Shown: one piece after another, positions 1-64,000 of the stretch | How the letters are laid out: every line of letters begins with the position of its first letter | How positions within the stretch are numbered: the stretch's first letter is position 1 | From: Methanobacteriota archaeon | GTDB taxonomy: Archaea > Thermoplasmatota > Poseidoniia > Poseidoniales > Poseidoniaceae | Direction of reading: 5' to 3' | Assembly: GCA_002719815.1 (NCBI GenBank) | Contig: PBET01000024.1 | Coordinates: 3,393 to 67,392, forward strand | Length of the DNA: 64,000 nucleotides | Program-made: the position numbers and the translations under genes | Notes under the pieces: generated by a model | Told to the model about the DNA's origin: nothing | Seen by the model: only the letters and a program-made list of their open reading frames with translations | Databases searched by the model: none

Positions 1-1
1 T

Positions 2-667
2 ATTGCTCGATTGAAAGAACATGCAACGAAACTGAGAATTGATCATTCACTCATCGATGAACGTTCGATTGTTAAGCACTTGGAACTGAGCCCCCCAGAA
101 TTGAATGAAGGTCTCGTTCGAGTTGATGTTTCAGATTCATCGCACATCACCATCACGTATCGTCCATTCTCAGTTCAAAACGAATGCATAGATGCGATCA
201 CACATCCCAGCCCACGTTGGCCAAAGCGTGTTGCTGGAACAAAGCACGGTGCTTGGTCAGCATACATTGAAGCAAGAAAGGAAGCAGAAAGGAAAGGGGC
301 TGATGTAGCACTACTCGTACATGAATATTCAATTATTGATGGAGATCGATGCTCCCCGATTGTTCTCGATGAAGATGGTGTCGTTTGGATCAGTAATTCA
401 CCACTTGCTGTTGATTCAATCACAATTGAATTGATTCGCCCATTTCTCATCGCTTCAGGTTATCACATCCAAACTGGCCAACTCAACGAACGTCTGGTTG
501 CACGATGTGCCGAATTGGTTGCTGTCGGAACGGGTGTAGGTGTTGTAGGCATTGAGTCAATTGATGATGAACCTGTTGGCGACGATCGATTACGTCTCTT
601 TGAAGCCTGTACTTTAGCGCTCAAACAACTCTACGACATTACAGAACATTGGACCGAGGTGTGGTGA
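2..667 (+). CDS. pabC: Fold-type IV aminotransferase family protein, probable aminodeoxychorismate lyase; 5' end cut by the window edge
   Basis: The frame is open from nt 2, and the track start at 11 is a TTG. The C-terminal half of class IV PLP enzymes is recognisable (GADVALLVHEYSIIDG, VVWISNSPLAVDSITIELIR, AELVAVGTGVGVVGIESID). The stop TGA at 665-667 overlaps ATG 667 of the PabB-like gene. Confidence 0.6.
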   Translation: MARLKEHATKLRIDHSLIDERSIVKHLELSPPELNEGLVRVDVSDSSHITITYRPFSVQNECIDAITHPSPRWPKRVAGTKHGAWSAYIEARKEAERKGADVALLVHEYSIIDGDRCSPIVLDEDGVVWISNSPLAVDSITIELIRPFLIASGYHIQTGQLNERLVARCAELVAVGTGVGVVGIESIDDEPVGDDRLRLFEACTLALKQLYDITEHWTEVW

Positions 668-2865
668 TGAATCCCCTAGACGCTGTTCGGCATTGTCTCA
701 TGGAACATGAACTCTTAGGGGAAGATGCTGCTAATTTTGGTTCACCAGATGAAATCATGCTGGTTTCTGCAGGACCTGTCAGCCATCTCTCTCGCTTCTC
801 ATTACTCTGTGGGCCTTCAACAAAAAGGGTCATCGTCCGACAACCGTCGAGAGAACAAGTACCTGTAGCAAATCCTCATTCACCTTTGGCTGGAGAAATT
901 GATTTGGCCACCAAGTTGCCATTTACATTTGATCGAGAGACGTGGGATGGTTCGTCCTGGAAACCTGATGTGTCGTACACAAGTGCATCGCTTTCAACTG
1001 GATTGAGGAAAATATGTACATGTTCCAACGGGCAATTCAAACCGGATGATTCGACAGATGTCCCCTTCCATGGTCCATTTTGGACGGGCGCATTATCGTA
1101 CAATTTGGTACAAATGACGCAACCATTACGATTACAATATCCTCCAAATGAAGGCGAACTACTCTGCGTATTGTGGGAAATCGAACACTGTATTGTTCAT
1201 GATAAGGAGCGTGATGCGTTGGTTGTTTTATCGACAGATGTTCATTGGAAGGAGAGAGCGAACGAGTGTCTATCCAATGCTCCACTGGAAACAGTTCCTT
1301 TCGATGTTTTGATTGGCGAGAAACCATCTTCAAATTGCACCGATGCCGAACACGAAGAAATTGTCAAAACTGTTCAATCATCAATCGTTGATGGTCAACT
1401 CTACCAACTTAATTACGGTCGTTCATGGGAAGGAGCGGTTTTGACAGAACCATGGGATGTCTTCTGTCATTCAATTGCATCAAATCCTGCCCCATATTCT
1501 GGTTTTTTGCACATGAAAGATGAATCGTTTGCACTCATTTCTGCTTCACCAGAATCACTTCTTGCAACTGAGAAAGGCATCATCACAACAGCTCCGATCA
1601 AAGGGACTGCACCAAGGGGCGCATCAGAGGCCGAGGAGATACTTCTTCGTGAAGATATGATTTCTGATCGTAAGGAACGAGCTGAACATCGAATGCTGGT
1701 TGACCTTATGCGAAACGATGTCGGACGCATCTCAAAGCCAAATCAAGTCTGGGTGGAACGATTTGATGTTGAAGCCTATGCTGAAGTTCAGCATCTCGTT
1801 TCACGAATCAAAGGTCGATTGAACGATGGTATCGATGTTTTTGACGCGATTGAAAACGTATTTCCTGGAGGTTCGATTACAGGATGTCCGAGGACCGTTG
1901 TCTGTGCAGCAATCGATGAATTGGAGCAATACCCTCGCTCGTTTTGGACTGGATCGATGGGTTGGTTCGACCCTTCAACTGGTGATTCATCTTGGAATAT
2001 TTTGATACGAACGGCTGAACTTCACAAAAGGGACGACGGTTGGACATCTAGAGTTACAGCAGGAGGAGGGATTACCATTGAATCAAATCCAAAATCGGAG
2101 GTTGCTGAAGCCAAGTGGAAAGCAAATGGACTCCTACGATCATGTGGTTGGATTGACGACACTGTTCTCGCTTCCCCTGTCAAACATCTTGCCATTCATT
2201 CTCTACCACTCGAAAGCCAGCAATCGAATCACGAAGTTTCATTCTCAATTCATACCGATGAACTTGTGAAGAATGCGGTCTTGTTAATCGATAATTTGGA
2301 CTCATTTACCTACAACATCGCTCACGATATTTGTGGACTTGGCCATCATGTGAACATTGTTTCTGGAAGGGATCATTCACATCACTCCGCTCAGGAACTT
2401 CTCGAAGAATTACAACCATCCCATGTCGTTCTAGGACCGGGGCCAGGATGGCCACAAGACAGTCCCTTGACGATGGATTTCGCAAAGCAAGCACTTGAAG
2501 GCAATACCCCTCCACTTCTCGGGATTTGTCTTGGTCATCAAGCAATAGGTCTTGCATCTGGTCTCGACGTCGCCCCTAGTCCGATTGGACCCGTTCATGG
2601 CACACCCGTCAAGTGTTTACACGAAGGAAATGGTTTGTTTGAAGGCTTAGATGAACTATCGGTGACCCGTTACAATTCCTTAACATTGTTGACAGTTGAA
2701 TGTCAAGGACATGATAGCATTGTTATTGATGCAACCGATGACACGAAGTCGCTTGTTCTTGGCCTTCGCTCAACACAAGCATCCGTCTTTGGCGTACAAT
2801 TCCATCCAGAATCGGTTGGCAGTCAATCAGGTGTACAAATCCTGTCAAGATTTCTTGAATATTGA
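667..2865 (+). CDS. pabB: Aminodeoxychorismate (or anthranilate-type) synthase, component I fused to a C-terminal class-I glutamine amidotransferase
   Basis: Chorismate-binding motifs are present (SPESLL, IKGTAPRG, SDRKERAEHRMLVDLMRND, FPGGSITGCPR, FWTGSMGWF). These are followed by GATase motifs (LLIDNLDSFTYNI, GICLGHQAI, QFHPES). The likely start is ATG 667; the track start at 649 is TTG. Confidence 0.85.
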   Translation: MNPLDAVRHCLMEHELLGEDAANFGSPDEIMLVSAGPVSHLSRFSLLCGPSTKRVIVRQPSREQVPVANPHSPLAGEIDLATKLPFTFDRETWDGSSWKPDVSYTSASLSTGLRKICTCSNGQFKPDDSTDVPFHGPFWTGALSYNLVQMTQPLRLQYPPNEGELLCVLWEIEHCIVHDKERDALVVLSTDVHWKERANECLSNAPLETVPFDVLIGEKPSSNCTDAEHEEIVKTVQSSIVDGQLYQLNYGRSWEGAVLTEPWDVFCHSIASNPAPYSGFLHMKDESFALISASPESLLATEKGIITTAPIKGTAPRGASEAEEILLREDMISDRKERAEHRMLVDLMRNDVGRISKPNQVWVERFDVEAYAEVQHLVSRIKGRLNDGIDVFDAIENVFPGGSITGCPRTVVCAAIDELEQYPRSFWTGSMGWFDPSTGDSSWNILIRTAELHKRDDGWTSRVTAGGGITIESNPKSEVAEAKWKANGLLRSCGWIDDTVLASPVKHLAIHSLPLESQQSNHEVSFSIHTDELVKNAVLLIDNLDSFTYNIAHDICGLGHHVNIVSGRDHSHHSAQELLEELQPSHVVLGPGPGWPQDSPLTMDFAKQALEGNTPPLLGICLGHQAIGLASGLDVAPSPIGPVHGTPVKCLHEGNGLFEGLDELSVTRYNSLTLLTVECQGHDSIVIDATDDTKSLVLGLRSTQASVFGVQFHPESVGSQSGVQILSRFLEY

Positions 2866-2914
2866 GCGCATGGTTGAAATGACGGCAGTATTTGGGTAGG
2901 AATGAGGGAAGAAG

Positions 2915-3301
2915 ATGCCAGTCTGTCGACTCTGTTCTGGAACCTATCCACGCGAATTCTTCATTCATGGGAATGGACCAAAAACACAGGTCTGTGCACG
3001 ATGTGGTGTTGAGCACGGTTATATCAGTAAAGATGAGGCAACAAATCTCTACGATGATACACTGAAGTCTTCACGTCTCAGCACTGTTACTCGCCGATAT
3101 CGGCCCTTCCTCTACCTCACAGTTCTGTGGACGATTTACATCACAACAGTTCGAAGTATTGACCCATGGGGCTGGTACATGCTGATTATGCTCGCAATTC
3201 TAACACTCGCTTCAATTGTGCTCTTTTTCACCAGTGCTGCAAAGTTTTCCAGCACACTTGCTCGGCTAACGCCTGATTTTGAGCGCCCAAAAGGCCATTG
3301 A
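2915..3301 (+). CDS. Small membrane protein with an N-terminal CxxC...CxxC zinc ribbon and 2 predicted TM helices
   Basis: The N-terminus reads MPVCRLCSG...VCARCG, followed by two hydrophobic stretches (FLYLTVLWTIYITTV, YMLIMLAILTLASIVLFF). Confidence 0.4.
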   Translation: MPVCRLCSGTYPREFFIHGNGPKTQVCARCGVEHGYISKDEATNLYDDTLKSSRLSTVTRRYRPFLYLTVLWTIYITTVRSIDPWGWYMLIMLAILTLASIVLFFTSAAKFSSTLARLTPDFERPKGH

Positions 3302-3304
3302 GAT

Positions 3305-4600
3305 TCACTTTGAATGAATCCTTAGAACGTCTCCATCGGAGAGTTCATGTTCAGCCCCAACGATTCGTCGTGTACGTCCATCAACACCTTTGATGAAACC
3401 ATCTCCGAGATCGGAGTGCACTTTGTATGCCACTTGTTTGGCTTGGATACCATTCTGAACCACAAAAGCATCAGGCAATACGTTACCATCCCCATCGGTC
3501 CAATGGGTTTCATCTTGGACAGGATAAACAACAATACGATCGAGTTCCTCAAAAAGAACCTGATCAAGAAGATTGGTCAATCCAGTTCCTTGTAATTTAT
3601 TCAAACGTTCACCAAGAACCGACATGCCTTTCATTTGCGCATCGTTCATCGGCTGATTTTGATTTAATTCAAATGAAGTTGAACCGGGTGTATAGGAAAT
3701 AAATCCTGCCTTGCTCGCTTGACGGAGCGCTAATTCTGTTTCTGCCGAGCACGGTGTAAATTGATCGAGTGTGGCTTGAAGGTGGTCGAGTACACCATCA
3801 GGGGCCATGTCCGCTTTGTTCCCTGCAATAAAGATAGGAAACAACTGCTTCCTCAATGAAGAGGCAAGGAGAATCAGTACATCATCGGACCAATCCCATG
3901 GAGATGTCATGTCGCTATGGAGTTGGGTGAATGCATCAAAGGCGCGTTGACACGTGGAATCTGTTGCTCCCAATCCGGATAGGCGCTCTTGCAGGAATTG
4001 AGTGAATCCCTTCACACCTTCGGCTTGAATTCGACGAGCGCCGCGAGACCAGCCCTCTTTGACAAGCCCTAGAATCCATGCATCAAGTTCCTCTGTAAGG
4101 AAGGTGATTTCTGCAAGTGCTTGTTCAATCGCTTGTTCTTTTGTTGCTTTCAATCCTGTTGGATTTCCTTCAGCATCGGTTGTTCCTGCAACATCAATGA
4201 CCTGAATCAATGCATCGCATTCTGCTAAATCGGACAAGAAAGCATTCCCTCGGCCTCGTCCTTCACTTGCTCCAGGAACCAAGCCTGCAACATCGACCAA
4301 CATGCAAGGAACGTATCGCCTGTGCCCTTCACAAGAGCCTGTGCGTGGTGTGCAGATACTGCCTCCACGATCATCACTGAGTTGGCTACGACCGTCTTGT
4401 TCAAGTCGCTCTCGTAGGGACATACAGGGGCAAGGTTCTCGACTTGGAACAAAGGAAAATCCAACGTTTGGTTCAATCGTACAAAACGGATAATTTGCAA
4501 TATCGACTGGAATCAATGTCGATGCTGCAAAGAAAGTCGATTTGCCGACGTTTGGTTTACCAACCAATCCAATTCGCACGGTTTGACCGCCTCGCTTCAC
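3305..4600 (-). CDS. Obg-family GTPase (YchF/DRG-like) with C-terminal TGS-like domain
   Basis: G1 is GLVGKPNVGKST, G3 is DVAGLVPGASEGRGRGNAFL and G4 is AGNKADM. The C-terminus GDVLRIHSK is TGS-like. The GTG start overlaps the upstream stop (GTGA at 4597-4600). A Cys-rich insert (PCPCMS...ICTPRTGSCEGH) lies between G2 and G3. Confidence 0.8.
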   Translation of the reverse strand: MKRGGQTVRIGLVGKPNVGKSTFFAASTLIPVDIANYPFCTIEPNVGFSFVPSREPCPCMSLRERLEQDGRSQLSDDRGGSICTPRTGSCEGHRRYVPCMLVDVAGLVPGASEGRGRGNAFLSDLAECDALIQVIDVAGTTDAEGNPTGLKATKEQAIEQALAEITFLTEELDAWILGLVKEGWSRGARRIQAEGVKGFTQFLQERLSGLGATDSTCQRAFDAFTQLHSDMTSPWDWSDDVLILLASSLRKQLFPIFIAGNKADMAPDGVLDHLQATLDQFTPCSAETELALRQASKAGFISYTPGSTSFELNQNQPMNDAQMKGMSVLGERLNKLQGTGLTNLLDQVLFEELDRIVVYPVQDETHWTDGDGNVLPDAFVVQNGIQAKQVAYKVHSDLGDGFIKGVDGRTRRIVGAEHELSDGDVLRIHSK

Positions 4601-6558
4601 TCTTCTTCGACGACACCAGAGCGTACTCGTGCAATGGCGATGTCAAGTTCTGGGAGGTTGACTCGACCGTCTCCGTCAAGATCGATGAATTCCATGAGAC
4701 GTGCGATATCCCATGGAGGCAAATCTGCAATGTCTGTACTTCGTAGTGCCTGCTGGAGTTCATAGCCATCGATAAGGCCAGAGTCATCCAAATCGATTGA
4801 ACGGAAGAATTCAAAGATGCTCATGTCCTTCTTTGCGAGATAGTCTGACAGCATCTCAAGTTCATTCTTTTCAACTGGGAATTCATCAACTTCATCGTTG
4901 TGGAGGGTTGATGAAACTTCGATAATGGTCATTCCGCCATCGTCTTCAACATCGGCTCCAACGACCAAAACGGTATCGACACCAACGCCGCGTTGCAAGA
5001 GCTTTCGAATCGAAGATTCACCACGTTGCATGGAATAACGACTGATGTCCGAGGTTGTCGAAACGGTTGTATCGACTTTCATTCCTCCAATGGATGTTCG
5101 AATGAGATTCAAGAACAAGAGAATGACACCAATCGAAGCGAAGTAGAAGAGAACGGATGCGGTTAAACTGAATCCACCATCTGTCATGACCACGTCTTCA
5201 CTACCGGAATCGAGAAGTGCTTTTTCGGTGAAGTCACCCATCAACTTCGCAACTGTCGAAGTGACGGCACCAAAGGCGATGAGCATGGTTGACAGGGATG
5301 CAGATGATGAGGATGCGAGTTTACGGCCGCCTGCTAATGGATAGGATTCTGCGACACAGGCGACGGCCATAAGTCCGCCAACAGTCCACATGAAACCAAC
5401 ATCAACGGTTGTGGCCATGTCATTCAGTGCGCCAAGGCCAATGAACACGTCAAGTGAAGTGAAGTATCCTCCAATTGCATACAGTGGGAAGAAGACCATT
5501 GCAAGCGTTGCCGCTAATGCGCCTGGTCGAGATACAACACCTGTTGCATTGCCAAGCGAGGTCATGATGATGTTCACCGAACCTGCCATAATTGGCAAGA
5601 GGGCAAGCGTCATGAGGATGGCCCCGAGATTCTCGAGGAGTGTCCCAGCATCAGCCGATGATAGCATGAATGGAGGCAAGGTGAAGAAGAGAAGAAGAAG
5701 GCTTGCCTTCGTCATTGAATCGGACCAAATCGGGCGACTTGCTGCTCGAGGAACTACGTGATATGCAACCGAGAAGATAAGGGCGATAAGCGCCCAAGAT
5801 TGTGTCATTCGCTCTCCGAGCCAAACTGTTTGGGTTGAGTCAGCCAGTTCCCCAAAGAATCGGAATTGTGAACCGAAGATGAACGATGCAAGAGCCATGA
5901 ACATGAACCAGTTGCTTGCTGAGATGATGTCGCCCTTTCGTTGTGCCACTGTTAGGAGAACGTTGATCATCACTGCAATGATGATAAATGAGCGCAATGC
6001 ATGCATGAAGAGGTCTTGAATAAGGGCTTCATTTGCGGCTGTTAAATCGATAACAAGGCCAAGGATTGTTGGTAGAAGCATCGATGAAATGGTGAGGACT
6101 GAAAACAACAATCCAGTCAAACTGGCATTGGCTTCGCTTGCGAGACGGCCTGCTCCTGCTCGTGCTGCAGCAACCAAGCCACCGCCGACGAGAATCGAAA
6201 TTAGACCAGTCATCAAGGTCACATCAACGAATGTAGCCAACGCGCTTCCATCGTCATATTCCCATCCAATGCTTGCGAGCGAATCGAGGGCTGTAGCATC
6301 ATAATCGTGCCATAGTGCGAGGAATGTGCCGATTGCTGCAAAAGTTAGCCAGATCATTCCAAGGTTCATCCACGTCTTCGATCCACTTCCTTTGTCATCG
6401 TTGAAGAGATCAACAATTCCAGCTGGTGCTTTGTTGAGCAGAAAAAGGCCAAATTGACGCATCGGTTCGGCCATGTTTCCAATCCCACGTTGAAGATAGA
6501 ACGTAGCAAAACCAACCACCGTGAAGAAGAAGAAAAGTGCGATAAATACTGCATCCAT
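4597..6558 (-). CDS. Polytopic membrane protein (at least 12 hydrophobic segments) with a C-terminal pair of canonical EF-hand Ca-binding loops
   Basis: The EF loops DLDDSGLIDGYE (nt 4759-4794) and DLDGDGRVNLPE (nt 4648-4683) both fit the 12-residue D-x-D-x-[DS]-G-x-[IV]-[DN]-x-x-E pattern. The N-terminal roughly 480 aa are strongly hydrophobic. Confidence 0.7.
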   Translation of the reverse strand: MDAVFIALFFFFTVVGFATFYLQRGIGNMAEPMRQFGLFLLNKAPAGIVDLFNDDKGSGSKTWMNLGMIWLTFAAIGTFLALWHDYDATALDSLASIGWEYDDGSALATFVDVTLMTGLISILVGGGLVAAARAGAGRLASEANASLTGLLFSVLTISSMLLPTILGLVIDLTAANEALIQDLFMHALRSFIIIAVMINVLLTVAQRKGDIISASNWFMFMALASFIFGSQFRFFGELADSTQTVWLGERMTQSWALIALIFSVAYHVVPRAASRPIWSDSMTKASLLLLFFTLPPFMLSSADAGTLLENLGAILMTLALLPIMAGSVNIIMTSLGNATGVVSRPGALAATLAMVFFPLYAIGGYFTSLDVFIGLGALNDMATTVDVGFMWTVGGLMAVACVAESYPLAGGRKLASSSSASLSTMLIAFGAVTSTVAKLMGDFTEKALLDSGSEDVVMTDGGFSLTASVLFYFASIGVILLFLNLIRTSIGGMKVDTTVSTTSDISRYSMQRGESSIRKLLQRGVGVDTVLVVGADVEDDGGMTIIEVSSTLHNDEVDEFPVEKNELEMLSDYLAKKDMSIFEFFRSIDLDDSGLIDGYELQQALRSTDIADLPPWDIARLMEFIDLDGDGRVNLPELDIAIARVRSGVVEEE

Positions 6559-6568
6559 TCATATCACC

Positions 6569-6841
6569 TCAATCTGCTAGGACCTCGCCTGCCAGTGTCG
6601 ATACAATCGCTCCAAGTCCAATGATGAAACCAAGCAGGTAGTACCAAATTCCTGAACCTCCAAGATTGGACATCAGTGGCACGATGTCGCCGATAACCGG
6701 GATGTTATCCCAGCCGAAGATGGTGCTGAAAAGACCAAACATTCCGATGGTTACAACCGAAAGCAAAACAAGAATAATTCGGCTTGATGATGGTTCTGCA
6801 GTTCCGATGACTGCATCAGGGAGTTCTGTGCTATTCGACAT
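6569..6841 (-). CDS. Small 2-TM membrane protein
   Basis: This is a 90-aa ORF with two long hydrophobic segments. It sits immediately upstream of, and co-oriented with, the EF-hand membrane protein. Confidence 0.4.
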   Translation of the reverse strand: MSNSTELPDAVIGTAEPSSSRIILVLLSVVTIGMFGLFSTIFGWDNIPVIGDIVPLMSNLGGSGIWYYLLGFIIGLGAIVSTLAGEVLAD

Positions 6842-6941
6842 ACCTTGACCTCATGCGTCCAAGATGGACATGCCTGCGACTCAAAGCGCGGTGATAAACA
6901 TTCACCAAGAGCATCATTGAACCGCTCAATAACTCGGCTAT

Positions 6942-8108
6942 TCACGGCGAGCGAAGAATGTTGGTAAGAGAACCACGTCTTGGCATTGAAGTTCCAAGTG
7001 GGACCGGAATGGTTCTGTCATTCATTAACTCCTGATTCCATTGATTTTTGCAGACACAATCCAATCCTTGAAACTCATCCAGTGAACCAGAAACAGCATA
7101 ACGCTCGATCGCTGCAACAACTTCAGCATCGCATTCTCCACAATTGTGAGAGCCACGTATCTTTCCACCGGCAGTTGGATGGATAATCAAACGAGAAATT
7201 TGATCATCATCTCCATTCATTCCGCCATTTGGATGGACGATGTGGTGACTCTGTTGAATGAGTTCGACCAAGGACCAAAGCCAGGGAGGGCGATATTCAC
7301 GATGGCGATGAAGTCGATCGATAACAGTCCCTCGCTGGATGTTCATTGGATTGATGGAAATCTCATCGCTCTGTTCTGCAACAGCTTCAATCCACTTTAC
7401 ACAATGATCGAGTGCATCAGCTTCGCTCATAAACGGGGGTTTGAACATCAAATAGGTCTTGACTCGGAGATTGAATTTCTTGAGGCGTTCGACTGCTCGA
7501 TCCCACGATGCTGCAGAAAATCCTTTGTTCACGTGAAATCGTAGGACTTCATCATCGTAGGCTTCCAAGCCAATCGCTACCGTAAAATTTGGATTGATTG
7601 ATGTGGCCCAAGCCAATTTCTCTTCAGTTAGTTGTTCGGTTCGACTCTCGACAATGAGTTCCTTTCCAAGTTCGAAACAATCTCGTAAGACCGTTTCTTG
7701 GAAATCAACCGGGATTTCTCGATCTTCAAGCAACGAACCAGATGTGTAAACCTTGACCATCGATTGGCCTTCAAAATTAGAAAATTTATCCTTCGCGTGT
7801 TGCCATTGCGCATGAAGATCTTCGCTTGTGACATCATCGCGTGTATCGTTAAAATAGCCACAAAATGTACAACCTGAGGACCACCACCAATGGCAACCTT
7901 TGGTCCGAAGAATAACCGTAACCGCTGAGCAGGGTTCACCTTCAGTCGTCATCTCTGGTGTGGAATACACCGTTGCAGGAAACGATGCATCCCATGATTG
8001 TTGACGTTCTTTTGCCCATGGCGTATTTGCAGGGGCTTTGACGAGATCGTGGATTTTGAGGCTCTTTGAGGAATCCCCTAACATCGTAAGAGGTTTCTTC
8101 GATGACAA
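6942..8108 (-). CDS. Radical-SAM-related protein of the TIGR01210 / RaSEA-like (archaeosine biosynthesis) type
   Basis: The Cys cluster GCHWWWSSGCTFCGYFND is followed by a TIM-barrel-like alternating pattern. The assignment is from memory of the family motif. The track start is TTG 8108; an alternative ATG lies at 8084. Confidence 0.5.
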   Translation of the reverse strand: MSSKKPLTMLGDSSKSLKIHDLVKAPANTPWAKERQQSWDASFPATVYSTPEMTTEGEPCSAVTVILRTKGCHWWWSSGCTFCGYFNDTRDDVTSEDLHAQWQHAKDKFSNFEGQSMVKVYTSGSLLEDREIPVDFQETVLRDCFELGKELIVESRTEQLTEEKLAWATSINPNFTVAIGLEAYDDEVLRFHVNKGFSAASWDRAVERLKKFNLRVKTYLMFKPPFMSEADALDHCVKWIEAVAEQSDEISINPMNIQRGTVIDRLHRHREYRPPWLWSLVELIQQSHHIVHPNGGMNGDDDQISRLIIHPTAGGKIRGSHNCGECDAEVVAAIERYAVSGSLDEFQGLDCVCKNQWNQELMNDRTIPVPLGTSMPRRGSLTNILRSP

Positions 8109-8120
8109 TCTAGCAACCCC

Positions 8121-8975
8121 TTATTCTTCTTCGGAAATTCTTCGAAAGAGAATATCCGAACCCGCTTTAACAAACTGGCCTTTTGGATGCTGAGGATGGT
8201 TGTCTTCTGCAGAGATGACTTGAGGCTCATAGAGTGCTGCAGGAACTCGAACATCGACTCGGCTGCCGAGACGGATCATTCCGTAACGCTCGCCTCTTCG
8301 AAGTGTATCTCCAATCCCTTTCCAAGGAACAATCGTTCGAGCAAGCGCACCCGATATTTGCATGACTTCAGTGCGCTCTCCATCCTCTGCTTCGAAAACA
8401 GTACGGACACGTTCATTGTATTCGCTTTCTTTGCGATAGGCAGGCGCAAAGGGGCCGCGACGACGTCCTTTGCCCGTTCGATGTTCCATTGCAATAATCC
8501 TCGCTGAACGTGGCGCTCGGTTGACGTGAACGTCAAGAGGTGACATGAAGATGGCAACACGCCAAACATCTGAGTCATGAAGCGTTCCTTCCACGGGCTC
8601 GAATCGCTGTTCGGTTTCAAAGGTTAGAGGATTGTCACATGCTTGAGGATACCAGTCGCCCGTATGCTCATCGGTCTCAATGCTCTGCTCATCTCGCTCA
8701 GTTTGCGATGGTCGACGACCATTGGCTCGCTCACGACGAACAAACATCACGTGTCCATCTGCAGGTGAGACCAAAATGCCTGAATCTTGAGGAATTGGGC
8801 GATCAGGATCTCGCCAGAAATTAGCAAAGAAAACTGCAACCATCAAACAAAGAACGCCTAGGAGCGGTAACAGTCCATTCAATGAGTCAAGATAGATGCC
8901 GCCAACAAGAATTGCAACACCTGCAAGAGCGAAGGTTGCTACTGGAGCATGACCTCCCTGAGCAAGGCCTGCCAA
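8121..8975 (-). CDS. psd: Phosphatidylserine (archaetidylserine) decarboxylase-like proenzyme
   Basis: An N-terminal TM region is followed by VSPADGHV, LDVHVNRAP and the self-cleavage-type motif LGSRVDV. Confidence 0.7.
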   Translation of the reverse strand: MAGLAQGGHAPVATFALAGVAILVGGIYLDSLNGLLPLLGVLCLMVAVFFANFWRDPDRPIPQDSGILVSPADGHVMFVRRERANGRRPSQTERDEQSIETDEHTGDWYPQACDNPLTFETEQRFEPVEGTLHDSDVWRVAIFMSPLDVHVNRAPRSARIIAMEHRTGKGRRRGPFAPAYRKESEYNERVRTVFEAEDGERTEVMQISGALARTIVPWKGIGDTLRRGERYGMIRLGSRVDVRVPAALYEPQVISAEDNHPQHPKGQFVKAGSDILFRRISEEE

Positions 8976-8986
8976 GATGGTTCACC

Positions 8987-9787
8987 TCAGTTGTCAGCCC
9001 ATGGGTCGACATCGGAGTTCCAGGTTGCATCTGCTTCAGCGGGTTCTTCCGCTTCTTCAGCAGGTTCCTCTGCTTCTTCTGCGACCTCTTCTGAATCCTC
9101 TGATGTTTCTTCTGGGGCTTCTTCTTCGGCTGGCTCTTCGACAGCTTCTTCTTCCGAAGGTGCTTCTTCAACAACGCCTTCTTCAATGAGTGCTTCAGCT
9201 TCCTCGACGGTCATTTCAGCAGCACGTGCTTCGACCATCTCATCCATACGTTCTGTGAACGCTCGAGACATGTGTTGAGATTCTCGTTCGGCTTCAACCG
9301 CACGCTCGATCATCTCATAACGTTCCTTAATGGCCTTGTTGAGGTCTTCAAAGAGTGTCATGTGAGCAACATACCAATCATCACGAGCCTTCATTTCAGT
9401 AACTGCGAGTTTCAAATCATTGTCAAGTTCTTCCGCAATTCCAAACACTTTCCCAAGACGATCTTTCTCTCGAGAATACTTCTCTTCCATTGTTTGGAGA
9501 GCAGGTTCCAAATGCTCAACACGCTTGTCTGCTTTTGTAGCCTTCATCTCAAGTTCACGAATACGGAAATCTTTCTCCGCGATAAGTGATTCTTGCGCTT
9601 CACGCTCAATCTCTTTGTCGATAATTTCTTTTTCGAGAACTTCGATCTCTGCTCGTGCATCAACAAGTTCCTTTTCTTGTGTTTCATACGCTGCAAAGAG
9701 TTTCTTCAGACGGTCTGTTTCAGTGGCGAGTGCCTCTTCAAGCTGGCCGATTCGAACTTCGGGAGTGATGGTTCCTTCTTCACTCAT
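8987..9787 (-). CDS. Coiled-coil protein with an extremely acidic E/A/P-rich C-terminal tail
   Basis: Heptad-like E/K/L-rich sequence runs for about 190 aa. It is followed by EEAPSEEEAVEEPAEEEAPEE... and ends ATWNSDVDPWADN. Confidence 0.5.
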   Translation of the reverse strand: MSEEGTITPEVRIGQLEEALATETDRLKKLFAAYETQEKELVDARAEIEVLEKEIIDKEIEREAQESLIAEKDFRIRELEMKATKADKRVEHLEPALQTMEEKYSREKDRLGKVFGIAEELDNDLKLAVTEMKARDDWYVAHMTLFEDLNKAIKERYEMIERAVEAERESQHMSRAFTERMDEMVEARAAEMTVEEAEALIEEGVVEEAPSEEEAVEEPAEEEAPEETSEDSEEVAEEAEEPAEEAEEPAEADATWNSDVDPWADN

Positions 9788-9897
9788 TTTTTCACCCGGA
9801 GGTATGCCTCCACATCAACCCAGCCGCCTTTACCCTATGAAGCCGACGCCTCGTTGAGAACGATTGCACACTTCTCGGTCCTATGTTCTATGCACGA

Positions 9898-11778
9898 CTA
9901 GAATTTCTTTTTAGGACCACCAGGGAATAACCAGCGACTGGATTTTTCAGACGTTGCTTTGTCTTCGCTCTTCTCATATTTTTCCCTTCTAAAGAATATG
10001 AGCGATAGGAGGGCAATGATTGCTATTGCTGCAATCATGAGGTACATTGTGTTGGCATCGAGAGAGGATGCTTCTTCTGAGCGCGTGCCATCATTCGGGT
10101 ATGCATCCGTGTTATCCCCAACGCCATCGCCATCGGTATCGGTTGTTTCAGATGCATCATTTGGAAACGCATCAAGAGAATCCACTGTTCCATCGCCATC
10201 GGAATCTCTTTCGATTATTTCAATCGCATTCTCAACAACAATTGTTTCTCGGATACCGCCAATTTTCAGCAACGTTATTTGGAGATCGTACATCGACATT
10301 TCTGCGAATTCTGGTGCCTGAATCTCAACCTTCCATACACTATTTTCCGAGGCAGTGACTCTACCGCGTAAGTCTGATTCATCTTCCCAATCGCCTTGAG
10401 GTGCTGGACCCGCCACTGAGGCGAATGGAGCGATGTTGTAATCGATTGGTTGAGGCGTGTTTTTGTCGCTTCCTGAACCAATTCCTAATGGTCCATATTT
10501 ACCGCGACCCCAGCACGATACCGACCCGTTTTCATACAGACCACAGACATGGTCATAATTCACGCTCAAATCAACGATGTTTGTTGGCCCTTCAACGAAC
10601 ATTGGTGTAAGATAAATACCGCCAGTGACACCAATCCCAAGGCGGCCAAAGTGATTGTGCCCCCAACAGTATAGACTACTGTTTTCTAAGATAGCACACG
10701 AACTATGTGGGCCTACTGAAACCGATACTGCTGATGAACTGTCTGGCAATTGAGCATAGACTGGAATGAGTCGATTGGTGGTAGTATTCTCTCCAAGTTG
10801 ACCATAATTGTTCAAACCCCAGCAAGTGATTGAGCCGTTGTCAAGTAGAGCACATGAATGATGGTCTCCAACAGAAAGATCTGTCGCAGCGCGCCCTTCA
10901 GGTAACTCGACATTTGAAGACGGGGTATGAATCGTATCGCTCGTATCGCCATTTCCAAGTTGACCCACATTGTCACGGCCCCAGCACATAACGCCTCCAT
11001 CGTCAAGAAGTATACAGGTGTGTGTTGCTCCAGGCTCGACTTTCACAACTTTCCGATCCGATGGAGTCGTAATTGTTTGAGGCGTGTATTTGTCGCTTGT
11101 ATCCAAATTTCCGTTTCCTAAAGCTCCATATGAGTCAAGACCCCAGCAGGTCAAGTTGTCATCTTCTAAGATTGCACACGTGTGCTTAAGTCCCATACCG
11201 ATTGATTTCACACCCTTACCATCTGGAAATTGTACCTTCACGCTGGGAGATTTGTAGGTATTGGTTGAGTCATCACCGGCCTGCCCGTCTTCATTGAATC
11301 CCCAACAACTTGCAGAGTTGTCATCGAAAATGATGCACGTTCGCAATTGTCTCGCATAAATCTGGTCTACGCTTTGACCTTCAGCAATTGAAACGAACGA
11401 AGTAGGCTTATTCAAATTCGTTGCATCGCCACCATCGCCAAGTTGACCATAATTATCGAGCCCCCAACACATAGCTGAGCCATTTTCAAGGATTGCACAA
11501 CTATGCGAGTTTCCAGTGGCAAGTACAGATGAATGTGCTTTAGAAGCCATCGTATCCACTGAGACGAATTCATAACGAATTGTCGAGATACCAACATAAT
11601 CACTGAGATCAATGCTACATTCCATTGACTCGGCTTGGTTTACGTTAGCCTTCGGGCAATCTAATTCGAGTGATGTGCTTTCTTCAGCAATTGTTTGAAT
11701 AGGAACTAGAAGCAGAATTACAAGACAAATTCCTGCCTGAAGGTGAAGCAACCTGCCTCTCGACGGGGTTTTGACCAT
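9898..11778 (-). CDS. Surface protein: signal peptide, 7 RCC1 repeats (beta-propeller), thrombospondin-type-3-like Ca-binding repeats, C-terminal TM anchor
   Basis: There are seven CWG-x-[DN]-x-x-G-x-LG-x-G repeats (for example MCWGLDNYGQLGDG and MCWGRDNVGQLGNG). DSDGDGTVDSLDAFPND and DTDGDGVGDNTDAYPND follow. The C-terminus is MIAAIAIIALLSLIFF plus a basic tail. Confidence 0.8.
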   Translation of the reverse strand: MVKTPSRGRLLHLQAGICLVILLLVPIQTIAEESTSLELDCPKANVNQAESMECSIDLSDYVGISTIRYEFVSVDTMASKAHSSVLATGNSHSCAILENGSAMCWGLDNYGQLGDGGDATNLNKPTSFVSIAEGQSVDQIYARQLRTCIIFDDNSASCWGFNEDGQAGDDSTNTYKSPSVKVQFPDGKGVKSIGMGLKHTCAILEDDNLTCWGLDSYGALGNGNLDTSDKYTPQTITTPSDRKVVKVEPGATHTCILLDDGGVMCWGRDNVGQLGNGDTSDTIHTPSSNVELPEGRAATDLSVGDHHSCALLDNGSITCWGLNNYGQLGENTTTNRLIPVYAQLPDSSSAVSVSVGPHSSCAILENSSLYCWGHNHFGRLGIGVTGGIYLTPMFVEGPTNIVDLSVNYDHVCGLYENGSVSCWGRGKYGPLGIGSGSDKNTPQPIDYNIAPFASVAGPAPQGDWEDESDLRGRVTASENSVWKVEIQAPEFAEMSMYDLQITLLKIGGIRETIVVENAIEIIERDSDGDGTVDSLDAFPNDASETTDTDGDGVGDNTDAYPNDGTRSEEASSLDANTMYLMIAAIAIIALLSLIFFRREKYEKSEDKATSEKSSRWLFPGGPKKKF

Positions 11779-11842
11779 GGTACTACGTCACCCTTCTCCT
11801 TTATTGACTGATTTATTCTACTCAGTATCCATGACGTGCTTT

Positions 11843-12802
11843 TTACACTGAATCGGTAGCCTCAACCAATGCTTTTGCAATCGGAACTTCACCCATTGAA
11901 TGGCCTGCATCAGGAATCATATGAAGCGTCGATTTGGGAAGTTGTTTATGCAATTCCCATGCGCTTTTCGCAGGACAGACCATGTCATAGCGACCTTGTA
12001 CAATGATTGCAGGAATGTTTTCTATTGCCTCTGCATTGTTGAGAATGTAGGAATCTTCTACGAAAATTCCATTGATGAAATAATGGCATTCAATGCGAGC
12101 AAACGCTACTGCAAAATCAAGATCTTCCGCCTTTTCAAGGTATTCTGGGTCGGGGAACAGTCGACTTGTCGCCATCTCCCAACGCGTCCATTCCTTCGCC
12201 GCAGCACGGCGAACTTCAACGTCTTCACTCGTTAGGCGCTTGTAATAGGCAGGAATGAGCGCCGATTGCTCATCTACTGGAATGTGTTGCTGATACGGCT
12301 CAAAGGCATCTGGGAAAACATGACTTGCTCCTTCTTGGTAGAACCAGTGCAATTCAGATGTTCTGCACATGAAGATGCCTCGAAGAATGAACGATCGGAC
12401 GCGGCTAGGGTGAGTAATTCCGTAAATGAGCGAAAGCGTTGAACCCCATGAGCCTCCAAAGACATGCCACGTATCGATACCGAAGTGCATTCGTAATGCC
12501 TCGATATCGGAAACGAGGTGCATGGTTGTATTTTCTTCAAGATCTGCATAAGGCGTTGATTTTCCACAACCTCGTTGGTCGAACTGGATGATGTTCCACT
12601 TTTGTGGATCGAAATATTGTCGATACGATGGTTGGCTTCCTCCACCTGGGCCACCGTGGATGACAATGACTGGGGTGCCGTCAGGATTGCCTGCACATTC
12701 CCAAGCAATTGTGTGGCGATCTGATACTGCAAGCATGCCTGTTGAATACGGTTCAATTTTCGGGTAGAGTACGTCGTCAATCGATTGAGAGGTTAGGCTC
12801 AT
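11843..12802 (-). CDS. pip: Proline iminopeptidase (prolyl aminopeptidase), alpha/beta hydrolase
   Basis: Motifs HGGPGGG, the nucleophile elbow GGSWGSTL and a C-terminal DAGH are present. I verified ATG at 12802 (MSLTSQS...); the longer track ORF to 12991 adds an implausible Cys/Trp-rich extension. Confidence 0.85.
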   Translation of the reverse strand: MSLTSQSIDDVLYPKIEPYSTGMLAVSDRHTIAWECAGNPDGTPVIVIHGGPGGGSQPSYRQYFDPQKWNIIQFDQRGCGKSTPYADLEENTTMHLVSDIEALRMHFGIDTWHVFGGSWGSTLSLIYGITHPSRVRSFILRGIFMCRTSELHWFYQEGASHVFPDAFEPYQQHIPVDEQSALIPAYYKRLTSEDVEVRRAAAKEWTRWEMATSRLFPDPEYLEKAEDLDFAVAFARIECHYFINGIFVEDSYILNNAEAIENIPAIIVQGRYDMVCPAKSAWELHKQLPKSTLHMIPDAGHSMGEVPIAKALVEATDSV

Positions 12803-12872
12803 ACTACATCCGATACGAATGGGGATGATGTTGCTTTCGATGCCTTTTTTCGACGGATGCCATCGTCGATAC

Positions 12873-13499
12873 ATGAAGCAGGCAACAGACGTCTTCAACG
12901 ATTGGGCACACCGAGGCAAAGACGAGGGTATGGAACGTGGACACAGTCCTGCTGTCAATGAAATGTTGGAGGTTGCTTTCCAACGAGTCAATCAAGGAAA
13001 TCAACCCTTTTCATTCGCTGATTTAGGATGTGGAAATGGCTGGGTTGTACGATTGGTTGGTGGGCATGAGAACTGCATGCGAGCTGATGGTTTTGATGGT
13101 GCACCGCACATGATTGAGAAGGCAAACAACATTGATTCGAAACATGGTTATCATCTTGCTCTGTTTCCTGATACACAACCTCCTCAACAATACGATTTCA
13201 TTCATTCAATGGAATTCATTTACTACCTTCATGAACCTCAACAGATGCTACAATCAATTCACGACGATTGGTTGGCCGATGGAGGTTGGGCTGTAATTGG
13301 AATCGATCATTATGCGGAACATGAGGAAAGTCTTGGTTGGCCAGAAGCCCTCGATGTACATATGTCGACATTTACAGAGCAGGAATGGATTGCAATGTGG
13401 AATGACGTTGGATTTACTGAAATTCATGCGTGGAGAGCAAACCAATCCGAAGGAAAACCAGGAACACTCGCCATCATTGGGAAGAAAAATCAGAATTGA
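12873..13499 (+). CDS. Class I SAM-dependent methyltransferase
   Basis: The SAM-binding motif I FADLGCGNGW is present. ATG at 12873 (MKQATDVF) is preferred over ATG 12819. The 3' end overlaps the convergent AddA-like gene by 26 nt. Confidence 0.65.
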   Translation: MKQATDVFNDWAHRGKDEGMERGHSPAVNEMLEVAFQRVNQGNQPFSFADLGCGNGWVVRLVGGHENCMRADGFDGAPHMIEKANNIDSKHGYHLALFPDTQPPQQYDFIHSMEFIYYLHEPQQMLQSIHDDWLADGGWAVIGIDHYAEHEESLGWPEALDVHMSTFTEQEWIAMWNDVGFTEIHAWRANQSEGKPGTLAIIGKKNQN

Positions 13500-16400
13500 T
13501 CCCCAACTCAAGGCCCTGTGGTGCACACATTCGTACATCGCCATTGAAAAATGGACACTTTTTGCAGATATCAATCGCTTCCATTGGTAAGCGCTTCGGT
13601 TCGGTAACACCGTTTGAATCTGCAGTAAGGGTTGCCATCCAATGCAGGAGATTCATCAGTTCTTCTTCTGCTTCTTTGCACATCTTATCCGGCATTTGAA
13701 CAAGACGTCCCGTCGTGGCGATCAAGAGTGCTGGTGGCCGAATATCTCGTCTCTTTTCAATGGGTTTTCGTTCTTCTTGCTCACGCAAAACCAATGAATA
13801 AAGCATCAGTTGCAAACGATGATTTCGTAGCATCTGAACCTCCGCTTGGTTTTGTGGTTCAAACGAGAGCGGTTCATTCAGCGTCTCGTACAACGGGTGC
13901 AGTTCGAGTTCTTCCTCTCGCGCACCTGTTGTTTTCAAATCAATAACCTGCAACCAAGCCTGTTGATCTTCACATCCTGCAACCACAAGATCTGCCTGCC
14001 CTTCAAAGAGAACATTGACCGCATCAATCACTGTTCGAAATGACTGGTCAAGTTCTGTGAGTGGTGTTCTCAAACGACCTTTCAGGTCGATTTGTTGATT
14101 GAAAGAAAACGACAACTCCGTTCGCAACCCTTCGATTTCATGGCCATGAATCGCTTGACCTTCGACCATTTTTCCTAAAGCTCCATTTGATAGTCGTTTG
14201 GCCAAATCAATGATTCGTTGCCTCGTTTGCTTCTGTTCATCGCTGGACAATCGATGCCACTCGGGTTGTGATTGCGTTGCATCATCGATTTCCTTATCCG
14301 ATAACAGGTGGTTTTGTTGAGCATTCAACCAAACTTGTCCTAATTCAAAGCCTGTTGTCTTCATTTCTGCTGGATTTGCAATTCCAATTTCAACGAGTCT
14401 GTGGAACATCGATCCAAAGGCAGTTGCCGATGGCCAGCCGACAGAATTAGCCGTTACATCTTCCCCATCGGACCGATCTTTAGTATCCTCCTCACTCGAT
14501 TCGAACTTCGTTTCTTGATGGAGTTTGAAAGGCTCAGATTGCCAGCCTCGTACATGCGACAACCAATAGCGTCGTCGGCAGGAATGGGCCGTATCTAAGC
14601 CATGGGCTGTCATCTTTAACGTCGGGGTTTGATAAACAACGGCTTGTTCAATCTCACTGTCATCTGTCGCTTGTTCAACGAGTTGTTCCATGTTCAGCCA
14701 GTTGGAAAGTACGGAAGTTGGTGATTGTTCGGCAAAGCAATCAGGATGGTGATACATACGCAAGCTCTGTAGCGAATCTTGCATAAATCCACTCGACGTA
14801 TACAACGCATAGGGATCAAACTTCAACGTCTGCTCGCCATATTCTGCTAAACGTTCTCCTTGAACATCGTTGGTAAGACTCCAAGGCTGTTCATCGCCTG
14901 ATGCCAATCCCATGTATCGGAAACCTTCAAGCATCAAATCGCCCATGTTGTTCCCTTTTGCATTCACCTTCATCTCAACCATTGCATCATCACTCAACAA
15001 GCAAGGAGCATTTGGCGAGCCAACGAAGATCAAGCGATCTTTCACCCTGGTAAGTGCAACATAGAATTGACGACGCAATTCAGCTTGATTTTGTGCCTTG
15101 TTCATTTGTTCAGCCAACATCCACAAGGCATCTTCAGGCTTCTCTTTCGACTTCCATGGCTGAATACGGCCTGCAATTACATCTGGTGTAATCAAGACAT
15201 TGTTCTGAGCTTCAATGCTTGAACTGCGACGTCCTGCTTCAAACAATCCTGTGACGATCACAACCGGCGCTTGGAGACCTTTTGCCCCATGAATTGTCAT
15301 GATCTGAATCGCGCCACTTGTTGGTAAAGAACGGGCTTGGGGACCTTTGTTCCCAAGTGTTCCGAACGCCTTCATCTGATCAAGGATCGAGGCGGGTTCG
15401 TGTCCTGATTCACCACCTAATTTTTGCAACATTGCGTACCATGTTTCAGCAACTTGTCGTTCAGATTCATCTGGGAATGCGATGAGGAGATCGCTGTAAT
15501 CCAAGACAGCATCAAAGATTTCGTACATGGCGCCAGAATGTACCAAACGAGCGCATGCTTCCATGAGTGGCCCTTGAGGTTCGCCATCAAAATAGTCGGA
15601 AAAGAAGTGCCAATAATTGTCCACATCCTTCGTTTGGAAAATCTCCTCAATCTGTATGGATGATGCCCCAATAATTGAGGAACGAAGGACGGAATGGGCG
15701 GCATGTCTTGACCCTGGTCGTGCGAGAAGTTCCAACATAGCCATCAACGGTTGAACGACGGGTTGCTTGAGCAACTCACCTTGTTTATCAGCCATAACCG
15801 GCAATCCACGAGCTTGGAGTCGTGCGATTAAGTCGGGAATGTGCTTTCGTGAGTGGACGAGAATCATCACATCTTCAGGCAGAATTGGCTCTTCTGGTTC
15901 TACTTCAACAAAATCTTCCGCTTCTGTTGACCATATCCGAGTTGGTGAGCCTCGAACCAAGGCATCCAATCGAGAAGCGATAAGTTCATGTTCCAAATGA
16001 CGGAGATTTGCATTTCCTGCATCGAACAAGTTGTACCCTTGTGTAAGGCCAAGTGGTAGTTCCTCGGTATCGTTTTGAGTCGGAAGAAGCCACTCGATTG
16101 TCCCTATGCGTTCCGTATCTCGTCCAGATTCTAAGGGCTGAGCAGTTGCATGGAAATCGCCTGGGAATTGGTGATGCCGATGATTAAACGTGTCATCAAA
16201 CATATTGTTGAGCGTTTGAAGTAGGCCAGGTGCTGTTCGGAAATTCGTTCTCAGTTGAATATGGCCTTCGGCTCGTTCAACGATTGTATCATCATCGATG
16301 GCGAGACCTGCGTCGTCAATTCCATAGGAAACGTAGTCGTACGGAGCTGATTTCTCATCTCGGGAATAATCAGCGGCGGAGATGAATGAACCAGATTCAC

Positions 16401-18447
16401 CACCTGCGCCGACGGGCCGAGGATCTCGGCCGTGCCCTTCTTGAGTAAAAGTCTCCATCCGTTTCTCATTAGCCTCGATCTGGTTCGCTACACGAATGGA
16501 TGCAACCATTCGACGCATAACCGTAACCTCAGCCTGACGGAATCGGTAGATGCTTTGCTTCATATCACCAACAATGCAGATGGTTGGGTCCCAGGGACCT
16601 GCTGGTTCAGGGTGTTCTTCGGAAATGCCCTCTCTTCGCCCCCAAAGTCGCGAAAGGAGACGAGCATGTTCTGGATTCGTATCCTGATACTCGTCGATAA
16701 TGAAGGCTCGATATCGTGCACGAATTTGCTTTAATAGCGCAAATCTTCGTTGAAGATCAACGTATTTCTCTTCATCACGTTGCATAATGGTCAGTGCTCT
16801 TCGAATATGTTCATCCGACCATGGCTCATCACCAAGGTCATCCAATGCCTGGACAGCCTCGGGCGGATACCAATGACGAACGATGGCTGGACAGCGAACA
16901 AGGAGTAAATCGCCGACCATGACTTGAACATCGTCAAAATCATGCGCTTCTTCTTGTGCCTTCAAGTGACGAAGTAAATCCTGACAGCCTGAATGAACTG
17001 TATACAAATCGTTCAGAACTTCAACCTGAAGGTCACTAGAAACCCTCTGCATACCAGATGGTGGTTCGGTACCCAACGAAACGCCCAGTGGATGGCGGTC
17101 GTATTTTTCATTCGCATCTCGATGGACAAAAGGCCGTACAGGATTGAGGCAGTAGGCAACTTTTGCAAGCATCAACACCAGACGCCCATCACTTGGGTCA
17201 TGAATCCGGTTTTGCAAACGAGTTGCAGCCTTGGAAGCATCTTTCATGAGTTGTTCCTTGGTTGCCTCCTCAGATTTACGCTTGAAGACTGATGACCACG
17301 TCATCAAGCCTGAAGGCCAGTCTGCTAGCGTATTTGCTCGGGGGAAGTGCCCGTCCTTGAGAATGGTTGGTGCTGGCTCCTTCAACTGTGCATGCGATGC
17401 GGCCGCTGCAACCACCTGGTACAACCACTGAAGTTGTTCTATCGGAGTTGTAGGCAGTGCTTCCCGTGCCAAATGAGCGAGTTGATTGAAACGAGTATTT
17501 GTTGTAGCAACTTGCGCTGGAGCGACAATCACAGAATGATGTTCGAGGAAAACATCAACCCATTCGTTAAGGAATGCATGTACATCTTGAACGACCGGAG
17601 TGATAAGGTGGTGACACTCCTGTAAAATCATGTCCTCAATAAGTCGGTAATCTGGAGGTGTGTCACCATCCCATGGTAAACCAGTTCGAATCGAACGTGA
17701 GCGAAGCCGTCGCTTAGATTCCTCGACAAATAGCGACGATTCTAGCAATCCTTCCAATGCCGTTTGTGCACTTGCTTGACCTCCAAGCCGGATTGCGAGA
17801 CGATTGCGGGCAGCGATGAAAGCATCAGCTGATTGAAGCATGCCCGCTTCGATTGCATCGCGAGCATTTCGTATACGCCAAGCCGCATTCAATGCTTGAC
17901 TTCTCAAAAGAGGGGCTTTTTCTTCAGGAAGTTGTTCTCGACTGACGTGGATTGCTACGAGATCGATATGCGGTGAGAGAATTTCCGACAGGAACGCATC
18001 GATGGTCGATATTGGTGATGATTCAAGCAACGACATCAGCATCGAAACATCGCCTTGGTGACGCAGACGTGGGTCATGCATCCCCATTCGGTCATCGTCT
18101 TTTACAGGATGAGCACGAAGCGATTGAATCCTTTGTCGAATTCTTGACCGCAGTTCAGATGCCGCCTTTCGAGTGAAGGTAATCGCGACGATTTCTTGTG
18201 GCAACAGTCCTTTCCATTCATTCAATGGAGTGCGATCTTTCTTTGCTGCGAGAACGTGGCCTGCACCATACTGTTCCAACCGAATTGGTGGCGGCAAAAC
18301 ATGCGTAGCTCGTTGCTCTGCTGAAAGAAGATGCTGAACATATCGTTCAGCCATAACGGTGGTTTTACCTGTTCCAGCACCAGCATCCAATGCGATGTGT
18401 TGATCGAGATTAAGACCCAGTCGCTGACTTCTGTTGAAGGAAATCAC
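13474..18447 (-). CDS. AddA/RecB-like SF1 (UvrD-family) helicase fused to a C-terminal PD-(D/E)XK nuclease
   Basis: The helicase motifs occur in order: DAGAGTGKTT, ITFTRKAASELRSRI, IIDEYQDTN, VGDMKQSIYRFRQA, LRTNFRTAP, IMTIHGAKGLQAPVV, RRQFYVALTRVKDRLIF. The nuclease motifs are GQADLVV, VIDLKTTG and QLMLYS, flanked by Cys residues (SCRRRYW ... CKKCPFFNGDVRMC). The GTG start overlaps the upstream stop (GTGA at 18444-18447). Confidence 0.85.
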   Translation of the reverse strand: MISFNRSQRLGLNLDQHIALDAGAGTGKTTVMAERYVQHLLSAEQRATHVLPPPIRLEQYGAGHVLAAKKDRTPLNEWKGLLPQEIVAITFTRKAASELRSRIRQRIQSLRAHPVKDDDRMGMHDPRLRHQGDVSMLMSLLESSPISTIDAFLSEILSPHIDLVAIHVSREQLPEEKAPLLRSQALNAAWRIRNARDAIEAGMLQSADAFIAARNRLAIRLGGQASAQTALEGLLESSLFVEESKRRLRSRSIRTGLPWDGDTPPDYRLIEDMILQECHHLITPVVQDVHAFLNEWVDVFLEHHSVIVAPAQVATTNTRFNQLAHLAREALPTTPIEQLQWLYQVVAAAASHAQLKEPAPTILKDGHFPRANTLADWPSGLMTWSSVFKRKSEEATKEQLMKDASKAATRLQNRIHDPSDGRLVLMLAKVAYCLNPVRPFVHRDANEKYDRHPLGVSLGTEPPSGMQRVSSDLQVEVLNDLYTVHSGCQDLLRHLKAQEEAHDFDDVQVMVGDLLLVRCPAIVRHWYPPEAVQALDDLGDEPWSDEHIRRALTIMQRDEEKYVDLQRRFALLKQIRARYRAFIIDEYQDTNPEHARLLSRLWGRREGISEEHPEPAGPWDPTICIVGDMKQSIYRFRQAEVTVMRRMVASIRVANQIEANEKRMETFTQEGHGRDPRPVGAGGESGSFISAADYSRDEKSAPYDYVSYGIDDAGLAIDDDTIVERAEGHIQLRTNFRTAPGLLQTLNNMFDDTFNHRHHQFPGDFHATAQPLESGRDTERIGTIEWLLPTQNDTEELPLGLTQGYNLFDAGNANLRHLEHELIASRLDALVRGSPTRIWSTEAEDFVEVEPEEPILPEDVMILVHSRKHIPDLIARLQARGLPVMADKQGELLKQPVVQPLMAMLELLARPGSRHAAHSVLRSSIIGASSIQIEEIFQTKDVDNYWHFFSDYFDGEPQGPLMEACARLVHSGAMYEIFDAVLDYSDLLIAFPDESERQVAETWYAMLQKLGGESGHEPASILDQMKAFGTLGNKGPQARSLPTSGAIQIMTIHGAKGLQAPVVIVTGLFEAGRRSSSIEAQNNVLITPDVIAGRIQPWKSKEKPEDALWMLAEQMNKAQNQAELRRQFYVALTRVKDRLIFVGSPNAPCLLSDDAMVEMKVNAKGNNMGDLMLEGFRYMGLASGDEQPWSLTNDVQGERLAEYGEQTLKFDPYALYTSSGFMQDSLQSLRMYHHPDCFAEQSPTSVLSNWLNMEQLVEQATDDSEIEQAVVYQTPTLKMTAHGLDTAHSCRRRYWLSHVRGWQSEPFKLHQETKFESSEEDTKDRSDGEDVTANSVGWPSATAFGSMFHRLVEIGIANPAEMKTTGFELGQVWLNAQQNHLLSDKEIDDATQSQPEWHRLSSDEQKQTRQRIIDLAKRLSNGALGKMVEGQAIHGHEIEGLRTELSFSFNQQIDLKGRLRTPLTELDQSFRTVIDAVNVLFEGQADLVVAGCEDQQAWLQVIDLKTTGAREEELELHPLYETLNEPLSFEPQNQAEVQMLRNHRLQLMLYSLVLREQEERKPIEKRRDIRPPALLIATTGRLVQMPDKMCKEAEEELMNLLHWMATLTADSNGVTEPKRLPMEAIDICKKCPFFNGDVRMCAPQGLELGINSDFSSQ

Positions 18448-21400
18448 TTTGTTTCACCTCCAATGGATGCAGAAGAGCACGCACTTGCGAGTGAACAATA
18501 CTTGCAGTGATCTCCTGGTGCAGGATGATTCCAGCCGAGTTCACTTGCATCCTGTGCCCGGATTGCGGCAGTAATTCTTGAACTCATCCACGCCCGGAAA
18601 CTGTTACTCTCCGGTGTTGTTCCTTCAGTTGGTATACGGAAATGATTTCCAGAGTAAAACGTTCGAGTTCCGATGGTTCGGCTTTCCTCAAGAAAAGCAA
18701 AACTCGGATCGAGTTCAAGGAGATGTTCCGTATCATCGCCCACTTCTGAGATACCAACGCCAATGACGCGATCGCCTGGATGTGCTAATTCCCAAGCACG
18801 AGCATAGAGTGCTAATTGAATCTCCTTGAAGAGGCCCGCGACATGTCGAATGCCATCTTCACCAGGTTTTGGTCCTTCGATGGTTTTGAGGTCTCGAATG
18901 ATGATGAAGCGCTTCGCAGGAGGTCCACTTCCATCAAAGAAAAGTGGCATCCCTTCTGCGCTCTCATCATAGAGCCCACGCTCGGTTAGTCGTTCAAGGA
19001 GCGATTCATCGAGAACAAGGTGATCAACGCGATCAATTCGCCCACGTAACTTGATGCATGAGGTTTCAAATTGATCATCAAACCCTTCGATTTCTACACT
19101 CAACTCCGTTCCATGTTGCAACGCCCATTCACTGGCAATTGGTGCTGCTGAGGTCAGGTTGAGATCTGCTAAAAGTAGACGTCCGAGTCGCCCTCCAATC
19201 GGAAGCGTTCCGTTGCCTTCAAGCCAATCGTTCCAATCTTCAGGCGAGCAGCCAATCAAATCATTGCAGCGATGAACGGAAACTGCATTTGTTCTCGATA
19301 ACCAGGGAGCGATTTCAGACAAATGCCAGAGCAAACTTTCCCATATTTCTTGGTTTGATAGTGAAGTTCCTTGATGCATTGGCGTACCTTCGGCCAGTGG
19401 CGTCCCTCCTACTTCAATTCCAAGAAGTGTCATGAGATGTTCCTCAATGGCATGAACCAACGTTCCTTTTGTGAGTGGCGCAATGTCTTCAGAGGGCTCG
19501 GGAGTGTTGTCCGTGGCATCGAGTGTCTGTTCAGACCATGCTTGTCGGGGGCAAGTCAGCCAAGGTGTTAATCGGCTTGTTGACCATGTCTTTGATTCCG
19601 TTTCGATCGGTTGACTGGAAAGAATTTCGTTCAGGCTTGGTGAACCATACGTAGGCGGAGGAAGCGGACGAGGGTCGAGTGAAGGCCCCCTCGAATTGCC
19701 ATTCTTCTTGTATCCGAGATGCGGATAGGATGCTGAGGTTCGACCACCACTCACCTCGGCTTGAGAGACCGTGGGTTCGATGACAAGGCCCGTTGTTGTG
19801 AGCAAGCTCTCCCGTATCTCCCATGGCAGAATGCTTCCATTTGCAAGTGGCTTGAATTTTGGTTGGCGACGATAGCGATCGAGATGCACATCGCGTTCAA
19901 ATCGATTCGCTATGGTATTCGCTGACTGAATCGTTCCACTCGGAGTCCGCAACGCTTTCAATTCAAGACCAGTCTGTTGTTGCAGATCTCGTTGCATGTT
20001 CTCTGCTCGTTCAAGTTCCACTTCACCACCGTTCACAGATAATGAAGAAGTTCGATATGTCAGCCAATTTCCTGTTTCTCGAGTCACAATTGACCATCCA
20101 GCACCATCAGAAACTTCTTCCTGCAGGAACGCTGGAATGGCCGCAAGATTCCGTAAATCACCTTGCAGTTCAACGCCTGAAAGGTACTCGACAACCGGTG
20201 TCGAATTACCCGCAGATTCATCATGTTCGGTATCGAAGAGGATCACTTGTTGGCTTGAATTTAGCACAGATTTGAAGAGATGACGCGCCTGACGAACGGG
20301 TAAGTCTCCATCATTCAAGCCTAATTCGACTCGAACAGAATCGTCAATCCAAGGCACTCGCTCAGGCTTCATCGACCATGACTCAGCATCAATTCCAACG
20401 AAGAGAGTGAGGTCCGATGCTACCCCAAACGCTTGCTTTGGTGTACAGATATGTACATCGAAATGACGAACTCGATTCATAGGTAGTTTGGTTTGATCGG
20501 CTGCTAACCGACAAAAATCAATGAATGGAAGACTCGACTGATATTGGAGCAAACCATCAACGGATCGGACCCATGATTGCACGGCACCTACGGAGGCATC
20601 GTAATGCCGTGTACGTTCAAACAACGCCTCCCAGTCACATGCATGTAAAATTGTGCTGAGTACGTCTCGTGGCGTTTTACTTGGCTCGGGCAAGGGTAGA
20701 GAAATGTTTGATGACGCGCCAACGAATGGATTCGCAAGGAAGTTTTTCTCGGTTTCATCGAGTAACGCAGTCCATGATGTTGCAAGGCATTGCAACCACC
20801 ACTGCGTCTCCTCAATCGCTCGCAATTCTTCCTCACGACGATAGGCTTCAACAGCATATGGTTTTGCAACAGCTAAAGAGCCAAGCCACCGTTGGAGCGC
20901 TCCTTTTCCGCCAAGAACGTGGAAACTGCGGCCGATGTTTTCAATCACGTCCAAGTGTGGCCTTGGCCGCCAATCCTTCTTTTCTGGATGGGTCAAATCG
21001 GAAAACAATTTGCCAATAATCGGGAACGCCTTTGACTGGGCGATATCGAACAGTTTAGCTGTTGACCATGCATCTTGGCCATTGGGAATTGACAGAAATC
21101 GAAGTATTGCTTGTATAGCAGAGGTACTTCCAACTGAATCTGCTTGAGTATCGCATGTAATTCCAATGCGCTGCAGACGGCGAATCCATTCCTTGTGGCG
21201 GCCCTTGTCGGCATCGATGAGAAGAATACGTCCTTGTTCATGCTTGTTGAAATGATTGATGACTGAAATTGCGGCATCTGGAATCTGCGAGGCTCGGTCG
21301 AAACTCAGTAAGTGGATTCCTTCTGTCGCGTAATCAGCGTTACCGGATGCTGGAGGCAGAACGGTATGACGTGGGACCCATTCTGGCAGTTGGTCATCGC

Positions 21401-22148
21401 GTTCCAAAAGCGGTAGTTCATCATCGATGTATGCTCCATGAAATCCGAGACGGAATGAGCCTGTGACACAAAGATGATGGATTGGGCTTCGCACTGATAA
21501 GGCCTTGAGAAACTGCTTCTCATCTTCATGAAAGTCAGGCGGATGGTTGAGAAGGAGGATACCACGAATTGCTCCAAGCGTGTAAGGCGTTGGAACATTC
21601 AAATCGGCGAGTGCTGAACAAATTCGGGCGATGACGTGGTGCTCATGCAGAAGATTTTCGTTTTCAAACGATGAAAGAATCCGATCTGCTTCAAATGCGC
21701 CGGGATCTTCTTCCCACGTCGAAAGGATACCATGTTTTGTTGCATACGCATGGAGAGAAAGCAAACGCTCTGATTTTGAAAGTGTCCATGGCCTGGTCAC
21801 GTCGGGATGGAGGCGAGGAAAACGATGATCTTGCGCTGCAGAGGCAAACTTTTCGTGAACTTGTACAAGACCAGTCGATGTTCTTGGCACAAGAACAGGT
21901 AGTCGGAGATCGATCGTTAAGGACTTCAAGAGTCGTTGAAGCGTTGTGTGTCTGCTTGAATCAACAGAGCCCGCTTTCTGAAGAATGGCCTGGATAGACG
22001 AGGACCGAGTGACTTCATTCGGATAGATGACCAATAAATCGTCCCGTCCTGTTGCAATTTCATCCACAACCCAGGACGGGACGGTCGTATCGAAAGGGCA
22101 TGACTCTACTGTGATGTTCTCAGCCATATCCTCCCCACCCATCTTCAT
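18444..22148 (-). CDS. AddB-like subunit: long helicase-like scaffold without Walker A plus a C-terminal RecB-type nuclease with Cys4 (Fe-S staple-type) signature
   Basis: I found no GxGKT motif. The C-terminal motifs are GRIDRVD, IIIRDLKT and QLALYARAW, bracketed by LTCPRQAW and HCKYCSLASAC (C-x2-C-x5-C). The gene is translationally coupled to the AddA-like gene. Confidence 0.6.
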   Translation of the reverse strand: MKMGGEDMAENITVESCPFDTTVPSWVVDEIATGRDDLLVIYPNEVTRSSSIQAILQKAGSVDSSRHTTLQRLLKSLTIDLRLPVLVPRTSTGLVQVHEKFASAAQDHRFPRLHPDVTRPWTLSKSERLLSLHAYATKHGILSTWEEDPGAFEADRILSSFENENLLHEHHVIARICSALADLNVPTPYTLGAIRGILLLNHPPDFHEDEKQFLKALSVRSPIHHLCVTGSFRLGFHGAYIDDELPLLERDDQLPEWVPRHTVLPPASGNADYATEGIHLLSFDRASQIPDAAISVINHFNKHEQGRILLIDADKGRHKEWIRRLQRIGITCDTQADSVGSTSAIQAILRFLSIPNGQDAWSTAKLFDIAQSKAFPIIGKLFSDLTHPEKKDWRPRPHLDVIENIGRSFHVLGGKGALQRWLGSLAVAKPYAVEAYRREEELRAIEETQWWLQCLATSWTALLDETEKNFLANPFVGASSNISLPLPEPSKTPRDVLSTILHACDWEALFERTRHYDASVGAVQSWVRSVDGLLQYQSSLPFIDFCRLAADQTKLPMNRVRHFDVHICTPKQAFGVASDLTLFVGIDAESWSMKPERVPWIDDSVRVELGLNDGDLPVRQARHLFKSVLNSSQQVILFDTEHDESAGNSTPVVEYLSGVELQGDLRNLAAIPAFLQEEVSDGAGWSIVTRETGNWLTYRTSSLSVNGGEVELERAENMQRDLQQQTGLELKALRTPSGTIQSANTIANRFERDVHLDRYRRQPKFKPLANGSILPWEIRESLLTTTGLVIEPTVSQAEVSGGRTSASYPHLGYKKNGNSRGPSLDPRPLPPPTYGSPSLNEILSSQPIETESKTWSTSRLTPWLTCPRQAWSEQTLDATDNTPEPSEDIAPLTKGTLVHAIEEHLMTLLGIEVGGTPLAEGTPMHQGTSLSNQEIWESLLWHLSEIAPWLSRTNAVSVHRCNDLIGCSPEDWNDWLEGNGTLPIGGRLGRLLLADLNLTSAAPIASEWALQHGTELSVEIEGFDDQFETSCIKLRGRIDRVDHLVLDESLLERLTERGLYDESAEGMPLFFDGSGPPAKRFIIIRDLKTIEGPKPGEDGIRHVAGLFKEIQLALYARAWELAHPGDRVIGVGISEVGDDTEHLLELDPSFAFLEESRTIGTRTFYSGNHFRIPTEGTTPESNSFRAWMSSRITAAIRAQDASELGWNHPAPGDHCKYCSLASACSSASIGGETK

Positions 22149-22239
22149 GCGTGGCGACAGTATAAAACTGAACGTTCAAAATTTTGTTATTTTTTGTAGG
22201 GTGTTGGCATTTTTCATCGATTCTGAGGTGGATGTCGGA

Positions 22240-22293
22240 TAACATGAATTGTAACATGAATAATTCATGTTTTGTATAATTCAGAACATGAAT
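22240..22293. promoter_or_regulatory. Operator-like array: three direct (T/G)AACATGAAT copies and a perfect 19-bp palindrome AACATGAAT-A-ATTCATGTT
   Basis: The direct copies lie at 22240-22249, 22252-22261 and 22284-22293. The palindrome spans 22253-22271. A further ATTCA-N5-TGAAT lies at 22279-22293. The array ends 7 bp upstream of the TATA-like box. Confidence 0.5.
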
Positions 22294-22300
22294 CGTTGGA

Positions 22301-22308
22301 TTTAAATA
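22301..22308 (+). promoter_or_regulatory. Archaeal TATA-box-like element TTTAAATA upstream of the TFB-like gene
   Basis: It matches the TTTAWATA archaeal consensus. It lies 114 nt upstream of ATG 22422, which is itself preceded by AGGAGG (22409-22414). Confidence 0.45.
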
Positions 22309-22421
22309 GTACGGCGTCCATAAAGATACTCCAGCGCGTCGGTCCGAGCCCAATCCCACTTATTCCACCAACCCCTCGGACTTAATCATGTTGGAACAAA
22401 CAAGAACAAGGAGGACAAAAT

Positions 22422-23495
22422 ATGACGAAAAAGTGTGAAGAATGTGGCAGTTATGACTTGAAAGCGGACAACATCCGAGGCGAGGTGGTTTGCAACGATT
22501 GTGGACTTGTCATCGAGGATCAAGCCTCGGCGACCCAAAACGACAATGCAGGAACAATGTGGGGCGAAAATGCATCCAACACTCCGACCAAAGATGAAGC
22601 CAAGATTAAGACTGGCTCGAAGGGTAATGCGCTTGGTTCCTACATCGGTAAGCCAAATGAAGCGAAGGGCAAGTGGAAAATCCTACGACACCTGCACGCT
22701 CGAGATGTCAAGGACCTGCACCCAATGGCGCAAGCTACGATGGATGCTGCAAAGGAGTTGGCTGGCAAGGACAACGCCATGAAGGCGAAGAAAGTCATCA
22801 CCCTAGCGACCGTTCCACTCGATGATGAGAAAGCGAAGGCGTTGCGAGAAATCGCTGATGAGGAGGAAATCATCCTTCCAAAGAACTCTGTTTGCCGAAA
22901 GAAAACCCGAGGGGGAAGCACCCAGAACAACGAGAAGTTGCTTGCGCTGGGTTGTCTGCGAGCACATCAGGAGCGAACTGGCAAAATCAACATCGATTGG
23001 CCCCAGATGGTTGAAGGCACTGGTTTGACCATGGCTCAGGTTGTTGATGCTGCAAAAGTCATCATGAAGTACCTTAATCTATGCGAGAAAGCGCATCTTA
23101 TCGAAGAGCGAGCAGACCGAAGAACTGTTCATCTCGAGTTGCGAAACACCGAAATCGAGAACACTACGCTTCGACTGAAGCAACTTCTCGAAGATGTTGA
23201 TGAATCCGTGAAGACGCAAATCATGGACGATTACAAGCAACGACTCTTCACCTTGGGTGAGCCGACATTAGGCGGTTCACCGTTCTCAAGCGAGAACATT
23301 GAGGCCAAGGTCCTCTGCGCAATTCTCTTCCAAATCTCATGCGAGTCCTTTGGTGTTGAACAAGGACGGCTCGAGAACATCGCTCATGCGATTGGTCGAT
23401 GTCGAAACACCATCAAGAACCGCCTCAAGTCCCTTCGAAAGAAGGTGGCGTCTGGTGAGCTGGTTGACTTTGGTGTCTTGCAGAAGAAGCACTGA
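22422..23495 (+). CDS. Divergent TFB-like protein (TFIIB-type N-terminal zinc ribbon)
   Basis: The N-terminus KKCEECGSYDLKADNIRGEVVCNDCGLVIED is a TFIIB-type ribbon. The remaining roughly 320 aa are helical and basic. I cannot align them confidently to the B-reader (GPEWRAF) or the two cyclin repeats. Confidence 0.5.
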   Translation: MTKKCEECGSYDLKADNIRGEVVCNDCGLVIEDQASATQNDNAGTMWGENASNTPTKDEAKIKTGSKGNALGSYIGKPNEAKGKWKILRHLHARDVKDLHPMAQATMDAAKELAGKDNAMKAKKVITLATVPLDDEKAKALREIADEEEIILPKNSVCRKKTRGGSTQNNEKLLALGCLRAHQERTGKINIDWPQMVEGTGLTMAQVVDAAKVIMKYLNLCEKAHLIEERADRRTVHLELRNTEIENTTLRLKQLLEDVDESVKTQIMDDYKQRLFTLGEPTLGGSPFSSENIEAKVLCAILFQISCESFGVEQGRLENIAHAIGRCRNTIKNRLKSLRKKVASGELVDFGVLQKKH

Positions 23496-23503
23496 ATCGT
23501 GAG

Positions 23504-24442
23504 ATGGATTATCTCATTAAGGAGAGGTTCGTCCAGCGATACATGACTCGATTGCTCGTTGTTGGAGTTTTAGTTGTCCTGATGGTTTCTGTTGTACCTG
23601 TAGCGCATGCTGCGGAGATTAAAGAACTTGAAACAGGCATGCTCTTTGGTGGACTTCATGGAATGGCGAATGAGACCATCGTCGTCAACAGTAGCCTAGA
23701 AGATCTTCCTGCAATTGCTGAAGATTACACAGCCACCTGGTGTGGAAATTGTGTTGAAGTCGGCAATGCGCTCGAGACTGTGGCGGAGAACATCAGCATG
23801 GAGATCTATGCTGTTCATCGGAACATCTACGAGACTCAGGATCCACTAGGCAACGAGAATGTCGACGCACGCTTTAGGGACCGATACGATATCTATGCGC
23901 CAGAATTCAAACCTCCTGTGGCCGGTATCAATGGCAAGTACTCCCTTCGTGGTAGCAACCCTGTTGGTGATTCTCTGGAATCTGACTTTGCAGACTTAGC
24001 ATCACAACCGCATAATCTTGGAGATGGTTCCGTCACAATGACATGGACACCAACGGGTGATAATTCAGGAACTGTCGCTTGGAGCATTGATCAATCAACC
24101 AGTGCAGTTTACAATGTAACCATATGGATGGTCGAGAAAGAAGCTTACTTCCCAGATGGTACAAACAACCAGATCTACTACCATCACATTGTTCGTGAAA
24201 TCATTGATGTGGGAACTGTTACTGAAACTGGACTGAGTACGGGAACTGAGCAGATTACCTATGCCGATGCATACGATGATGATGACCTTGAAGTCCATAT
24301 CATGTTCCATGAGTACATCGAACGTCCTGAAATACAAGACGAGACCCCAACAGAACCTACCTCAGAGGATACACCCTTCCTCTCCATGCCTTTGACGATA
24401 CTTGCCCTTCTTGCAGTAGCCCTACGGCGACAGGATCAGTAG
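23504..24442 (+). CDS. Membrane-anchored extracytoplasmic thioredoxin-like protein
   Basis: An N-terminal signal/anchor (LLVVGVLVVLMVSVVPVAHA) is followed by the thioredoxin-type motif YTATWCGNCVEV. A C-terminal hydrophobic anchor (PLTILALLAVALRR) closes the protein. Confidence 0.45.
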   Translation: MDYLIKERFVQRYMTRLLVVGVLVVLMVSVVPVAHAAEIKELETGMLFGGLHGMANETIVVNSSLEDLPAIAEDYTATWCGNCVEVGNALETVAENISMEIYAVHRNIYETQDPLGNENVDARFRDRYDIYAPEFKPPVAGINGKYSLRGSNPVGDSLESDFADLASQPHNLGDGSVTMTWTPTGDNSGTVAWSIDQSTSAVYNVTIWMVEKEAYFPDGTNNQIYYHHIVREIIDVGTVTETGLSTGTEQITYADAYDDDDLEVHIMFHEYIERPEIQDETPTEPTSEDTPFLSMPLTILALLAVALRRQDQ

Positions 24443-26673
24443 AAATCAACCATGTTTGCGTGAAGTCGAGCATCAACTTCTGGCATGCGATCAGGCGGAC
24501 GTCCCACCTCGATGAAACGAAGAACGTAATCATCGATGTTTGCAAATCCAAACTCTTCGGTCATCGGTTCCATGAGTTCTCGCAACGCCTGTCGAGGATC
24601 TGCAATTGGGAAATCTCGACGGATGAAGACTTGGTTTAATTGACGATAACGTGCATGTCTGTATCCCAAAATCTCAAGGATTCGGCGAAGTGCATCTTCT
24701 TCTTGGGCAGATCGGATGGTTAGTCGCAAACGACATCCTTGCATCCGGAACATTCCACGCACACCACCGAGTTCGACCTGATGGCCAATCGGTTGCAGCG
24801 AAAGTGCCTCCCACACCAGTGGCATCGTTCGATACCAGCGATAGAATTGATCATCTTGACGAGGCTCTCTGGGTTCTTCTTCATTCTGAAACGGGGGATT
24901 TACAACAAGATTCTCTCGGATTTGTTGCCATCGAGGGAAGATGACTTGTTGTTGCAACCTCTGACGATAAAAATCTCCTTCTAAGATTTGATCATCATCA
25001 AATTCGTAATCAAAATCTGGATTTAAGTGGCCAGGCATATCGAAACCAACTTCCCGACCGGGACGTTGTTTCCAGTCTGCAACAATTTCCTCATCAGTCA
25101 TCAATTTCAAAGAACGGAATGCGATTGGTTCTTCTTCTTCCCCATCACCAAGGAGAAGACGATGAAGATGAAATCTGTGTTGCTTCCCAGATCGCTTGTA
25201 GAAGTCTTCTGGGTCCGCCCCTGTGTCTTTTTGAGCTACCCCGATTGGTGGCTGGGTCAGCAAATGCATCTGCAAACTATTCACCCGTTTCGAAGTCGTG
25301 ACATCTGAGAGAAGCGAGAGTATGACAATTGCAATGGTATCCCCTATCGGGATATCTTTGTGGTAGTTTCCTGTATGAATGCAAATCGAATGCCGATGCG
25401 TCACAGTCTTACCAACACCATGAATTTTGAAAGGTGCATTGTGTGCACCACGACCAATTCGAACCTCGTAGAAATGGCCAAGCATCCCTCGAACGAGCAT
25501 GCGGTCTCGATGAACCCAGGTATCGTTCGGGAATTGTTGAAGAACGCCTCGCAAAAATTGCATTGAACGGCGGAAGGGGACATTCGCAGTCTCAGCATTT
25601 TCATATGCTGCCGTCCAATTCATCTGCGTAGCAATGAGCCATTCGCCTTCTTTGGAACCGTGTGGGGAAGATCCCCATGAAATCAATCCAGCCAAGAGGC
25701 CTGGCACGAAGGGAATTTTTGCTCGGCGTACACTTCCATTCTTCGCCAATGTTCTAAAACAGAGATTTCCCTTAGAATTGACCATAAATGGGAAACTAAC
25801 ATTTGCATGTTTCACGGATTCTGACAACTCAATCCAACGTTGAACCCAGGGCCATTGTGAAGGCGGAATCGCCCTATTTTCTTGGTTCCGAATAAAGCGC
25901 CGTGCAAATTTCATCCGTTGTCTTGGTCGACGACCTGCCATTCGTTCCATCAAGTGGGACGACCAATCAGACCCGTCAGAAAAGAGTGGTTTCTTTTTAC
26001 GGCGCTCGTTTTGATCTAAGAGAAACGATGTTTGGACAAATACATCAAAGGGAGAAAGGAGTTCACGTTCAAATTGTCCAAACAGTCGATGGTAACGCTG
26101 TAGGATTCGTCGAGGGCGTCCTTGAGGATCGAGTGTTTGGTACAACCCACTCAACGCTAAGAAGAGCTTGACGAGATCCCAACCTTTGCGTTCTTCAGGA
26201 TTCAGGAGAAGCAAGAGGTACTGCTCCATCGGAATTCGAGCCTCGTGAATCCGCCCGTCGATGGTCATTCGTCCATCGATAAATGCGAGAAGCGTTCCAT
26301 CCCACATCACGAAGCCTTCCTCAAGGCGTTCCTTTTCGTAACCAGAATAACCTGTTTGCTTTTCGAGTTTTTCAATAAAGATGGACTCTTCTTCTTCGGG
26401 AAATGGGGAGTGGCGGACGGGATCTTGATCCGCCTCATCAAGACGGGCCCAGTCAACATCGGGCGTATGATTCATGAAGCGTTCGAGATTTCCCCAGCGC
26501 TTTTTCAATGAACGAACTGGCCCGCCAAGGACCGATGCCATGCGTTGATGGACTTCAAGAGGCAACGATGGTGCCCATTTACTCTCTTCGGTCAATTCGA
26601 TGCAGCGTATGCAGATTGGACAATTCGTTTCAGTATTTTCATTTTGGCAGATGCCACAGGCTTCCCCAATCAT
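24436..26673 (-). CDS. Large orphan protein with an N-terminal Cys5 zinc-ribbon/treble-clef-like motif
   Basis: ATG at 26673 gives MIGEACGICQNENTETNCPICIRC; the track start at 26709 is TTG. I recognise no other family motif with confidence. It lies directly downstream of ltaE on the same strand. Confidence 0.5.
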   Translation of the reverse strand: MIGEACGICQNENTETNCPICIRCIELTEESKWAPSLPLEVHQRMASVLGGPVRSLKKRWGNLERFMNHTPDVDWARLDEADQDPVRHSPFPEEEESIFIEKLEKQTGYSGYEKERLEEGFVMWDGTLLAFIDGRMTIDGRIHEARIPMEQYLLLLLNPEERKGWDLVKLFLALSGLYQTLDPQGRPRRILQRYHRLFGQFERELLSPFDVFVQTSFLLDQNERRKKKPLFSDGSDWSSHLMERMAGRRPRQRMKFARRFIRNQENRAIPPSQWPWVQRWIELSESVKHANVSFPFMVNSKGNLCFRTLAKNGSVRRAKIPFVPGLLAGLISWGSSPHGSKEGEWLIATQMNWTAAYENAETANVPFRRSMQFLRGVLQQFPNDTWVHRDRMLVRGMLGHFYEVRIGRGAHNAPFKIHGVGKTVTHRHSICIHTGNYHKDIPIGDTIAIVILSLLSDVTTSKRVNSLQMHLLTQPPIGVAQKDTGADPEDFYKRSGKQHRFHLHRLLLGDGEEEEPIAFRSLKLMTDEEIVADWKQRPGREVGFDMPGHLNPDFDYEFDDDQILEGDFYRQRLQQQVIFPRWQQIRENLVVNPPFQNEEEPREPRQDDQFYRWYRTMPLVWEALSLQPIGHQVELGGVRGMFRMQGCRLRLTIRSAQEEDALRRILEILGYRHARYRQLNQVFIRRDFPIADPRQALRELMEPMTEEFGFANIDDYVLRFIEVGRPPDRMPEVDARLHANMVDFY

Positions 26674-26705
26674 GGGGATACTGAATGTCGAGGTGTTAAA
26701 AAGTT

Positions 26706-27752
26706 TCAATGAAGAGATGACAACGCTTCAATGACGTTTTTTACATCTTCATCCGTGATATGAAGATGTGTTACAATTCGACAATGTGTTGGAGAAATAT
26801 CGAACATATCGATGCCTGCCTTTGCCATTCTTTCAGAAACTTCACTGGCCGAATGATCGTTCGCTGAGAAGTAGACCATGTTGGTTTGGACGGCGTTAAG
26901 GTCAACCGATACATGATCCATTTCATCGATTGCTTGTGCGATGGTTAATGCTCGACGATGATCTTCTTCCATCCGTTGAACGTTATTTTCAAGGGCATAA
27001 ATCCCTGCCGCAGCAAGAATTCCAGATTGACGCATACCTCCACCAAACATCTTTCGCCATCGATGCGCTTGTTCAATGAATTCAGTCGATCCGACAAGAA
27101 CAGAGCCTACAGGTGCTCCAAGGCCTTTGGAAAGACAAATGGATACTGAATCATAATCTCGAGTCATGCGAGGCAAAGGCGTCTTGGTGGCAACTGACGC
27201 ATTGAAAATTCGAGCACCATCGATGTGTGTTGAACAGTTCTTTTCCTTCGATACCTCTGCAATCGCATCGAGAACGTTTTGCTCATAACACGTCCCTCCT
27301 CCACGGTTCGCTGTGTTTTCAACACAGACAAGGCTTCCATCTGGATAATGCGATTGTGAACCACGTTGTTTTCGAATTGCCTGTTGAACAAGTTCAGGCG
27401 TAAGAAGACCATTGACTCCTTCCGGAAGAGCAACGCTTGAACCGCACAAAGCAGCGTATCCACCCCCCTCATAAAGATAGATGTGGCTGTAACGCTCGGT
27501 TACGATCTCATCACCAGGGACTGTGTGTGTCTTGAGTGCGACTGCATTCGACATCGTTCCTGATGGAACAAAGAGACCCGCTTCTTTTCCACACATTTCC
27601 GCAACCATTGCTTCAAGGCGCTGAACTGTTGGGTCGTCGCCTAAGACATCATCGCCTACTGCAGCATCTGCCATTGCTTGTCTCATCGGTGCAGTCGGTT
27701 GAGTGACTGTATCCGAACGCAAATCAATTCGGTTCGATTCAATGTCTCGCAT
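26706..27752 (-). CDS. ltaE: Low-specificity L-threonine aldolase
   Basis: Motifs DLRSDTVTQPT, VGDDVLGDDPTV, GLFVPSGTMSN, ENTANRGGG and HIDGARIFNA are present. Confidence 0.85.
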   Translation of the reverse strand: MRDIESNRIDLRSDTVTQPTAPMRQAMADAAVGDDVLGDDPTVQRLEAMVAEMCGKEAGLFVPSGTMSNAVALKTHTVPGDEIVTERYSHIYLYEGGGYAALCGSSVALPEGVNGLLTPELVQQAIRKQRGSQSHYPDGSLVCVENTANRGGGTCYEQNVLDAIAEVSKEKNCSTHIDGARIFNASVATKTPLPRMTRDYDSVSICLSKGLGAPVGSVLVGSTEFIEQAHRWRKMFGGGMRQSGILAAAGIYALENNVQRMEEDHRRALTIAQAIDEMDHVSVDLNAVQTNMVYFSANDHSASEVSERMAKAGIDMFDISPTHCRIVTHLHITDEDVKNVIEALSSLH

Positions 27753-27790
27753 GGTTGCTCCACATCGTTGCCCATGTTCAAGGAATCGAC

Positions 27791-28210
27791 TTAGAGCAAT
27801 TTCAATTCACCAGTCAACGCATCCAATTTTTCTTCTTCATCAGGCCCCAAGGCAAGAACTGTGTAAGACCCAGCAGGAATCTGTGTATGCCCTGCATCAT
27901 GAATCTTTGAAGTTAGAATCTGATGGTGTTTGGCTTGTTGTTCAATCTGCTCAAGTTGACGAACATCATTCGCTTTAACACAGACTTTTTTCTGTCCAGT
28001 AGAAAGCCATGCATCAAGCAGTTCTGGACGAAGTTCTCCTGATTGGAGCGTCGCTTTAACTGCAGCATGACCGACTTGGGCGCCAATTTTCCCCTTACCC
28101 ATTTTCAATGCGTGATTGATGACAAAGACCATTTTCAATGGTTGATCGTTTTTCACAAAGCGTTCAAATTTGGGTGCGGTGATTCGGTGCAGAAACGAGC
28201 GGATCCCCAT
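27791..28210 (-). CDS. pth2: Archaeal-type peptidyl-tRNA hydrolase Pth2
   Basis: Motifs GKGKIGAQVGHAAV and DAGHTQIPAGSYTVLALGP are present, with the C-terminus GELKLL. GAGGTGA precedes ATG 28210. Confidence 0.85.
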   Translation of the reverse strand: MGIRSFLHRITAPKFERFVKNDQPLKMVFVINHALKMGKGKIGAQVGHAAVKATLQSGELRPELLDAWLSTGQKKVCVKANDVRQLEQIEQQAKHHQILTSKIHDAGHTQIPAGSYTVLALGPDEEEKLDALTGELKLL

Positions 28211-28219
28211 TCAATCACC

Positions 28220-28591
28220 TCATTCGTACGTCTTCAATTCTCCGAAAAGTGAATCCATGGTGTGACGAGGGGCGGGCCCCACACCAAGAACCGTTACCGT
28301 CCCAGGAGCGACTTCTGTCAGCCCAGCATCTTTGATGAGTGCAAATGGAAGTGATGCTTCTTCTACCAAATTGAGGAAATACTCGATCTCTTCTTCGTCA
28401 TCGACTGCAAGACAGATTTTTCGAGATGCAGATTCTTTCCAACGCTGAACCATTCTTGAATGCGTTTTCTTTGCACGCTGAAGTGATGCAACGGCAGCGT
28501 GAGCGCACTGAACTGCGAGTTTACCTGCTGAGAGATTGAGATCCGTGCGACATAGAAATGCCATTGTGGGTGGATCAGAAAGTGCTGACAT
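28220..28591 (-). CDS. Second Pth2-type peptidyl-tRNA hydrolase paralogue
   Basis: Motifs SAGKLAVQCAHAAV and DAGLTEVAPGTVTVLGVGP are present, with the C-terminus GELKTYE. ATG 28591 is preceded by GGAGAG; ATG 28564 is an alternative start. Confidence 0.8.
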   Translation of the reverse strand: MSALSDPPTMAFLCRTDLNLSAGKLAVQCAHAAVASLQRAKKTHSRMVQRWKESASRKICLAVDDEEEIEYFLNLVEEASLPFALIKDAGLTEVAPGTVTVLGVGPAPRHTMDSLFGELKTYE

Positions 28592-29288
28592 GCTCACTCT
28601 CCTGCTGAATGAGTTCACTGTTTGACCGGTTCATTTGCAGGATGCGATCGAACCACTGGCCAAACCACATTGCGAAGAACAGGTTGCCAAGGAAGTGGAG
28701 TACATCGAACAACAGTCCATTGACAAGATAAAGACCAAACTCAAGTGCTGACATGCTTGAATCAATGATTGAAAGTGATACAATCAAACTGAATACAGGC
28801 ACACTCCACAATGCTGAGAAAGCGAGTTGCGTCATTGATAGGTTTCCATTTGCATCATGGACGCTGATTTGCGAGGCAACAAGGGCGACCGTTCCCCATC
28901 CTAAGATTTGGAACAAACTCCACCAACCATGACCAAGTACGGCATTGCTCGCAAGCGTCACAAGAACTGCGAATGCAAAACCTCGTTGTGCTCCGAATTT
29001 TGAACCGACCAGAACAGCGAGTATCGTTACCGGCATGACGTTTGGAATGAAGCTCATCGCAATACGGGAGACTGAAGCAATTGCAACGATCAGAAACAGT
29101 GGCCATAACCATGTATTTCCATCCTTTTGAGGTTTCACCAACAACCAGATGGCGATGAAGAAGAGTGTCGCATGAGCCAACAACAAGACTGTGGGAGATA
29201 CGGTAGGCCCGTGCGTACCTATCGCGCTCAGCATGCTCCTCCGAGCCGACGGACAGCCTTGAGTGTTACCGCTCAAACAGGTCGCCAT
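28575..29288 (-). CDS. Polytopic membrane protein, possibly an ECF-transporter S-component-like substrate-capture protein
   Basis: It has about 6 hydrophobic helices. The segment SFIPNVMPVTILAVLVGSKFG resembles the PN-x-x-P...G-x-x-x-G signature I recall for one S-component family. The start is uncertain (ATG 29288 or 29234). Confidence 0.35.
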   Translation of the reverse strand: MATCLSGNTQGCPSARRSMLSAIGTHGPTVSPTVLLLAHATLFFIAIWLLVKPQKDGNTWLWPLFLIVAIASVSRIAMSFIPNVMPVTILAVLVGSKFGAQRGFAFAVLVTLASNAVLGHGWWSLFQILGWGTVALVASQISVHDANGNLSMTQLAFSALWSVPVFSLIVSLSIIDSSMSALEFGLYLVNGLLFDVLHFLGNLFFAMWFGQWFDRILQMNRSNSELIQQESEHVSTF

Positions 29289-30898
29289 TCGACGATTGAG
29301 GTTTCACCAAGTTGTGCTTCAGCCATACCGACAGGGCTTCGTTTTCCATCGATTGTGAATTCCCACCCATCCCCAGCTGACTCGTTGAATGCAACCATGT
29401 ATGCGCCCAGATATTGTTGCTCGACTTGCGTTTGAATGCCCAACTCTTGACAGGCAAGCATGGTCAATTCATACACGGTATCTTGTGGCTCTAAACCTCC
29501 TATGGCTCGCTCTTCACCATCGATTTCAAACACAATAACTTGGGTCTGTTTCCATTCATTCGGCCAGGAAGCGTCCCATTCTATTTCATTCGCAGGCGTG
29601 GTCTTTTCTGCCAATTTAACCGATAATTCTGGTACAACAGCAATAGCCAACACAAGGAAAAATGCGGACCCGATTTTCATCATTTGAGCCCAGTCAAGCA
29701 TAGAAAAAGAACGGCACAGAAGAAGAAACAAGCCGAGGATTGCAAAATAATGGATGGTTTGAATGAGACTGCTATTCTCTGAACGTACTTCTTCAGACGG
29801 TGATTCTTGATGCGTAACTTGGAGAATGCCGGCATCATTTCCAAGTGCAAGGATCCCTTCAGAAAAGCCCGGAGCTGCTGTTCCATAGGTATCAAAAGAC
29901 GTATGTTCCATGCGAATCAATGACGTTTGATTGAAGACGCCCCATCCTCCATCGGGTGTATTTGACGGAGCCCATATCTCCACGGATGAATTGGAGATCC
30001 TCAGACCCAATTCGCCATATGAGCGAAAGGGCACCGTTGATTCAATGGAACATGTTTGCGTGTCGCAAAGTATTGAAATCCATTCATCGATTGTTGATGC
30101 ATAAATTCGGTCTCCATGCATCAAAGGCATTGCTGGTGAACCTCCAGCACTTCCGATAAGTGATCCATTGAGATACATGGATGAACCTGTATTGGTTTGC
30201 ATATGCACAAACAAACCGTGACGTGTTTCAATGGGCGCATGACGAATCTTTCCTTCTCCCAAATACGTTGTCGAAACGGTTCCATTCCGAGCAATGGTAT
30301 GGAGGTGTCCTGATTCGTCTCCAATCACATAGCCATCCTCGGTTATCGAAACACCATTTCGCCACCCTACATTGCCAGTATCGGCATCAAGCAGTTGATC
30401 CCCATTTGCAAGACAGAAACTTGCTATACCTGTACGCGTCGGAACGATGATGCGATCATCTTCCAGAGCCATTTGCCCAGTGATGCCAAAAAGTTCGACC
30501 TCTGTCTGATTTTCCCATAGGATTGAACCATCGTGTGGCGAATGTGCCGTCACTTTACCATCAACCCAACCAACGATGAGAAGATCTTGCCAATCGCCAC
30601 AGTCTCCAGTTCCTGACTCAACAAAGAATAGCGGCGCCATATCGTGTTGAAGCGATGTCTGTGAAACATAGGTCCAGCGTTCTTCTCCAGTATGAACATC
30701 AAAGGCTGCTACAACGGGCCGGTCATCACTACCTGTCCAGAATCCCGAAGTTCTCACATACACTGTATCATCGATTATGAGCGGTTTGGTTGTAATGTAA
30801 CCCGCATCAAACTCATGTGTCCAAGTGGTTTCTGTCGATGCTTGAGCAAGCGGCACACAGAGAATGAGAATGAGAAGAATCGATGGCACTCGCATCAT
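29273..30898 (-). CDS. Secreted PQQ-like beta-propeller protein with two TM segments and a C-terminal DUF4430-like (transcobalamin beta-domain-like) module
   Basis: A signal peptide (ILLILILCVPLAQA) is followed by PQQ-type repeats (AAFDVHTGEERWTY and others). The C-terminus reads GAYMVAFNESAGDGWEFTIDGKRSPVGMAEAQLGETSIVEWR. Confidence 0.5.
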   Translation of the reverse strand: MMRVPSILLILILCVPLAQASTETTWTHEFDAGYITTKPLIIDDTVYVRTSGFWTGSDDRPVVAAFDVHTGEERWTYVSQTSLQHDMAPLFFVESGTGDCGDWQDLLIVGWVDGKVTAHSPHDGSILWENQTEVELFGITGQMALEDDRIIVPTRTGIASFCLANGDQLLDADTGNVGWRNGVSITEDGYVIGDESGHLHTIARNGTVSTTYLGEGKIRHAPIETRHGLFVHMQTNTGSSMYLNGSLIGSAGGSPAMPLMHGDRIYASTIDEWISILCDTQTCSIESTVPFRSYGELGLRISNSSVEIWAPSNTPDGGWGVFNQTSLIRMEHTSFDTYGTAAPGFSEGILALGNDAGILQVTHQESPSEEVRSENSSLIQTIHYFAILGLFLLLCRSFSMLDWAQMMKIGSAFFLVLAIAVVPELSVKLAEKTTPANEIEWDASWPNEWKQTQVIVFEIDGEERAIGGLEPQDTVYELTMLACQELGIQTQVEQQYLGAYMVAFNESAGDGWEFTIDGKRSPVGMAEAQLGETSIVEWRPV

Positions 30899-32964
30899 GA
30901 ATGCCTCTGGATGATTGCCCGTAAGACTGCACTGACTTGCTTTCCATCAACACCCGGACATGCTCCCATCACCACGCCCATCAGAGGACCCATTGCACCC
31001 ATACCGCGTTCTTTCACGAAATCGATACGTTCGAGAACAATGCCCTCGACGATTGATTCAAGATCGCCAATCTCGGCTGGAACGAGATCATTCTCCTGAG
31101 CGAATGCCTCGACCTCCCCCCTCGTAATGTGCTTGCTTTGAGCAAAATGTTCCACAACTTGTTCAATACCTTCCCGGGTGAGACCATCGTTTTCTCGTAC
31201 GGAGAGAATACAAGATAGGACCGTAGGAACGACTGTTTCGTGTTCAAGAAGAAGTGTAGCCCATGCCTTACTTTTTGTTTGGTGATGATCAAAGAAATCA
31301 TCATCCAATTCTCTTGAAAGAAGTTGTTTGCATTGGTCTTCAGATAACTCAGTTTGCTTGAGTCGTTCCATTCTCTCATCTTGACGCATCGGAAGATTAT
31401 CGATGACGTGTTGCCAGTGGGATTTGGTGATTTGGATTGTCGGTATATCCGTTTCAGGGTACATTCGTGCGCCCCCTGGTAACGGTCGCATCGGTGTTGT
31501 GGTACCATCTTCAGGCGCTCCCTTCTTGACAACGACATTACGAACCTCTTGAGGAAGTCGGTGGTAGGCCAATCTGGCACGTAATCCGACCGATTCAAGC
31601 GCCAATTGTGCTTGCCATTCTGGAGCGAGACAGAGAACAAATGCATCACTGGATGATAAGTTCAATTCATCCCGTACGGATTGAACATGCTCATCTTCGA
31701 TACCATAAGCAGGAAGTTCGTCAGAATGGAAAACACCGCGTACACCTGCAAGTTTTGCAGCGCCTGCCAATTCTCTCCCCAATCGAGGTAGTTGTGAACC
31801 TTCTGAATCCAATACCTTTGAACCAATCTTTCCTGCAAATCCAGGAAGTGGTAAGGCGAGCATGATGTATCCTGATTCGAGACCTTGCTTCACCATACGG
31901 CTGTCGCAAGATGAAAACGAGGTTGTAACATCACTGCATTCCAATGGAATGTGTGATTCGACCACTTCCATAACATTCGATTCAACGTCCGCATCATCAA
32001 GACGTCTGTCCTGTGGAAGTGGTGGCAGGGATTGTTCGGAACGCAATTCATTCGCCAGTCGATACATGTGCACTTGACGAACCATCTCCAAGCGAACGAT
32101 GCGTGGTATCCAAGCAAGATCTTGACATCCCTTGATCTCGACTCGATCGCCACATGCGACACTCACGTTCAGATCCTGACGAATCGAGCCTAGACCTCGA
32201 CGAACACGCCGTGTATCTCTCAATGTTCGACCCAAGGCTTGAGCCGTTTCTTTTGCATGTTCTGGAGACTGGATGTCCGGAGATGTTGCAATTTCAATGA
32301 GTGGAACGCCGAGACGGTCAAGATTGTAGATGACTTGTTCTCCATGATCTGTGGAAAGACTGTCCAATTTGCGAGCACTGTCTTCTTCCAAACAAAGTAC
32401 ATCGATACCAACATCTCCCGTTTGGGTTTTGAGAACACCATCCGAAGAAATGAGTGTTGTTCGCTGAAATCCGCTTGTATTTGATCCATCAACGACCGTT
32501 TTACGCATCGTTTGTAAAGCGCCGAGAGGTTTTGCTTGAAGCATAGCAGAAACCGTCAATGCAACATCAAGAGCATCTTCATCATGGGATAATGGTGGGC
32601 TTTCATCCAATTCAATCAAGCCAGAATTTGGTGATTGGATATAGACGAATGAACGGTTACGTCGCTTCTCAAATCGTGCAGCAACGTCGACTTTTCCACC
32701 TTCTCCGCTCGCAAGACGGAGTTTGCGTGCGTATCGAGGCCAATCGTTTGGCACGGTATCGATGGTCACATCGTAAAGCATGGATGGTTGACGCGAATGG
32801 AGTTTACCTGTTGCAAGTTGCTGGTGGACTTCGATACCACACATGAATCCCAATTGTGCTGTATCAAAGGTCGATGCATCCGTCACATCACCTACCGGTT
32901 CTCCTTGGACGACATCTGCCATGAACATTCCAAGCATCTCCACTTCATGAGATGATTGCTTCAC
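30895..32964 (-). CDS. gatE: Glutamyl-tRNA(Gln) amidotransferase subunit E
   Basis: The archaeal GatE N-terminus motif GIEVHQQL is present, and the length and GatB-like C-terminal helical domain fit. The start is uncertain (possibly ATG 32922). Confidence 0.8.
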   Translation of the reverse strand: MKQSSHEVEMLGMFMADVVQGEPVGDVTDASTFDTAQLGFMCGIEVHQQLATGKLHSRQPSMLYDVTIDTVPNDWPRYARKLRLASGEGGKVDVAARFEKRRNRSFVYIQSPNSGLIELDESPPLSHDEDALDVALTVSAMLQAKPLGALQTMRKTVVDGSNTSGFQRTTLISSDGVLKTQTGDVGIDVLCLEEDSARKLDSLSTDHGEQVIYNLDRLGVPLIEIATSPDIQSPEHAKETAQALGRTLRDTRRVRRGLGSIRQDLNVSVACGDRVEIKGCQDLAWIPRIVRLEMVRQVHMYRLANELRSEQSLPPLPQDRRLDDADVESNVMEVVESHIPLECSDVTTSFSSCDSRMVKQGLESGYIMLALPLPGFAGKIGSKVLDSEGSQLPRLGRELAGAAKLAGVRGVFHSDELPAYGIEDEHVQSVRDELNLSSSDAFVLCLAPEWQAQLALESVGLRARLAYHRLPQEVRNVVVKKGAPEDGTTTPMRPLPGGARMYPETDIPTIQITKSHWQHVIDNLPMRQDERMERLKQTELSEDQCKQLLSRELDDDFFDHHQTKSKAWATLLLEHETVVPTVLSCILSVRENDGLTREGIEQVVEHFAQSKHITRGEVEAFAQENDLVPAEIGDLESIVEGIVLERIDFVKERGMGAMGPLMGVVMGACPGVDGKQVSAVLRAIIQRHS

Positions 32965-32966
32965 AT

Positions 32967-35081
32967 CTAGACAATTTGCAAGGTATCGTAACCCGTTGGG
33001 CGCATAAGACGACCGTTTTGGTTGAGTTTATCGATGACTTCCTCGGCTTTTTCTCTTGGAATATCGAGGCGTTCTGCTTCATTGAGGACGTCAATCAGTT
33101 GGGCGTAGCCATCACCATTGGCGGACAGACGTTCAACAATGTCGAGAATGGTTCGTTCAGCATGGCGAGCCTTTCCTTTTTGATTGGAAGCGATCGCTGT
33201 TTCATCGAAATTCTCACCCATCAGATCGTATCTCCATGTCTTTGTCAGACGTACAGCTCGCTCAGCATCTTCGATGGTTGCCGTTTCCGACAGTCGAATG
33301 CGGGCACTCGCTTCGGCCAATCGTGCGAGAGCTTCCAATGCACGCGCAGTGATGGCGACTGAGTCCTGATATTCACCGGACTGTTTACGTGTTGAAACAT
33401 AGTAATCGATGATGTGCTTTTTGGCTTCCTCATCCAAATTTGGATGGACTGTTCGCTTCGCGTATGCAACGTACTTGCGGATAAATTCTCGATGAAGGTG
33501 CCCATCCGTATGACTTGGTTTGGTCATGACTGAGCTCAGTTTACGTGGGTCGGGTCTTGATCCCTCATTAACCAATAATTCACTTGTACCGGAGAGTCTG
33601 TTGTCAACAATGTGCCCTGCAATCTTCGCGTCCTTGTCTTCTGAAGGCTCATCTGTCAGCAACCAAATGACATCAAAACGAGAGATAAGTGGTGGAGCGA
33701 GGTTGATTTGCCCGGTAAAGGGAACTTCTGAAACAGGTTGGAAACGGCCTGCCTTTGGGTTCGCAGCGGCCAATACGGCGCAACGTGTGCGAAGGCTTGC
33801 ATTGATTCCAGCTTTTGAAATTGAAATTGTTTGTTGTTCCATCGCTTCGTGCATACTGGATCGATCGGCTTGATTCATTTTGTCGAATTCGTCGATTGCA
33901 GCCAATCCCTGATCGGCGAGAACGAGGGCGCCCGCTTCCAATGTCCAGCGTCCGTCAGCGCTCGCATCTTGAACTGCAGCTGCAGTCAAACCAGCGGCTG
34001 ATGCGGACATACCGGAGGTAAATCGACCGCGAGGAGAAATGTTGCCCATGTAGGCAAGAAGTTGCGACTTTGCAACACCAGGATCACCCATCAAAAGGAT
34101 GTGAATATCTCCACGGTTTCGTGTTCCATCTGGATTGAGTCGCGCAACACCCCCAAACAATTGCAACATGAGCGTTTCTTTGATCTTGTCCATTCCAAAA
34201 ATGGAAGGAGCAATCGACTCAGCGATTCGCTTGTAAACATCTTGATCGGCTGCAAATGTTTTGATTTCTGCTTCTTCCTCATCGGAGACAACTATTTCCT
34301 CCAATGCAAGGTTTTGACGTTCAAGCGATTGAACGCGCATGAAGATATCAAACACAGGGGTGTCCTTTCCAAACTTGCGTTGCGAACGAATGAACAAAAC
34401 GCCGTTGGCTTTGACTCGATCGCCTGGATTGACCTTTCCAGTGAGGTCATGTTCTGCTACACATGAAATGCGTTCAGGCTGGACGCCTCCGCGAACCTGT
34501 TCAGGTAGTTCCTGCAGTTCAATAAACTGTGAATTCGTTAGTGTTGAACGTTCTTGCAATAATTGGAAGCGTGTTTGGCGATTGGTCAAGCCACATCCAC
34601 CATCGATTTGTGAACACTCCATTGGCGTGATGAGTTCCTGTTCGTTGGGTTGCTGAATGATGGTCAAATGTTCGCACGCGACACATTTGAACGTTGCAGA
34701 ATACATTCGAGGACGAACACCAGAGATTTTTGTTACCACGGCATCAATGGAAATCATCAAACCGATATCATCCGAGCGAAGTTGGGAAACGGTGCGAACC
34801 TGGTCGCTTGGAAGGTGAACAATACGCACCCATGGATTGATTGTACCATGGCCCACATCAGCGAGTAACTCTCGAAGGGCTCTGTTTGATGCATCATCAT
34901 GCAAATCTGGTTGTTCAAGAATACTTTGAGCAAAAGTTGGATCAAATCCTTCGATGGTCCGATATGAAACCTCAAGACTCTGGACATCCGGCCAAAGTTG
35001 AGCGATGTTGTGGACATCCTCGGTAAAATGTGCATGCAGAAGTGTCGACCATCGCGCTGTCAAATCAAAGTCTTGAATCAT
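32967..35081 (-). CDS. mcm: MCM replicative helicase
   Basis: A zinc motif (CVACEH...C...GGC), Walker A (LLMGDPGVAKSQLL), Walker B (IDEFDKM) and the arginine finger (SRFDVIWLL) are present, followed by a C-terminal wHTH. ATG 35081 (MIQDFDLTARW) is preferred over the track start at 35246. Confidence 0.9.
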   Translation of the reverse strand: MIQDFDLTARWSTLLHAHFTEDVHNIAQLWPDVQSLEVSYRTIEGFDPTFAQSILEQPDLHDDASNRALRELLADVGHGTINPWVRIVHLPSDQVRTVSQLRSDDIGLMISIDAVVTKISGVRPRMYSATFKCVACEHLTIIQQPNEQELITPMECSQIDGGCGLTNRQTRFQLLQERSTLTNSQFIELQELPEQVRGGVQPERISCVAEHDLTGKVNPGDRVKANGVLFIRSQRKFGKDTPVFDIFMRVQSLERQNLALEEIVVSDEEEAEIKTFAADQDVYKRIAESIAPSIFGMDKIKETLMLQLFGGVARLNPDGTRNRGDIHILLMGDPGVAKSQLLAYMGNISPRGRFTSGMSASAAGLTAAAVQDASADGRWTLEAGALVLADQGLAAIDEFDKMNQADRSSMHEAMEQQTISISKAGINASLRTRCAVLAAANPKAGRFQPVSEVPFTGQINLAPPLISRFDVIWLLTDEPSEDKDAKIAGHIVDNRLSGTSELLVNEGSRPDPRKLSSVMTKPSHTDGHLHREFIRKYVAYAKRTVHPNLDEEAKKHIIDYYVSTRKQSGEYQDSVAITARALEALARLAEASARIRLSETATIEDAERAVRLTKTWRYDLMGENFDETAIASNQKGKARHAERTILDIVERLSANGDGYAQLIDVLNEAERLDIPREKAEEVIDKLNQNGRLMRPTGYDTLQIV

Positions 35082-35158
35082 GTTCGCACCACACTGAGGA
35101 ATTAGATATGGACGGCTACCGTTCTTAATGGTTCCATTGCAATTTATGCGCCCCTTCA

Positions 35159-35173
35159 TTTCCACTGGAAAAC
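35159..35173 (-). promoter_or_regulatory. ORB-like dyad (candidate Orc1/Cdc6 recognition box) with adjacent G-string
   Basis: The minus strand reads GTTTTCCAGTGGAAATGAAGGGGCG. TTTCCA-N-TGGAAA is a perfect 13-bp palindrome at 35159-35171. GGGG follows 5 nt after the dyad on the minus strand. Confidence 0.4.
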
Positions 35174-35270
35174 GCCATACATTCATACATGCTTTCTCAT
35201 CGAAAACATACAGAAAGTGGAACGGCGCCAAACTCAATAGATTCATATCAAATCAACACGACGGTTTGCC

Positions 35271-35783
35271 ATGATTATCTTCGCGCATGGACTGGAAGGG
35301 TCTCCGAACGGAAGTAAGATTCGTGCCTTACGCAATGCAGGTTTTGATGTTGTAGCGCCTGATTTTCAAGGGATGAATCTCGCTGAACGTGTGGACTTGC
35401 TGGAAGAAATTTGTTTGAAATATGCTTCGAAACGGCCTGTACTTGCTGGATCAAGCTATGGAGGATTGACTGCTGCAATCATCGCAATGAAGATGCCAGG
35501 TGCATTTCGCGGACTTCTCTTGTGCGCTCCTGCACTTCATTTGATTGAGCCTCCTGTGGATGAGAACACTGTTCTTGTTGCTCCAAATGGATTGAAGACG
35601 GTCATCATTCATGGCCTTGAAGACGATATTGTCCCCATTTCGTGCAGTATTGACTACGCAGCTCGCTCGGGGAATGATGTCGTTGCATTTCATCAGGTCA
35701 ATGATGGCCATCGCCTTGCTGAATCGCATCAAGAGATTATCGACGCTGCCCAGTTGTTGAGTGGCGAGACGATTGATTCATGA
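35271..35783 (+). CDS. Small alpha/beta-fold hydrolase (esterase-like)
   Basis: Motifs IIFAHGLEGSP, the nucleophile elbow GSSYGG, HGLEDDIVP and a C-terminal DGHRL are present. Confidence 0.6.
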   Translation: MIIFAHGLEGSPNGSKIRALRNAGFDVVAPDFQGMNLAERVDLLEEICLKYASKRPVLAGSSYGGLTAAIIAMKMPGAFRGLLLCAPALHLIEPPVDENTVLVAPNGLKTVIIHGLEDDIVPISCSIDYAARSGNDVVAFHQVNDGHRLAESHQEIIDAAQLLSGETIDS

Positions 35784-35805
35784 ATTGGCTCGTTTTGGAA
35801 AACGT

Positions 35806-36903
35806 ATGAGCGACCCTATGGACTACGCTTCAAGCGGTGTCGACATCGATCTTGAAGGAGCGGCTGTCGCTTCGCTCATCGGTTCGTTGCAACGTTCGAC
35901 ACGAAAGCCGGGAACGCCTGGTGCACCTGTTGATTTGCCTGGTGGATTTGGAGGCCTCATCGAATTCGGTAATCATCTCTTGGCCTTAGCAACAGATGGC
36001 GTAGGAAGTAAGTTGCAAATCGCTACTGAAGTCAAAGACTGGAGCAGTGTAGGGATTGACTGCATGGCCATGAATGTGAACGATTTACTGTGTGTCGGTG
36101 CTGAACCCATCGCTTTTGTCGATTATATTGCAGTTCCAAAGCCCGACCCTGAGGTGCATGCTGCGGTCGGCGCATCGCTCGCAAAAGCATGCGAATTAGC
36201 AAATGTTACACTCGCTGGCGGAGAGACTGCATCGCTTCCTGGAATCGTTACAGAACTCGACCTTTCTGGAACTGCTCTCGGCTTCCTTGACAAGGATTCT
36301 GCGATCACAGGCGAGCGTCTGCAGGCTGGCGATGTTCTCATCGGCTTACCATCATCAGGCATCCATTCAAACGGATTCTCGCTCGTTCGAAGCATCATCG
36401 GACGGGTAGGTCTTGGCTATACAGATCAATGCCCCTTCGATGCACATTTTGATGGACGATCGCTTCCAGAACAACCTGTTCTTTCCGATATTTTGTTGAT
36501 TCCGACCAAAATCTACTGCGAACCCATCGTCAAGTTGCTTCAACACCTCAAATCAACGCAAGGCTCAGTTCATGCCCTCCATGGTATTGCCCATATCACC
36601 GGAGGAGGTCTCTCAAACCTCTTGCGATTGCACGGCCACCTCGGATGGCACATCGATACGCCAATGCCGATTCCTCCTGAATTTACATGGCTTCAGCAAG
36701 CAGGAAACGTGACAGATTTGGAAATGCATCGTACCTTCAATATGGGGCTTGGGATGGTCCTTGCTGTTGAAAGAGAACAGGCAGATGCAATCCTTGAATT
36801 CATCAAAACATATGAGTCGAATGCAGCCATCATTGGCGCAGTTCATGACAATGGACACAAGGTAACACATCAGAATCCTGATGTTTTCTTCGAGCATTAT
36901 TGA
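35806..36903 (+). CDS. purM: Phosphoribosylformylglycinamidine cyclo-ligase (AIR synthetase)
   Basis: Motifs YASSGVDID, TDGVGSKLQIA, AMNVNDLLCVGAEP and LAGGETA are present. I verified ATG at 35806. Confidence 0.9.
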   Translation: MSDPMDYASSGVDIDLEGAAVASLIGSLQRSTRKPGTPGAPVDLPGGFGGLIEFGNHLLALATDGVGSKLQIATEVKDWSSVGIDCMAMNVNDLLCVGAEPIAFVDYIAVPKPDPEVHAAVGASLAKACELANVTLAGGETASLPGIVTELDLSGTALGFLDKDSAITGERLQAGDVLIGLPSSGIHSNGFSLVRSIIGRVGLGYTDQCPFDAHFDGRSLPEQPVLSDILLIPTKIYCEPIVKLLQHLKSTQGSVHALHGIAHITGGGLSNLLRLHGHLGWHIDTPMPIPPEFTWLQQAGNVTDLEMHRTFNMGLGMVLAVEREQADAILEFIKTYESNAAIIGAVHDNGHKVTHQNPDVFFEHY

Positions 36904-36941
36904 AGCGGTGCGGTCAAGAAGAGGAGCCATCTCGTCCAAGC

Positions 36942-38291
36942 ATGGGCGAGTCATTTTCAGGACAGGATGTTCCTGATGATTGGCCTGGCCATGTATGGTG
37001 TGAAGGACGTACATTTGTTCACTTGAAAACAAGTCAAGAGCGTCCAACCCATATGCCTCGAGGGCCTGCTGCAAAATCCGGAACGGGTTTCATGAATCCT
37101 GCAATGGCACCAGCGCGTACACGTTCGGTTCTCTTGTTGCAAGATGCGCTCGAACATGGTTGGATCAATGGAGATCGCCCAGTTCGGGCTTTGGATGCAC
37201 TCTGTGCTACAGGAATTCGCGTTCGACGATGGAGAAACGAAATCAAATCGGATTTGCAAGACTACTTGCACATAACTGCCAATGATCTTGACCGCAAAGC
37301 ACTCGATTGGGCTTTGAATTCAACCAATTCTGATCATGAAATACCAATTCCTCAATCGATTGATGATGAACAAGTTCAACCACACTTCATCGAAAAGAAT
37401 GGAATCAAGTTTCAAAATCAAGATGCGCGTTTAGCGATGATTCAAGGGTCGTTTCAATGGATTGACATCGATCCTTTCGGTTCACCAGTGACGTTCATCG
37501 ATGCTGCATTGCAGGCGCTCGGGCGAGTAGGTGTTCTCGAAGTGACGGCAACCGATACTGCTGCATTAACTGGTTCTTCTGCGACTTCAGGTATGCGTCG
37601 GTACGGTCACAAAGGCATCGTTGATTTGTATGCTCATGATGATGCTATTCGGGTTCTTCTTGGAACCATAGCAACACGTGCTGCACAACTTGACCGCGCT
37701 ATCGAGCCTATCCTTGCATTGTTCGATGGCCATCATGTTCGAGTTTCCGTACTCGTTCGGAAGAGCAAGCAGGGAGCAGATAAGACTCGAGAACAAATGG
37801 GCTGGAGAGTTCGTTGTGAAGACATTCCATACAAATTCACGAAACAACCGACAATCGAAGAAATGCCTCAATCGAGTGGCCCAATGTGGATTGGACCGTT
37901 ATGGAATGGTGATATCTGTTCTCGACTTACCGAAGAAAACGCGGTCAAGACATGTCTTGCTCAACCTTCTGATTTAGAACGAGGAATCCCAATCGGACTC
38001 GAATGGAGCGAGTCTGACCAACTGTATGCAGAACGTGAGATTCGACGTTCAGTGCGTCATATTGCGCAAGCAGCACCTTTGCTATCATCGGAACACCTGT
38101 TGCTCGCATTCGATCAACTACCTCGATTCGCTGGCGTGGGTTCATTACCATCGATGGAGCGACTTATCGATACTCTCAATGAAGCTGGTCATTTGTCAGC
38201 AAGAGTTCCCGATCTTCGGCCGTTTATCGCAACGCATGCACCATTCGAAACGGTTCTTGAGACCATACGAACTATTCTTTCAGCCGAATGA
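36942..38291 (+). CDS. trm1: tRNA (guanine26-N2)-dimethyltransferase Trm1
   Basis: Motifs FMNPAMAPARTRSV, ALCATGIRVRR, IDIDPFGSPVTFIDAAL and LEVTATDTAALTG are present. ATG 36942 is preferred; the track start at 36900 is TTG. Confidence 0.85.
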   Translation: MGESFSGQDVPDDWPGHVWCEGRTFVHLKTSQERPTHMPRGPAAKSGTGFMNPAMAPARTRSVLLLQDALEHGWINGDRPVRALDALCATGIRVRRWRNEIKSDLQDYLHITANDLDRKALDWALNSTNSDHEIPIPQSIDDEQVQPHFIEKNGIKFQNQDARLAMIQGSFQWIDIDPFGSPVTFIDAALQALGRVGVLEVTATDTAALTGSSATSGMRRYGHKGIVDLYAHDDAIRVLLGTIATRAAQLDRAIEPILALFDGHHVRVSVLVRKSKQGADKTREQMGWRVRCEDIPYKFTKQPTIEEMPQSSGPMWIGPLWNGDICSRLTEENAVKTCLAQPSDLERGIPIGLEWSESDQLYAEREIRRSVRHIAQAAPLLSSEHLLLAFDQLPRFAGVGSLPSMERLIDTLNEAGHLSARVPDLRPFIATHAPFETVLETIRTILSAE

Positions 38292-39035
38292 GGGATCATT
38301 GATTGCATCGTCATCATCGGGCGAAGGCAGCAACGGTGTAGCGCTCTCAATGATTTCTTGAACAGATTGCTCAATACTTCGAGCATTTTCAAGCATCGCC
38401 GATAATGGAATTTCTTTCCCGGTCATTTCTGTAATGGCTTCGATAGCAACAGCTGCAGCACGAACATCAGGATACATTGGACTCGCTTCAGAAAGCAAAG
38501 CAGTGATATCGAGATTGAGCCGATCACCTTCACTCAAGAGGAATCCAGTAATTCCAGATACAATACCACGTTGAATCGTCTGTAAATCAAGCGATTTCAA
38601 TCGATCTCTCGCTACAGCATTCGCCCCAACTGCGAACAAGCCCTCACCTTGAATTTGTTTTTCGGGCTTGAGAATTCCATCGATGATGATCAATTGATCA
38701 AAGCCTCCTACTCTGAACCACTCAAGAACCGTTGAACCAAAGGCAATATCTTGTTCCTTCTCAAATTGAATTTCAGCAGTAAAAACACCAATTCCATCGC
38801 CTTGGTAAACACGAACTGGGTGTCGAGGCACTTCATTTTGAATCAAAGCGACAGCTGGAAAGTTCTCATCCATAACCGTCCCTAGTTGTGTAAGATTGAG
38901 TGATTCAATGATGTGAGAAGCGGCAATAACGCCGACCATTCCTGCCGTAGTAAAGCCACAGATTGCGACGCCACCTGTGGTCGGGTCAACACCTGAACGA
39001 AGAACAAGGTCATACGTTCCGAACTGTTGTTTCAT
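38280..39035 (-). CDS. PAC2-family proteasome assembly chaperone homologue (PbaA/PbaB-like)
   Basis: The segment ICGFTTAGMVGVIAASHIIESL is typical of the PAC2 family N-terminus. The acidic C-terminal tail ends DPSFG. Confidence 0.65.
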   Translation of the reverse strand: MKQQFGTYDLVLRSGVDPTTGGVAICGFTTAGMVGVIAASHIIESLNLTQLGTVMDENFPAVALIQNEVPRHPVRVYQGDGIGVFTAEIQFEKEQDIAFGSTVLEWFRVGGFDQLIIIDGILKPEKQIQGEGLFAVGANAVARDRLKSLDLQTIQRGIVSGITGFLLSEGDRLNLDITALLSEASPMYPDVRAAAVAIEAITEMTGKEIPLSAMLENARSIEQSVQEIIESATPLLPSPDDDDAINDPSFG

Positions 39036-39086
39036 ACTCAGGCCTCGTTTTGCCGGTCGCCTCGTGTTTGAAAAAATTCTCGGCGC

Positions 39087-42000
39087 TCATTCTTGATATT
39101 CGGACCAGTCTTCTGCGCCCTCTTCACGGTACCACCATGTTCCGACTTCATCTTCGTACCATTCTGTTCCATACTCATCGACGGAAATGCCATCGTCGTC
39201 CCCAGATGCTTCTTCAACAGCCACCTCGCTCTCTTCAGAAACTTCTTGTTCCACGACGTCGCCAGAATCGTCAACTTCCGAAATCAAGGCATCACCAGGA
39301 CGTTCGATGACTTCAGGCTCGTCTGCGATTGTCTTGTCCTCAAACTCGTCGAGAGGTTTTCCTTCAGGAATTTCGATTGGTTCTTCTTCCTCTTCAATAA
39401 AGTCGTCCTCTTCGTAGAACGACTCATCTTCAAATGCTGCAGATGCTCTTCGATTCAAAACAACGTAGCCAGCGATTGCAAGTAGGACGACAACTGCACC
39501 AATGCCACCGTAAAGAGCCGTGTTAGACGAACTCTTCTCTTCACCGTCCGTGGTTGGTTCTTCGACATACAATGAAGCTGTCCACGTTACAGTATCGTCG
39601 GTGTATTGGTCAACGAGATCATAATCAGGGGAGCTTGTTCGCAGTTGAATTGTAAATTCCTTTTCAACATCAACGTCTTTTTGTCGAGCCCAAAGCGGGT
39701 CCTCGTATTTTGGAACAAAGGCAACGGTTTCAGATTCATTGGCTGCAATGCTTATCGTTCCAGGCGTTTTGAACAACGAAGGAGATGAGGTCACTGAGAC
39801 AACAACGTTGACTGCAAACGGGTTTGGATTTGTGATAACACATTCAATCGAATCATCAGCATTTTGTTGATTGGTCAGAATGATTGAACTTTCACAGCCG
39901 ATAGTTGCCGATTCAATCGATGTCGGAGCCCAGACTTCTTCTGTTTGGTTGTCAGTTTCATTTTCCTGGATTGGAACGGAATAAGCGTTCAATTGCACAC
40001 CTATCATCGTCGTACCAAACATTTCTCGGTTACCAGAATCAACCATGAATTCAATTTTTGTCATGTTTACAAAAGTGGAAACGATACGAATCTTACCACT
40101 GGAAATCGTTTCGTTACCTTCCATAAGAGCATCCTGAGAACTGTCATCGAATGCTTGCCATTGGATCGTCGTACCTTCAAGTGATGCTTGATGTGCTGAA
40201 TTTTGTTCAACTGCACTCAATGTGACGTTGATGTCAATTGCACTGTTTGCATCCATATCGACCGAAGATGGTCCTGCAAGTTGGACTGTAATGCCCGTAC
40301 CCATGGAAGATTGGGCTGTTGCACTTGCGAAAGGTTGCGTGTTTGGAAGTTCAATGCTCTGCATTTCGACCTCGATATCCACTTGACCCTGACTTGTTGC
40401 GGAATAATCGAGTAGTGTTTGTGGGATGAGTACGTCATGCAAATCTTCAACATCGATAGGAGTCCATTGGCCGCTTGAATCTGTTTGTCCATTCAAGACA
40501 AATTCTTCATCCCCATAGGTCATCGTTAACTCGAGGTTAGCGTTTTCGATTGCAATTGGTTGCTGCGCTTCATCGAGATAGTACGCATCAACATGAATGC
40601 TCATTGGACTTGTTGATTCCAGTACCGGGCTTGTTGCTCCGGAAGGACCGGATTCCACAACCACATCCAATTGACTACTAATGTACGAATTGTTGAATGC
40701 TGTCGTTGGACCTGCAAATGGTAACGCTAGCGATGCGTTGTCATACTGATCAATTGCTGCTACAGCAACCCAGTATTGTTGCCCGTCTTGTATCTCCTCT
40801 GAACTGGTGCTTCCTGTAGCATCTGAATACGCACTGGTGTGCGTAATTTCAAGTTCGGTCGTTGATGAAGAGAGGGTCGAAACAGGTTGGTATGTTATCT
40901 CTCCGATAGTGTAGTCCTTCTCGCTGGTCAATTCAGTGGTAATGGCCGTGCCATCCAAATCGGATTGCGCGACATAGACTCTGTACTCTTCAACACCTGC
41001 ATGTGTACTTGCATCCCATGTTACCTTCATTGGTGCTGAGGCTGTCTCAATGTCCAAATCAATGAGTTGTACATTGGTTACTGCTGTAGGAGCTGCGGGG
41101 TATGGAATCGTCACTTCAAGTGATTGCGAAAGGTTGCTGACGACACCAAATGAATGGATAGAACGGACGATATAGCCATAGGTTGAGCCAATATCAACAT
41201 CGGAATCCGAATAGGAATTTTGTCCTATTACAGCATCATGCGGGGATGAGAAATCGTACGAAGAGGTTGATGACATTCGGAAGACTTGGAACTGTTGGAG
41301 ATCGGAACCAAACTCACTAAGAGCCTGCCACTCGATGGTAACGCCATTTTCAGTCAATGTCTGAACGGTTAGAATCGGTGTTGGAGGCAACGCAAGATTC
41401 GGCGCTCCAAGGGTGTAATTCATGCTCAACAAAGTTGCATCAAATTGACCCGCCTTTGTCGTCTCTACAGGTAGGGTAATCGTGAACGATCCCGATCCAG
41501 GGAGCATTTGTTGGTTGAGTGAATTGCTCAATGAACCGATAATCCCGGCACTTGTTTTTACTTGAAATTCAATATCATAAGCAATGTCAAGGTCTGTGAA
41601 ATTCGCTGTTCCATTTGAGTTGCTTGATAGTGACATCATGTTGGTCACCATTTCAATACCATAACCATCCGAGATTCCAGGGTAGGCAGGTAGGAATGGA
41701 GCAATTGTATCTCGGATGGTATTATCCGCATCGGTTATTTTCAGCACACCGAGATGCGAAAGCGTCGTGCTTGCGTAGCCCTCAGCCCACAAATCATCAT
41801 CACCATCAACATCGGTATCAAGTGAAAGATTGTGCCATGCTCCTATGAATACACCTTGAAGCGATTCACCAGCAAGCACGAATTGATCCATTAGGCCGTC
41901 GTGGTTGATATCTGAAAATTGGATGTCTCTCGGGACTGAATAAGGCGTCAATGGAGAATCACTGGGTGATCCAAGGCCGGTTGCAGATATTGAACGGAAT

Positions 42001-43385
42001 CCAATATCGCCTTCGATTGTTGATGGATTTCCGTCTCCAAATTGGGCATTGGGTGTAAAGAGCGATGGGTTTCCATCGTTGTTGTGATCAGCTACAGTAG
42101 CATTCATTGAATCGAGAACATCCAATATTGCTACCTGATTCCACGAGGATTGATTGTTGACAATAATGACCGATTCTGTTTCTTTTGTAGTCAAGAAATC
42201 GATGTCTCCATCGCCATCAAAATCGCCTGCAACCGAATCCAATGTAAGGTTACGGAACTTCTGGATGTTAGCATTCAGTTGCCGGGTTACAGAATCATAC
42301 GTGATCTCTGTAGCATCGTTCCATGCATCGGAGACAATGATGACGTTTTCACTTCGGTCGAAGAAATCCCCGACCCTTAGACTGCGCATGCTTGTTCGCC
42401 CCTGGCCGAAATTCCATCGAAAAACAGGAATGTCGTCATCTTGGCGAACGGCGTCAGTCGAACCATTAAACAACGTCAACGAAACAAGGCCTTGTCCTGA
42501 GTATCCATGAATGGTGATGAAATCTGGATAATTATCGCCGTTCATATCAGCGATTTGAACATCGATTGGACTGCTTGTAATATTGACGCTGAACGATGGA
42601 TCATACGTCATTGTTGTCGAATTGAAATAGTGAATGCACATCATTGCGCTCCCTAACGAAAATGTGACTACGTCATCGTGTGAATCGTTGTTCATGTCTG
42701 CAATTCGCATCTGATCTGAGTTGATACACGTGGATGTCCAGCCAGTCAGATTGTATTGCATTGTTGTTGCATTGCTTTCAACAACAGCAAAACCTGTGTT
42801 TACTCCTGTGGTTGCATTCTGGGTTGAGAAAACAAAAGCATCGGTCATACCATCTGCATTTGAATCTCCGAGCAACATTTGTCGCACAGCACCGACTGCA
42901 ATATACTGGCCATCTATTTCAGGCGTATATGTGATGTTTGCTTGACTGGATTGTAGAGTAGCGTTCTTCGGTAGCAAAATTGGAGAAGGCATGCCCGAAC
43001 TATTGTTCAACTGAATTGTATCATAGATTGAACCTGTTTGAAAGGAATTTTGATGCGCCAAGTCGCCATAACCAATCCCAGAATATGCCCATATCGTGTC
43101 TCCAGTACTGCTGTTTATCCAAACGTTACCGGGTGTATCTGCCGCAGATTGACCCTCAACAACAAAGGAGGCATCTTGGAATGTTACATTTCGTTCAAGA
43201 TCCAATTGCAGTATCGTTGATGTATTATTTCCATCGGATGTAACCGTAATGGATGCTGCTCCTCCTGTGAAGGAATTTACTTGCGTCGTACCACTCGCAA
43301 ATGACTGCGGAACAAAGAGAAGTGGAGCAACAAACAACACCACGAGAAAGAGGGCTTTTTTATTCAATCGAGATTCTTGCATCAT
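39087..43385 (-). CDS. Giant (1432 aa) surface protein: FG-GAP/VCBS propeller repeats, Ig/FN3-like domains, TM anchor, acidic Trp-rich cytoplasmic tail
   Basis: A signal peptide is followed by Ca-binding FG-GAP-like loops (GDSNADGMTDAFVF, ADMNNDSHDDVVTF, ADMNGDNYPDFITI, GDFDGDGDIDFLTT, SDINHDGLMDQFVL). The TM segment is LYGGIGAVVVLLAIAGYVVL. The tail ends ...GTEWYEDEVGTWWYREEGAEDWSEYQE. Confidence 0.7.
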   Translation of the reverse strand: MMQESRLNKKALFLVVLFVAPLLFVPQSFASGTTQVNSFTGGAASITVTSDGNNTSTILQLDLERNVTFQDASFVVEGQSAADTPGNVWINSSTGDTIWAYSGIGYGDLAHQNSFQTGSIYDTIQLNNSSGMPSPILLPKNATLQSSQANITYTPEIDGQYIAVGAVRQMLLGDSNADGMTDAFVFSTQNATTGVNTGFAVVESNATTMQYNLTGWTSTCINSDQMRIADMNNDSHDDVVTFSLGSAMMCIHYFNSTTMTYDPSFSVNITSSPIDVQIADMNGDNYPDFITIHGYSGQGLVSLTLFNGSTDAVRQDDDIPVFRWNFGQGRTSMRSLRVGDFFDRSENVIIVSDAWNDATEITYDSVTRQLNANIQKFRNLTLDSVAGDFDGDGDIDFLTTKETESVIIVNNQSSWNQVAILDVLDSMNATVADHNNDGNPSLFTPNAQFGDGNPSTIEGDIGFRSISATGLGSPSDSPLTPYSVPRDIQFSDINHDGLMDQFVLAGESLQGVFIGAWHNLSLDTDVDGDDDLWAEGYASTTLSHLGVLKITDADNTIRDTIAPFLPAYPGISDGYGIEMVTNMMSLSSNSNGTANFTDLDIAYDIEFQVKTSAGIIGSLSNSLNQQMLPGSGSFTITLPVETTKAGQFDATLLSMNYTLGAPNLALPPTPILTVQTLTENGVTIEWQALSEFGSDLQQFQVFRMSSTSSYDFSSPHDAVIGQNSYSDSDVDIGSTYGYIVRSIHSFGVVSNLSQSLEVTIPYPAAPTAVTNVQLIDLDIETASAPMKVTWDASTHAGVEEYRVYVAQSDLDGTAITTELTSEKDYTIGEITYQPVSTLSSSTTELEITHTSAYSDATGSTSSEEIQDGQQYWVAVAAIDQYDNASLALPFAGPTTAFNNSYISSQLDVVVESGPSGATSPVLESTSPMSIHVDAYYLDEAQQPIAIENANLELTMTYGDEEFVLNGQTDSSGQWTPIDVEDLHDVLIPQTLLDYSATSQGQVDIEVEMQSIELPNTQPFASATAQSSMGTGITVQLAGPSSVDMDANSAIDINVTLSAVEQNSAHQASLEGTTIQWQAFDDSSQDALMEGNETISSGKIRIVSTFVNMTKIEFMVDSGNREMFGTTMIGVQLNAYSVPIQENETDNQTEEVWAPTSIESATIGCESSIILTNQQNADDSIECVITNPNPFAVNVVVSVTSSPSLFKTPGTISIAANESETVAFVPKYEDPLWARQKDVDVEKEFTIQLRTSSPDYDLVDQYTDDTVTWTASLYVEEPTTDGEEKSSSNTALYGGIGAVVVLLAIAGYVVLNRRASAAFEDESFYEEDDFIEEEEEPIEIPEGKPLDEFEDKTIADEPEVIERPGDALISEVDDSGDVVEQEVSEESEVAVEEASGDDDGISVDEYGTEWYEDEVGTWWYREEGAEDWSEYQE

Positions 43386-43507
43386 GCCACCTTATCGCGG
43401 ACACGACAAACTTCTACTTCAAGTCGATGACTCAAATCGAGAAGATGGCCTCACTTGAAGCAGAGATGCACAAGACGGAATGTTAGGCGCTCATACAAAC
43501 ATTATCA

Positions 43508-44038
43508 ATGAGAGGAATTGTGGATGATACTGATACGATGGTAACACAAGCCAAAATTTTCATCTCTGCTGGTGACTTTGAAATCGACATCAGCGGAGCA
43601 ACTGTTGAAGTTGATGCTCGCTTGATTCAGATGCGCCATGACGATACCTGGTCAATTGTCCTGCAGCGTCTGAGAGACGCTCGGGATGCTGCTATCGACG
43701 CTGCAATTGATGCTGCACGAGAAGTTGGACTCCCAGAACGTGGGTTCGCTTTCCGTTCATTGGTTGACAACTGTTCCTTGGTCAAAAAACCAGATCAAGT
43801 CCTTGCGGCGATTCACTACCTGCGTGATGTAGAACGCATCAATGACAGTCCTCCACGGGTTGTCAATCAACTGTTTACCGATGCAGGAATTGAGCCACCT
43901 GGCAACCTCAGCTTGTACCTAAACAGGCTCAAAGAGCGCGGTCTATTGATGGTACCAATCGAATATGGGGATAAGAACAGATTTTCTCTCCTCACCGATG
44001 CTGGCAGGGCGCACCTTGACAAACAATCAACATCCTGA
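43508..44038 (+). CDS. Hypothetical protein with a possible C-terminal winged-helix domain
   Basis: This is a 176-aa ORF. The C-terminal part (LYLNRLKERGLLMVPIEYGDKNRFSLLTDAGRAHL) looks like a MarR/PadR-style recognition helix plus wing. I recognise no other motif. Confidence 0.3.
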   Translation: MRGIVDDTDTMVTQAKIFISAGDFEIDISGATVEVDARLIQMRHDDTWSIVLQRLRDARDAAIDAAIDAAREVGLPERGFAFRSLVDNCSLVKKPDQVLAAIHYLRDVERINDSPPRVVNQLFTDAGIEPPGNLSLYLNRLKERGLLMVPIEYGDKNRFSLLTDAGRAHLDKQSTS

Positions 44039-44045
44039 GTGAATT

Positions 44046-44504
44046 ATGGTAATGTCTGGAGGAGGGGAGGGCGACCCCCGAGACGACCCCGATGAGTCAA
44101 AGACAGAACTCATCGATTGTTCCTACCAAAACCATGCGAAAGCCATCTTCAGGAAAGGGCGCCATCGTGGGTCAACCTTTCGAAGAGCCATTCTGGATGG
44201 TGCCGATCTCACAGAAGGAGACTTTTCTGAGTGCGACTTTCGGAGAGCTTCGATGGTTGAAGCCGATTTAATGAAATCAGCATTCGATGGTGCTGATTTT
44301 CGAGGAGCTGACCTCAGAAAAGCCCGATGCAATCTCTCAAATTTTCGGAATTGCAAATTGGAAGGAGCTGATTTACGCGGCATTCGTGGGAAATATGCTA
44401 TTTGGCAAGGAAGCGATTGGTGGAATGCGATTCTAAACGACGACCTTGCCAAGGCTTTGGCGAAAAAATGGCCCCGTCCAACAGATCATTCAGACTCATC
44501 CTGA
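44046..44504 (+). CDS. Pentapeptide-repeat protein
   Basis: Consecutive A(D/N)LXX pentapeptides run through ADLTEGDFSECDFRRASMVEADLMKSAFDGADFRGADLRKARCNLSNFRNCKLEGADLRG. Confidence 0.8.
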   Translation: MVMSGGGEGDPRDDPDESKTELIDCSYQNHAKAIFRKGRHRGSTFRRAILDGADLTEGDFSECDFRRASMVEADLMKSAFDGADFRGADLRKARCNLSNFRNCKLEGADLRGIRGKYAIWQGSDWWNAILNDDLAKALAKKWPRPTDHSDSS

Positions 44505-45088
44505 ACAAGAACAACCTTGTTCGCCTCTTGAAACGCCAAACGGGCACGAGCGTTGATGAGCGGAAGAAGCGCCAACGCTGCAAAAAAGAACGTGCAGATT
44601 CCGCAAGTATATCCAAAATACTCAGCAGTATCTTGTATCGTTCCATTCAGATGCTTCTGTGCCGCATCATGAAAGACCATATTTCCTACAATACCCCCAA
44701 AGAAAGAAATAAGCGCTCCAGAAAGTGCAATTTTACTTCCAACTGGTTTCATTCGAAAGAGAAGTATGCCGCCAACAAATCCAGCCGCACTACCAAGACC
44801 TAAGGACACGCCACGAATGAGGTAGCCATTGTTCTCGTTCACTTCCTTGTGATACGATTGATAGGCATCGAAGGATATGTTGTCACCTTGTTGGTTCGGA
44901 GTTTCAAGAATCTCGGCCATGAATTCATCTGAGACCTCTTCTTGATTTGCAAGATCGAGGTCAGCTTTTGCGACAAGTGCAAAGAAAACTGAACAAACGA
45001 TCAAGAGAATTGCAACTGTCTTTGGACCTTTGTGGTCGGGACGAATCGCAAACATATCGGCATCCGTTCCGTCATTCATTCGCTTCAT
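44486..45088 (-). CDS. Membrane protein (4 predicted TM helices), function unknown
   Basis: Hydrophobic segments include TVAILLIVCSVFFALVA and GSAAGFVGGILLF. The start is uncertain (ATG 45079, 45088 or 45112), because the track ORF to 45220 overlaps the upstream thioesterase gene. Confidence 0.4.
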   Translation of the reverse strand: MKRMNDGTDADMFAIRPDHKGPKTVAILLIVCSVFFALVAKADLDLANQEEVSDEFMAEILETPNQQGDNISFDAYQSYHKEVNENNGYLIRGVSLGLGSAAGFVGGILLFRMKPVGSKIALSGALISFFGGIVGNMVFHDAAQKHLNGTIQDTAEYFGYTCGICTFFFAALALLPLINARARLAFQEANKVVLVQDESE

Positions 45089-45503
45089 CTCTCCCGCATG
45101 ATTCGAGTCCATCTCGTAGGTGGCCCGGTATTGGCATTCGTTGCATTGAATCCATATTGACACATACAGTGACGTGTGTTGATGTCCAAAGCAATTCGTC
45201 GCGTTGATTTCGGAATTCATAACGCCATGTGCACGAGGATCCTCCTACGTTCTCAATCCAAATGGTTGCAGTAATCGTATCTCCATAACGTAACGGCGCA
45301 TGGAAGTCTGCTTCAACGTGGACGACTGGAAACCCAATCTTTTGTTCAAGCAGTAGATCTGCATATCGAACACCGCATATACTAACCCAAGAATCCTCAA
45401 AAAAACGATGTGCAAGATCAAAGATTCGGGGATAATAGGCAATATTTGCAAGGTCGACCATTGGGAAATCAACCCCTCGCTCAAGGTGAACTGCCATATC
45501 CAT
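45072..45503 (-). CDS. Hotdog-fold acyl-CoA thioesterase (4HBT/YbgC-like)
   Basis: The pattern VDFPMVDLANIAYYPRIFDLAHRFFE fits the 4HBT N-terminal strand-helix. HVEADFHAPLRYGD is also present, and the length is about 140 aa. ATG 45503 is preferred; the track start at 45545 is GTG. Confidence 0.55.
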   Translation of the reverse strand: MDMAVHLERGVDFPMVDLANIAYYPRIFDLAHRFFEDSWVSICGVRYADLLLEQKIGFPVVHVEADFHAPLRYGDTITATIWIENVGGSSCTWRYEFRNQRDELLWTSTHVTVCVNMDSMQRMPIPGHLRDGLESCGRDEANE

Positions 45504-45561
45504 TCCAAGGCTATCCGCATGATGAACTCTTGTACAGGCTTGCACATGAAGTTCCGTTGTG

Positions 45562-45569
45562 CTTATATC
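45562..45569 (+). promoter_or_regulatory. TATA-like box CTTATATC upstream of tRNA-Arg
   Basis: It ends 27 nt upstream of the mature tRNA 5' end (45596), which is the spacing expected for an archaeal promoter. Confidence 0.45.
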
Positions 45570-45595
45570 AAGTCGTCAGGTGGAACGAATACCCC

Positions 45596-45672
45596 GGCCC
45601 CTTGGGGTAGTTTGGATATCCTTCGACCCTGCGGAGGTTGAGACCCGTGTTCGAATCGCGGAGGGGCCGCCA
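45596..45672 (+). tRNA. tRNA-Arg (anticodon GCG), CCA encoded
   Basis: I folded the cloverleaf by hand. The acceptor stem is GGCCCCT/AGGGGCC. The D arm contains GG18-19. The anticodon stem is CGACC/GGTTG with loop CTGCGGA. The variable loop has 4 nt. The T arm is CCGTG-TTCGAAT-CGCGG. The discriminator is G, followed by genomic CCA. Confidence 0.8.
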
Positions 45673-45674
45673 AC

Positions 45675-46571
45675 TCAAGATGTTGCTCGCTCTGCGGCGT
45701 CAGCCTCAAGTCGCTTTGCAACTGGTGCGTGGTGCTTGGCAACCTGTCGCATGAAGTATTCATCAGAAGCATACATCTCATCTTGGATAAGAACACGCGG
45801 GGAGTCTGAAAGCAATTCAACCAAGCTCAAGACATCGTCGTAATGGTAGCAATATTCGAACTGAGATGAATCTTGCACAACCTTCGTCCACTTTCGTTGA
45901 TTCTTTTTCTTGAAGTAAATGGTAAATCCATCAACCAATGGATTGGCGTCCGTTACTCGCCACTTCCATCCATCTGTTCCCTTGACTTCAACGGCGGCTT
46001 CTTCGGGCTTGAATTTAGCAGCGGTTGTGGATTCGATCCATGTCTTCATCGCTTTGGAAGCTGGACTTTCATTCAATCCATAGAGAAGGAGCATGGCTCT
46101 TCGCAGAGGACCATGTGCGGGGTGTTGGATAAATTTGTCATCGTTCAGCAGCATCAAGAAATACGAGTCGAGAATGTCACAGCCTGGCAGGTCTGCCACG
46201 TTCTTGTAGTCAGGTTGAATGCAAACAGATGTCTCTTTCCCCTTCGTTTCCCCTTTTCGGGTTGTTTTTGTTGTCTGTAGGCCACTTCCTCCTGCAAATG
46301 GGTTCTTCAATCGAGAAAGAATCGATTCAAGAGGAATGGTATACGTAGCAAGATTACCGAGAATAACGATGTTTTCCGCATCAAAGAGAATCCTATCTGG
46401 ATTTTTGTTGATGGTTTTCATCAGATAATCGAACGATGTGTGCATTGCTTCGAAACTATCGTTGATTTGTCCTTGAAATTGCTCAAGCTTCTTTGTTTGG
46501 TATTCTGCCGAGGGCGAGGGGTACTCGATTTCTTCTTCAGCCATTTGAAATGTCTCGTCGTCCATGAACAT
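45675..46571 (-). CDS. Hypothetical protein (298 aa), no recognisable motif
   Basis: This is a long ATG-initiated ORF. Its stop codon lies 2 nt from the 3' end of the convergent tRNA-Arg. Confidence 0.4.
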   Translation of the reverse strand: MFMDDETFQMAEEEIEYPSPSAEYQTKKLEQFQGQINDSFEAMHTSFDYLMKTINKNPDRILFDAENIVILGNLATYTIPLESILSRLKNPFAGGSGLQTTKTTRKGETKGKETSVCIQPDYKNVADLPGCDILDSYFLMLLNDDKFIQHPAHGPLRRAMLLLYGLNESPASKAMKTWIESTTAAKFKPEEAAVEVKGTDGWKWRVTDANPLVDGFTIYFKKKNQRKWTKVVQDSSQFEYCYHYDDVLSLVELLSDSPRVLIQDEMYASDEYFMRQVAKHHAPVAKRLEADAAERATS

Positions 46572-46595
46572 CTCTCAATTCGAGAGTATTTGAAC

Positions 46596-47267
46596 TCAAG
46601 ATGGCCAATGGACAATTTCCCACTCTTGTTCCTCTGCAAATTTTTGCAATGGTCCTTCTGGATTGACAGCAATCGCATGGCCACATATTCGCATAAACCA
46701 CGAGTCAGCAAGCGTGTTTCCATAGCCATAACACTTGGACAAATCATGCCTATTAATCTCAGCATCCTTTTCCACAACAGGCACCTTTCCTTTTCGCCGT
46801 GGAACAGACCATCCTCGTTCAGATCCTGACAACCAACCTGAACGTGTTTCAGGCCCACACCCATAGACAGCATCCATGCCAAGAACGCGTGCCATGGCCT
46901 CAGCCATTGGTGCGACCGTCGCCGTCACCAGCACCAAACGATGGTCTTGGTTTCGATGCCATTCCAATCGATCCCACGCTCCTTGAGAGATTTTTGCTTT
47001 GAGCATCGATGTTGCGATTTCATCCGAATATTGCTCAAGTATGCGCCAGGACGCAAGCGAAAGGTGGCCGCGGTTTCGTAGAGCATCGTAAGGTGCCTTT
47101 CCTGTGAGAAGGCCAAACGTAGCTCCAAGGACCCATGCAACTGTTGCATGCGGAATTCTCCACGGACGTCGCTTGGCGAGAACACCCGTCAGTGTCTTCT
47201 CACTGGAAGCGTTGAGCAATGTACCATCGAGGTCGAAATATGCGGCTACTTCACTACCCTCGCCCAT
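46596..47267 (-). CDS. HAD-superfamily hydrolase, subfamily IB (SerB-like phosphatase)
   Basis: Motif I is YFDLDGTLL, and VLVTATVAPMAE and GYGNTLADSWFM (motif IV region) follow. ATG 47267 is preferred; the track start at 47315 is GTG. Confidence 0.65.
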   Translation of the reverse strand: MGEGSEVAAYFDLDGTLLNASSEKTLTGVLAKRRPWRIPHATVAWVLGATFGLLTGKAPYDALRNRGHLSLASWRILEQYSDEIATSMLKAKISQGAWDRLEWHRNQDHRLVLVTATVAPMAEAMARVLGMDAVYGCGPETRSGWLSGSERGWSVPRRKGKVPVVEKDAEINRHDLSKCYGYGNTLADSWFMRICGHAIAVNPEGPLQKFAEEQEWEIVHWPS

Positions 47268-47351
47268 GGTTTGTGCACTTGAAATCAATTCAAGAGGTCG
47301 TCGGTTCAAATCCACCGAATCTTGAAAACAATCGGTACTAAGGGCTTAACC

Positions 47352-49454
47352 ATGCAGCGAATGATCGTCATGGTTCTTGCAACCATGCTTCTTGTTCCAT
47401 TCGCTGGATGTCTCGAACAAGATGGGGCAACAAGTGAGGCTGGAACGTTCTCCCTCAGTGTCGAATGGACAACAATACCGCTGGAATCAAAATCTGGATA
47501 TTATGAAGACGAACAGAGCATTTCATGGGACGTAGCATCCGAATCCATCAGTGATCAGATAGAAGATTCAGGTGGAATTGTTGTTGGCGTATTGATGAGT
47601 CTCGATTATCCAAACGAGGATGAATCTCCAAATCCTGGCTTCTGTACGGGGCTCGAGAATAACGTGCCAGACACTGTTTCTGGCACGGTGAGCAAAAACG
47701 AGTGGACGTTGACAGAGAGTGGTTCGAACCCAGGGTCTCACGTTGTGAATTTGACTTGGCATAATCAATCCCTTTTGGAAATGGAGACAATTTCTGGGAT
47801 GTCGAAGAGTGAGATTCTACAACAAATCGATTTTGGAATTGATGCGCTCGGTTCGTATAGTCTCACCATTCTTGTCGATGCTGAAGCCTACGACGGCGCA
47901 ACATGCTCTCACACAGATAACGGAGAAGATGTCACAAGCTCCATTTCTCTCCTTGTTGTGGATGTGCAGTTGGAGGGAGATGAGGATGCAAGTGTCCTCT
48001 CAGTTGGAGAAGGAGCGATTTCAATACTCCTTTTCTCTCCTTGGTTTATTGGAATGTTCCTCTTAGTTGGTTATCTCTTTTCAAAGAAAGAGCGATACCA
48101 TCTAACTGTTATTCTCGAAGAGGATGAAGCCATCGATGAATCTCGATCTTCGATCGAAGAAGGAAAGACATTGGTCGAAAGTTATCGGGCACGAGTGTTG
48201 ACCCTCTGTGCACTGTACGTCGCACAGGGAATTCCATGGGGATTCATTACCGTGACGTTCGTAACTTATCTGGCCGTTGAAGGCGTAGGAGCGGGCCAGC
48301 TTGCGTTCTTGCTTACACTCGGAACGCTTCCTTGGTCGGTTAAATTCCTCTGGGGGCCAATTATCGACCGTTATCAATTCCCAGAAATGGGCAAGCGAAG
48401 ACCTTGGATTTTGATCGCACAAACTGGAATGATCGTTGTTCTCAGTTCGATGTTGTTGATTCCAAATATGTCGTCGAATGTAACATTGGTTGGCATTATG
48501 TTCCTTGTCTACAACATCTTTACAGCGTTGCAAGACGTTAGTACGGATGCGCTTGCTGTCGATATTCTTGAACCGCACGAATTTGAAAAGGTCAACAGTT
48601 ACATGTTCACCTCAAAGGCTGTTGGGGGAATCATAGGTGGAGCCGGTTTGGGAACCATCATCGGATTTGTAGGCATCAAGGGTGCGATTGTTCTGCAAAT
48701 CCCGATCCTCGTTGCCATCATGCTCGTTCCTTTGTTCATGACCGAAAAGCCTGGAGAGAAGTTGTTTCCATGGAGTGAATCTTCTGAGAAGAAGGTTGAA
48801 CAACAAACGATTGAACAGAAGAATTTCAAAGAAATCTTTGAAAATATCAAGATTGCATTCTCATTCCGTTCAGCGCAACTCGGTATTTTGTTGAGTCTTA
48901 TCATTTCGCTCTCGTACTTCCTAATCCCCATTCTTCCACTTCTCTTTGTCCGCGAATTGGGATGGACTGAAGAACAATTCAATGCCACCAAAGGCGGTGT
49001 TATTCTTATCGTCACAATGCTGGGCTACATGGTTGGTGGCCAACTTGGTAAACAGTTCGGAGGCAAATCCATCATCATTGGTGCAGCATTTTCTACCGCG
49101 CTCATCACCATCGTTTGGGGAATGAATGAATCCTTATGGAGTAATGGAATCTTCATGATGACCGTTTGGAGTCTGCAAACATTTGTTTGGGCGATGGTTT
49201 CAATCAACATCTACTCGCTGATGATGCGAATCACATGGCCTGAAGTTGGTGGAACGCAGTTTACAGGCTACATGGCAATGATGAATCTTTCAGCGATCAT
49301 TGGCTATCAGTTGACTGCACCACTCGCAGCAAGGTTTGACTATTCAACACTGTTTTACATCGCAGCATTGCTCGAAACCGTTGTTGTTCTTGGTGCGATG
49401 TTTATTGATCCCGAAGAGACGAGACGTGCGATGGCAAAACGTAGGTCAGAATGA
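47352..49454 (+). CDS. MFS transporter of the AmpG/PAT-like type fused to a roughly 230-aa N-terminal extracytoplasmic lipoprotein-like domain
   Basis: A signal peptide with a lipobox-like sequence (LLVPFAGC) starts the protein. After the extracytoplasmic domain come about 12 TM helices, with LYVAQGIPWGF and LPWSVKFLWGPIIDRY motifs. Confidence 0.65.
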   Translation: MQRMIVMVLATMLLVPFAGCLEQDGATSEAGTFSLSVEWTTIPLESKSGYYEDEQSISWDVASESISDQIEDSGGIVVGVLMSLDYPNEDESPNPGFCTGLENNVPDTVSGTVSKNEWTLTESGSNPGSHVVNLTWHNQSLLEMETISGMSKSEILQQIDFGIDALGSYSLTILVDAEAYDGATCSHTDNGEDVTSSISLLVVDVQLEGDEDASVLSVGEGAISILLFSPWFIGMFLLVGYLFSKKERYHLTVILEEDEAIDESRSSIEEGKTLVESYRARVLTLCALYVAQGIPWGFITVTFVTYLAVEGVGAGQLAFLLTLGTLPWSVKFLWGPIIDRYQFPEMGKRRPWILIAQTGMIVVLSSMLLIPNMSSNVTLVGIMFLVYNIFTALQDVSTDALAVDILEPHEFEKVNSYMFTSKAVGGIIGGAGLGTIIGFVGIKGAIVLQIPILVAIMLVPLFMTEKPGEKLFPWSESSEKKVEQQTIEQKNFKEIFENIKIAFSFRSAQLGILLSLIISLSYFLIPILPLLFVRELGWTEEQFNATKGGVILIVTMLGYMVGGQLGKQFGGKSIIIGAAFSTALITIVWGMNESLWSNGIFMMTVWSLQTFVWAMVSINIYSLMMRITWPEVGGTQFTGYMAMMNLSAIIGYQLTAPLAARFDYSTLFYIAALLETVVVLGAMFIDPEETRRAMAKRRSE

Positions 49455-49500
49455 GGGTCTTACTTCTCGAATAATTGAAGGAAACCGAAGTCACTGAAGC

Positions 49501-49776
49501 CTAATTGTCATCCGAATCAAGACATCCATAGACACGGCGTCCAGCGCGATGGTCTTGCCACCATGTGAGTTTGTCTGCAAGATGTCTCGGAATGAAGAAA
49601 CCTACTTTACGTGGCGTTAGACCATGATTTCGCATGGTTCGATCATGAGATAGATTGGCCACAATCGATTGAGCTGAACAGCCCGGATTGGCTGTGACAA
49701 ATCGCATGATTTCTTCTTTCAGTCGTTCAAAGCGTGCTTTTTTCTGGGAACCCTTTCCCAATCTTCGGGGAGACAT
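49501..49776 (-). CDS. Small basic protein, possible winged-helix DNA-binding protein
   Basis: It is 91 aa and Lys/Arg-rich. The helix-turn-helix-like segment is IMRFVTANPGCSAQSIVANL. Confidence 0.3.
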   Translation of the reverse strand: MSPRRLGKGSQKKARFERLKEEIMRFVTANPGCSAQSIVANLSHDRTMRNHGLTPRKVGFFIPRHLADKLTWWQDHRAGRRVYGCLDSDDN

Positions 49777-49824
49777 AAACGCAAATGTTCACGTTTACAC
49801 TTATCAAACAAATGGGGGTTTTCC

Positions 49825-50232
49825 CTATTCCATTGTAACCGGTTGCGTGGTTTTCCAATTGGCCGTAGCAAGTTTCTTGGCCTTTCCATCAGCGATGATC
49901 GGAGCGATTTTATTGAGTCGGCCATGCATACCGTGAACTTGGAATTTAACTCGCAATTCAGCCGTCATGGATGCTTCGAGCGCCTGCATTTGTTCATCAT
50001 CCAATTCGATGCTTGCCAGTGCTTCTCCAGTCGTAATCGATGAAATTGTGAAGGTTTTATCCTTGCACGAAAGCGATGGTCTGAAGTCCATATCATCAGG
50101 ATGATTCATCCAAACAGAGATATCGAGCGAAAGGGTATCGCGAATGTTGACTCGACTGATTTCGACTGATTCAACCATGCGACTCAATCCTTCCAACCGT
50201 CGGCCATTCAAACCCTTTTCGTCCAATCTCAC
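49825..50232 (-). CDS. Hypothetical protein (135 aa)
   Basis: The GTG start overlaps the stop of the upstream PKD lipoprotein gene (GTGA at 50229-50232). I recognise no motif. Confidence 0.3.
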   Translation of the reverse strand: MRLDEKGLNGRRLEGLSRMVESVEISRVNIRDTLSLDISVWMNHPDDMDFRPSLSCKDKTFTISSITTGEALASIELDDEQMQALEASMTAELRVKFQVHGMHGRLNKIAPIIADGKAKKLATANWKTTQPVTME

Positions 50233-51404
50233 TCGAATGCAATTTCAGTAATGACTGGTTCATGAACAATAATTCGAATTGTTAGAGTCCAATCATTCCC
50301 TGGATCTGGATCTGGCAAAAACTCGACTGCTGGATCAGGATTGGTTTGCAATGCCTGCACAAACAGATTCCATGGATTTTGGCCAAAATCTTGGCCAGGG
50401 CGATTAAGAATCATCTGCAAAACCATGGCTTCTGAATCTGCTTCAATGATTTCATCAAGTCCCCTCGGGTTGAGTTCGTTTGCAGTAATCGTTGCCTTCG
50501 CATTCTCAGATTGTGTAATGTTTCCTCCCTCAGTTTCAGCTTCTTCTCTGAATCCATCACCTGGAACCTTAATCATAAGGGAGAAATTATCGTAGGGTTG
50601 AATGACATCGTTTTCCAACTCGAGGATTGCTTCAAACGAAAGGATACGCCCCTGTTGCCCAGGTAGGATTTCTTGTGTCCACTCTTCGCCTTCTGCAAGG
50701 TAATCTGACCATGAGAGGTCAATCGCCTTCTCTTTCCATTCAATGTTGAATTGGCGTGATGAAACGTTGATTTCAAACACTTCCGTAACGACGCCGCCTT
50801 GTCCATCATCGAGGGTCAGTGAACCAACGTAGAGGCCACTGCTGTTGGTTGGAAGCAACACTTGTGGCTCGGTTGAATCAATATCATTGCGTCCATCACC
50901 ATCACTGTCCGAATCAACACCCCAGTCCAAATCCCATTGATACATGAGGTCGCCAGATTCTGGGTCGACTGAACCAGATGCATCAAGGAGGACAGCATCT
51001 CCCGCTCTTGGATTTTCAGGATATTTCAGGTCAATCGTTGGGGCGCCATTGACGATGACAACAGCAAACGCTTCGTCAACACCTCCTTGATCGTTCTCGA
51101 CTTCAAGGGAAACGGTATAAGCGCCAAAGATGTTGTAGACATGGGATGTAAAGCCAGTGACGGTTTCTGAAGTCTCACCATCACCAAAATCCCAACGATA
51201 GGCGGTGATGATTCCTTCAATTGCATCGGATTCTCTTGCATCAAATGTGACCATTTCTCCTTCTTGAATCAAAAGAGGATAGGCTTCCAATGTTGCTCTT
51301 GGTTGCGTTGTTGAATCGAATGCCCCTAGACAACCTGTAAGTGAGAAGGTGAGCATCACGGTCACGAGAAACAAACCGCGAAAGCGTAATTGTTTCTCTT
51401 GCAT
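50229..51404 (-). CDS. PKD-domain-containing lipoprotein
   Basis: A signal with a lipobox-like sequence (SLTGC) starts the protein. There are two PKD-like modules (YRWDFGDGETSETVTGFTSHVYNIFGAYTVSLEVENDQGG and YQWDLDWG...). Confidence 0.7.
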   Translation of the reverse strand: MQEKQLRFRGLFLVTVMLTFSLTGCLGAFDSTTQPRATLEAYPLLIQEGEMVTFDARESDAIEGIITAYRWDFGDGETSETVTGFTSHVYNIFGAYTVSLEVENDQGGVDEAFAVVIVNGAPTIDLKYPENPRAGDAVLLDASGSVDPESGDLMYQWDLDWGVDSDSDGDGRNDIDSTEPQVLLPTNSSGLYVGSLTLDDGQGGVVTEVFEINVSSRQFNIEWKEKAIDLSWSDYLAEGEEWTQEILPGQQGRILSFEAILELENDVIQPYDNFSLMIKVPGDGFREEAETEGGNITQSENAKATITANELNPRGLDEIIEADSEAMVLQMILNRPGQDFGQNPWNLFVQALQTNPDPAVEFLPDPDPGNDWTLTIRIIVHEPVITEIAFE

Positions 51405-51476
51405 AGGTCCTGCTCAGTCTTGTCCTATATCTAACCATGTTGTTGTTCTGTACACATTTCTTCATTTTCTTGAACA

Positions 51477-51851
51477 TCATTCCTCATCCAAATCAAAGGA
51501 AACTTCAGTCGAAACATCACCGATGATTCCAGCATTCTCAAGGTGATTGCCAAGTTCTTCAATCGAGGTATGCTCAATCACGTTCCTTTCCGAGAAATCT
51601 TCCATTTCGTCATCATCAAGAACGTCATCGACGGACGCATCATGACGGTCATAATCGGGAGCTGGTTGAATCATTGTAGGTTCGAGTTCTTCGTCATCGT
51701 CTGCAAGGATGGATTCGATTGATGAGACATCTTCATCAACATCTCGCTCATACTGTTCCTGTAGAACTGAAAGCATTGGATCTTCCCCTATTTCTTCAGC
51801 GGAATCGAGTTCAGATTTTCTTTTTGAGAAAAAGCGTTTGAAGAAACCCAT
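51477..51851 (-). CDS. Highly acidic small protein with an N-terminal amphipathic basic helix
   Basis: The N-terminus MGFFKRFFSKRK is followed by about 110 aa of D/E-rich sequence. Confidence 0.4.
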   Translation of the reverse strand: MGFFKRFFSKRKSELDSAEEIGEDPMLSVLQEQYERDVDEDVSSIESILADDDEELEPTMIQPAPDYDRHDASVDDVLDDDEMEDFSERNVIEHTSIEELGNHLENAGIIGDVSTEVSFDLDEE

Positions 51852-51954
51852 AGTGAGTTGGTAGAGGGCGCTGACTTTAACCTAAGTGGAAGCAGGAATG
51901 TCAACAGCATGGTTCAAGCGATAGTTCTTCAATCATCCATGATTGGTTGTGAAT

Positions 51955-52770
51955 ATGGAACTTCTTGAAGGCGAACGGGTGCTCGCTTTCGACTTGGAAA
52001 CGACCGGTATTAGCACCTCAAGAGACCGTATTGTTCAGTTAGCGCTCATTGGCTCAGATGTTGATGGAGCTGAAATTTCATACGATCGATTGGTCAATCC
52101 ACGTCGACCGATTCCCTACGATTCGCAACGAATTCACGGTATTTCAGATGCAGACGTTCGAGGAGAGCCTGATTTTGCACAAATAGCTGACAAAGTATCA
52201 GAATTGATTGAAGGTTGCGTCCTTATCGGCCACAACGTTCGCCAATTCGACTTACCAATGCTAAGGAATGAATTTCTTCGTATTGGAGCGTTACCTCCAG
52301 AACCGAAGGCAGTACTCGATACGCTCGAGATGGTTCGTCGACTAAAATTACCCCGTCCGCATCGGTTGGGTGCACAATGCAATCGACATGGCATTTCGCT
52401 TGAAAATGCCCACACTGCATCTGCAGACGCTGCTGCATCATTGCTTCTACTTTGGAAATTGGGACTCGATCATCCAAGTTATTTTCGAAAATCACTGAAG
52501 GAAGTCGAACAGTGGTGTGCAACTGGTTCAACTGCAAAAGCCCAATCCGATCTTGGACCACAACTCGATGATTTGGAAGTCGTCGATTCGAACGGGATGG
52601 TACGCCGAGATGGAGAACATATGGTCCTCGCTGTAGGTCGCCATCGTGGACGTCATTTGGAAGAGTTGAATGATCTTGATCCTCGTTACTTGGACTGGTT
52701 GCTTTCACCGAATGGCATTGATGATTCTGAAGCCGTTGAGGCGATTAAGGCATACCTGAATCAGCAATAG
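51955..52770 (+). CDS. DEDDh 3'-5' exonuclease (DnaQ/epsilon-like) with a C-terminal DUF3820-like extension
   Basis: Exo I is AFDLETTG, Exo II is LIGHNVRQFDLPML and Exo III is HTASADAAAS. The C-terminal extension reads GRHRGRHLEELNDLDPRYLDWLL. I verified ATG at 51955. Confidence 0.8.
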   Translation: MELLEGERVLAFDLETTGISTSRDRIVQLALIGSDVDGAEISYDRLVNPRRPIPYDSQRIHGISDADVRGEPDFAQIADKVSELIEGCVLIGHNVRQFDLPMLRNEFLRIGALPPEPKAVLDTLEMVRRLKLPRPHRLGAQCNRHGISLENAHTASADAAASLLLLWKLGLDHPSYFRKSLKEVEQWCATGSTAKAQSDLGPQLDDLEVVDSNGMVRRDGEHMVLAVGRHRGRHLEELNDLDPRYLDWLLSPNGIDDSEAVEAIKAYLNQQ

Positions 52771-53899
52771 GCGACCATGGCAAAACATCGCACCATGAAC
52801 CTACGCGCCAGACGTCTCGACTCATCATTGCACTGCCGAGGAAAATTGGACCTTGATGCCCAGCATCGAGAAGTTCCTCGAAGACCACTTTCCCTCGTCC
52901 ATCAAAGGTAACGTTACGCATCTGTCCGGTTGGCTCAACGTTACCGCTCTCGGTTGCAGGAATGCATTCCTCTACTGTTGCTATCGATTTCCCTTCATCG
53001 TATTGATGCAAGACAACGACGCCATCTGCGAAGTCACCCTTGTGGAGCGATTTATTTTGATGCCGCCAATTCCACCAGTGCGGACACCATGCTTTCCAAT
53101 CACAAAATCCGCCACAGGAGGCTTGTCCTGGCGTAGGTGGAAGAGGTGTCTCCGAAGGTTGCGTTGCTTTCCATGCTTCATAGGCTGCTTCGAGCACATT
53201 CTCTCCAATCGCATCCCACTTGGAGGATGTATCAGTGTACCATCCTTGAGCTTGCACAGGTGGAGCCTTTTCATTATTGGAAAGAAGAATATCACGATAC
53301 ATTCGCAGTTGTCGGTTGACTTCTGGTTTGAGTTTCCCTTGTGGAGGTTTTCCAGTCTTCAAATCTGCAACCAGCCAACCTTTGAGGTTGCCATCATCGC
53401 CAACGTCTGCAAGGAGAAGATCTAACCGGCCCATCAAATGACCATCTTTTGTCACCAATTCTCCTTCAACTGCAATCACAAGCGATTGTATCTTTTTCCA
53501 CAATGCGATGGTTATTCGTTCATGTGCAAGACCTTGAACACCAACATGATCCAGTAGCATGTTAATGGCACCTTTCTGCTGTTTTTGGGCCTCCTTGTAC
53601 TTCTCTTCCTTCCAGTTTGGATGACGTGGCGTTTCATGGAACAATCGTTTTTCTTCTTCCCAACGATTTCGCAACAATTGATCCGCTTTCTCAAACATCC
53701 AATTCGACTCAGCCGGCTCTCGCTGTGAGAGATCAATTTGCAACAAATCCTCAATTGATGCGTGGACGGCCGTCCCCAAGGAAGCGGCCATACCAGTCTT
53801 TTTTGGCAAACCTTGTCGACTCAGCCAATACATACGTGGGCACGTCTCATAACGATTCCACGCTGAAGGCGACAAACTGTGCTTCCGCTCTTCGACCAT
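52745..53899 (-). CDS. Cas4/RecB-like PD-(D/E)XK nuclease with Cys4 signature plus an extra C-terminal roughly 100-aa domain
   Basis: The first Cys lies in ETCPRMYWL. The nuclease motifs are GRLDLLL, VADLKTGK and RQLRMYRDIL. The remaining Cys lie in CGGFCDWKAWC. ATG 53899 is preferred, because the track GTG start at 53977 would lie 2 nt from the divergent PAC2 gene. Confidence 0.6.
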   Translation of the reverse strand: MVEERKHSLSPSAWNRYETCPRMYWLSRQGLPKKTGMAASLGTAVHASIEDLLQIDLSQREPAESNWMFEKADQLLRNRWEEEKRLFHETPRHPNWKEEKYKEAQKQQKGAINMLLDHVGVQGLAHERITIALWKKIQSLVIAVEGELVTKDGHLMGRLDLLLADVGDDGNLKGWLVADLKTGKPPQGKLKPEVNRQLRMYRDILLSNNEKAPPVQAQGWYTDTSSKWDAIGENVLEAAYEAWKATQPSETPLPPTPGQASCGGFCDWKAWCPHWWNWRHQNKSLHKGDFADGVVVLHQYDEGKSIATVEECIPATESGNVEPTGQMRNVTFDGRGKVVFEELLDAGHQGPIFLGSAMMSRDVWRVGSWCDVLPWSPIADSGMP

Positions 53900-53979
53900 G
53901 AACGAGGGCTGGCCTTGAAGAACATGAAACCTACGCTTGAAGCCGAAAGTGTTGAATGCCTCCTTGTTGAGTTTCACCT

Positions 53980-54777
53980 ATGGAAGGAACTCTCGTCAAG
54001 ATTCGAGCGGACGTCATCACCGAGGAAGCACTTGTCATCACCTGTTTTCCAAGCGTTGGAATGGTCTCAAGTATCGTAGGGCATTATTTGATTGATAATT
54101 TGGATCTCGAATTTGTTGGTGGCGTTGTCGACCCTCGACTTCCTCCACTGACCCTCGTTACCGATGGCAAACCAATGCCGATTATTCGAGCCTATGCGGG
54201 TAAGCCAGAATGTAGCATTGAGGGATGTGACAAAATTATTCTTCTCATGAGTGAACTCGTTATTCCAAGTCCGCTGGTCCATGATATCGTTTGGGCACTT
54301 TACGATTGGTCAAAAGGTTCCAAAATTCGCATGGGTATTTTGATTGATGCTTTCTCAAAGGAAGGTTTGGGAGGCAATTCAGGTATTGAAGAACCAACCA
54401 TCGAATACGACGATACAGAAGGAATCGATATGGTCGGAATCGGTGCAACCGATAACGTCTGTGAAATGCTCAAAGGATTGGATGTTCCTTTGCTTTCAAG
54501 TGGCGTCATCCGTGGTGTCAACGGCGTATTGTTGAGTGAGGCGCGACGAAGAGCAATCGATGTTCTTAGCGTCATGGTTGAAGCCGATCCTCGTTTCCCT
54601 GATGCGCGTGCTGCGGCTGAATTGGTTAAGAAACTCAACGCCATTCTTCCTACGATACATCTCGATGATCAACCATTGCTTGAAGAAGCGCAACTTCTCG
54701 AGGAGCAATTGAAATCATTGCTTAGCCAAGCCGCACCTTCGGAAGCGCCTTCACCATCATCGATGCTGTACGGTTGA
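53980..54777 (+). CDS. PAC2-family proteasome assembly chaperone homologue with a C-terminal HbYX-type motif
   Basis: The N-terminus VITCFPSVGMVSSIVGHYLIDNL is PAC2-like. The extreme C-terminus ...SSMLYG is hydrophobic-Tyr-X, as in 20S alpha-ring docking tails. Confidence 0.65.
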   Translation: MEGTLVKIRADVITEEALVITCFPSVGMVSSIVGHYLIDNLDLEFVGGVVDPRLPPLTLVTDGKPMPIIRAYAGKPECSIEGCDKIILLMSELVIPSPLVHDIVWALYDWSKGSKIRMGILIDAFSKEGLGGNSGIEEPTIEYDDTEGIDMVGIGATDNVCEMLKGLDVPLLSSGVIRGVNGVLLSEARRRAIDVLSVMVEADPRFPDARAAAELVKKLNAILPTIHLDDQPLLEEAQLLEEQLKSLLSQAAPSEAPSPSSMLYG

Positions 54778-55308
54778 AGATTGGCGCATCAACAAAGCCG
54801 CGAGAATCAGAGCAATCACAACGATGCTCAACCACGATGGGAGCAGGAGTGTATTCTCCTTCACAAATGGTAAGAATTCTGTCAAAGAGTCTGCCCTCGT
54901 ATAGGTTCCTCCAAGCGAAGCCGTGAGGAGCATGCATGCTGTTGAGAGGGAGCCAAACGCATTGTGAAGGTGATGGGGACGATCATCTTCATGCATCTTC
55001 CAACGCGTATACAAAACGCCGAGAGCGAGCCCCCCGCCCGCCGTTGAGAGAAGCATTTTGTTGGCAAGCAAGGGCGATGTGTGGGCTCCACTGGGCGATG
55101 ATTCGATTCCTGAAAGAATCGCAAATGGAAGTGAGAGGAGTCCAAACAACAACGCAACGTGTGCAGTTGTGTCCATCATTGGCATGAATTTGCTTTCTTT
55201 GTTAAGGAAAAGGAAGACAGAATGCAAGAAGAAACAGAGACCGGCAAGCGCAAAGGATCCAACAACGAGTTCCGTTGTCATAACGTGAAACGTAGCCGAT
55301 TCAATCAT
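54757..55308 (-). CDS. 5-TM membrane protein with conserved-looking His residues at helix boundaries
   Basis: Hydrophobic helices carry His residues in FFLHSVF, TTAHVALLF and RPHHLHNAF. An ATGA overlap links it to the upstream gene (55305-55308). Confidence 0.4.
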   Translation of the reverse strand: MIESATFHVMTTELVVGSFALAGLCFFLHSVFLFLNKESKFMPMMDTTAHVALLFGLLSLPFAILSGIESSPSGAHTSPLLANKMLLSTAGGGLALGVLYTRWKMHEDDRPHHLHNAFGSLSTACMLLTASLGGTYTRADSLTEFLPFVKENTLLLPSWLSIVVIALILAALLMRQSSTVQHR

Positions 55309-56261
55309 ATGCTCTCCTCCACATATTCCTTGAATTCATCATGCTTTCTCCTCGATGGTTGAAGCAAGAGAACCAATCCGAAGAAGAATGCAAGATGTGC
55401 AATTGATTGAAGCTGTAATGCCGTTTCGTCCGCTTCCCAACTTGGTTTAACACTCACTAAAGAGAACCAAGGTGTCGTTTGCTGAGGCCCTTCACCTTCA
55501 AGCACAGCCCGCCATTCAATGGTCGATTCTGTCAATGCTTCAGGCAATTCAGCCTTCCAGCACTGATCCTTTTGCGTTGTTTCAAGTTGATAGGTTTGAC
55601 CAGAAGGTTCTCGCCATTCGAGAACAACATTGCTTGCAGCAATTGTTTCAAGACAGATGTTGGTCGATTCACCAACGTCTCTCGAACGTGGTGGTTCGTA
55701 ATCTGGATCAATGCGTTGAAGATTCTCGGGTATTGGTTCAACGGTTATCGAAAAGGCCTGAGATACGCCAAAGAATGGGCTACCTGCATCGGTTCCTGAA
55801 TTATCTCCATGATGTACTGAAACGTAGAGATTTTTTTCACCAATTTCATCCGAACGGAGAATCCATGAGTGGGATAGAACCCCTGAATCGACGGATGAAT
55901 ATTCGATGTAATTGTTTGAACCCCCCATCCCATCGGAGAGTATACTCCAGCCGTCAGTGGTTGGGATGTCTCCATTTGCATTTGTGGATGAAAGAAGGAA
56001 GATGCCAATTTGGTCAATAGCATGCGATGATTGGAGGCCGGAGATTTGGACTGTTATTTCAGCTGGTTGACCAACCCAAACCGTTCCTGACGGTTGAAGG
56101 CTGAGTTGAAGATTGGAGGTTGCATTTTGGTTCGCATCACCATGGCAAGCACCACCGCATTGCATATTTTCCAAACTATTGCCAACACCTCCAGGATTAC
56201 CACTTACGTGAAGCGGAACAAGTAGCGAGAGCACGATAAGTAGAACCAGTTTTCGTTTCAT
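55305..56261 (-). CDS. Secreted, C-terminally anchored protein with an N-terminal CGGACHG motif
   Basis: The signal peptide is LVLLIVLSLLVPLHVSG. The motif MQCGGACHGDANQ is followed by beta-rich sequence. The C-terminal TM segment is HLAFFFGLVLLL. ATG 56261 is preferred. Confidence 0.5.
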   Translation of the reverse strand: MKRKLVLLIVLSLLVPLHVSGNPGGVGNSLENMQCGGACHGDANQNATSNLQLSLQPSGTVWVGQPAEITVQISGLQSSHAIDQIGIFLLSSTNANGDIPTTDGWSILSDGMGGSNNYIEYSSVDSGVLSHSWILRSDEIGEKNLYVSVHHGDNSGTDAGSPFFGVSQAFSITVEPIPENLQRIDPDYEPPRSRDVGESTNICLETIAASNVVLEWREPSGQTYQLETTQKDQCWKAELPEALTESTIEWRAVLEGEGPQQTTPWFSLVSVKPSWEADETALQLQSIAHLAFFFGLVLLLQPSRRKHDEFKEYVEESI

Positions 56262-56263
56262 AA

Positions 56264-58771
56264 TCAATCACCCCTACGCAACATGCTTGACGTGAACAAG
56301 AGAATCCCAATGATGGCATACACGAGCCCCAAGCCCAATCCAGCAACAGAAGAAGGTCCTTGTTCGAGTTCAACGGACGAAGATTCGATGACCACTGCTA
56401 CCGAAGGTGATTGGCATGGCGCCTCCAAGATGCGATCATCAAGAATGGTTTGAAGTTGATAATCGGACGTTCCGATAAGATTCGGCGAATCCGTGAACGA
56501 TGTTGTATTTGTTTTACCAACAACAACACCATTTCGCGCAATCTCAAACGATGCTTGTACAGAAGACGTCCAAGTCCACTCAAGATTCACATCATTTCCA
56601 GATACTGTATGAACAAGGTTTGGGCATGCCAATGCCGGAATCGATTCAAGCGTCATCGACGTCGAATTAGTTGAGCCTGATTCATCGGTGACAACAAGCG
56701 ATACATCGAGCGATCCACTAAGAGGCATGAGGAGCGATGTTTCGAGTCCAGATGCGCCCCCGCTTGCCCAAGCCCATTTGTAATGGACGATTGCATTATC
56801 TGCATCGGTTGATGCACGTGCTGAGAGAACAACACGTTCACCAGCATACAGGGATTCTGTAAGCACCGTTATCTGTGCAATTGGAGGGGCGTTTTCAACG
56901 ATGATGGAAGACGTTGATACAACGGAACTTTCCCCATCACTGGCAACCACTTCAACACTCCATTCTTGGCCTGGACCGAGGTAGGATGAAGGCACAATTG
57001 TTGCATTATCAAGCGATCCTTCCCGAAACCCGTTTCGGAACCAAGTAATGGATGAAATTTCGGTCACATCTTCATCGAGGTCAGCCATGATCGCTTCAAG
57101 GGAGAGATCGTCTTGGGATGTAACGCCTTCATTCAGTACGATTGAAAGTTGAGGCTCTGTATTGATGATGGATACTGAAACCGTTTGACTTTGAGAACTC
57201 ACGTCTTCACCATCATCGGCTTGGAGAACAGCTGTCCATGTATCGCCCTTTTTTGTCGCAGAGAATGGCAGCGTTGCAAGATTGTTGTACGCTGGCTGTT
57301 CCGTCCCGTCAAGGTACCAAACGATGAGTGCCGTGAGCGTATCGCCATCAGCATCGCTCATGGTAGCATTAACTGTGATATCTTGATCTGTCGACGCTTC
57401 TGTAGCGCTTGTTGAAGCTGCATCTAGTTGCGGTCGTGTGTTCAAAATCTGGATTGTTGAAGAGGTGGCCCATGCTGACCAATCAGTTCCATCGTTGACT
57501 CGGATTTCGACAGACCACATGTCGTTTTTACTCGTAACAGATGCGTCGAGCATCGATGAGGAAAATGTTGTCAATAATCCGTTCTTCGACCAACGATACT
57601 CTGTTTGAACAATGGCGTCCATATCTGCATCAGAAGAAGTTGATGAGGCGGTGAGTGAATCGGATGTTGTTGGAGCCGATGGAGAAATGGTGATGCTATC
57701 AACTGTTGGGACTGTGTTTGACGTTTGATCGCTAATGGAAATTGAATTTGAACGAGCCCATGAGGAGTAATCTTCTCCATCGTATGCTCGGATCTCAACC
57801 TCCCAAGAGTCCCCGCTACGTGTCGTATAGGATGGGACGATGGTAAAATTGTCCAACCCATGTTGTAGCGAACCATCGAGATACCAACGATACTCGTAGG
57901 ATAATGCATCCCCGTCGTTGTCACTTGGACTTGTTACAGATGCTGATAGGTCATCATCATTGGTTGGTGTGGAAGGAGTCAATACCGCTGATGCAATCGT
58001 CGGTGGTGCATTGAACACCGTCACGATGTTGGATTGGGTTTCAGTTCCAACATCTTCGCCATCAGATGGTGTAACCTTTGCCCACCAGTCATCGTTCTTG
58101 GTCGTATGAGTTTTCGAAATCGTCAGCTGATCGTTAAACTGCGTTTGATGACCTCCATTCTTGAACCAATGAATGGATGTACCTGTCTCCAAATCGCCAT
58201 CTTGATCAGAATATGTGTATGCAAGCGTCAGATCATCAAGGGATGTTGCCATTGATGGTGTAATTTGAACGTTGGAAACTGAGGGCGGATTATTTGTAAC
58301 AACCACTGTTTCAGTAATGGTCAAACTCATGGTTGACCAAGCATCGCCGTTGTTCCCATAAGCTCCATTTGCAGTCATGCCTGCAATGTCGACGTTGACC
58401 GTTCCACTACCTGCAGATGGTGCTGTCCAATCGAAGGACCAAGCACGATTGACAGCATTTGAGTGGGTAATGGATTTGCCACTAACTTTGACAGAAGTAC
58501 TTCCTCCCGTAGCAAATGTTCCCTTGTCAACTTGGACATTGAATCCACCATATGTTCCAGATAGGCTGCTTGAAACTGATAGTTGGATAGAGTAGGTTTG
58601 GCCAGCAGTGTACGTGGACGGGAAATTCTCTGAAATTGTCACCGAAGAGCTGCTAGAATGACATCCGCATCCCCCTGAGGAGTAATGCCTCCCGTTGGAA
58701 TTTGCTTCGATGATAGGTGAAAGCATCACCATCGCAACAACGGCTGACAGGACTATCGCTTTTAGTTGCAT
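56264..58771 (-). CDS. Large secreted, C-terminally anchored protein: N-terminal GGCGCH motif domain, five tandem roughly 92-aa Ig-like modules, PKD-like module
   Basis: A signal peptide (from ATG 58771, MQLKAIVLSAVVAMVMLSPIIEA) is followed by SSGGCGCHSSSSS. The repeated pattern is P-x-[IVL]...D-x-D-G-D...[YH]-x-W-[FYS]-x-[ND]-G...[KS]-x-[DG]-D-x-W...DG. The C-terminal TM segment is GLGLGLVYAIIGILLF. Confidence 0.55.
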   Translation of the reverse strand: MQLKAIVLSAVVAMVMLSPIIEANSNGRHYSSGGCGCHSSSSSVTISENFPSTYTAGQTYSIQLSVSSSLSGTYGGFNVQVDKGTFATGGSTSVKVSGKSITHSNAVNRAWSFDWTAPSAGSGTVNVDIAGMTANGAYGNNGDAWSTMSLTITETVVVTNNPPSVSNVQITPSMATSLDDLTLAYTYSDQDGDLETGTSIHWFKNGGHQTQFNDQLTISKTHTTKNDDWWAKVTPSDGEDVGTETQSNIVTVFNAPPTIASAVLTPSTPTNDDDLSASVTSPSDNDGDALSYEYRWYLDGSLQHGLDNFTIVPSYTTRSGDSWEVEIRAYDGEDYSSWARSNSISISDQTSNTVPTVDSITISPSAPTTSDSLTASSTSSDADMDAIVQTEYRWSKNGLLTTFSSSMLDASVTSKNDMWSVEIRVNDGTDWSAWATSSTIQILNTRPQLDAASTSATEASTDQDITVNATMSDADGDTLTALIVWYLDGTEQPAYNNLATLPFSATKKGDTWTAVLQADDGEDVSSQSQTVSVSIINTEPQLSIVLNEGVTSQDDLSLEAIMADLDEDVTEISSITWFRNGFREGSLDNATIVPSSYLGPGQEWSVEVVASDGESSVVSTSSIIVENAPPIAQITVLTESLYAGERVVLSARASTDADNAIVHYKWAWASGGASGLETSLLMPLSGSLDVSLVVTDESGSTNSTSMTLESIPALACPNLVHTVSGNDVNLEWTWTSSVQASFEIARNGVVVGKTNTTSFTDSPNLIGTSDYQLQTILDDRILEAPCQSPSVAVVIESSSVELEQGPSSVAGLGLGLVYAIIGILLFTSSMLRRGD
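56870..58280 (-). repeat. Protein-level tandem repeat region (5 divergent modules of roughly 92 aa plus 1 PKD-like module) inside the 56264-58771 CDS
   Basis: The modules start NNPPSVSNVQITPS, NAPPTIASAVLTPS, NTVPTVDSITISPS, NTRPQLDAASTSAT, NTEPQLSIVLNEGV and NAPPIAQITVLTES. The copies are too divergent to be recent DNA duplications. Confidence 0.55.
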
Positions 58772-58828
58772 AACAGAAAAGTATTCCAAACTCGTTAAGA
58801 ATGTTCGTTCCGAGCATCAGAAAATCTC

Positions 58829-60949
58829 TCAATAATCAAACAAGGTTGGTTGGGCCGTTGGAGAAGTTGATTTTTCTTCATCGAAATCGCCTGACAATTG
58901 TTCCATCAATGTCTTTTCATCCCATACTTGAACGTCGAATTTTTCTGCCTTTGCAAGCTTTGAACCAGCATTTTCTCCCGCTACGAGAATCGAAAGATTG
59001 CCCGATACGCTACTGACAACCTTTCCGCCGGCAGCCTTGATACGGGCCTGAATACTCTTTCTCGATTCAGAGAGTGTGCCCGTTACACAGAATGTCATTC
59101 CTTCGAACGGTCCTCCAGCAGCCACTTGGACTTCTTTTGTGATGGTCAATTGTGTGAGGAGATCAACGATGAAAGCTCTACGTAAATGAATGCCGTCTCT
59201 GAGTTGCAAAGCGACAATCTCTCCAACACCATCAATGGATGTTAATTCAGAGATTCGTGAAGAATCATCTTGGCTTTCATCAACCCATTGCAGAAGGTTC
59301 TCAGGTTGAACGAAATGATTCGATATTGCAGAAGCAAGTTCTGGACCAATACCTGGCAACCCAAGGGCGCTAAGGAACTTCGAAAAGGTCATTGAACGAC
59401 TTTTTTGGATCTCGTTCAGAACATTGTCAGCGGACTTTTGACCCATACGATCGAGAGAGAGCAACATCTGTTCATCCAACCGATACAAATCAGGTATGCT
59501 TGAGATGAGGCCTTCATCGATGAGTTGTTCGACAAGTTTCTCGCCAATCCCGTCCATTTCCAACGCTCTACAATAGTACAGGATGCTCCGACCAAGTCGA
59601 GCAGAACATTGAACATCCGTACATCGAATGAATGCGCCTTCAATCTCGATTGGTCCTTCACAAGCAGGGCATGCTTCTGGAGGAGTTATTGCTCGGCGTT
59701 GCGGTAGTTTTCCAGTAAATGGTTCACCATCTGCATGCACTCTACCTTCGATATCGTGTTGTGATGCAGCACCAAGGCTGGCTTCGATCTTTGGAATGAC
59801 ATCGCCTCGCCGAACGATACGAACTTTGTCACCGATTTGGATCTCAAGTCGTTCAATTTCACCAAGATTGTGAAGGGTTGTATTCTCGACGGTGACGCCT
59901 CCTACACGTTGAGGAGCGATACGTGCAACCGGCGTAATCGTTCCAGTTCGGCCCGTTTGCCAATCAACGTCGAGCAAGACAGATGTTGCTTCTTCAGGCG
60001 GAAATTTCCAGGCCAATGCCCAACGTGGATGATGGGCCGTCATGCCGAGTAAATCTCTCTTCTCGAGATCATCAACTTTGAACACAAGTCCATCGATTTC
60101 AAAACCATACGTCTCTCGATTTTTACTCCATTTTTGCGTTTCATGGCAAAGGGAATCGATTGATGCATCTTCTGTAGCCGAGTTGTGTACGACCCATGGT
60201 GCAGGCTTGACCCCTGCTATCGTAGTCAACCATTCGAGAATTTGGCTGTCAAATGCATCGCTTGGAGGTGCAATCGAATCGGGGTGACGCACATGTTCTG
60301 GAGGAAACTTCGCATCATAAGCAAGGAAGACCAAGTCGCTTGCATCCGCCTTTCCATCCGCGTTTTTCTGACGAAGCGCGCCAGCTGCAAGGTTTCTCGG
60401 ATTGGGGGAAATCTCCCGATATTTCGCTTCGAACACCGATTTTCTCATCACCACTTCGCCACGAATGTGAACATCGACTTCAACCCCAAGTCTGTTCGGA
60501 ACGTTTTCCACCTTGCGTGCATTTTTGGTAACATCTTCGCCCCTGTCTCCACTGCCTCGTGTTGCAGCTCGAACCAAACGGCCTTTTCTGTATTCGAGCG
60601 AGAGTGCTGAACCATCGAGTTTTGGTTGTGAAATAAACCGGGTTGATTCGAGTGATGATTCTTTGACAAAGTGAGCGATGTCTTCATCGTTTGTGCCTTT
60701 GTTCAGCGAGCGCATCGGGAACAAATGATCGACTTTGACTGTTCCAGGATCGATTTCAGCGCCGACGCGTTGCAATTGGGGATGTTGGGGGTCAAGTGCT
60801 TTCAATTCATCCCAGAGTGCATCAAATTCAGCATCTGATATCTCGGATTGTGCTTTGTTGTAATACAGATCGGAATGGTATGCAATCTGCTCAGATAGCC
60901 ATGCTACGCGGCTCTGGTTGGAAGTGGATTCCTTCGCATCCTGAGCCAT
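58829..60949 (-). CDS. ligA: NAD-dependent DNA ligase (bacterial LigA type)
   Basis: The adenylation motif is QPKLDGSALSLEY. A Cys4 zinc finger (CPACEGPIEIEGAFIRCTDVQC), an HhH region and a C-terminal BRCT domain (FEGMTFCVTGTL) follow. An N-terminal Ia-like domain is also present. Confidence 0.9.
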   Translation of the reverse strand: MAQDAKESTSNQSRVAWLSEQIAYHSDLYYNKAQSEISDAEFDALWDELKALDPQHPQLQRVGAEIDPGTVKVDHLFPMRSLNKGTNDEDIAHFVKESSLESTRFISQPKLDGSALSLEYRKGRLVRAATRGSGDRGEDVTKNARKVENVPNRLGVEVDVHIRGEVVMRKSVFEAKYREISPNPRNLAAGALRQKNADGKADASDLVFLAYDAKFPPEHVRHPDSIAPPSDAFDSQILEWLTTIAGVKPAPWVVHNSATEDASIDSLCHETQKWSKNRETYGFEIDGLVFKVDDLEKRDLLGMTAHHPRWALAWKFPPEEATSVLLDVDWQTGRTGTITPVARIAPQRVGGVTVENTTLHNLGEIERLEIQIGDKVRIVRRGDVIPKIEASLGAASQHDIEGRVHADGEPFTGKLPQRRAITPPEACPACEGPIEIEGAFIRCTDVQCSARLGRSILYYCRALEMDGIGEKLVEQLIDEGLISSIPDLYRLDEQMLLSLDRMGQKSADNVLNEIQKSRSMTFSKFLSALGLPGIGPELASAISNHFVQPENLLQWVDESQDDSSRISELTSIDGVGEIVALQLRDGIHLRRAFIVDLLTQLTITKEVQVAAGGPFEGMTFCVTGTLSESRKSIQARIKAAGGKVVSSVSGNLSILVAGENAGSKLAKAEKFDVQVWDEKTLMEQLSGDFDEEKSTSPTAQPTLFDY

Positions 60950-60973
60950 ACTCTACCACCGTGTTGACCCCAT

Positions 60974-61414
60974 TTAAGGTTCATGATTTTGCAGTTTAAG
61001 TTCGACGAATTCTCCATCGATCATCGGACATCGTGACATAACAATGTTTGACATAATTCGCATGTGAATTTCGGCTACAACAAACACTGTCGCTTCAAAC
61101 ATATGTCCCGCGTGTGTTACAAAATCGTCGTCAGCAAAGGTGGCATGAAGGTGTGTGAATGCAGAACCATCCTCATGGCGGGCAAGATTTCCTTGTAAGG
61201 TGACGAGTTCAGCTGGTTGCTCAATTACACGCCGATGATAGGTGAATGTTTCATCCATGTATCCGAACGTTGAATTCATGGTACGACCGATTCCACTCGT
61301 AATCACAGCCCCATTGATGTCAAGTTCGTCTGCAAGTTTTCGAAGGGATGTGTGAATCTCTTCGCCCGGTTCCAGAACGATGACAACATCATCGCCACTA
61401 CGTGCCCATTCCAT
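60974..61414 (-). CDS. PPC (DUF296) domain protein
   Basis: The segments VVIVLEPGEEIHTSLRKLADELDINGAVITSGIGR and HLHATFADDD fit the PPC/DUF296 pattern. ATG 61414 is preferred. Confidence 0.55.
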   Translation of the reverse strand: MEWARSGDDVVIVLEPGEEIHTSLRKLADELDINGAVITSGIGRTMNSTFGYMDETFTYHRRVIEQPAELVTLQGNLARHEDGSAFTHLHATFADDDFVTHAGHMFEATVFVVAEIHMRIMSNIVMSRCPMIDGEFVELKLQNHEP

Positions 61415-61454
61415 GATTGAAACACACCAAGGAATCACTTAGCCATACCTCTCT

Positions 61455-61982
61455 TCATTCCTCTTCGTTTGGATGAAGGATGTCAACGATCTTCTGTGCT
61501 GCGACATCAAGGTCTGAGCGATCGCCTCCAAGCGGAAGAGGTCCGAATGGCCCCCAGCCTTTACGAAGCAACATAATTCGGTGCTTTGGTTGACGTTTTG
61601 GAAGACGAAGTCGTTGCCAGGCATAGCGTTGTCCATCGGCAAAAAGATGCGTTGAAGTAACTGCATATCGTTTTGGAACAAGAAGGGAAATGATATGCAA
61701 ACCAAGCAATACATCCCAAAGAATGACGTAGAAAATTGGTGTATTCGAAAAGGATGCGAATCCCCATGGTAGAGCCATCATTGCCGCCATTGAACCGAGA
61801 TTCGCCCATTGCCGGAACATCTCATGATTGCGCTCACTTTTCCAAGCAAATCCATTGTTTGGAAGATGTCCAAATTCGGGCACATCTCGATGTTGTCGAG
61901 TTAGCCACCAAGCATCCCAAGCCACAATCGCCCCTAAAATGAGAACCATCGCAATGGCAACGGATTCTGCACTCGGAAGCAT
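61455..61982 (-). CDS. Membrane protein (3-4 TM helices), function unknown
   Basis: Hydrophobic segments include VAIAMVLILGAIVAW, MAAMMALPWGFASF and IFYVILWDVLLGLHIISLLV. Confidence 0.4.
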   Translation of the reverse strand: MLPSAESVAIAMVLILGAIVAWDAWWLTRQHRDVPEFGHLPNNGFAWKSERNHEMFRQWANLGSMAAMMALPWGFASFSNTPIFYVILWDVLLGLHIISLLVPKRYAVTSTHLFADGQRYAWQRLRLPKRQPKHRIMLLRKGWGPFGPLPLGGDRSDLDVAAQKIVDILHPNEEE

Positions 61983-61991
61983 AACAAACCC

Positions 61992-64000
61992 TCAAAGCAT
62001 TCGTTCATCGATTTCGCCCAATGATTTCGGGCCTCCACCACGAATTCGGATGAAGAAGATGATGAGAACCAAAATCAGAATCGCTCCAAGGAAGATAATC
62101 GGCGTAGAATTGTCTTCGGAATTGCCCATTGAACTTCCTTCGAGTTCATCGGGCGTTCCATCACCATCATCGTCCTGATCTTCAAACAGTGAAGTCGTAA
62201 ATCCAGGTGGACATTCGATTCGATCTGGTTGTCCATCTTCATCGGTATCCAACCAGGCACAGGGGTCTTTTGGCCAAACATCGTTTTCATCCAAACGGCC
62301 ATCATTATCATCATCCGGGTCGTATATGTCTGGGCCACATTGCAATCCGTTTACTGCATCAAACCATGTATCTGAACTACACGATGATGTCCAATCACCA
62401 TCTGTATCGAGTTGTGTTACTTCGATATCAACTTCGACCATGGATGTAAGCCCAAGATTGTCTGTTGCAGTAATTGAAACGACAAACAGGCCAGAATCAA
62501 GATTGCTAATGTTGAACATTGTTGATGTCGATTGCCCATCTTTGACCAGTTGGTTTTGAGCATCGAATACCTGCCAATTGATGGAAATGTTCTCGAATAC
62601 TGTCGTATCATCAGAAACGGAAATCGAGACTTCAACAGGCATCGTTTCCATATGACGTTGCCCAGAATATGGGCTTTGAATGGACAAATCGGGTGCTTGA
62701 TTGGCAAGAAGAACAATTTGAACACCCTTCGCAGCGTCTTGTCCGATTGGGAATGTGAGAAGCGTAGGCAAACTCATTGAAGATAAGGCCTCTACTGTAG
62801 CTTCATTCGTCGTTGAAGACCCTTCAAACGTGGTTTGTGTATGAAGCAATTCAACATCGATAAATGAGCCCGAATACGCAACTGCTGCCGTCAATAAATC
62901 GCTGTTGATCGAATACGTGGCTTCCACAACTTCTCCACCTAGTACGGCATGAAGGGAGTGGGTGCTCCATTCATTGAGCAACCCATCCGAATCAATTGAT
63001 TCAGATCCCGATCTTGTGGTATCGACTGCATCAACGCGACTGCTTGAAATCGAAATGTCCCCTTGAATCGTAGAAGACGACATTCGAAGGTCGAAGAATT
63101 CGACAGAAATGGCTTCCACAGATTGAATGGAAGCATTGGTCAGCAAGACTGGTGCTGGCTCTTCGAAATCATGTGCATGAAGTTTCAAGCCCACTGAGTA
63201 ATCCAAAATCTGTACTTCTTCCAAAACAACAGGCTCAGTAATGCCATGACGTATGGTTAATCCAACACCTGAATTCTCTCCATCCAACGTTAGATCGTAG
63301 AGGTTTCCAGAGGTTTCATCCAAATCGATTCCAGGTGCACCCCAAACGGAAAGATTGCGGAAATTGACGTCTTCACACATGAATGCAAATACACCACCAC
63401 TTTCACCAGCGTAGATATCCGAATCGCTAAGGTGGAAACCAGCATCAATGGACTGCATACGAACGACATACGCTCCGTCAAATGAAGAAGAGTCGATTCC
63501 TCGAACCTGGCCCGTCGTTCCAGTGAGATCGATACCATCCTCAAGTCCAGCGCCGAGGTTGAGGCCTTGAACATCAAGTGAGGAAAGACGGGCCCATAAC
63601 CCATCTCCATTGCAATCCGTTAGGGATACATCGTGCAATGTTAATGTTGCATCTTGACTTTGACTTTGAATGCACATTGAACCTGCATCTCGTAGGTCAG
63701 AATCAGTCATTGTCAGCGAGGATTGAGCGGTTGCTAGGATGCTGATCAGCGGGTCTCCTCCTGCAGAACGAGCGAAATGCGCCCCCTGTATACTTGCATC
63801 GCCAAGACCTGCCATTGTCAGCAAAGGAGAGCCTTCGGTTAGAACTGTACCAGAGAGATCGATACGTGAACCCACAATTCCATCGAGAAGGAGTCCTCCC
63901 CAACGAGCGCCGAAACCTGTCGATGATATCGTTGATGCTCCTGCTTCAAAGATGCCTTGTACATCGATAATTGCATTGGACGAAATGCGTAATTCAACAC
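61992..64000 (-). CDS. Large surface protein with right-handed parallel beta-helix repeats, Ig-like domain, thrombospondin-type-3-like Ca-binding repeats and C-terminal TM anchor; N-terminus outside the window
   Basis: I checked the frame codon by codon from 63876 to 64000 and it stays open; the track start at 63875 is GTG. Beta-helix-like repeats are present (LTLHDVSLTDCNGDGL...). DPDDDNDGRLDENDVWPKD and DTDEDGQPD follow. The TM segment is IIFLGAILILVLIIFFI. Confidence 0.6.
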   Translation of the reverse strand, partial: VELRISSNAIIDVQGIFEAGASTISSTGFGARWGGLLLDGIVGSRIDLSGTVLTEGSPLLTMAGLGDASIQGAHFARSAGGDPLISILATAQSSLTMTDSDLRDAGSMCIQSQSQDATLTLHDVSLTDCNGDGLWARLSSLDVQGLNLGAGLEDGIDLTGTTGQVRGIDSSSFDGAYVVRMQSIDAGFHLSDSDIYAGESGGVFAFMCEDVNFRNLSVWGAPGIDLDETSGNLYDLTLDGENSGVGLTIRHGITEPVVLEEVQILDYSVGLKLHAHDFEEPAPVLLTNASIQSVEAISVEFFDLRMSSSTIQGDISISSSRVDAVDTTRSGSESIDSDGLLNEWSTHSLHAVLGGEVVEATYSINSDLLTAAVAYSGSFIDVELLHTQTTFEGSSTTNEATVEALSSMSLPTLLTFPIGQDAAKGVQIVLLANQAPDLSIQSPYSGQRHMETMPVEVSISVSDDTTVFENISINWQVFDAQNQLVKDGQSTSTMFNISNLDSGLFVVSITATDNLGLTSMVEVDIEVTQLDTDGDWTSSCSSDTWFDAVNGLQCGPDIYDPDDDNDGRLDENDVWPKDPCAWLDTDEDGQPDRIECPPGFTTSLFEDQDDDGDGTPDELEGSSMGNSEDNSTPIIFLGAILILVLIIFFIRIRGGGPKSLGEIDERML

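What the first reader, a model, noticed from the sequence alone, without database searches (positions are those of the whole stretch)
3305..6841. Operon linking a polytopic membrane protein with two canonical EF-hands to an Obg-type GTPase
Three co-oriented genes are involved: a 90-aa 2-TM protein, a 653-aa membrane protein and a GTPase coupled to it by a GTGA overlap (4597-4600). The membrane protein ends in two textbook 12-residue EF loops (DLDDSGLIDGYE and DLDGDGRVNLPE). Paired canonical EF-hands on an archaeal integral membrane protein are uncommon. One membrane segment (SVAYHVVPRAASRPIWSDSMTKASLLLLFF) resembles, from memory, the Y-Y-x-V-P-R-x-x-G-R-P-[LI]-[YW]-S segment of cbb3/NOR-type haem-copper oxidase subunit I. 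However, the protein has only three His in its membrane part, so it could be a cofactor-less derivative of that fold. The GTPase also carries a Cys-rich insert (PCPC...C...C). This may be a Ca-responsive membrane signalling or transport unit.
Basis: partly seen in the sequence, partly recalled or inferred. Interest (0 to 1): 0.5.

Follow-up and report, generated by a model that had tools for sequence, protein, structure and literature searches.

The report
Cofactor-free oxidase-fold protein with EF-hands
A core membrane protein of the abundant marine archaea Poseidoniales has the fold of the catalytic subunit of respiratory haem-copper oxidases but has lost every haem and copper ligand, has gained a cytoplasmic calcium-binding EF-hand pair, and always sits between a small two-helix membrane protein and an Obg-like GTPase.

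The parts
6892..6904 (-). Promoter-like BRE/TATA element GTGAATGTTTATC (family consensus AATG[TC]TTA[TA]), 51-63 nt upstream of the small gene's ATG (57 nt for the TTTAT core at 6894-6898)
   Evidence: The AA and TTA columns are invariant in 77 unique upstream regions from MGIIa and MGIIb loci. Archaeal promoter function is inferred from sequence and position only.
6857..6869 (-). Short inverted repeat or leader hairpin GTCCA-TCT-TGGAC between the TATA-like box and the Shine-Dalgarno-like GAGGT
   Evidence: A stem of at least 5 bp lies at the same offset in 66 of 77 unique leaders. The stems are lineage-specific (TGACCCC, TGTCCA, CATCCC, AGATTGCC, CACCC), and the mean folding z is -1.7 against shuffles. 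RNAalifold on the MAFFT alignment predicted nothing. There is no Rfam match.
6569..6841 (-). 90-aa two-TM protein, the conserved first gene of the unit (putative small subunit)
   Evidence: ORF; two TM segments. It lies directly upstream (from -4 to +13 nt) of the HCO-like gene in all 10 lineages compared and in 78 of 78 evaluable reference genomes. Shared motifs are EPxSS ... P..G..VPL ... SGIW[YF][YF] ... G ... GE. No Pfam or NCBIfam hit.
5074..6558 (-). Membrane domain of the 653-aa protein (res 1-495): an extra N-terminal helix TM0 (res 2-24), a conserved cytoplasmic segment (res 25-57), and a 12-TM HCO subunit I fold without metal ligands
4960..5052 (-). Conserved post-TM12 cytoplasmic module (res 503-533, SDISRYSMQRGESSIRKLLQRGVGVDTVLVV), fold unknown
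   Evidence: Present in all 23 diverse family members, including those without EF-hands. G524 and T529 are invariant; G513, R518 and D528 are nearly invariant. The AF2 model has low confidence here.
4645..4821 (-). Cytoplasmic EF-hand pair (res 580-638). Loop 1 is at 4759-4794 and loop 2 at 4648-4683
3305..4600 (-). YGR210/PH0525-type Obg-like GTPase (G domain + YGR210-like G4 domain + TGS). The likely true start is GTG 4579
   Evidence: NF007171 420.7 bits against a cutoff of 387. Pfam YGR210-like_G4 1.3e-25, MMR_HSR1, TGS. 1WXQ E=4.3e-87. It lies downstream of the HCO-like gene in 74 of 74 evaluable genomes and in all divergent lineages where the contig extends past the HCO-like gene.
4331..4432 (-). 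Four-Cys cluster in the GTPase between switch I and G3 (C57, C59, C83, C90), a possible Zn knuckle
   Evidence: Conserved in all 10 lineages aligned. The same loop in P. horikoshii PH0525 is 19 residues shorter.
6942..8108 (-). RaSEA (archaeosine radical-SAM protein), a conserved upstream neighbour separated by a gap of ~80-105 nt; probably a separate transcript
   Evidence: TIGR01210 289.8 bits against a cutoff of 212. Upstream in 71 of 72 genomes. A co-oriented radical-SAM or RaSEA-sized gene is also upstream in L007, L008, L012, L014 and L016.

Best explanation
The 653-aa protein descends from a C-family (cbb3 CcoN) or NOR-type haem-copper-oxidase catalytic subunit. It keeps the 12-helix, three-fold pseudo-symmetric scaffold and its cytoplasmic loop motifs, but it has lost all haem and CuB ligands and no longer does redox chemistry (shown by sequence and predicted structure). 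It has gained an extra N-terminal helix, a strongly conserved cytoplasmic N-terminal segment, a conserved ~30-aa module after TM12, and, in most lineages including this one, a cytoplasmic pair of canonical EF-hands (shown). Other lineages add a SAP domain or have no tail domains at all. It is co-inherited with a dedicated 2-TM protein that is translated immediately before it, and is most likely transcribed with it from a conserved promoter-like box. The same transcript probably continues into the YGR210/PH0525-type GTPase (inferred from 4-63 nt spacers and conservation). The most likely working model, which is inference only, is as follows. The HCO-like protein and the 2-TM protein form an inert membrane platform whose conserved cytoplasmic face and tail dock cytoplasmic partners, and in EF-hand-bearing lineages Ca2+ binding changes the tail's conformation and so modulates that docking. 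The co-transcribed GTPase is the obvious candidate partner, but this is not demonstrated.

For: Homology: hhalign 97.3%, E=6e-11 over 471 columns. NCBIfam gives a weak hit to the CcoN/O fusion, E=0.0017. Family members P0133 and P0144 score 43 and 42 bits on Pfam COX1, above the gathering score of 34.8. Shared C-family motifs are T..RK....I..NWF, YYxVPxxxxRPxYS and NxxxT..G.

Ligand loss: the positions map to F110/V111, E249, F291, F297, M298 and V385/V387. No His, Cys or Met column is conserved in at least 12 of 23 members.

Topology: 15 K/R on the inside and 0 on the outside.

EF-hands.

Gene block: kept in L007, L008, L010, L012, L014 and L016 (21-35% identical), with downstream flanks of Band_7, PGM or ribosomal L12/L10/L1 in place of PabAB. 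Spacers are -4 to 13 nt and 9-63 nt. The promoter-like box precedes the small gene only.

Distribution: 124 Poseidoniales species genomes, Thalassarchaeaceae, and only 123 representatives at 50% identity among 1.84 billion proteins.
Against: There is no experimental evidence for loss of cofactors, for Ca binding, for a complex with the 2-TM protein, or for any contact with the GTPase. Within Poseidoniaceae the whole ~14-kb neighbourhood is syntenic (PabAB 65 of 65), so adjacency there is uninformative; the case rests on six divergent lineages. By my own knowledge of the Ygr210 subfamily (not tested here), the GTPase and RaSEA are housekeeping genes present in archaea that lack this family, so the pair of membrane genes may simply have been inserted into a pre-existing cluster. 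EF-hands are missing in several lineages, so Ca sensing cannot be the family's core function. Few charged or polar residues are conserved inside the membrane, which fits a scaffold but is weak evidence. The AF2 model is of moderate quality, and the tail (res 496-563) has low confidence.
Confidence: 0.55

Rival explanations
1. The adjacency to the GTPase (and to RaSEA) is conserved gene order without functional coupling. The 2-TM and HCO-like genes form the real unit. The YGR210-type GTPase carries out whatever general role it has in other archaea (presumed, by analogy with other Obg-family members, to be ribosome-associated) and merely shares a transcript or neighbourhood.
For: The GTPase is a close orthologue of P. 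horikoshii PH0525 (E=4e-87), an archaeon outside the set in which this HCO-like family was found. Many OBG-family members act in ribosome regulation or biogenesis (PMC8629797). Entire-neighbourhood synteny in Poseidoniaceae shows that order is conserved there even for unrelated genes. The spacer to the GTPase (9-63 nt) is longer and more variable than the 2-TM to HCO-like spacer (-4 to 13 nt).
Against: The block survives at least three different rearrangements of the downstream flank across MGIIa and MGIIb. The genes are always co-oriented, and no conserved promoter-like box was seen before the GTPase. The GTPase has a lineage-conserved four-Cys insert that is longer than in PH0525.
Confidence: 0.4
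2. The ligand-free scaffold works as an ion or proton (possibly Ca2+) channel or transporter. It would use relic HCO proton pathways or the cavity vacated by the haems, and would be gated by the cytoplasmic EF-hands.
For: Some residues aligned to the cytoplasmic half of TM6-TM8 of CcoN are retained (Y266, T283, N329, T333). EF-hand gating of channels has precedent in eukaryotes (general knowledge). The CuB His is replaced by Glu249 in many close relatives.
Against: No charged intramembrane residue is conserved across the wider family; E249 varies to G, Q, W, D, S, K and others. The former ligand sites are filled by hydrophobic residues (F, M, V). No transporter is known with this fold. EF-less lineages exist.
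Confidence: 0.12
3. It is a functional haem-copper oxidase or NO reductase with unconventional ligands.
For: It has the HCO fold and C-family loop motifs. One JGI fragment of a relative is auto-annotated as HCO subunit 1. P0133 and P0144 keep a His near the TM2 haem b position.
Against: All seven catalytic positions are replaced in the window protein. No potential ligand column is conserved family-wide. H84 and H267 lie on opposite membrane faces according to the CcoN alignment and the predicted topology. No CcoO, CcoP, NorC or CoxII-like partner is in the cluster.
Confidence: 0.02
4. In SAP-bearing relatives the protein is a membrane-to-nucleoid (DNA or RNA) tether, and the window protein is a derivative that has lost that end.
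For: 13 of 23 diverse members end in a SAP domain (Pfam PF02037, best E=1.2e-9), including both MGIIa and MGIIb lineages. The tail is cytoplasmic.
Against: The window protein and its whole clade (653-659 aa) lack SAP and end in ...EEE. The shortest members have neither SAP nor EF-hands. Nucleic-acid binding by SAP in archaea has not been tested.
Confidence: 0.1

Closest known systems
cbb3-type cytochrome c oxidase subunit CcoN/FixN (C-family HCO; PDB 3MK7 chain A)
   Different: All six His ligands and the cross-linked Tyr are lost. No CcoO, CcoQ or CcoP genes are present. It has an extra N-terminal TM, a conserved cytoplasmic N-terminal segment, a post-TM12 module and an EF-hand tail. The partner genes are a 2-TM protein and a GTPase.
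cNOR NorB (PDB 3O0R, 4XYD)
   Different: Same ligand losses as against CcoN. No NorC is present.
HCO-homology (HCOH) proteins including NnrS (Pei, Li, Kinch & Grishin 2014, Protein Sci 23:1220; cited; content recalled from my own knowledge because the paper was not readable here)
   Same: Non-oxidase members of the HCO superfamily with 12 TM and a reduced ligand set.
   Different: As I recall, most three-unit HCOH families keep two His and are proposed to bind one haem, and they are linked to denitrification or NO detoxification. This family conserves no His. It gives no Pfam NnrS hit in 23 members, carries EF-hand and SAP tails, and sits in a different gene context. I could not check whether it is among the families in that paper.
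Other ligand-depleted HCO-like proteins found here: P0218 (486 aa) and the P0237 CcoN-FixO fusion (NCBIfam PRK14485-like)
   Same: Nearest out-of-family sequence neighbours of the profile (E=2e-7 and 2e-4). P0218 also lacks all seven catalytic positions. P0237 keeps only the bis-His haem b pair.
   Different: Both still pass Pfam COX1 clearly (81 and 167 bits). They have no EF-hand, no TM0 and no post-TM12 module. P0237 is fused to a c-type cytochrome subunit.
P. horikoshii PH0525 (PDB 1WXQ), Ygr210 subfamily of the OBG family
   Same: The GTPase gene product is its orthologue: E=4e-87 over the full length, with the same G domain, helical insert and TGS architecture.
   Different: The window protein has a loop 19 residues longer, with four conserved Cys, between switch I and G3. 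It is also encoded next to the HCO-like gene.

Membership tests
Haem-copper oxidase superfamily, subunit I (fold and homology level) | 12-TM core with three-fold pseudo-symmetry, structurally superposable on solved subunit I | tested here: met
Haem-copper oxidase superfamily, subunit I (fold and homology level) | Significant sequence or profile similarity to COX1/CcoN | tested here: met
   The query itself gives no Pfam COX1 hit. The family profile against CcoN gives hhalign 97.3%, E=6e-11. Family members P0133 and P0144 exceed the COX1 gathering score; 3 of 23 members hit COX1 at E<0.1.
Functional haem-copper oxidase / NO reductase | Six conserved His (two for low-spin haem, one for high-spin haem, three for CuB/FeB) | tested here: not met
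   The positions map to F110/V111, E249, F297, M298 and V385/V387. None is conserved as His in 23 diverse members.
Functional haem-copper oxidase / NO reductase | Cross-linked active-site Tyr (TM7 in the C family) | tested here: not met
   It aligns to F291. The column holds F, Y, M, A, L, V, T or I across the family.
Functional haem-copper oxidase / NO reductase | Electron-entry partner subunit (CcoO/CcoP, NorC or CoxII) encoded alongside | tested here: not met
   No FixO, COX2 or cytochrome c domain in any neighbour, in the window or in 10 loci. No other HCO-type ORF in the 64-kb window.
NnrS / HCOH 12-TM families | Match to the Pfam NnrS model, or two conserved His for one haem | tested here: not met
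   No NnrS hit at E<=0.1 in 23 members. No conserved His column. Comparison with the other HCOH families of Pei et al. 2014 was not possible because the paper and its sequences are not held.
EF-hand (canonical, paired) | 12-residue loop with oxygen ligands at positions 1, 3, 5, 9 and 12 (Glu at 12), Gly at 6, a hydrophobic residue at 8, and two adjacent hands | tested here: met
   The loops are DLDDSGLIDGYE and DLDGDGRVNLPE. PF13499 scores 33.5 bits against 30. The loop residues are invariant in 32 homologues.
EF-hand (canonical, paired) | Actual Ca2+ binding | not testable with these tools
   Requires ITC, 45Ca overlay or a structure with bound metal.
Obg-like GTPase, Ygr210/PH0525 subfamily | G1-G4 motifs, the YGR210-like G4-containing domain and a C-terminal TGS domain, with a score above the curated family cutoff | tested here: met
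   GKPNVGKS, DVAGLV and NKAD can be read in the sequence. NF007171 scores 420.7 against 387. PF08438 1.3e-25; TGS 1e-8. 1WXQ E=4.3e-87.
Obg proper (ObgE/CgtA) | N-terminal glycine-rich Obg fold, with a score above the equivalog cutoff | tested here: not met
   TIGR02729 scores 64.5 bits against a cutoff of 280, and only the G domain matches.
Operon (single transcription unit: small gene, HCO-like gene, GTPase) | Co-orientation, short spacers and one upstream promoter, conserved across divergent genomes | tested here: inconclusive
   Co-orientation and spacers of -4 to 63 nt hold in 10 lineages, and a conserved TATA-like box lies only upstream of the small gene. No transcript data are available. 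The sigma-70 and terminator scan does not apply to archaea and was at background level.

The most novel reading that the evidence does not exclude
Poseidoniales have turned a dead respiratory oxidase subunit into a Ca2+-switched membrane docking platform. The platform would recruit or regulate a conserved Obg-like (Ygr210-type) GTPase, and in SAP-bearing lineages nucleic acid as well. That would be a calcium-to-GTPase signalling link at the archaeal membrane with no described counterpart.
Probability: 0.12. Interest if true: 0.8.

Novelty: new variant of a known kind. Interest (0 to 1): 0.55.

Why it matters
HCO subunit I is one of the most intensively studied membrane enzymes. A full-length 12-TM version with no metal ligands, fixed as a core gene in one of the most abundant archaeal orders of the surface ocean, would be a clear case of a respiratory enzyme scaffold reused for a non-redox role. 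It also warns annotators that COX1-like hits in Marine Group II genomes (one fragment is already labelled HCO subunit 1) must not be counted as terminal oxidases in metabolic reconstructions. The cytoplasmic canonical EF-hand pair adds a concrete, testable candidate for Ca2+ sensing in archaea, where little is known. The invariable neighbourhood gives the poorly characterised Ygr210/PH0525 GTPase a first candidate membrane partner.

Tried and rejected
- A profile search of the close-family membrane alignment against PDB sequences found nothing. Homology became visible only through structure, hhalign and divergent members.
- The search for related loci with the wide alignment A4 failed because it has no conserved 7-10-column stretch. 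A1 was used instead and reached only Poseidoniaceae.
- The afdb50 fold library was not available.
- Pei et al. 2014 (PMC4243994) is not held, and 'HCOH' returns no papers, so overlap with their families could not be checked.
- RNAalifold on the MAFFT alignment of upstream regions predicted no structure because the hairpin is out of register between clades.
- Rfam found no match in 2800-9900.
- The sigma-70 promoter and intrinsic-terminator scan was at shuffle background and does not apply to archaea.
- I considered an AF2 linker-fusion test of HCO-like + 2-TM or tail + GTPase and dropped it. The paired orthologue rows come from loci that the tool does not accept, and a single-sequence chimera would be uninformative.
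- I considered re-modelling the tail alone and dropped it, because the same alignment had already given pLDDT<50 for res 496-563.
- I rejected a bis-His haem site formed by H84 and H267. According to the CcoN alignment and the predicted topology they lie on opposite membrane faces, and neither is conserved in the wider family.


Full report
**1. Observation**

The 90-aa product has two hydrophobic segments. The 653-aa product has about 13 and contains His only at 84, 186, 267 and 553.

Pfam finds an EF-hand pair at residues 580-638: PF13499 scores 33.5 bits against a gathering score of 30. phmmer aligns the same stretch to calmodulin and CDPK EF pairs. The two loops, DLDDSGLIDGYE and DLDGDGRVNLPE, satisfy the canonical pattern, and their ligand positions are invariant in 32 homologues that are 48-91% identical.

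The GTGA overlap exists, but orthologous GTPases start MRIGLVGK/MKIGLVGK. An in-frame GTG at 4579 reproduces that N-terminus and has GAGG 10 nt upstream. In nine other lineages the spacer is 9-63 nt. I therefore regard the overlap as a longest-ORF artefact.

**2. Organism and neighbours**

The upstream genes are RaSEA (TIGR01210, 289.8 bits) and an archaetidylserine/phosphatidylserine decarboxylase. The downstream gene, on the + strand, is a PabA/B-type fusion. Identical and near-identical proteins come from marine metagenomes and are named Candidatus Poseidoniaceae, Poseidoniales or Euryarchaeota archaeon. This is a Marine Group II archaeon.

**3. What the membrane protein is**

NCBIfam gave a weak hit (E=0.0017) of residues 165-510 to a cbb3 CcoN/O fusion model. 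I then ran four tests.

- *Transitive sequence homology.* An exhaustive profile search of 1.84 billion representatives found only 123 related clusters. Among them, the divergent full-length members P0133 and P0144 exceed the Pfam COX1 gathering score, at 43 and 42 bits against 34.8.
- *Profile against a genuine CcoN.* I fetched CcoN from a Mesorhizobium plasmid. hhalign of the family profile against it gives 97.3% probability, E=6e-11, over 471 columns. Further C-family motifs also align (T..RK....I..NWF, and N...T..G in TM8).
- *Ligand audit.* The haem b His of TM2 aligns to F110/V111. The first CuB His aligns to E249, the cross-linked Tyr to F291, and the CuB His-His to F297-M298. The TM10 His-x-His falls in a gap, or on V385/V387 by anchoring on the following conserved Pro. 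Across 23 members spanning 21-53% identity, none of these columns is conserved as His, and no His, Cys or Met column is shared by even half of the family. H84 and H267, conserved only in the close clade, sit on opposite membrane faces according to the CcoN alignment and the predicted topology.

My conclusion is that this protein is a cofactor-free derivative of a C-family/NOR-type subunit I. That rests on sequence and predicted structure, not on biochemistry.

**4. Topology**

Using the model's helix boundaries, the loops predicted to be cytoplasmic by homology to CcoN carry 15 K/R, and the opposite loops carry none. There is one extra N-terminal helix (TM0), so the N-terminus is outside and the C-terminal tail, with the EF-hands, is cytoplasmic. 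That is the same compartment as the GTPase. SAP domains at the end of many relatives agree with a cytoplasmic tail.

**5. Family anatomy**

All members share four parts: TM0; a conserved cytoplasmic segment (F39, K43, A44, D50, G57); the 12-TM core; and a ~30-aa module after TM12, Yx[LI]xxGxT[ST][IV]RxL[LM]xxG[AV][GS]xDTx[IL]. The rest of the tail is modular:

- EF pair only, as in the window clade, ending in ...EEE.
- EF pair plus SAP.
- Two EF pairs plus SAP.
- EF pair plus coiled coil plus SAP.
- SAP only (P0144, P0150).
- Nothing (P0145, P0154-P0156, P0159, P0170).

EF-hands are therefore an accessory of the scaffold and not its core.

**6. Distribution**

124 species-level reference genomes encode a close relative, and nearly all named ones are Poseidoniales/Poseidoniaceae or unclassified archaeal MAGs (two titles carry bacterial bin labels), including the original MG-II chromosome CM001443.1. 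A divergent cluster is named Candidatus Thalassarchaeaceae, and others Thermoplasmatota or Euryarchaeota archaeon. Every source calls the protein hypothetical or 'EF-hand domain-containing', except one JGI fragment that is auto-labelled HCO subunit 1. No paper describing it was found. Meheust et al. 2022 (PMC9258230) note only that Poseidoniaceae- and Thalassarchaeaceae-specific protein-family modules contain calcium-binding domains.

**7. Gene context**

Within Poseidoniaceae the trio is universal: small gene 78 of 78, GTPase 74 of 74, RaSEA 71 of 72. PabAB is also universal at 65 of 65, so this set measures general synteny only.

The informative cases are six divergent lineages (L007, L008/L009, L010/L011, L012/L013, L014/L015, L016; 21-35% identical). 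All keep the order small 2-TM gene (81-97 aa), HCO-like gene, GTPase. Five of the six also have a co-oriented radical-SAM or RaSEA-sized gene immediately upstream; the L010/L011 contigs end before that position. The downstream flank is Band_7 genes, phosphoglucomutase or the ribosomal L12/L10/L1 cluster.

The 2-TM protein is a true orthologue set with shared motifs. Spacers are -4 to 13 nt (small to HCO-like) and 9-63 nt (HCO-like to GTPase).

**8. Upstream region**

Upstream of the small gene, in the 80-105 nt gap after RaSEA, a box AATG[TC]TTA[TA] lies 55-66 nt before the ATG. Its AA and TTA columns are invariant in 77 unique sequences. I read it as the BRE/TATA of the unit, which is inference. 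It is followed by a short inverted repeat at a fixed offset whose sequence differs by lineage: 66 of 77 have a stem of at least 5 bp, and the mean z is -1.7. RNAalifold on the MAFFT alignment saw nothing, and Rfam has no match.

**9. The GTPase**

The GTPase is not Obg proper. It belongs to the Ygr210 subfamily of the OBG family, the classification given in PMC8629797. NF007171 scores above its cutoff, and the YGR210-like_G4 and TGS domains are present. It is an orthologue of P. horikoshii PH0525, PDB 1WXQ, at E=4e-87. The 'Cys-rich insert' is a loop between switch I and G3 that is 19 residues longer than in PH0525. It carries four Cys (C57, C59, C83, C90) conserved in all ten lineages and may be a Zn site.

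**10. Mechanism**

Shown: the fold, the homology, the ligand loss, the topology, the conservation of the EF loops, and the conservation of the gene block.

Inferred: the protein is redox-inactive. It pairs with the 2-TM protein. It presents a conserved cytoplasmic surface (the N-terminal segment, the three PRxxGR-type loops and the post-TM12 module) as a docking platform. In EF-bearing lineages Ca2+ modulates the tail.

Speculative: the docked partner is the co-transcribed GTPase.

The main rival is that the GTPase adjacency is only preserved order around housekeeping genes. A channel or transporter role and a nucleoid-tether role (in SAP-bearing lineages) are minor rivals. A working oxidase is essentially excluded.

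**11. Comparison and novelty**

The closest known proteins are CcoN and NorB, which share the fold and loop motifs but differ in ligands, partners, extra helix and tail. Conceptually it also resembles the HCO-homology proteins of Pei et al. 2014, which I know only from memory. Those mostly keep two His and are tied to NO metabolism, whereas this family keeps none and has a different context.

Two out-of-family neighbours found here show that ligand depletion has happened elsewhere. P0218 has lost all seven positions, and the P0237 CcoN-FixO fusion keeps only the bis-His haem b pair.

I rate the finding as a new variant of a known kind: a known fold and a known type of event (pseudo-enzyme), but an undescribed, order-wide family with an unusual domain fusion and gene partnership.

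Noticed in passing
window 6857-6904 (- strand); equivalent positions in L001-L096: A conserved TATA/BRE-like box, AATG[TC]TTA[TA], is followed at a fixed offset by a short inverted repeat whose stem sequence is lineage-specific (TGACCCC, TGTCCA, CATCCC, AGATTGCC, CACCC). It could be a 5' leader hairpin or a palindromic operator. There is no Rfam match.
   Followed up: partly
P0237 (752 aa) and P0218 (486 aa): These are the nearest out-of-family relatives, and both are ligand-depleted HCO proteins. P0237 is a CcoN-FixO fusion that keeps only the two haem b His and lacks the haem b3 and CuB ligands. P0218 lacks all seven positions yet scores 81 bits on Pfam COX1. Cofactor-poor HCO scaffolds may be more common than annotation suggests.
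   Followed up: partly
C-termini of family members; window 4600-4608: Family members without a SAP domain almost always end in an acidic ...EEE tripeptide (VVEEE, SNEEE, ESEEE, SHEEE, CDRCEEEE, IDEEE, LSEEE, MDEEE). This suggests a conserved C-terminal recognition motif.
   Followed up: no
Relatives P0043, P0045, P0059 (814-815 aa) and P0151 (857 aa): Some relatives carry a second EF-hand pair, or a long coiled coil, inserted between the post-TM12 module and the SAP domain. The cytoplasmic tail is therefore a hot spot for domain shuffling.
   Followed up: no
window 9898-11778 (- strand): A 626-aa secreted or anchored protein has RCC1-like repeats (CWGxNxxGQLG) followed by thrombospondin-type-3-like Asp-rich Ca-binding repeats (DSDGDGTVD..., DTDGDGVGD...) and a C-terminal TM. 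It is another Ca-binding-motif protein within 3 kb of the EF-hand gene.
   Followed up: no
window 2915-3301 (+ strand): A 128-aa protein has an N-terminal CxxC...CxxC zinc-ribbon-like motif and one or two C-terminal TM segments. It is convergent with the GTPase, with only 3 nt between the stop codons. It is conserved in Poseidoniaceae (52-93% identical) but is not part of the block in divergent lineages. It has no family hit.
   Followed up: partly
window 8987-9787 (- strand): A 266-aa highly acidic coiled-coil protein with an E/A/P-rich tail has no Pfam hit. A co-oriented gene of similar size lies directly upstream of the decarboxylase gene in several Poseidoniales loci (L001, L003, L004, L012 and L014), and it is detected by tblastn in the Poseidoniaceae reference loci.
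   Followed up: no
L016 2264-2944: A stand-alone 226-aa SAP + HeH-domain protein is encoded near the block in the most divergent lineage, whose HCO-like protein has no SAP tail. The SAP function may be split off there.
   Followed up: no
window 3305-4600 relative to the neighbours: Between Poseidoniaceae genera, the HCO-like membrane domain evolves faster (47-53% identity) than its neighbours RaSEA (74-76%), the GTPase (57-62%) and the 2-TM protein (56-63%). That is consistent with relaxed constraint after loss of catalysis.
   Followed up: no

What the first reader, a model, noticed from the sequence alone, without database searches (positions are those of the whole stretch)
13474..22148. Bacterial-type AddA/AddB-like helicase-nuclease pair in an archaeal context, with Cys4 clusters around both nuclease domains
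Two giant ORFs (1657 and 1234 aa) are translationally coupled by a GTGA overlap at 18444-18447. The first has the full SF1 UvrD motif set and a RecB-type nuclease. The second has no Walker A but has a RecB-type nuclease with the canonical C...C-x2-C-x5-C staple. As I recall, in characterised AddAB only AddB carries the Fe-S cluster. Here the motor subunit also has one Cys upstream (SCRRRYW) and C-x2-C-x9-C downstream of its nuclease. Archaeal end resection is normally attributed to Mre11-Rad50-HerA-NurA, so a complete AddAB-style machine next to archaeal core genes is unusual. It suggests horizontal acquisition, or an uncharacterised archaeal resection or anti-invader nuclease.
Basis: partly seen in the sequence, partly recalled or inferred. 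Interest (0 to 1): 0.65.

Follow-up and report, generated by a model that had tools for sequence, protein, structure and literature searches.

The report
Archaeal AddAB-type helicase-nuclease, double iron staple
Marine Group II archaea (Poseidoniales) carry, as a conserved core gene pair, a very diverged version of the bacterial AddAB DNA-break-processing machine. Unusually, the motor subunit as well as the partner subunit has the four cysteines that normally hold an iron-sulfur cluster.

Summary
Two overlapping minus-strand genes encode a 1234-aa protein ("B", 18444-22148) followed by a 1657-aa protein ("A", 13474-18447).

- **A** has all seven SF1/UvrD helicase motifs and a C-terminal RecB-family nuclease.
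- **B** has no ATPase motifs. Its AlphaFold model matches B. subtilis AddB over its full length (Foldseek E 9e-19, TM about 0.53), and it ends in an intact RecB-family nuclease with C866...C1215-x2-C-x5-C.
- **A** also carries C1290...C1628-x2-C-x9-C. All four are present in 129 of 143 family members. Its nuclease model is closest to the iron-sulfur nucleases Dna2 and AdnA.

The contig is archaeal (MCM, GatE, Trm1), and homologues are named Poseidoniales. The B-then-A pair sits in a syntenic block in at least 299 species genomes, with host-like codon usage. It is therefore an old, vertically kept gene pair, not a recent transfer. The nearest outsiders to A are bacterial AddA proteins.

Best reading: an AddAB-type enzyme with one motor and two nucleases that resects double-strand breaks. 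It is a new variant: archaeal, far below the AddA/AddB model cut-offs, and with a second predicted iron staple. Activity, iron-sulfur binding and the status of Mre11/Rad50/HerA/NurA were not testable.

The parts
18444..22148 (-). Gene B: AddB-like subunit, 1234 aa, first gene of the pair
   Evidence: ORF; Pfam PDDEXK_1. The AF2 model has pLDDT 84.4. Its best PDB match is AddB 4cej_B, E 9.3e-19, TM 0.51-0.55 over the full length.
19749..22148 (-). B residues 1-800: degenerate SF1-helicase-like region without ATPase motifs (approximate boundary)
   Evidence: No Walker A or DExx motif in B or in 76 homologues. The fold aligns with the AddB, AdnA and UvrD cores. A weak remnant of the motif V region aligns with A's TIHGAKGL region.
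18447..19601 (-). B residues 850-1234: RecB-family nuclease domain with intact catalytic motifs (H899, GRIDRVD 1036-1042, IIRDLKT 1083-1089, QLALYARAW 1111-1119)
   Evidence: Pfam PDDEXK_1. These residues are invariant in 20 diverse homologues.
19551..19553 (-). B Cys866 (CPRQAW), the first ligand of the predicted iron staple
   Evidence: Present in 77 of 77 sequences. In the model it sits in a one-residue break between two helices (model residue 832), as described for AddB.
18477..18506 (-). B Cys1215-x2-Cys1218-x5-Cys1224
   Evidence: Present in 76, 76 and 71 of 77 sequences. Same spacing as B. subtilis and B. fragilis AddB.
18444..18461 (-). B/A junction: GGAGGTGA (18461-18454), then the GTG start of A overlapping the TGA stop of B (GTGA, 18447-18444)
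   Evidence: Sequence read. The B-A overlap or abutment is present in every related locus that holds enough DNA.
13474..18447 (-). Gene A: AddA-like motor-nuclease subunit, 1657 aa
   Evidence: Pfam UvrD-helicase, UvrD_C and PDDEXK_1. NCBIfam recB 139 bits and addA_Gpos 137 bits. Best PDB sequence match is AddA 3u44_A, E 2.6e-15.
15013..18447 (-). A residues 1-1145: SF1A (UvrD-like) helicase with motifs I, Ia, II, III, IV, V and VI
   Evidence: Motif positions; near-invariance in 121 homologues.
13477..14760 (-). A residues 1230-1657: enlarged RecB-family nuclease domain (H1349, E1353, E1444, D1486, D1503, K1505, Q1546, Y1550)
14578..14580 (-). A Cys1290 (SCRRRYW, or CPRRHW in relatives), the first ligand of the predicted second iron staple
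   Evidence: Present in 116 of 121 sequences. The C-[PR]-R-x-x-W motif is the same as in B and Cas4. It sits in a one-residue break between helices in the model (model residue 141).
13525..13566 (-). A Cys1628-x2-Cys1631-x9-Cys1641
   Evidence: Present in 118, 120 and 114 of 121 sequences. All four Cys are present in 129 of 143 family sequences, including members with 30-40% identity. Model pLDDT here is 86-91.
22241..22296 (.). Cluster of AACATGAAT / ATTCATGTT repeats in the divergent promoter region upstream of B (candidate operator; function inferred only)
   Evidence: Repeats found. Four of the five copies in the 64-kb window lie here. The motif recurs upstream of B in 22 related loci, usually as the only copy or copies in about 19.7 kb.

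Best explanation
The two genes encode a heterodimeric AddAB-type helicase-nuclease with one motor and two nucleases. It belongs to the core genome of Poseidoniales (Marine Group II archaea).

Inferred mechanism, by analogy with B. subtilis AddAB and mycobacterial AdnAB:
1. The complex binds a double-stranded DNA end.
2. The SF1A motor of A translocates 3'-to-5' on the 3'-ended strand and unwinds the duplex.
3. That strand passes across the inactive helicase-like body of B, which is the Chi-scanning site in AddB, and into the nuclease of A.
4. The displaced 5' strand is cut by the nuclease of B.
5. The result is either destruction of linear DNA or a 3' single-stranded tail for the archaeal recombinase RadA.

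B's four Cys are predicted to hold a 4Fe-4S 'iron staple' that pins its nuclease domain, as in AddB. A's four Cys are predicted to do the same for its enlarged nuclease domain. That second staple has not been described in characterised AddAB or AdnAB, where only the AddB/AdnA subunit has the cluster.

Shown here: domain content, folds, catalytic and Cys conservation, gene order, and taxonomic and syntenic conservation. Inferred: complex formation, strand assignment, iron-sulfur binding, any Chi-like control, and the cellular role.
For: A subunit:
- Full SF1 motif set plus PDDEXK_1.
- Best solved relative is AddA.
- The nearest proteins outside the family are bacterial AddA-type, with addA_alphas or addA_Gpos as best NCBIfam hits.

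B subunit:
- No ATPase motifs.
- The AF2 model (pLDDT 84) matches AddB chains first (E about 1e-18, TM 0.51-0.55), then AdnA, with RecC lower.
- Intact nuclease motifs and a C...C-x2-C-x5-C set.

Gene arrangement:
- The order is B then A, with overlapping stop and start. A bacterial addB-addA operon fetched for comparison has the same layout (L085).
- The pair is intact in every related locus that holds enough DNA and in two deep relatives.

A's cysteines:
- All four are present in 129 of 143 sequences. Where ligands are lost, several are lost together.
- The first Cys lies in a helix-turn-helix break, like that of AddB.
Against: - Sequence scores are far below the curated AddA, RecB and AddB cut-offs: 137-139 bits against about 700, and B reaches only E 0.049.
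- The B profile finds no AddB in the PDB by sequence. hhalign against a bacterial AddB gives only 11% probability.
- No biochemical or genetic data exist, and heterodimer geometry and Cys-Cys distances could not be measured with these tools.
- A few family members lack A's Cys set (P0227, P0209, P0134), so the second staple is dispensable in some lineages.
- The partner recombinase is RadA rather than RecA, so downstream coupling is unknown.
Confidence: 0.75

Rival explanations
1. The same machine, but its main cellular role is defence. It would degrade linear foreign DNA such as magrovirus genomes, as RecBCD and AddAB also do in bacteria, rather than serve recombinational repair. This is a difference of role, not of mechanism, and the two roles may coexist.
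For: Both nucleases have intact active sites. A also gives weak hits to GajB-type UvrD helicases of the Gabija defence system. Bacterial RecBCD/AddAB is known to degrade unprotected linear DNA (established knowledge; discussed by analogy for HerA-NurA).
Against: The GajB hits (68 bits or less) are weaker than the recB and addA hits (137-139 bits) and cover only the generic helicase core; B hits nothing in PADLOC. The pair sits in a conserved housekeeping syntenic block rather than a variable defence island, and is found in at least 299 species genomes. No relative of B was found in viral contigs.
Confidence: 0.12
2. A Dna2-like enzyme for replication or fork processing. On this view the iron-staple nuclease plus SF1 helicase of A acts on flaps or stalled forks, and B is an accessory nuclease.
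Against: Dna2 has its nuclease N-terminal to an SF1B helicase, whereas A has an SF1A UvrD-type helicase N-terminal to the nuclease, as in AddA and RecB. The obligatory AddB-fold partner is a hallmark of AddAB and AdnAB. The proximity of MCM is part of a large syntenic block and is not specific.
Confidence: 0.05
3. An artefact: a bacterial contig or bacterial genes mis-assembled or mis-binned into an archaeal context.
For: Three related contigs carry bacterial bin names: Salipiger, Rhodobiaceae and Verrucomicrobiales (L013, L023, L065).
Against: The window itself encodes MCM, GatE, Trm1 and PAC2. Codon usage of A and B is typical of the window. The pair with the same archaeal neighbours recurs in dozens of independent assemblies, including the 2.06-Mb MG-II chromosome CM001443.1. 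The three bacterial labels are best explained as binning contamination of those MAGs.
Confidence: 0.01

Closest known systems
AddAB helicase-nuclease (B. subtilis AddAB, PDB 3U44/4CEJ; proteobacterial-type AddAB, TIGR02784/TIGR02786)
   Same: - The gene order is addB then addA, with overlapping stop and start.
- A is an SF1A UvrD-like motor with a C-terminal RecB-family nuclease.
- B is an inactivated helicase fold with a C-terminal RecB-family nuclease and a C...C-x2-C-x5-C iron staple.
- Like the proteobacterial-type AddB fetched here (L085), B has no Walker A motif.
   Different: - The host is archaeal.
- Sequence identity to solved AddB is only 10-11%, and both proteins fall far below the AddA and AddB equivalog cut-offs.
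- A is about 420 aa longer than B. subtilis AddA, with additions in the 1B, 2B and nuclease regions (offsets taken from the alignment).
- A's nuclease carries its own four-Cys set, which is absent from characterised AddA.
- B. subtilis AddB keeps a Walker A motif; B does not.
Mycobacterial AdnAB (PDB 6PPJ, 9NP6)
   Different: AdnA keeps Walker A and B motifs and binds nucleotide, whereas B has none. In AdnAB only AdnA is reported to hold the cluster. Here the lead motor subunit is predicted to have one as well.
RecBCD
   Same: A scores as high against the RecB model (139 bits) as against AddA. RecC, like B, is an inactivated helicase fold that scans for Chi.
   Different: RecC has no active nuclease and no iron staple, whereas B has both. 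B matches RecC less well than AddB (E about 1e-9 against 1e-18). No RecD-like gene lies next to the pair.
Iron-staple nucleases Dna2 and Cas4
   Same: They share the RecB-family nuclease core bracketed by one N-terminal Cys in a C-P/R-R-x-x-W/Y context and three C-terminal Cys. Dna2 is the best structural match for A's nuclease domain.
   Different: Dna2 has the opposite domain order and an SF1B helicase. Cas4 is a stand-alone protein of about 200 aa. A's last Cys spacing is x9 rather than x5.
Archaeal Mre11-Rad50-HerA-NurA resection system
   Same: It has the same presumed cellular task, producing 3' tails at double-strand breaks for RadA.
   Different: The proteins and architecture are unrelated. 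Whether Poseidoniales also encode that system was not testable here.

Membership tests
AddAB-type helicase-nuclease | Two adjacent co-directional genes in the order addB then addA | tested here: met
   B (18444-22148) is followed by A (13474-18447) on the minus strand with a GTGA overlap. The layout is the same in all related loci with enough DNA and in a bacterial addB-addA operon (L085).
AddAB-type helicase-nuclease | AddA: a complete SF1A (UvrD/PcrA-like) motor followed by a RecB-family nuclease with intact catalytic residues | tested here: met
   Pfam UvrD-helicase, UvrD_C and PDDEXK_1. Motifs I-VI are located. The catalytic H/E/D/D-x-K/Q-x3-Y residues are invariant.
AddAB-type helicase-nuclease | AddA reaches the curated equivalog score (TIGR02785 addA_Gpos 707.65 bits; TIGR02784 addA_alphas 860.75 bits) | tested here: not met
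   A scores 137.1 and 113.6 bits. By sequence it is an outlier, not an equivalog.
AddAB-type helicase-nuclease | AddB: an inactivated UvrD-like helicase fold followed by a RecB-family nuclease | tested here: met
   The AF2 model has pLDDT 84.4. Foldseek's top five hits are all AddB chains, E 9e-19 to 4e-17, TM 0.51-0.55. Pfam finds PDDEXK_1. No ATPase motifs are present.
AddAB-type helicase-nuclease | AddB reaches the curated equivalog score (TIGR02786 486.5 bits; TIGR02773 903.7 bits) | tested here: not met
   The only hit is addB_alphas at 11.7 bits, E 0.049. No AddB is found in the PDB by sequence or profile. hhalign against a bacterial AddB gives 11% probability.
AddAB-type helicase-nuclease | AddB iron staple: one Cys upstream and C-x2-C-x5-C downstream of the nuclease core | tested here: met
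   C866, C1215, C1218 and C1224 are conserved in 71-77 of 77 sequences. They are also present in the deep relatives L081 and L082.
AddAB-type helicase-nuclease | Actual 4Fe-4S binding, heterodimer formation, ATP-dependent resection of duplex ends, and regulation by Chi | not testable with these tools
   These need purified protein (UV-visible and EPR spectra, iron and sulfide content, pull-down, unwinding and nuclease assays) and a genome-wide search for a Chi candidate.
AdnAB | Both subunits keep Walker A and B ATPase motifs | tested here: not met
   B and all 76 homologues lack Walker A, and B lacks a DExx motif.
RecBCD | The RecC-like subunit lacks a nuclease active site, and a RecD SF1B motor is present | tested here: not met
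   B has invariant nuclease motifs. The flanking genes are a Zn-ribbon protein and a methyltransferase, not RecD. Only the neighbourhood was examined, not the whole genome.
Iron-staple nuclease class (AddB, AdnA, Dna2, Cas4), applied to the nuclease domain of A | A RecB-family core bracketed by 1 + 3 conserved Cys, with the first Cys in a turn between two helices | tested here: met

The most novel reading that the evidence does not exclude
Poseidoniales and their deeper relatives use a vertically inherited AddAB-type enzyme with two iron-sulfur clusters as their principal double-strand-break resection machine. On this reading it feeds RadA, is controlled by a lineage-specific Chi-like sequence read by the B subunit, and has functionally replaced or sidelined HerA-NurA. 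The second cluster, in the lead motor subunit, would be a structural or regulatory solution not seen in any characterised bacterial enzyme.
Probability: 0.3. Interest if true: 0.7.

Novelty: new variant of a known kind. Interest (0 to 1): 0.55.

Why it matters
Archaeal end resection is taught as the work of Mre11-Rad50-HerA-NurA. This result shows that one of the most abundant archaeal groups in the surface ocean keeps a complete bacterial-style AddAB machine as a core, syntenic gene pair.

- It gives a concrete test case for how a RecA-world end processor works with RadA.
- It raises the question of whether Chi-like regulation exists in archaea.
- It asks what a second iron-sulfur staple in the motor subunit adds.
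- It provides a very diverged AddB (10-11% identity to the solved one) that still keeps the fold, which is useful for defining what is essential in AddB and RecC scaffolds.
- On the practical side, current annotation calls these proteins only 'UvrD-helicase domain-containing' and 'PD-(D/E)XK nuclease family'.

Tried and rejected
- **PADLOC defence models.** Only generic GajB/UvrD helicase hits for A, and nothing for B or the neighbours. No known defence system is indicated.
- **Viral contigs.** No relative of B was found, so the pair is not virus-borne.
- **Sequence link of B to AddB.** phmmer and profile searches of the PDB found only a marginal Cas4 hit. hhalign against a bacterial AddB was weak, though colinear. 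The link to AddB therefore rests on fold and architecture.
- **Recent duplication of B's nuclease into A.** hhalign of the A C-terminal profile against the B profile aligned only a helicase motif-V remnant and not the nuclease domains. Rejected.
- **Recent horizontal transfer.** GC and codon usage of A and B are typical of the window, and the whole neighbourhood is syntenic across the order. Rejected.
- **Literature.** Ten searches found no paper on a Poseidoniales or MGII AddAB. Cromie 2009 and Yeeles 2009 are not held. Cromie's suggestion that AddAB was transferred into archaea is known here only through a citing paper.
- **Partner of the nearest bacterial AddA.** P0283 has no adjacent AddB, so P0286 (L085) was used instead.
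- **Last protein search.** Using the B-like protein of L082 returned only 3 unnamed hits, so that deep lineage stays unidentified.
- **Not attempted.** A Chi-motif search was skipped because 64 kb is too little sequence. Mre11/Rad50/HerA/NurA were not looked for because no whole Poseidoniales genome is reachable with these tools.

Full report
**1. Observation**

The region holds two long minus-strand ORFs: 18444..22148 (1234 aa, ATG; "B") and 13474..18447 (1657 aa, GTG; "A"). On the coding strand B comes first. Its TGA stop overlaps the GTG start of A (GTGA at 18447-18444), and a GGAGGTGA lies 7 nt upstream of that start.

Pfam finds UvrD-helicase, UvrD_C, AAA_19 and PDDEXK_1 in A, and only PDDEXK_1 in B. 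All seven SF1 motifs of A could be located. B, and all 76 of its homologues, lack a Walker A motif.

- B has C866 and C1215-x2-C1218-x5-C1224.
- A has C1290 (SCRRRYW) and C1628-x2-C1631-x9-C1641.

**2. Organism and conservation**

The window encodes MCM, GatE, Trm1, two PAC2 proteins and a TFIIB-type zinc-ribbon protein. Named homologues of both proteins come from Candidatus Poseidoniaceae or Poseidoniales MAGs.

A scan of one genome per species found a relative of B in 299 genomes. The best 80 are almost all Poseidoniales and include the 2.06-Mb MG-II chromosome CM001443.1. Three contigs with bacterial bin names are best read as binning contamination.

In every locus with enough downstream DNA, B is immediately followed by an A homologue of about 1650 aa. 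The wider neighbourhood is syntenic across the order: beta-eliminating lyase, a 757-aa ORF, two opposite-strand genes, B, A, a convergent methyltransferase, and an alpha/beta hydrolase.

Two much more distant members keep the B-then-A pair and part of that synteny. One lies on a 3.0-Mb contig with 71% GC, and the other in an unclassified 'Euryarchaeota archaeon' MAG. GC content and codon usage of A and B are typical of the window. The pair is therefore old and vertically maintained. It is not on a mobile island, and no relative of B is found in viral contigs.

**3. What the proteins are**

*A.* The best solved relative by sequence is B. subtilis AddA (E 2.6e-15), followed by RecB. NCBIfam gives recB 139 bits and addA_Gpos 137 bits, far below the cut-offs of about 700 bits.

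A profile of A residues 850-1657 was searched against 1.84 billion representatives. It shows a sharply bounded family: full-length members of 1500-1716 aa score at least 313 bits over the whole profile. The next full-length proteins (1050-1260 aa) score about 110 bits or less and match only the helicase part. Those outsiders are bacterial AddA-type, with addA_alphas or addA_Gpos as best NCBIfam hits. Source names include 'ATP-dependent helicase/nuclease subunit A' and a Thiotrichales protein.

*B.* B has no significant sequence match to any solved structure, even as a profile. An AlphaFold2 model of residues 35-1234 (55-sequence alignment, pLDDT 84.4) matches all five B. subtilis AddB chains first (E 9e-19 to 4e-17, TM 0.51-0.55, full length, 10-11% identity). 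Mycobacterial AdnA comes next, and RecC and plain UvrD-like helicases score lower.

B's nuclease motifs are invariant in diverse homologues: H899, GRIDRVD, IIRDLKT and QLALYARAW. B is therefore an AddB-type subunit with an inactivated helicase scaffold and a live nuclease. It is not a RecC, which has no nuclease, and not an AdnA, which keeps ATPase motifs. A bacterial operon fetched for comparison (L085) has the same layout: a 912-aa AddB without Walker A, ending in C-x2-C-x5-C, overlapping the start of addA.

**4. The cysteines**

B's four Cys are present in 77, 76, 76 and 71 of 77 sequences. A's four are present in 116, 118, 120 and 114 of 121. The remaining Cys of B, and five of the remaining ten in A, are variable. 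In the same set C488, C519, C624 and C1237 of A are also conserved, but they are not part of the predicted staple: C624 lies in helicase motif III and C1237 is replaced in the deeper members of the family.

In a wider set of 143 A-family sequences, reaching down to 30-40% identity, all four are present in 129. The exceptions include proteins that have lost two to four ligands together (P0122, P0131, P0134, P0209, P0227). That pattern is what a single functional unit would produce.

Other evidence points the same way:
- A's first Cys sits in a C-[PR]-R-x-x-W context, the same as in B (CPRQAW) and Cas4.
- In both models the first Cys occupies a one-residue break between two helices: B model residue 832 and A model residue 141. 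This is how the first AddB ligand is described in the crystal structure paper.

The literature read here places the cluster only in AddB and only in AdnA. A predicted staple in the lead motor subunit, together with the usual one in the partner, is therefore an undescribed arrangement as far as I could check.

It is not entirely unique to this family. Among about 40 outgroup representatives, three helicase-nucleases also have Cys-flanked nuclease domains: P0321, the actinobacterial P0324 and P0326. Cys-Cys distances could not be measured because model coordinates are not exposed.

**5. Mechanism**

The best-supported explanation (confidence 0.75) is an AddAB-type DNA-end-processing enzyme with a single motor and two nucleases:
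1. A's 3'-to-5' SF1A motor unwinds from a duplex end.
2. The 3' strand runs over B's dead helicase body and into A's nuclease.
3. The 5' strand goes to B's nuclease.
4. The iron staples stabilise the two nuclease domains, and in B help to bind and split the DNA end.
5. The product is either degraded linear DNA or a 3' tail for RadA.

Domain content, folds, catalytic residues, gene coupling and conservation are shown. Complex formation, strand assignment, cofactor binding, any Chi control and the cellular role are inferred from B. subtilis AddAB and AdnAB.

The rivals are:
- a mainly antiviral role for the same machine (0.12). PADLOC gives nothing specific, and the locus is in core, syntenic DNA;
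- a Dna2-like replication role (0.05). The domain order and helicase class do not fit;
- an assembly or binning artefact (0.01), which is contradicted by many independent assemblies.

**6. Comparison and novelty**

By architecture and fold this works like AddAB. By the curated sequence models it is not an equivalog of AddA or AddB, since both cut-offs are missed by a wide margin.

It differs from characterised AddAB in four ways:
- the host domain is Archaea;
- the sequences are extremely diverged;
- A is about 420 aa larger;
- A carries a second predicted iron staple.

That AddAB genes may have moved into archaea was suggested by Cromie (2009), as cited in PMC2887965. The original paper was not available. 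No paper in the searchable library describes this Poseidoniales pair, and public annotation is generic. I rate it a new variant of a known kind, interest 0.55.

**7. Limits**

- Whether Poseidoniales also have Mre11, Rad50, HerA and NurA could not be tested, because no whole genome can be scanned with these tools.
- The source and date of the presumed bacterial acquisition were not resolved by a phylogeny.
- Iron-sulfur binding and enzymatic activity are predictions.

Noticed in passing
window 52745-53977 (-): A third RecB/Cas4-family nuclease in the window. It is a stand-alone 410-aa PDDEXK_1 protein (Pfam E 2.5e-21) with its own iron-staple-like Cys set: C46 in CPRMYW, and C288-x3-C292-x5-C298. 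It gives weak Cas4 and DruK hits in PADLOC, and no cas genes were seen nearby.
   Followed up: partly
window 22241-22296: Four copies of AACATGAAT / ATTCATGTT, direct and inverted, lie in the divergent promoter region between B and the Zn-ribbon gene. Only one other copy exists in the 64 kb. The motif recurs upstream of B in 22 related loci, usually as the only copy in about 19.7 kb. It is a candidate operator with no known binding factor.
   Followed up: partly
window 22422-23495 (+): A 357-aa protein in which only an N-terminal TFIIB-type zinc ribbon is detected, with no cyclin-fold TFB core. It is divergently transcribed from B and conserved in that position in 54 loci, though at only 22-28% identity in the more distant ones. 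Its GC3 of 0.57 is well above its neighbours (about 0.40).
   Followed up: partly
window 58829-60949 (-): A bacterial-type NAD-dependent DNA ligase (LigA, with adenylation, OB, HhH and BRCT domains). It is a second bacterial-style DNA-metabolism gene on this archaeal contig.
   Followed up: no
window 24436-26709 (-): A 757-aa ORF upstream of B on the same strand, with no Pfam or PADLOC hit. It is conserved in that position in 52 related loci at 24-82% identity. Its function is unknown.
   Followed up: partly
window 8987-9787 (-): A 266-aa ORF with no Pfam hit and by far the most deviant codon usage in the window (distance 0.169 against 0.04-0.10 for the others). It may be a low-complexity protein or not a real gene.
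   Followed up: no
L013, L023, L065: Contigs that carry the Poseidoniales-type B gene (37-69% identity) are deposited in MAGs named Salipiger bermudensis, Rhodobiaceae bacterium and Verrucomicrobiales bacterium. This is probably binning contamination in those public MAGs.
   Followed up: no
L081 (ENA ERZ26167216, 3.0-Mb contig, positions 2868604-2893280): A 71%-GC genome keeps the B-like (1164 aa) then A-like (1558 aa) overlapping pair. It also keeps neighbours shared with the window: PS decarboxylase, a radical-SAM protein, an Obg-like GTPase and PTH2. It appears to be a deep, unidentified relative of Poseidoniales with a much larger genome.
   Followed up: partly
L083 5084-8659 (protein P0321): An AddA-like protein of 1191 aa (addA_Gpos 413 bits) from an unnamed metagenome contig. 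Its nuclease domain is also Cys-flanked (CPREYY and C-x2-C-x7-C), and no AddB gene is adjacent. Motor-nucleases with an iron-staple signature therefore exist sporadically outside the Poseidoniales family.
   Followed up: partly
window 12819-13499 (+) against 13474-18447 (-): A class-I SAM methyltransferase gene converges on A and overlaps its 3' end by 26 nt. The arrangement is conserved in 62 loci, including the deep relative L082.
   Followed up: partly

Follow-up and report, generated by a model that had tools for sequence, protein, structure and literature searches.

A palindromic half-site array conserved across the Poseidoniales, probably the operator of a divergent TFB paralogue gene

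Archaeal autoregulatory operators of the Lrp/AsnC or MarR type, such as that of Ss-LrpB, have several boxes, phased at regular intervals, in the promoter of the regulator's gene, and the TGM element has the consensus TATCAC-N5-GTGATA. In the Ptr2 system of Methanocaldococcus jannaschii, the TFB-RF1/PF1088 system of Pyrococcus furiosus and the TrmBL1/Tgr TGM system, one or more dyad sites lie immediately upstream of the BRE/TATA, and the BRE looks weak (PMC4158304); the repeat array described here is arranged in the same way. However, its consensus, AACAWGAAT-N-ATTCWTGTT, matches none of the consensus sequences of these three systems, its target would be the gene of a general-factor paralogue instead of a metabolic operon, and an extra conserved copy is present in the transcribed leader. 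With the Lrp and MarR operators the array shares helically phased boxes (spacings of 10 and 22 bp), a single locus and a location in the regulatory DNA of a transcription-factor gene; it differs from them in that the adjacent gene belongs to the TFB family, the third box is only a half-site, and the gene of such a regulator was not found nearby. Bacterial LexA/SOS boxes, which read CTGT-N8-ACAG or GAAC-N4-GTTC, are likewise palindromic operators in control regions beside recombination-repair genes, in our case AddAB-like genes. Their sequence is unrelated, however, and the array is located upstream of the TATA box of a regulator-like gene without overlapping the repair-gene promoter.

The paralogue itself is best compared with Sulfolobus TFB3, which is also a lineage-specific non-canonical TFB with a four-cysteine Zn ribbon, a regulated promoter of its own and a link to DNA-damage processing genes (PMC6101594, PMC6101591). 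TFB3 is without the C-terminal HTH/cyclin core and carries a coiled coil instead (PMC6101594), whereas the Poseidoniales paralogue is predicted to keep two cyclin folds; the TFB3-type architecture was therefore not found, and the two proteins are not orthologous. PMC5817253 describes TFB3-dependent promoters as using a short ANTTTC-type motif, in contrast to the 19-bp dyad found here.

The array was analysed in its 64-kb window, that is, the whole stretch of DNA under study, from a Candidatus Poseidoniaceae (Marine Group II) archaeon, and its features are collected in Table 1. An earlier note, made from the letters of this DNA, had listed three direct half-site copies, the palindrome, an ATTCA-N5-TGAAT dyad and the boxes TTTAAATA and TATAAAAC, and every one of them was found in its place. 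The intergenic length had been given as 273 bp and is probably about 294 nt, because orthologue comparison places the start of the AddB-like gene at an ATG at 22127 (MAENITVE), preceded by GGGGAGG. The one-mismatch copy in the leader was absent from that description. Searches with Pfam and NCBIfam returned UvrD-helicase, PDDEXK_1 and addA/recB models on the AddA-like and AddB-like genes. The product of a neighbouring gene, a membrane-anchored, exported, thioredoxin-like protein of 312 aa with a WCGNC motif, was considered as a regulator or partner and rejected, as it is not DNA-binding.

Table 1. Coordinates of the array, the two divergent promoters, the leader and the flanking genes. Positions are those of the window; column identity is given where it was obtained, with the number of aligned loci in brackets where applicable.
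Feature	Position	Strand	Column identity	Remarks
AddA-like helicase-nuclease gene	13474-18447	-		UvrD helicase and PD-(D/E)XK nuclease
AddB-like helicase-nuclease gene	18444-22127	-		Divergent from the TFB paralogue
Putative AddB-side TATA box GTTTTATAC (- strand letters)	22160-22168	-	0.91	
TATAAAAC	22161-22168			Conserved; at the AddB-side TATA position
AddB-side T-block TTTTGTTATTTTTT	22182-22195	-	0.94	Invariant
Distal copy (T/G)AACATGAAT	22240-49 (9-mer 22241..22249)	+	0.59 (12)	3 nt before the palindrome; strain-specific
Direct copy (T/G)AACATGAAT	22252-61			At the left arm of the palindrome
Palindrome AACATGAAT-A-ATTCATGTT	22253..22271	.	0.93 (12)	Perfect 19-bp dyad; probable core operator
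ATTCA-N5-TGAAT	22279-22293			Left arm in the non-conserved spacer
Proximal half-site (T/G)AACATGAAT	22284-93 (9-mer 22285..22293)	+	0.91 (12)	13 nt after the palindrome
BRE position CGTTGGA and putative TATA box TTTAAATAG	22294..22309	+	BRE position 0.57 (12); TATA box 0.90 (12)	BRE G-rich, poorly conserved
Putative TATA box TTTAAATA	22301-22308			7 nt after the last half-site copy
Spacers			0.46-0.57 (12)	
Structured 5' leader	22330..22395	+		Helix P1 enclosing hairpin P2
Helix P1	22330-22338 with 22387-22395			CCAGCGYG segment pairs with CAUGUUGG
Hairpin P2	22341-22348 with 22375-22382			Inside P1
Leader near-copy AATCATGTT (+ strand letters)	22384..22392	-	0.98	One mismatch to the half-site; 30 nt before the start codon
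Shine-Dalgarno GGAGG	22409..22413	+	0.95 (over 22408-22414)	
TFB/TFIIB-family paralogue gene, 357 aa	22422..23495	+		Zn ribbon, linker, two predicted cyclin folds

The palindrome is a true dyad with 9-bp arms and a 1-bp spacer, and its half-site centres are 10 bp apart, i.e., about one helical turn. The proximal half-site has the orientation of the left arm, abuts the BRE position, and is centred 22 bp (two turns) from the centre of the right arm. A separate repeat search of the region recovered the half-site families identically. When both strands of the window were counted, the exact 9-mer AACATGAAT occurred five times, four of them within 53 bp and the fifth at 40590 inside a large coding ORF; copies with one mismatch were not enriched across the window (32 observed versus 36.7 expected). 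First-order Markov shuffling of the intergenic region yielded any 9-mer (with its reverse complement) in four or more copies in only 9 of 5000 shuffles. As a lone palindrome with 9-bp arms is expected by chance about once per 64 kb, the significance of the array rests on its repetition and its conservation.

Conservation was followed in 18 MGIIa loci, whose proteins are 51-96% identical, and 12 of these were aligned for the footprint. All 18 orthologous loci kept the palindrome with 0-2 mismatches; its distance to the start codon is fixed at 149-151 nt (195 nt where a subclade bears an insertion), and a recurring order was observed: the palindrome, a 13-nt non-conserved spacer, the co-oriented half-site, 7-8 nt, and then TTTAAATAG. 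This last distance of 7-8 nt held across the MGIIa loci, and the geometry was different in the MGIIb-like clades, from which the proximal half-site is absent; within MGIIa the half-site was degenerate in one locus (L007). The column identities (Table 1) make it clear that orthologous promoters retain the site as the non-coding DNA around it diverges. The conservation in orthologous regions that the earlier note had asked for was thus clearly present, in the 18 MGIIa loci as well as in distant clades, and its proposal of a dedicated multi-site operator, placed immediately before the BRE/TATA of a gene for a transcription factor, is strongly supported by this phylogenetic footprinting.

The proposed three-copy array itself stood only in part. 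The palindrome and the proximal copy were conserved, whereas the copy at 22241 was peculiar to this strain, being absent from L030, where the protein is 96% identical, and from all other orthologues. Similarly, ATTCA-N5-TGAAT is present in the window, but its left arm falls in the non-conserved spacer and is strain-peculiar. Neither the distal copy nor ATTCA-N5-TGAAT is conserved, and both were rejected as functional parts. As an unbiased control, the palindrome was searched for in the 450 nt preceding each of about 70 canonical TFB genes from other archaea, and the best match there had 5-8 mismatches as compared with 0-1 in full orthologues. In a locus search of metagenomes the patterns matched canonical-TFB Zn ribbons; the 80 loci obtained contained about 8 true orthologues, and the rest served as negative controls.

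An exact scan for AACATGAATNATTCATGTT, which has 18 specified bases, was performed over 596 Gb of species-representative genomes and returned 17 matches. Seven came from Poseidoniales/MGII MAGs (GTDB), and all seven sat between the addB-like and the TFB-like genes; the other ten, of which about nine or more are expected by chance, were scattered over unrelated bacteria with one Thermoproteota MAG. Five of the seven Poseidoniales matches belonged to distant clades with a GC content of 0.43 to 0.56, in which the paralogue is 25-28% and AddB 29-35% identical to the proteins of the window. Since the exact dyad is retained at protein identities of 25-35%, the DNA element is better conserved than the proteins that flank it. 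The divergent synteny of addA-addB with the TFB paralogue was kept in MGIIa, the MGIIb-like clade, L037 and L057/58.

A separate proximal half-site is missing from the distant clades, where the dyad was found 14 nt upstream of a CTTTAAGA box. In L057/58 the corresponding spot is occupied by a degenerate dyad, ATCAAGAAC-A-TCTCWTGTT. Palindrome and TATA-like box are separated by 14 nt in the MGIIb-like clade and L057/58 and by 29 nt in MGIIa. In the MGIIb-like clade another TATA-like box, TTTTATTG, stands immediately before the palindrome, and additional half-site-like copies occur at other positions in L037. Such rearrangements, both the missing proximal half-site and the extra copies of L037, have the appearance of the site turnover expected of an operator.

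The earlier note had also recommended a search for a regulon, and this search disclosed no further sites. In the 64-kb window no other intergenic dyad with up to three mismatches was found, the near-matches at 6767, 27896 and 48422 lying inside sequence that is coding or probably so. Dyads with up to two mismatches were confined, in about 300 kb of Poseidoniales DNA mostly from the same region, to the orthologous ones, one per locus, and a second exact copy was not found in any GTDB Poseidoniales genome by exact matching. The absence of a second target locus, judged genome-wide by exact matches and in about 300 kb by near-matches, would be unusual for a trans-acting regulator encoded elsewhere; a small degenerate regulon may nevertheless exist.

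The TATA box and TSS of the TFB-paralogue gene, and the promoter function of this region, were assigned from the sequence and are to be read as putative. Among all genes of the window, only this one has a perfect TTTAWATA in front of it, namely TTTAAATAG. An attempt to derive a local BRE consensus from other promoters of the window failed, as only this one such box precedes any gene. Downstream of the box the leader is structured, and the conserved CCAGCGYG, with which P1 starts, begins about 22 nt after the TATA box. As P1 thus begins where the TSS is expected, the promoter assignment, and through it the placement of the putative operator upstream of the promoter, gains support. The minimum-free-energy topology was identical in every short-leader orthologue folded, with z-scores from -1.7 to -5.0. 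In P2, changes on both sides were seen in seven of the eight pairs, and none of 500 shuffles reached the observed covariation score; P1 was 93% paired, but its variation was one-sided only. Rfam gave no match at E <= 1 over 22100-22460 on either strand. The covariance model R1, built for the leader of the closer subclade, gave no hits in the subclade of 53% identity or in the distant clades; the leader of the 53%-identity subclade has the same topology with different sequences (CCUGC with GCAGG).

The near-copy in the leader is the best-conserved block of the region, and its distance to the start codon is kept even where a 45-nt insertion has entered the leader. Part of it coincides with the 3' strand of P1. 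In the 53%-identity subclade, however, P1 has a 3' strand displaced by 3 nt, yet AAUCAUG remains conserved, so pairing alone does not explain the conservation of the leader copy. The copy may serve as a DNA site of low affinity downstream of the promoter, as an element recognised in the RNA, or as both.

The product of the downstream gene was labelled TFB-like in the earlier note, and the predicted structure bears this out. By sequence models nothing was detected in the 357-aa protein except the Zn ribbon (PF08271, 36 bits against a cut-off of 29), in which C5, C8, C24 and C27 are invariant. An AlphaFold2 model based on 42 family members reached a pLDDT of about 85 over residues 100-350 and contains the two C-terminal cyclin-like repeats of the core domain; the linker, residues 33-98, is conserved in sequence, yet predicted to be disordered. 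Judged from this model, the protein is a genuine but extremely divergent TFB-family member. The canonical Poseidoniales TFB is a separate protein of 307 aa ending in VTEVTIRNRYKEL, named 'transcription initiation factor IIB [Candidatus Poseidoniales archaeon]' and falling in a 90%-identity cluster of 1554 members. The paralogue can be aligned with it only in the ribbon, where the two are 57% identical, and the gene of the window is therefore a fast-evolving, additional paralogue, whose family turned up only among Poseidoniales-type sequences.

Taken as a DNA element, the palindrome with its half-copy is almost certainly a real regulatory protein-binding site of an ordinary kind, and we consider it likely that the promoter of this Poseidoniales-specific, fast-evolving TFB paralogue gene has the array as its cis-regulatory operator. 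Protein binding, dimer stoichiometry and the sign of regulation are what we infer from the sequence. A 19-bp dyad with half-site centres one turn apart has a geometry typical of sites for homodimeric, sequence-specific DNA-binding proteins of the wHTH, HTH or RHH type. In MGIIa, the third co-oriented half-site abuts a weak-looking BRE and a near-consensus TATA box, where the bound factor could promote TBP/TFB recruitment, so that the array would act as an upstream activating site; at high occupancy the proximal half-site could permit occlusion of the BRE. A separate dimeric regulator is the more likely binder as compared with the TFB paralogue itself.

In archaea, sites upstream of the BRE/TATA activate and sites downstream of it repress, as described for the TrmB family, Ptr2 and TFB-RF1 (PMC4158304). 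The conserved upstream sites of the array all lie upstream of the BRE/TATA, and activation by TBP/TFB recruitment is predicted from this rule. The conserved leader copy, at about +55 and downstream of the promoter, would be a poor fit to a purely activating model, and if TTTTATTG is a real promoter in the MGIIb-like clade, the palindrome there would lie between TATA and TSS, which is a repressor position. Both observations argue for a repressive or dual role, and we put the chance of activation at about one half.

Direct autoregulation, in which the TFB paralogue would bind the AACAWGAAT half-sites, for instance as a dimer or by way of HTH motifs in its two pseudo-symmetric cyclin repeats, and act back on the promoter of its own gene, with the leader copy serving as a low-affinity brake, appears unlikely to us. 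It would account for the finding of the element, across the order, only beside the paralogue gene and for its retention while the paralogue diverged to 25% identity. It would also agree with the outcome of the gene search, since no HTH regulator other than the TFB paralogue was found encoded in the 64-kb window and no other regulator gene in the conserved neighbourhood. Moreover, a C-terminal helix, (I/V)(K/N)(N/S)RL(K/E), which resembles the BRE-recognition helix of TFB, is among the few C-terminal stretches common to distant clades. This same helix tells against the idea, however, for its likeness to the canonical TFB recognition helix VTIRNRYKEL points to BRE-type rather than palindrome-type binding, and exact matches at a single locus do not prove a regulon of one target. 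Autoregulation of this kind is also at odds with the established binding mode of the family: TFB/TFIIB-family proteins bind DNA in monomeric form, depending on TBP, at the BRE beside the TATA box, and no binding of such proteins to free-standing 19-bp dyads 30-80 bp upstream is known. Conserved divergent gene pairs commonly couple a regulator with its target, and the pairing of addBA with the TFB paralogue is kept across clades whose proteins are 25-30% identical. One could thus picture an SOS-like shared operator, at which a damage-responsive repressor or activator co-controls the two divergent promoters, the paralogue being a dedicated initiation factor of addBA analogous to Sulfolobus TFB3. 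There is an earlier example of a TFB paralogue that serves as an activator upon DNA damage (PMC6101594), and the addB promoter possesses an invariant upstream block of its own, the T-block of Table 1. The palindrome, however, is 97 bp or more (MGIIa) to about 160 bp (MGIIb-like) away from the addB TATA box and tracks the TFB-side promoter, the addB promoter lacks the half-site, and TFB3 is no orthologue of the paralogue, as stated above; a shared operator is therefore rather improbable in our judgement. Of the two suggestions in the earlier note about the nuclease genes, the one that took TATAAAAC for the box of the AddB-like gene agrees with its conservation in orthologues; control of the nuclease operon by the array is unsupported, only the conserved divergent arrangement linking the two.

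A quite different reading places the element at the RNA level, the palindrome being transcribed from an upstream or antisense promoter as a hairpin, or the AACAUGAAU copies pairing with the leader AAUCAUGUU and remodelling it. The leader is structured, its near-copy is 98% conserved and complementary to the upstream copies, and the T-rich block at 22182-95 could in principle serve as an upstream TATA box. The variation of half-site position 5 (A or T) bears directly on this point. It was changed in both arms in L001 and L047, as a paired stem would demand, but in one arm only in 5 of 14 orthologues (L012, L016, L044, L045 and L046), which breaks the putative pair, and the two symmetric cases match the roughly 1.4 expected under independence. 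Position 5 thus varies independently between the arms, so base pairing is not what maintains the dyad; such variation agrees with a protein site in which one position is degenerate, and the idea that the palindrome forms a hairpin or cruciform was rejected. The conserved near-consensus TATA box downstream of the palindrome, the start of P1 at the expected TSS and the missing Rfam match also speak against an RNA-level element, which we regard as very unlikely. The idea that the palindrome centre is a symmetric TATA box for bidirectional transcription was rejected, the central base being A, T, C or G by lineage. Finally, a chance repeat, an iteron cluster of a replication origin or a remnant of a mobile element might be thought of, given the chance frequency of a lone palindrome and the similar AACATGAWT array in an iteron-rich intergenic region of a marine viral contig family; for the latter no host could be assigned, its terminase being about 24% identical to bacteriophage terminases and its other proteins without an informative match. 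Set against this are the order-wide conservation at one syntenic position with fixed spacing and the flanks, which are core housekeeping genes in conserved synteny. In addition, orc1/cdc6 was not found among the ORFs scanned, and the cumulative GC skew had no turning point at 22 kb. An origin of this sort is scarcely credible, and a replication origin, a Chi-like site and a mobile element were rejected from skew, 9-mer counts and synteny.

The preferred reading of the array as the operator of the paralogue promoter could be extended to a two-tier, SOS-like circuit centred on an alternative general transcription factor, which we offer as a doubtful possibility. A signal-responsive dimer at the palindrome would switch on the TFB paralogue, and the paralogue would redirect RNA polymerase to the addBA-like operon for double-strand-break repair and possibly to other genes, while the half-site in the structured leader would add a second feedback at the DNA or RNA level; in a variant, the paralogue would itself be the operator-binding autoregulator. 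The pairing with addBA suggests, by analogy with Sulfolobus TFB3, that the paralogue may serve that operon.

Our search of the literature found no report on this element. In kind it would be an ordinary archaeal operator or upstream activating site, and what makes it valuable is the organism and the target rather than any new mechanism. The uncultured Marine Group II archaea rank among the most abundant archaea of the surface ocean, and to our knowledge essentially nothing is known about the regulation of their transcription. The locus offers a cis-element at base resolution which is conserved across the whole order and whose target would be a lineage-specific, rapidly evolving TFB paralogue, in a conserved pairing with an AddAB-like break-repair machine. 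We consider the finding of moderate interest for its depth of conservation, its unusual target and its ecologically important host, and through this locus gene regulation in Marine Group II may be approached in a concrete and testable way.

The 5′ leader of the TFB-paralogue transcript was found to be structured and conserved (Table). Its hairpin P2, enclosed by the terminal helix P1, carried a C/A-rich loop of 26 nt and displayed strong covariation; 3′ of the two helices an A-rich linker was followed by a GGAGG Shine-Dalgarno sequence. No match to this leader was obtained in Rfam, and it could serve either as a stabilising 5′ stem or as a regulatory leader. Many of the paralogue's orthologues have TTG as start codon at the conserved position; where public annotation gives proteins of 364-391 aa, the calls were found to reach too far 5′, into the leader (start issues at loci L009, L016, L012 and L127). 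For the divergent AddB-like ORF, the start most likely lies at 22127 rather than 22148.

In two distant Poseidoniales clades, the MGIIb-like one and L057/58, the leader was much longer, about 165 nt (L031 3560-3790, L058 2200-2500). Two conserved blocks were common to both, TTATCCG...CAGCGAT and AACAWGAA(A)CGGATAA, the second lying about 70 nt 5′ of the start codon; these shared blocks suggest that a different conserved leader element is present there.

On the addB side, the block TTTTGTTATTTTTT was invariant in the loci of MGIIa, the clade to which the window itself belongs. Read in the direction of addB, it precedes the conserved TATA box of that gene by 13 nt; it was missing from the MGIIb-like and L037 clades. 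Two small palindromes were also observed, TGAACGTTCA, whose palindromic form was not kept in orthologues, and TGTTCTTG-GCA-CAAGAACA, which has a TTCTTG core in common with a variant of the operator half-site (one 9-bp arm of the 19-bp palindrome upstream of the TFB-paralogue promoter). Both are probably due to chance.

The exact 19-bp palindrome, with flanking tandem AACATGATT/ATCATGTT copies, was also seen in a family of marine tailed-virus contigs with a GC of 0.42-0.43, where the array is located in a long intergenic region together with about 10 ATTAGTCG iterons. The terminase encoded by these contigs shared no more than about 24% identity with those of bacteriophages. The likeness of the viral array to the host operator may be a coincidence.

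Features in the window and array positions in viral contigs
Feature	Position	Strand	Remark
Structured leader of TFB-paralogue mRNA	22330-22395	+	P1 around P2
Block TTTTGTTATTTTTT	22182-22195		column identity 0.94 (mean conservation, 12 aligned MGIIa loci)
Palindrome TGAACGTTCA	22169-22178		immediately adjoins addB TATA box
Palindrome TGTTCTTG-GCA-CAAGAACA	21879-21897		within AddB-like coding region
312-aa protein gene	23504-24442	+	starts 8 nt 3′ of TFB paralogue
626-aa RCC1-repeat protein	9898-11778	-	
653-aa protein	4597-6558	-	C-terminal EF-hands
RNase T-like DEDDh exonuclease	51943-52770		adjoins second PD-(D/E)XK nuclease
Second PD-(D/E)XK nuclease	52745-53977		adjoins RNase T-like exonuclease
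Viral array	L021:4210, L024:6596, L025:3024, L026:5270-5365		IMG/VR contigs

The 312-aa protein begins with a signal or transmembrane segment, carries a thioredoxin-like WCGNC motif and ends in a membrane anchor. It was encoded near the TFB paralogue across the order, the two genes being co-directional in MGIIa and L037 and convergent in the MGIIb-like and L057/58 clades.

The canonical Poseidoniales TFB, compared at loci L100, L112, L116 and L092 (metagenome), was nearly invariant over contigs with a GC of 0.42 to 0.59 and formed a single 90%-identity cluster of 1554 members (that of P0101), whereas the TFB paralogue of the window diverged to about 25% identity within the same order. The contrast in rate between these two TFB-family genes is striking.
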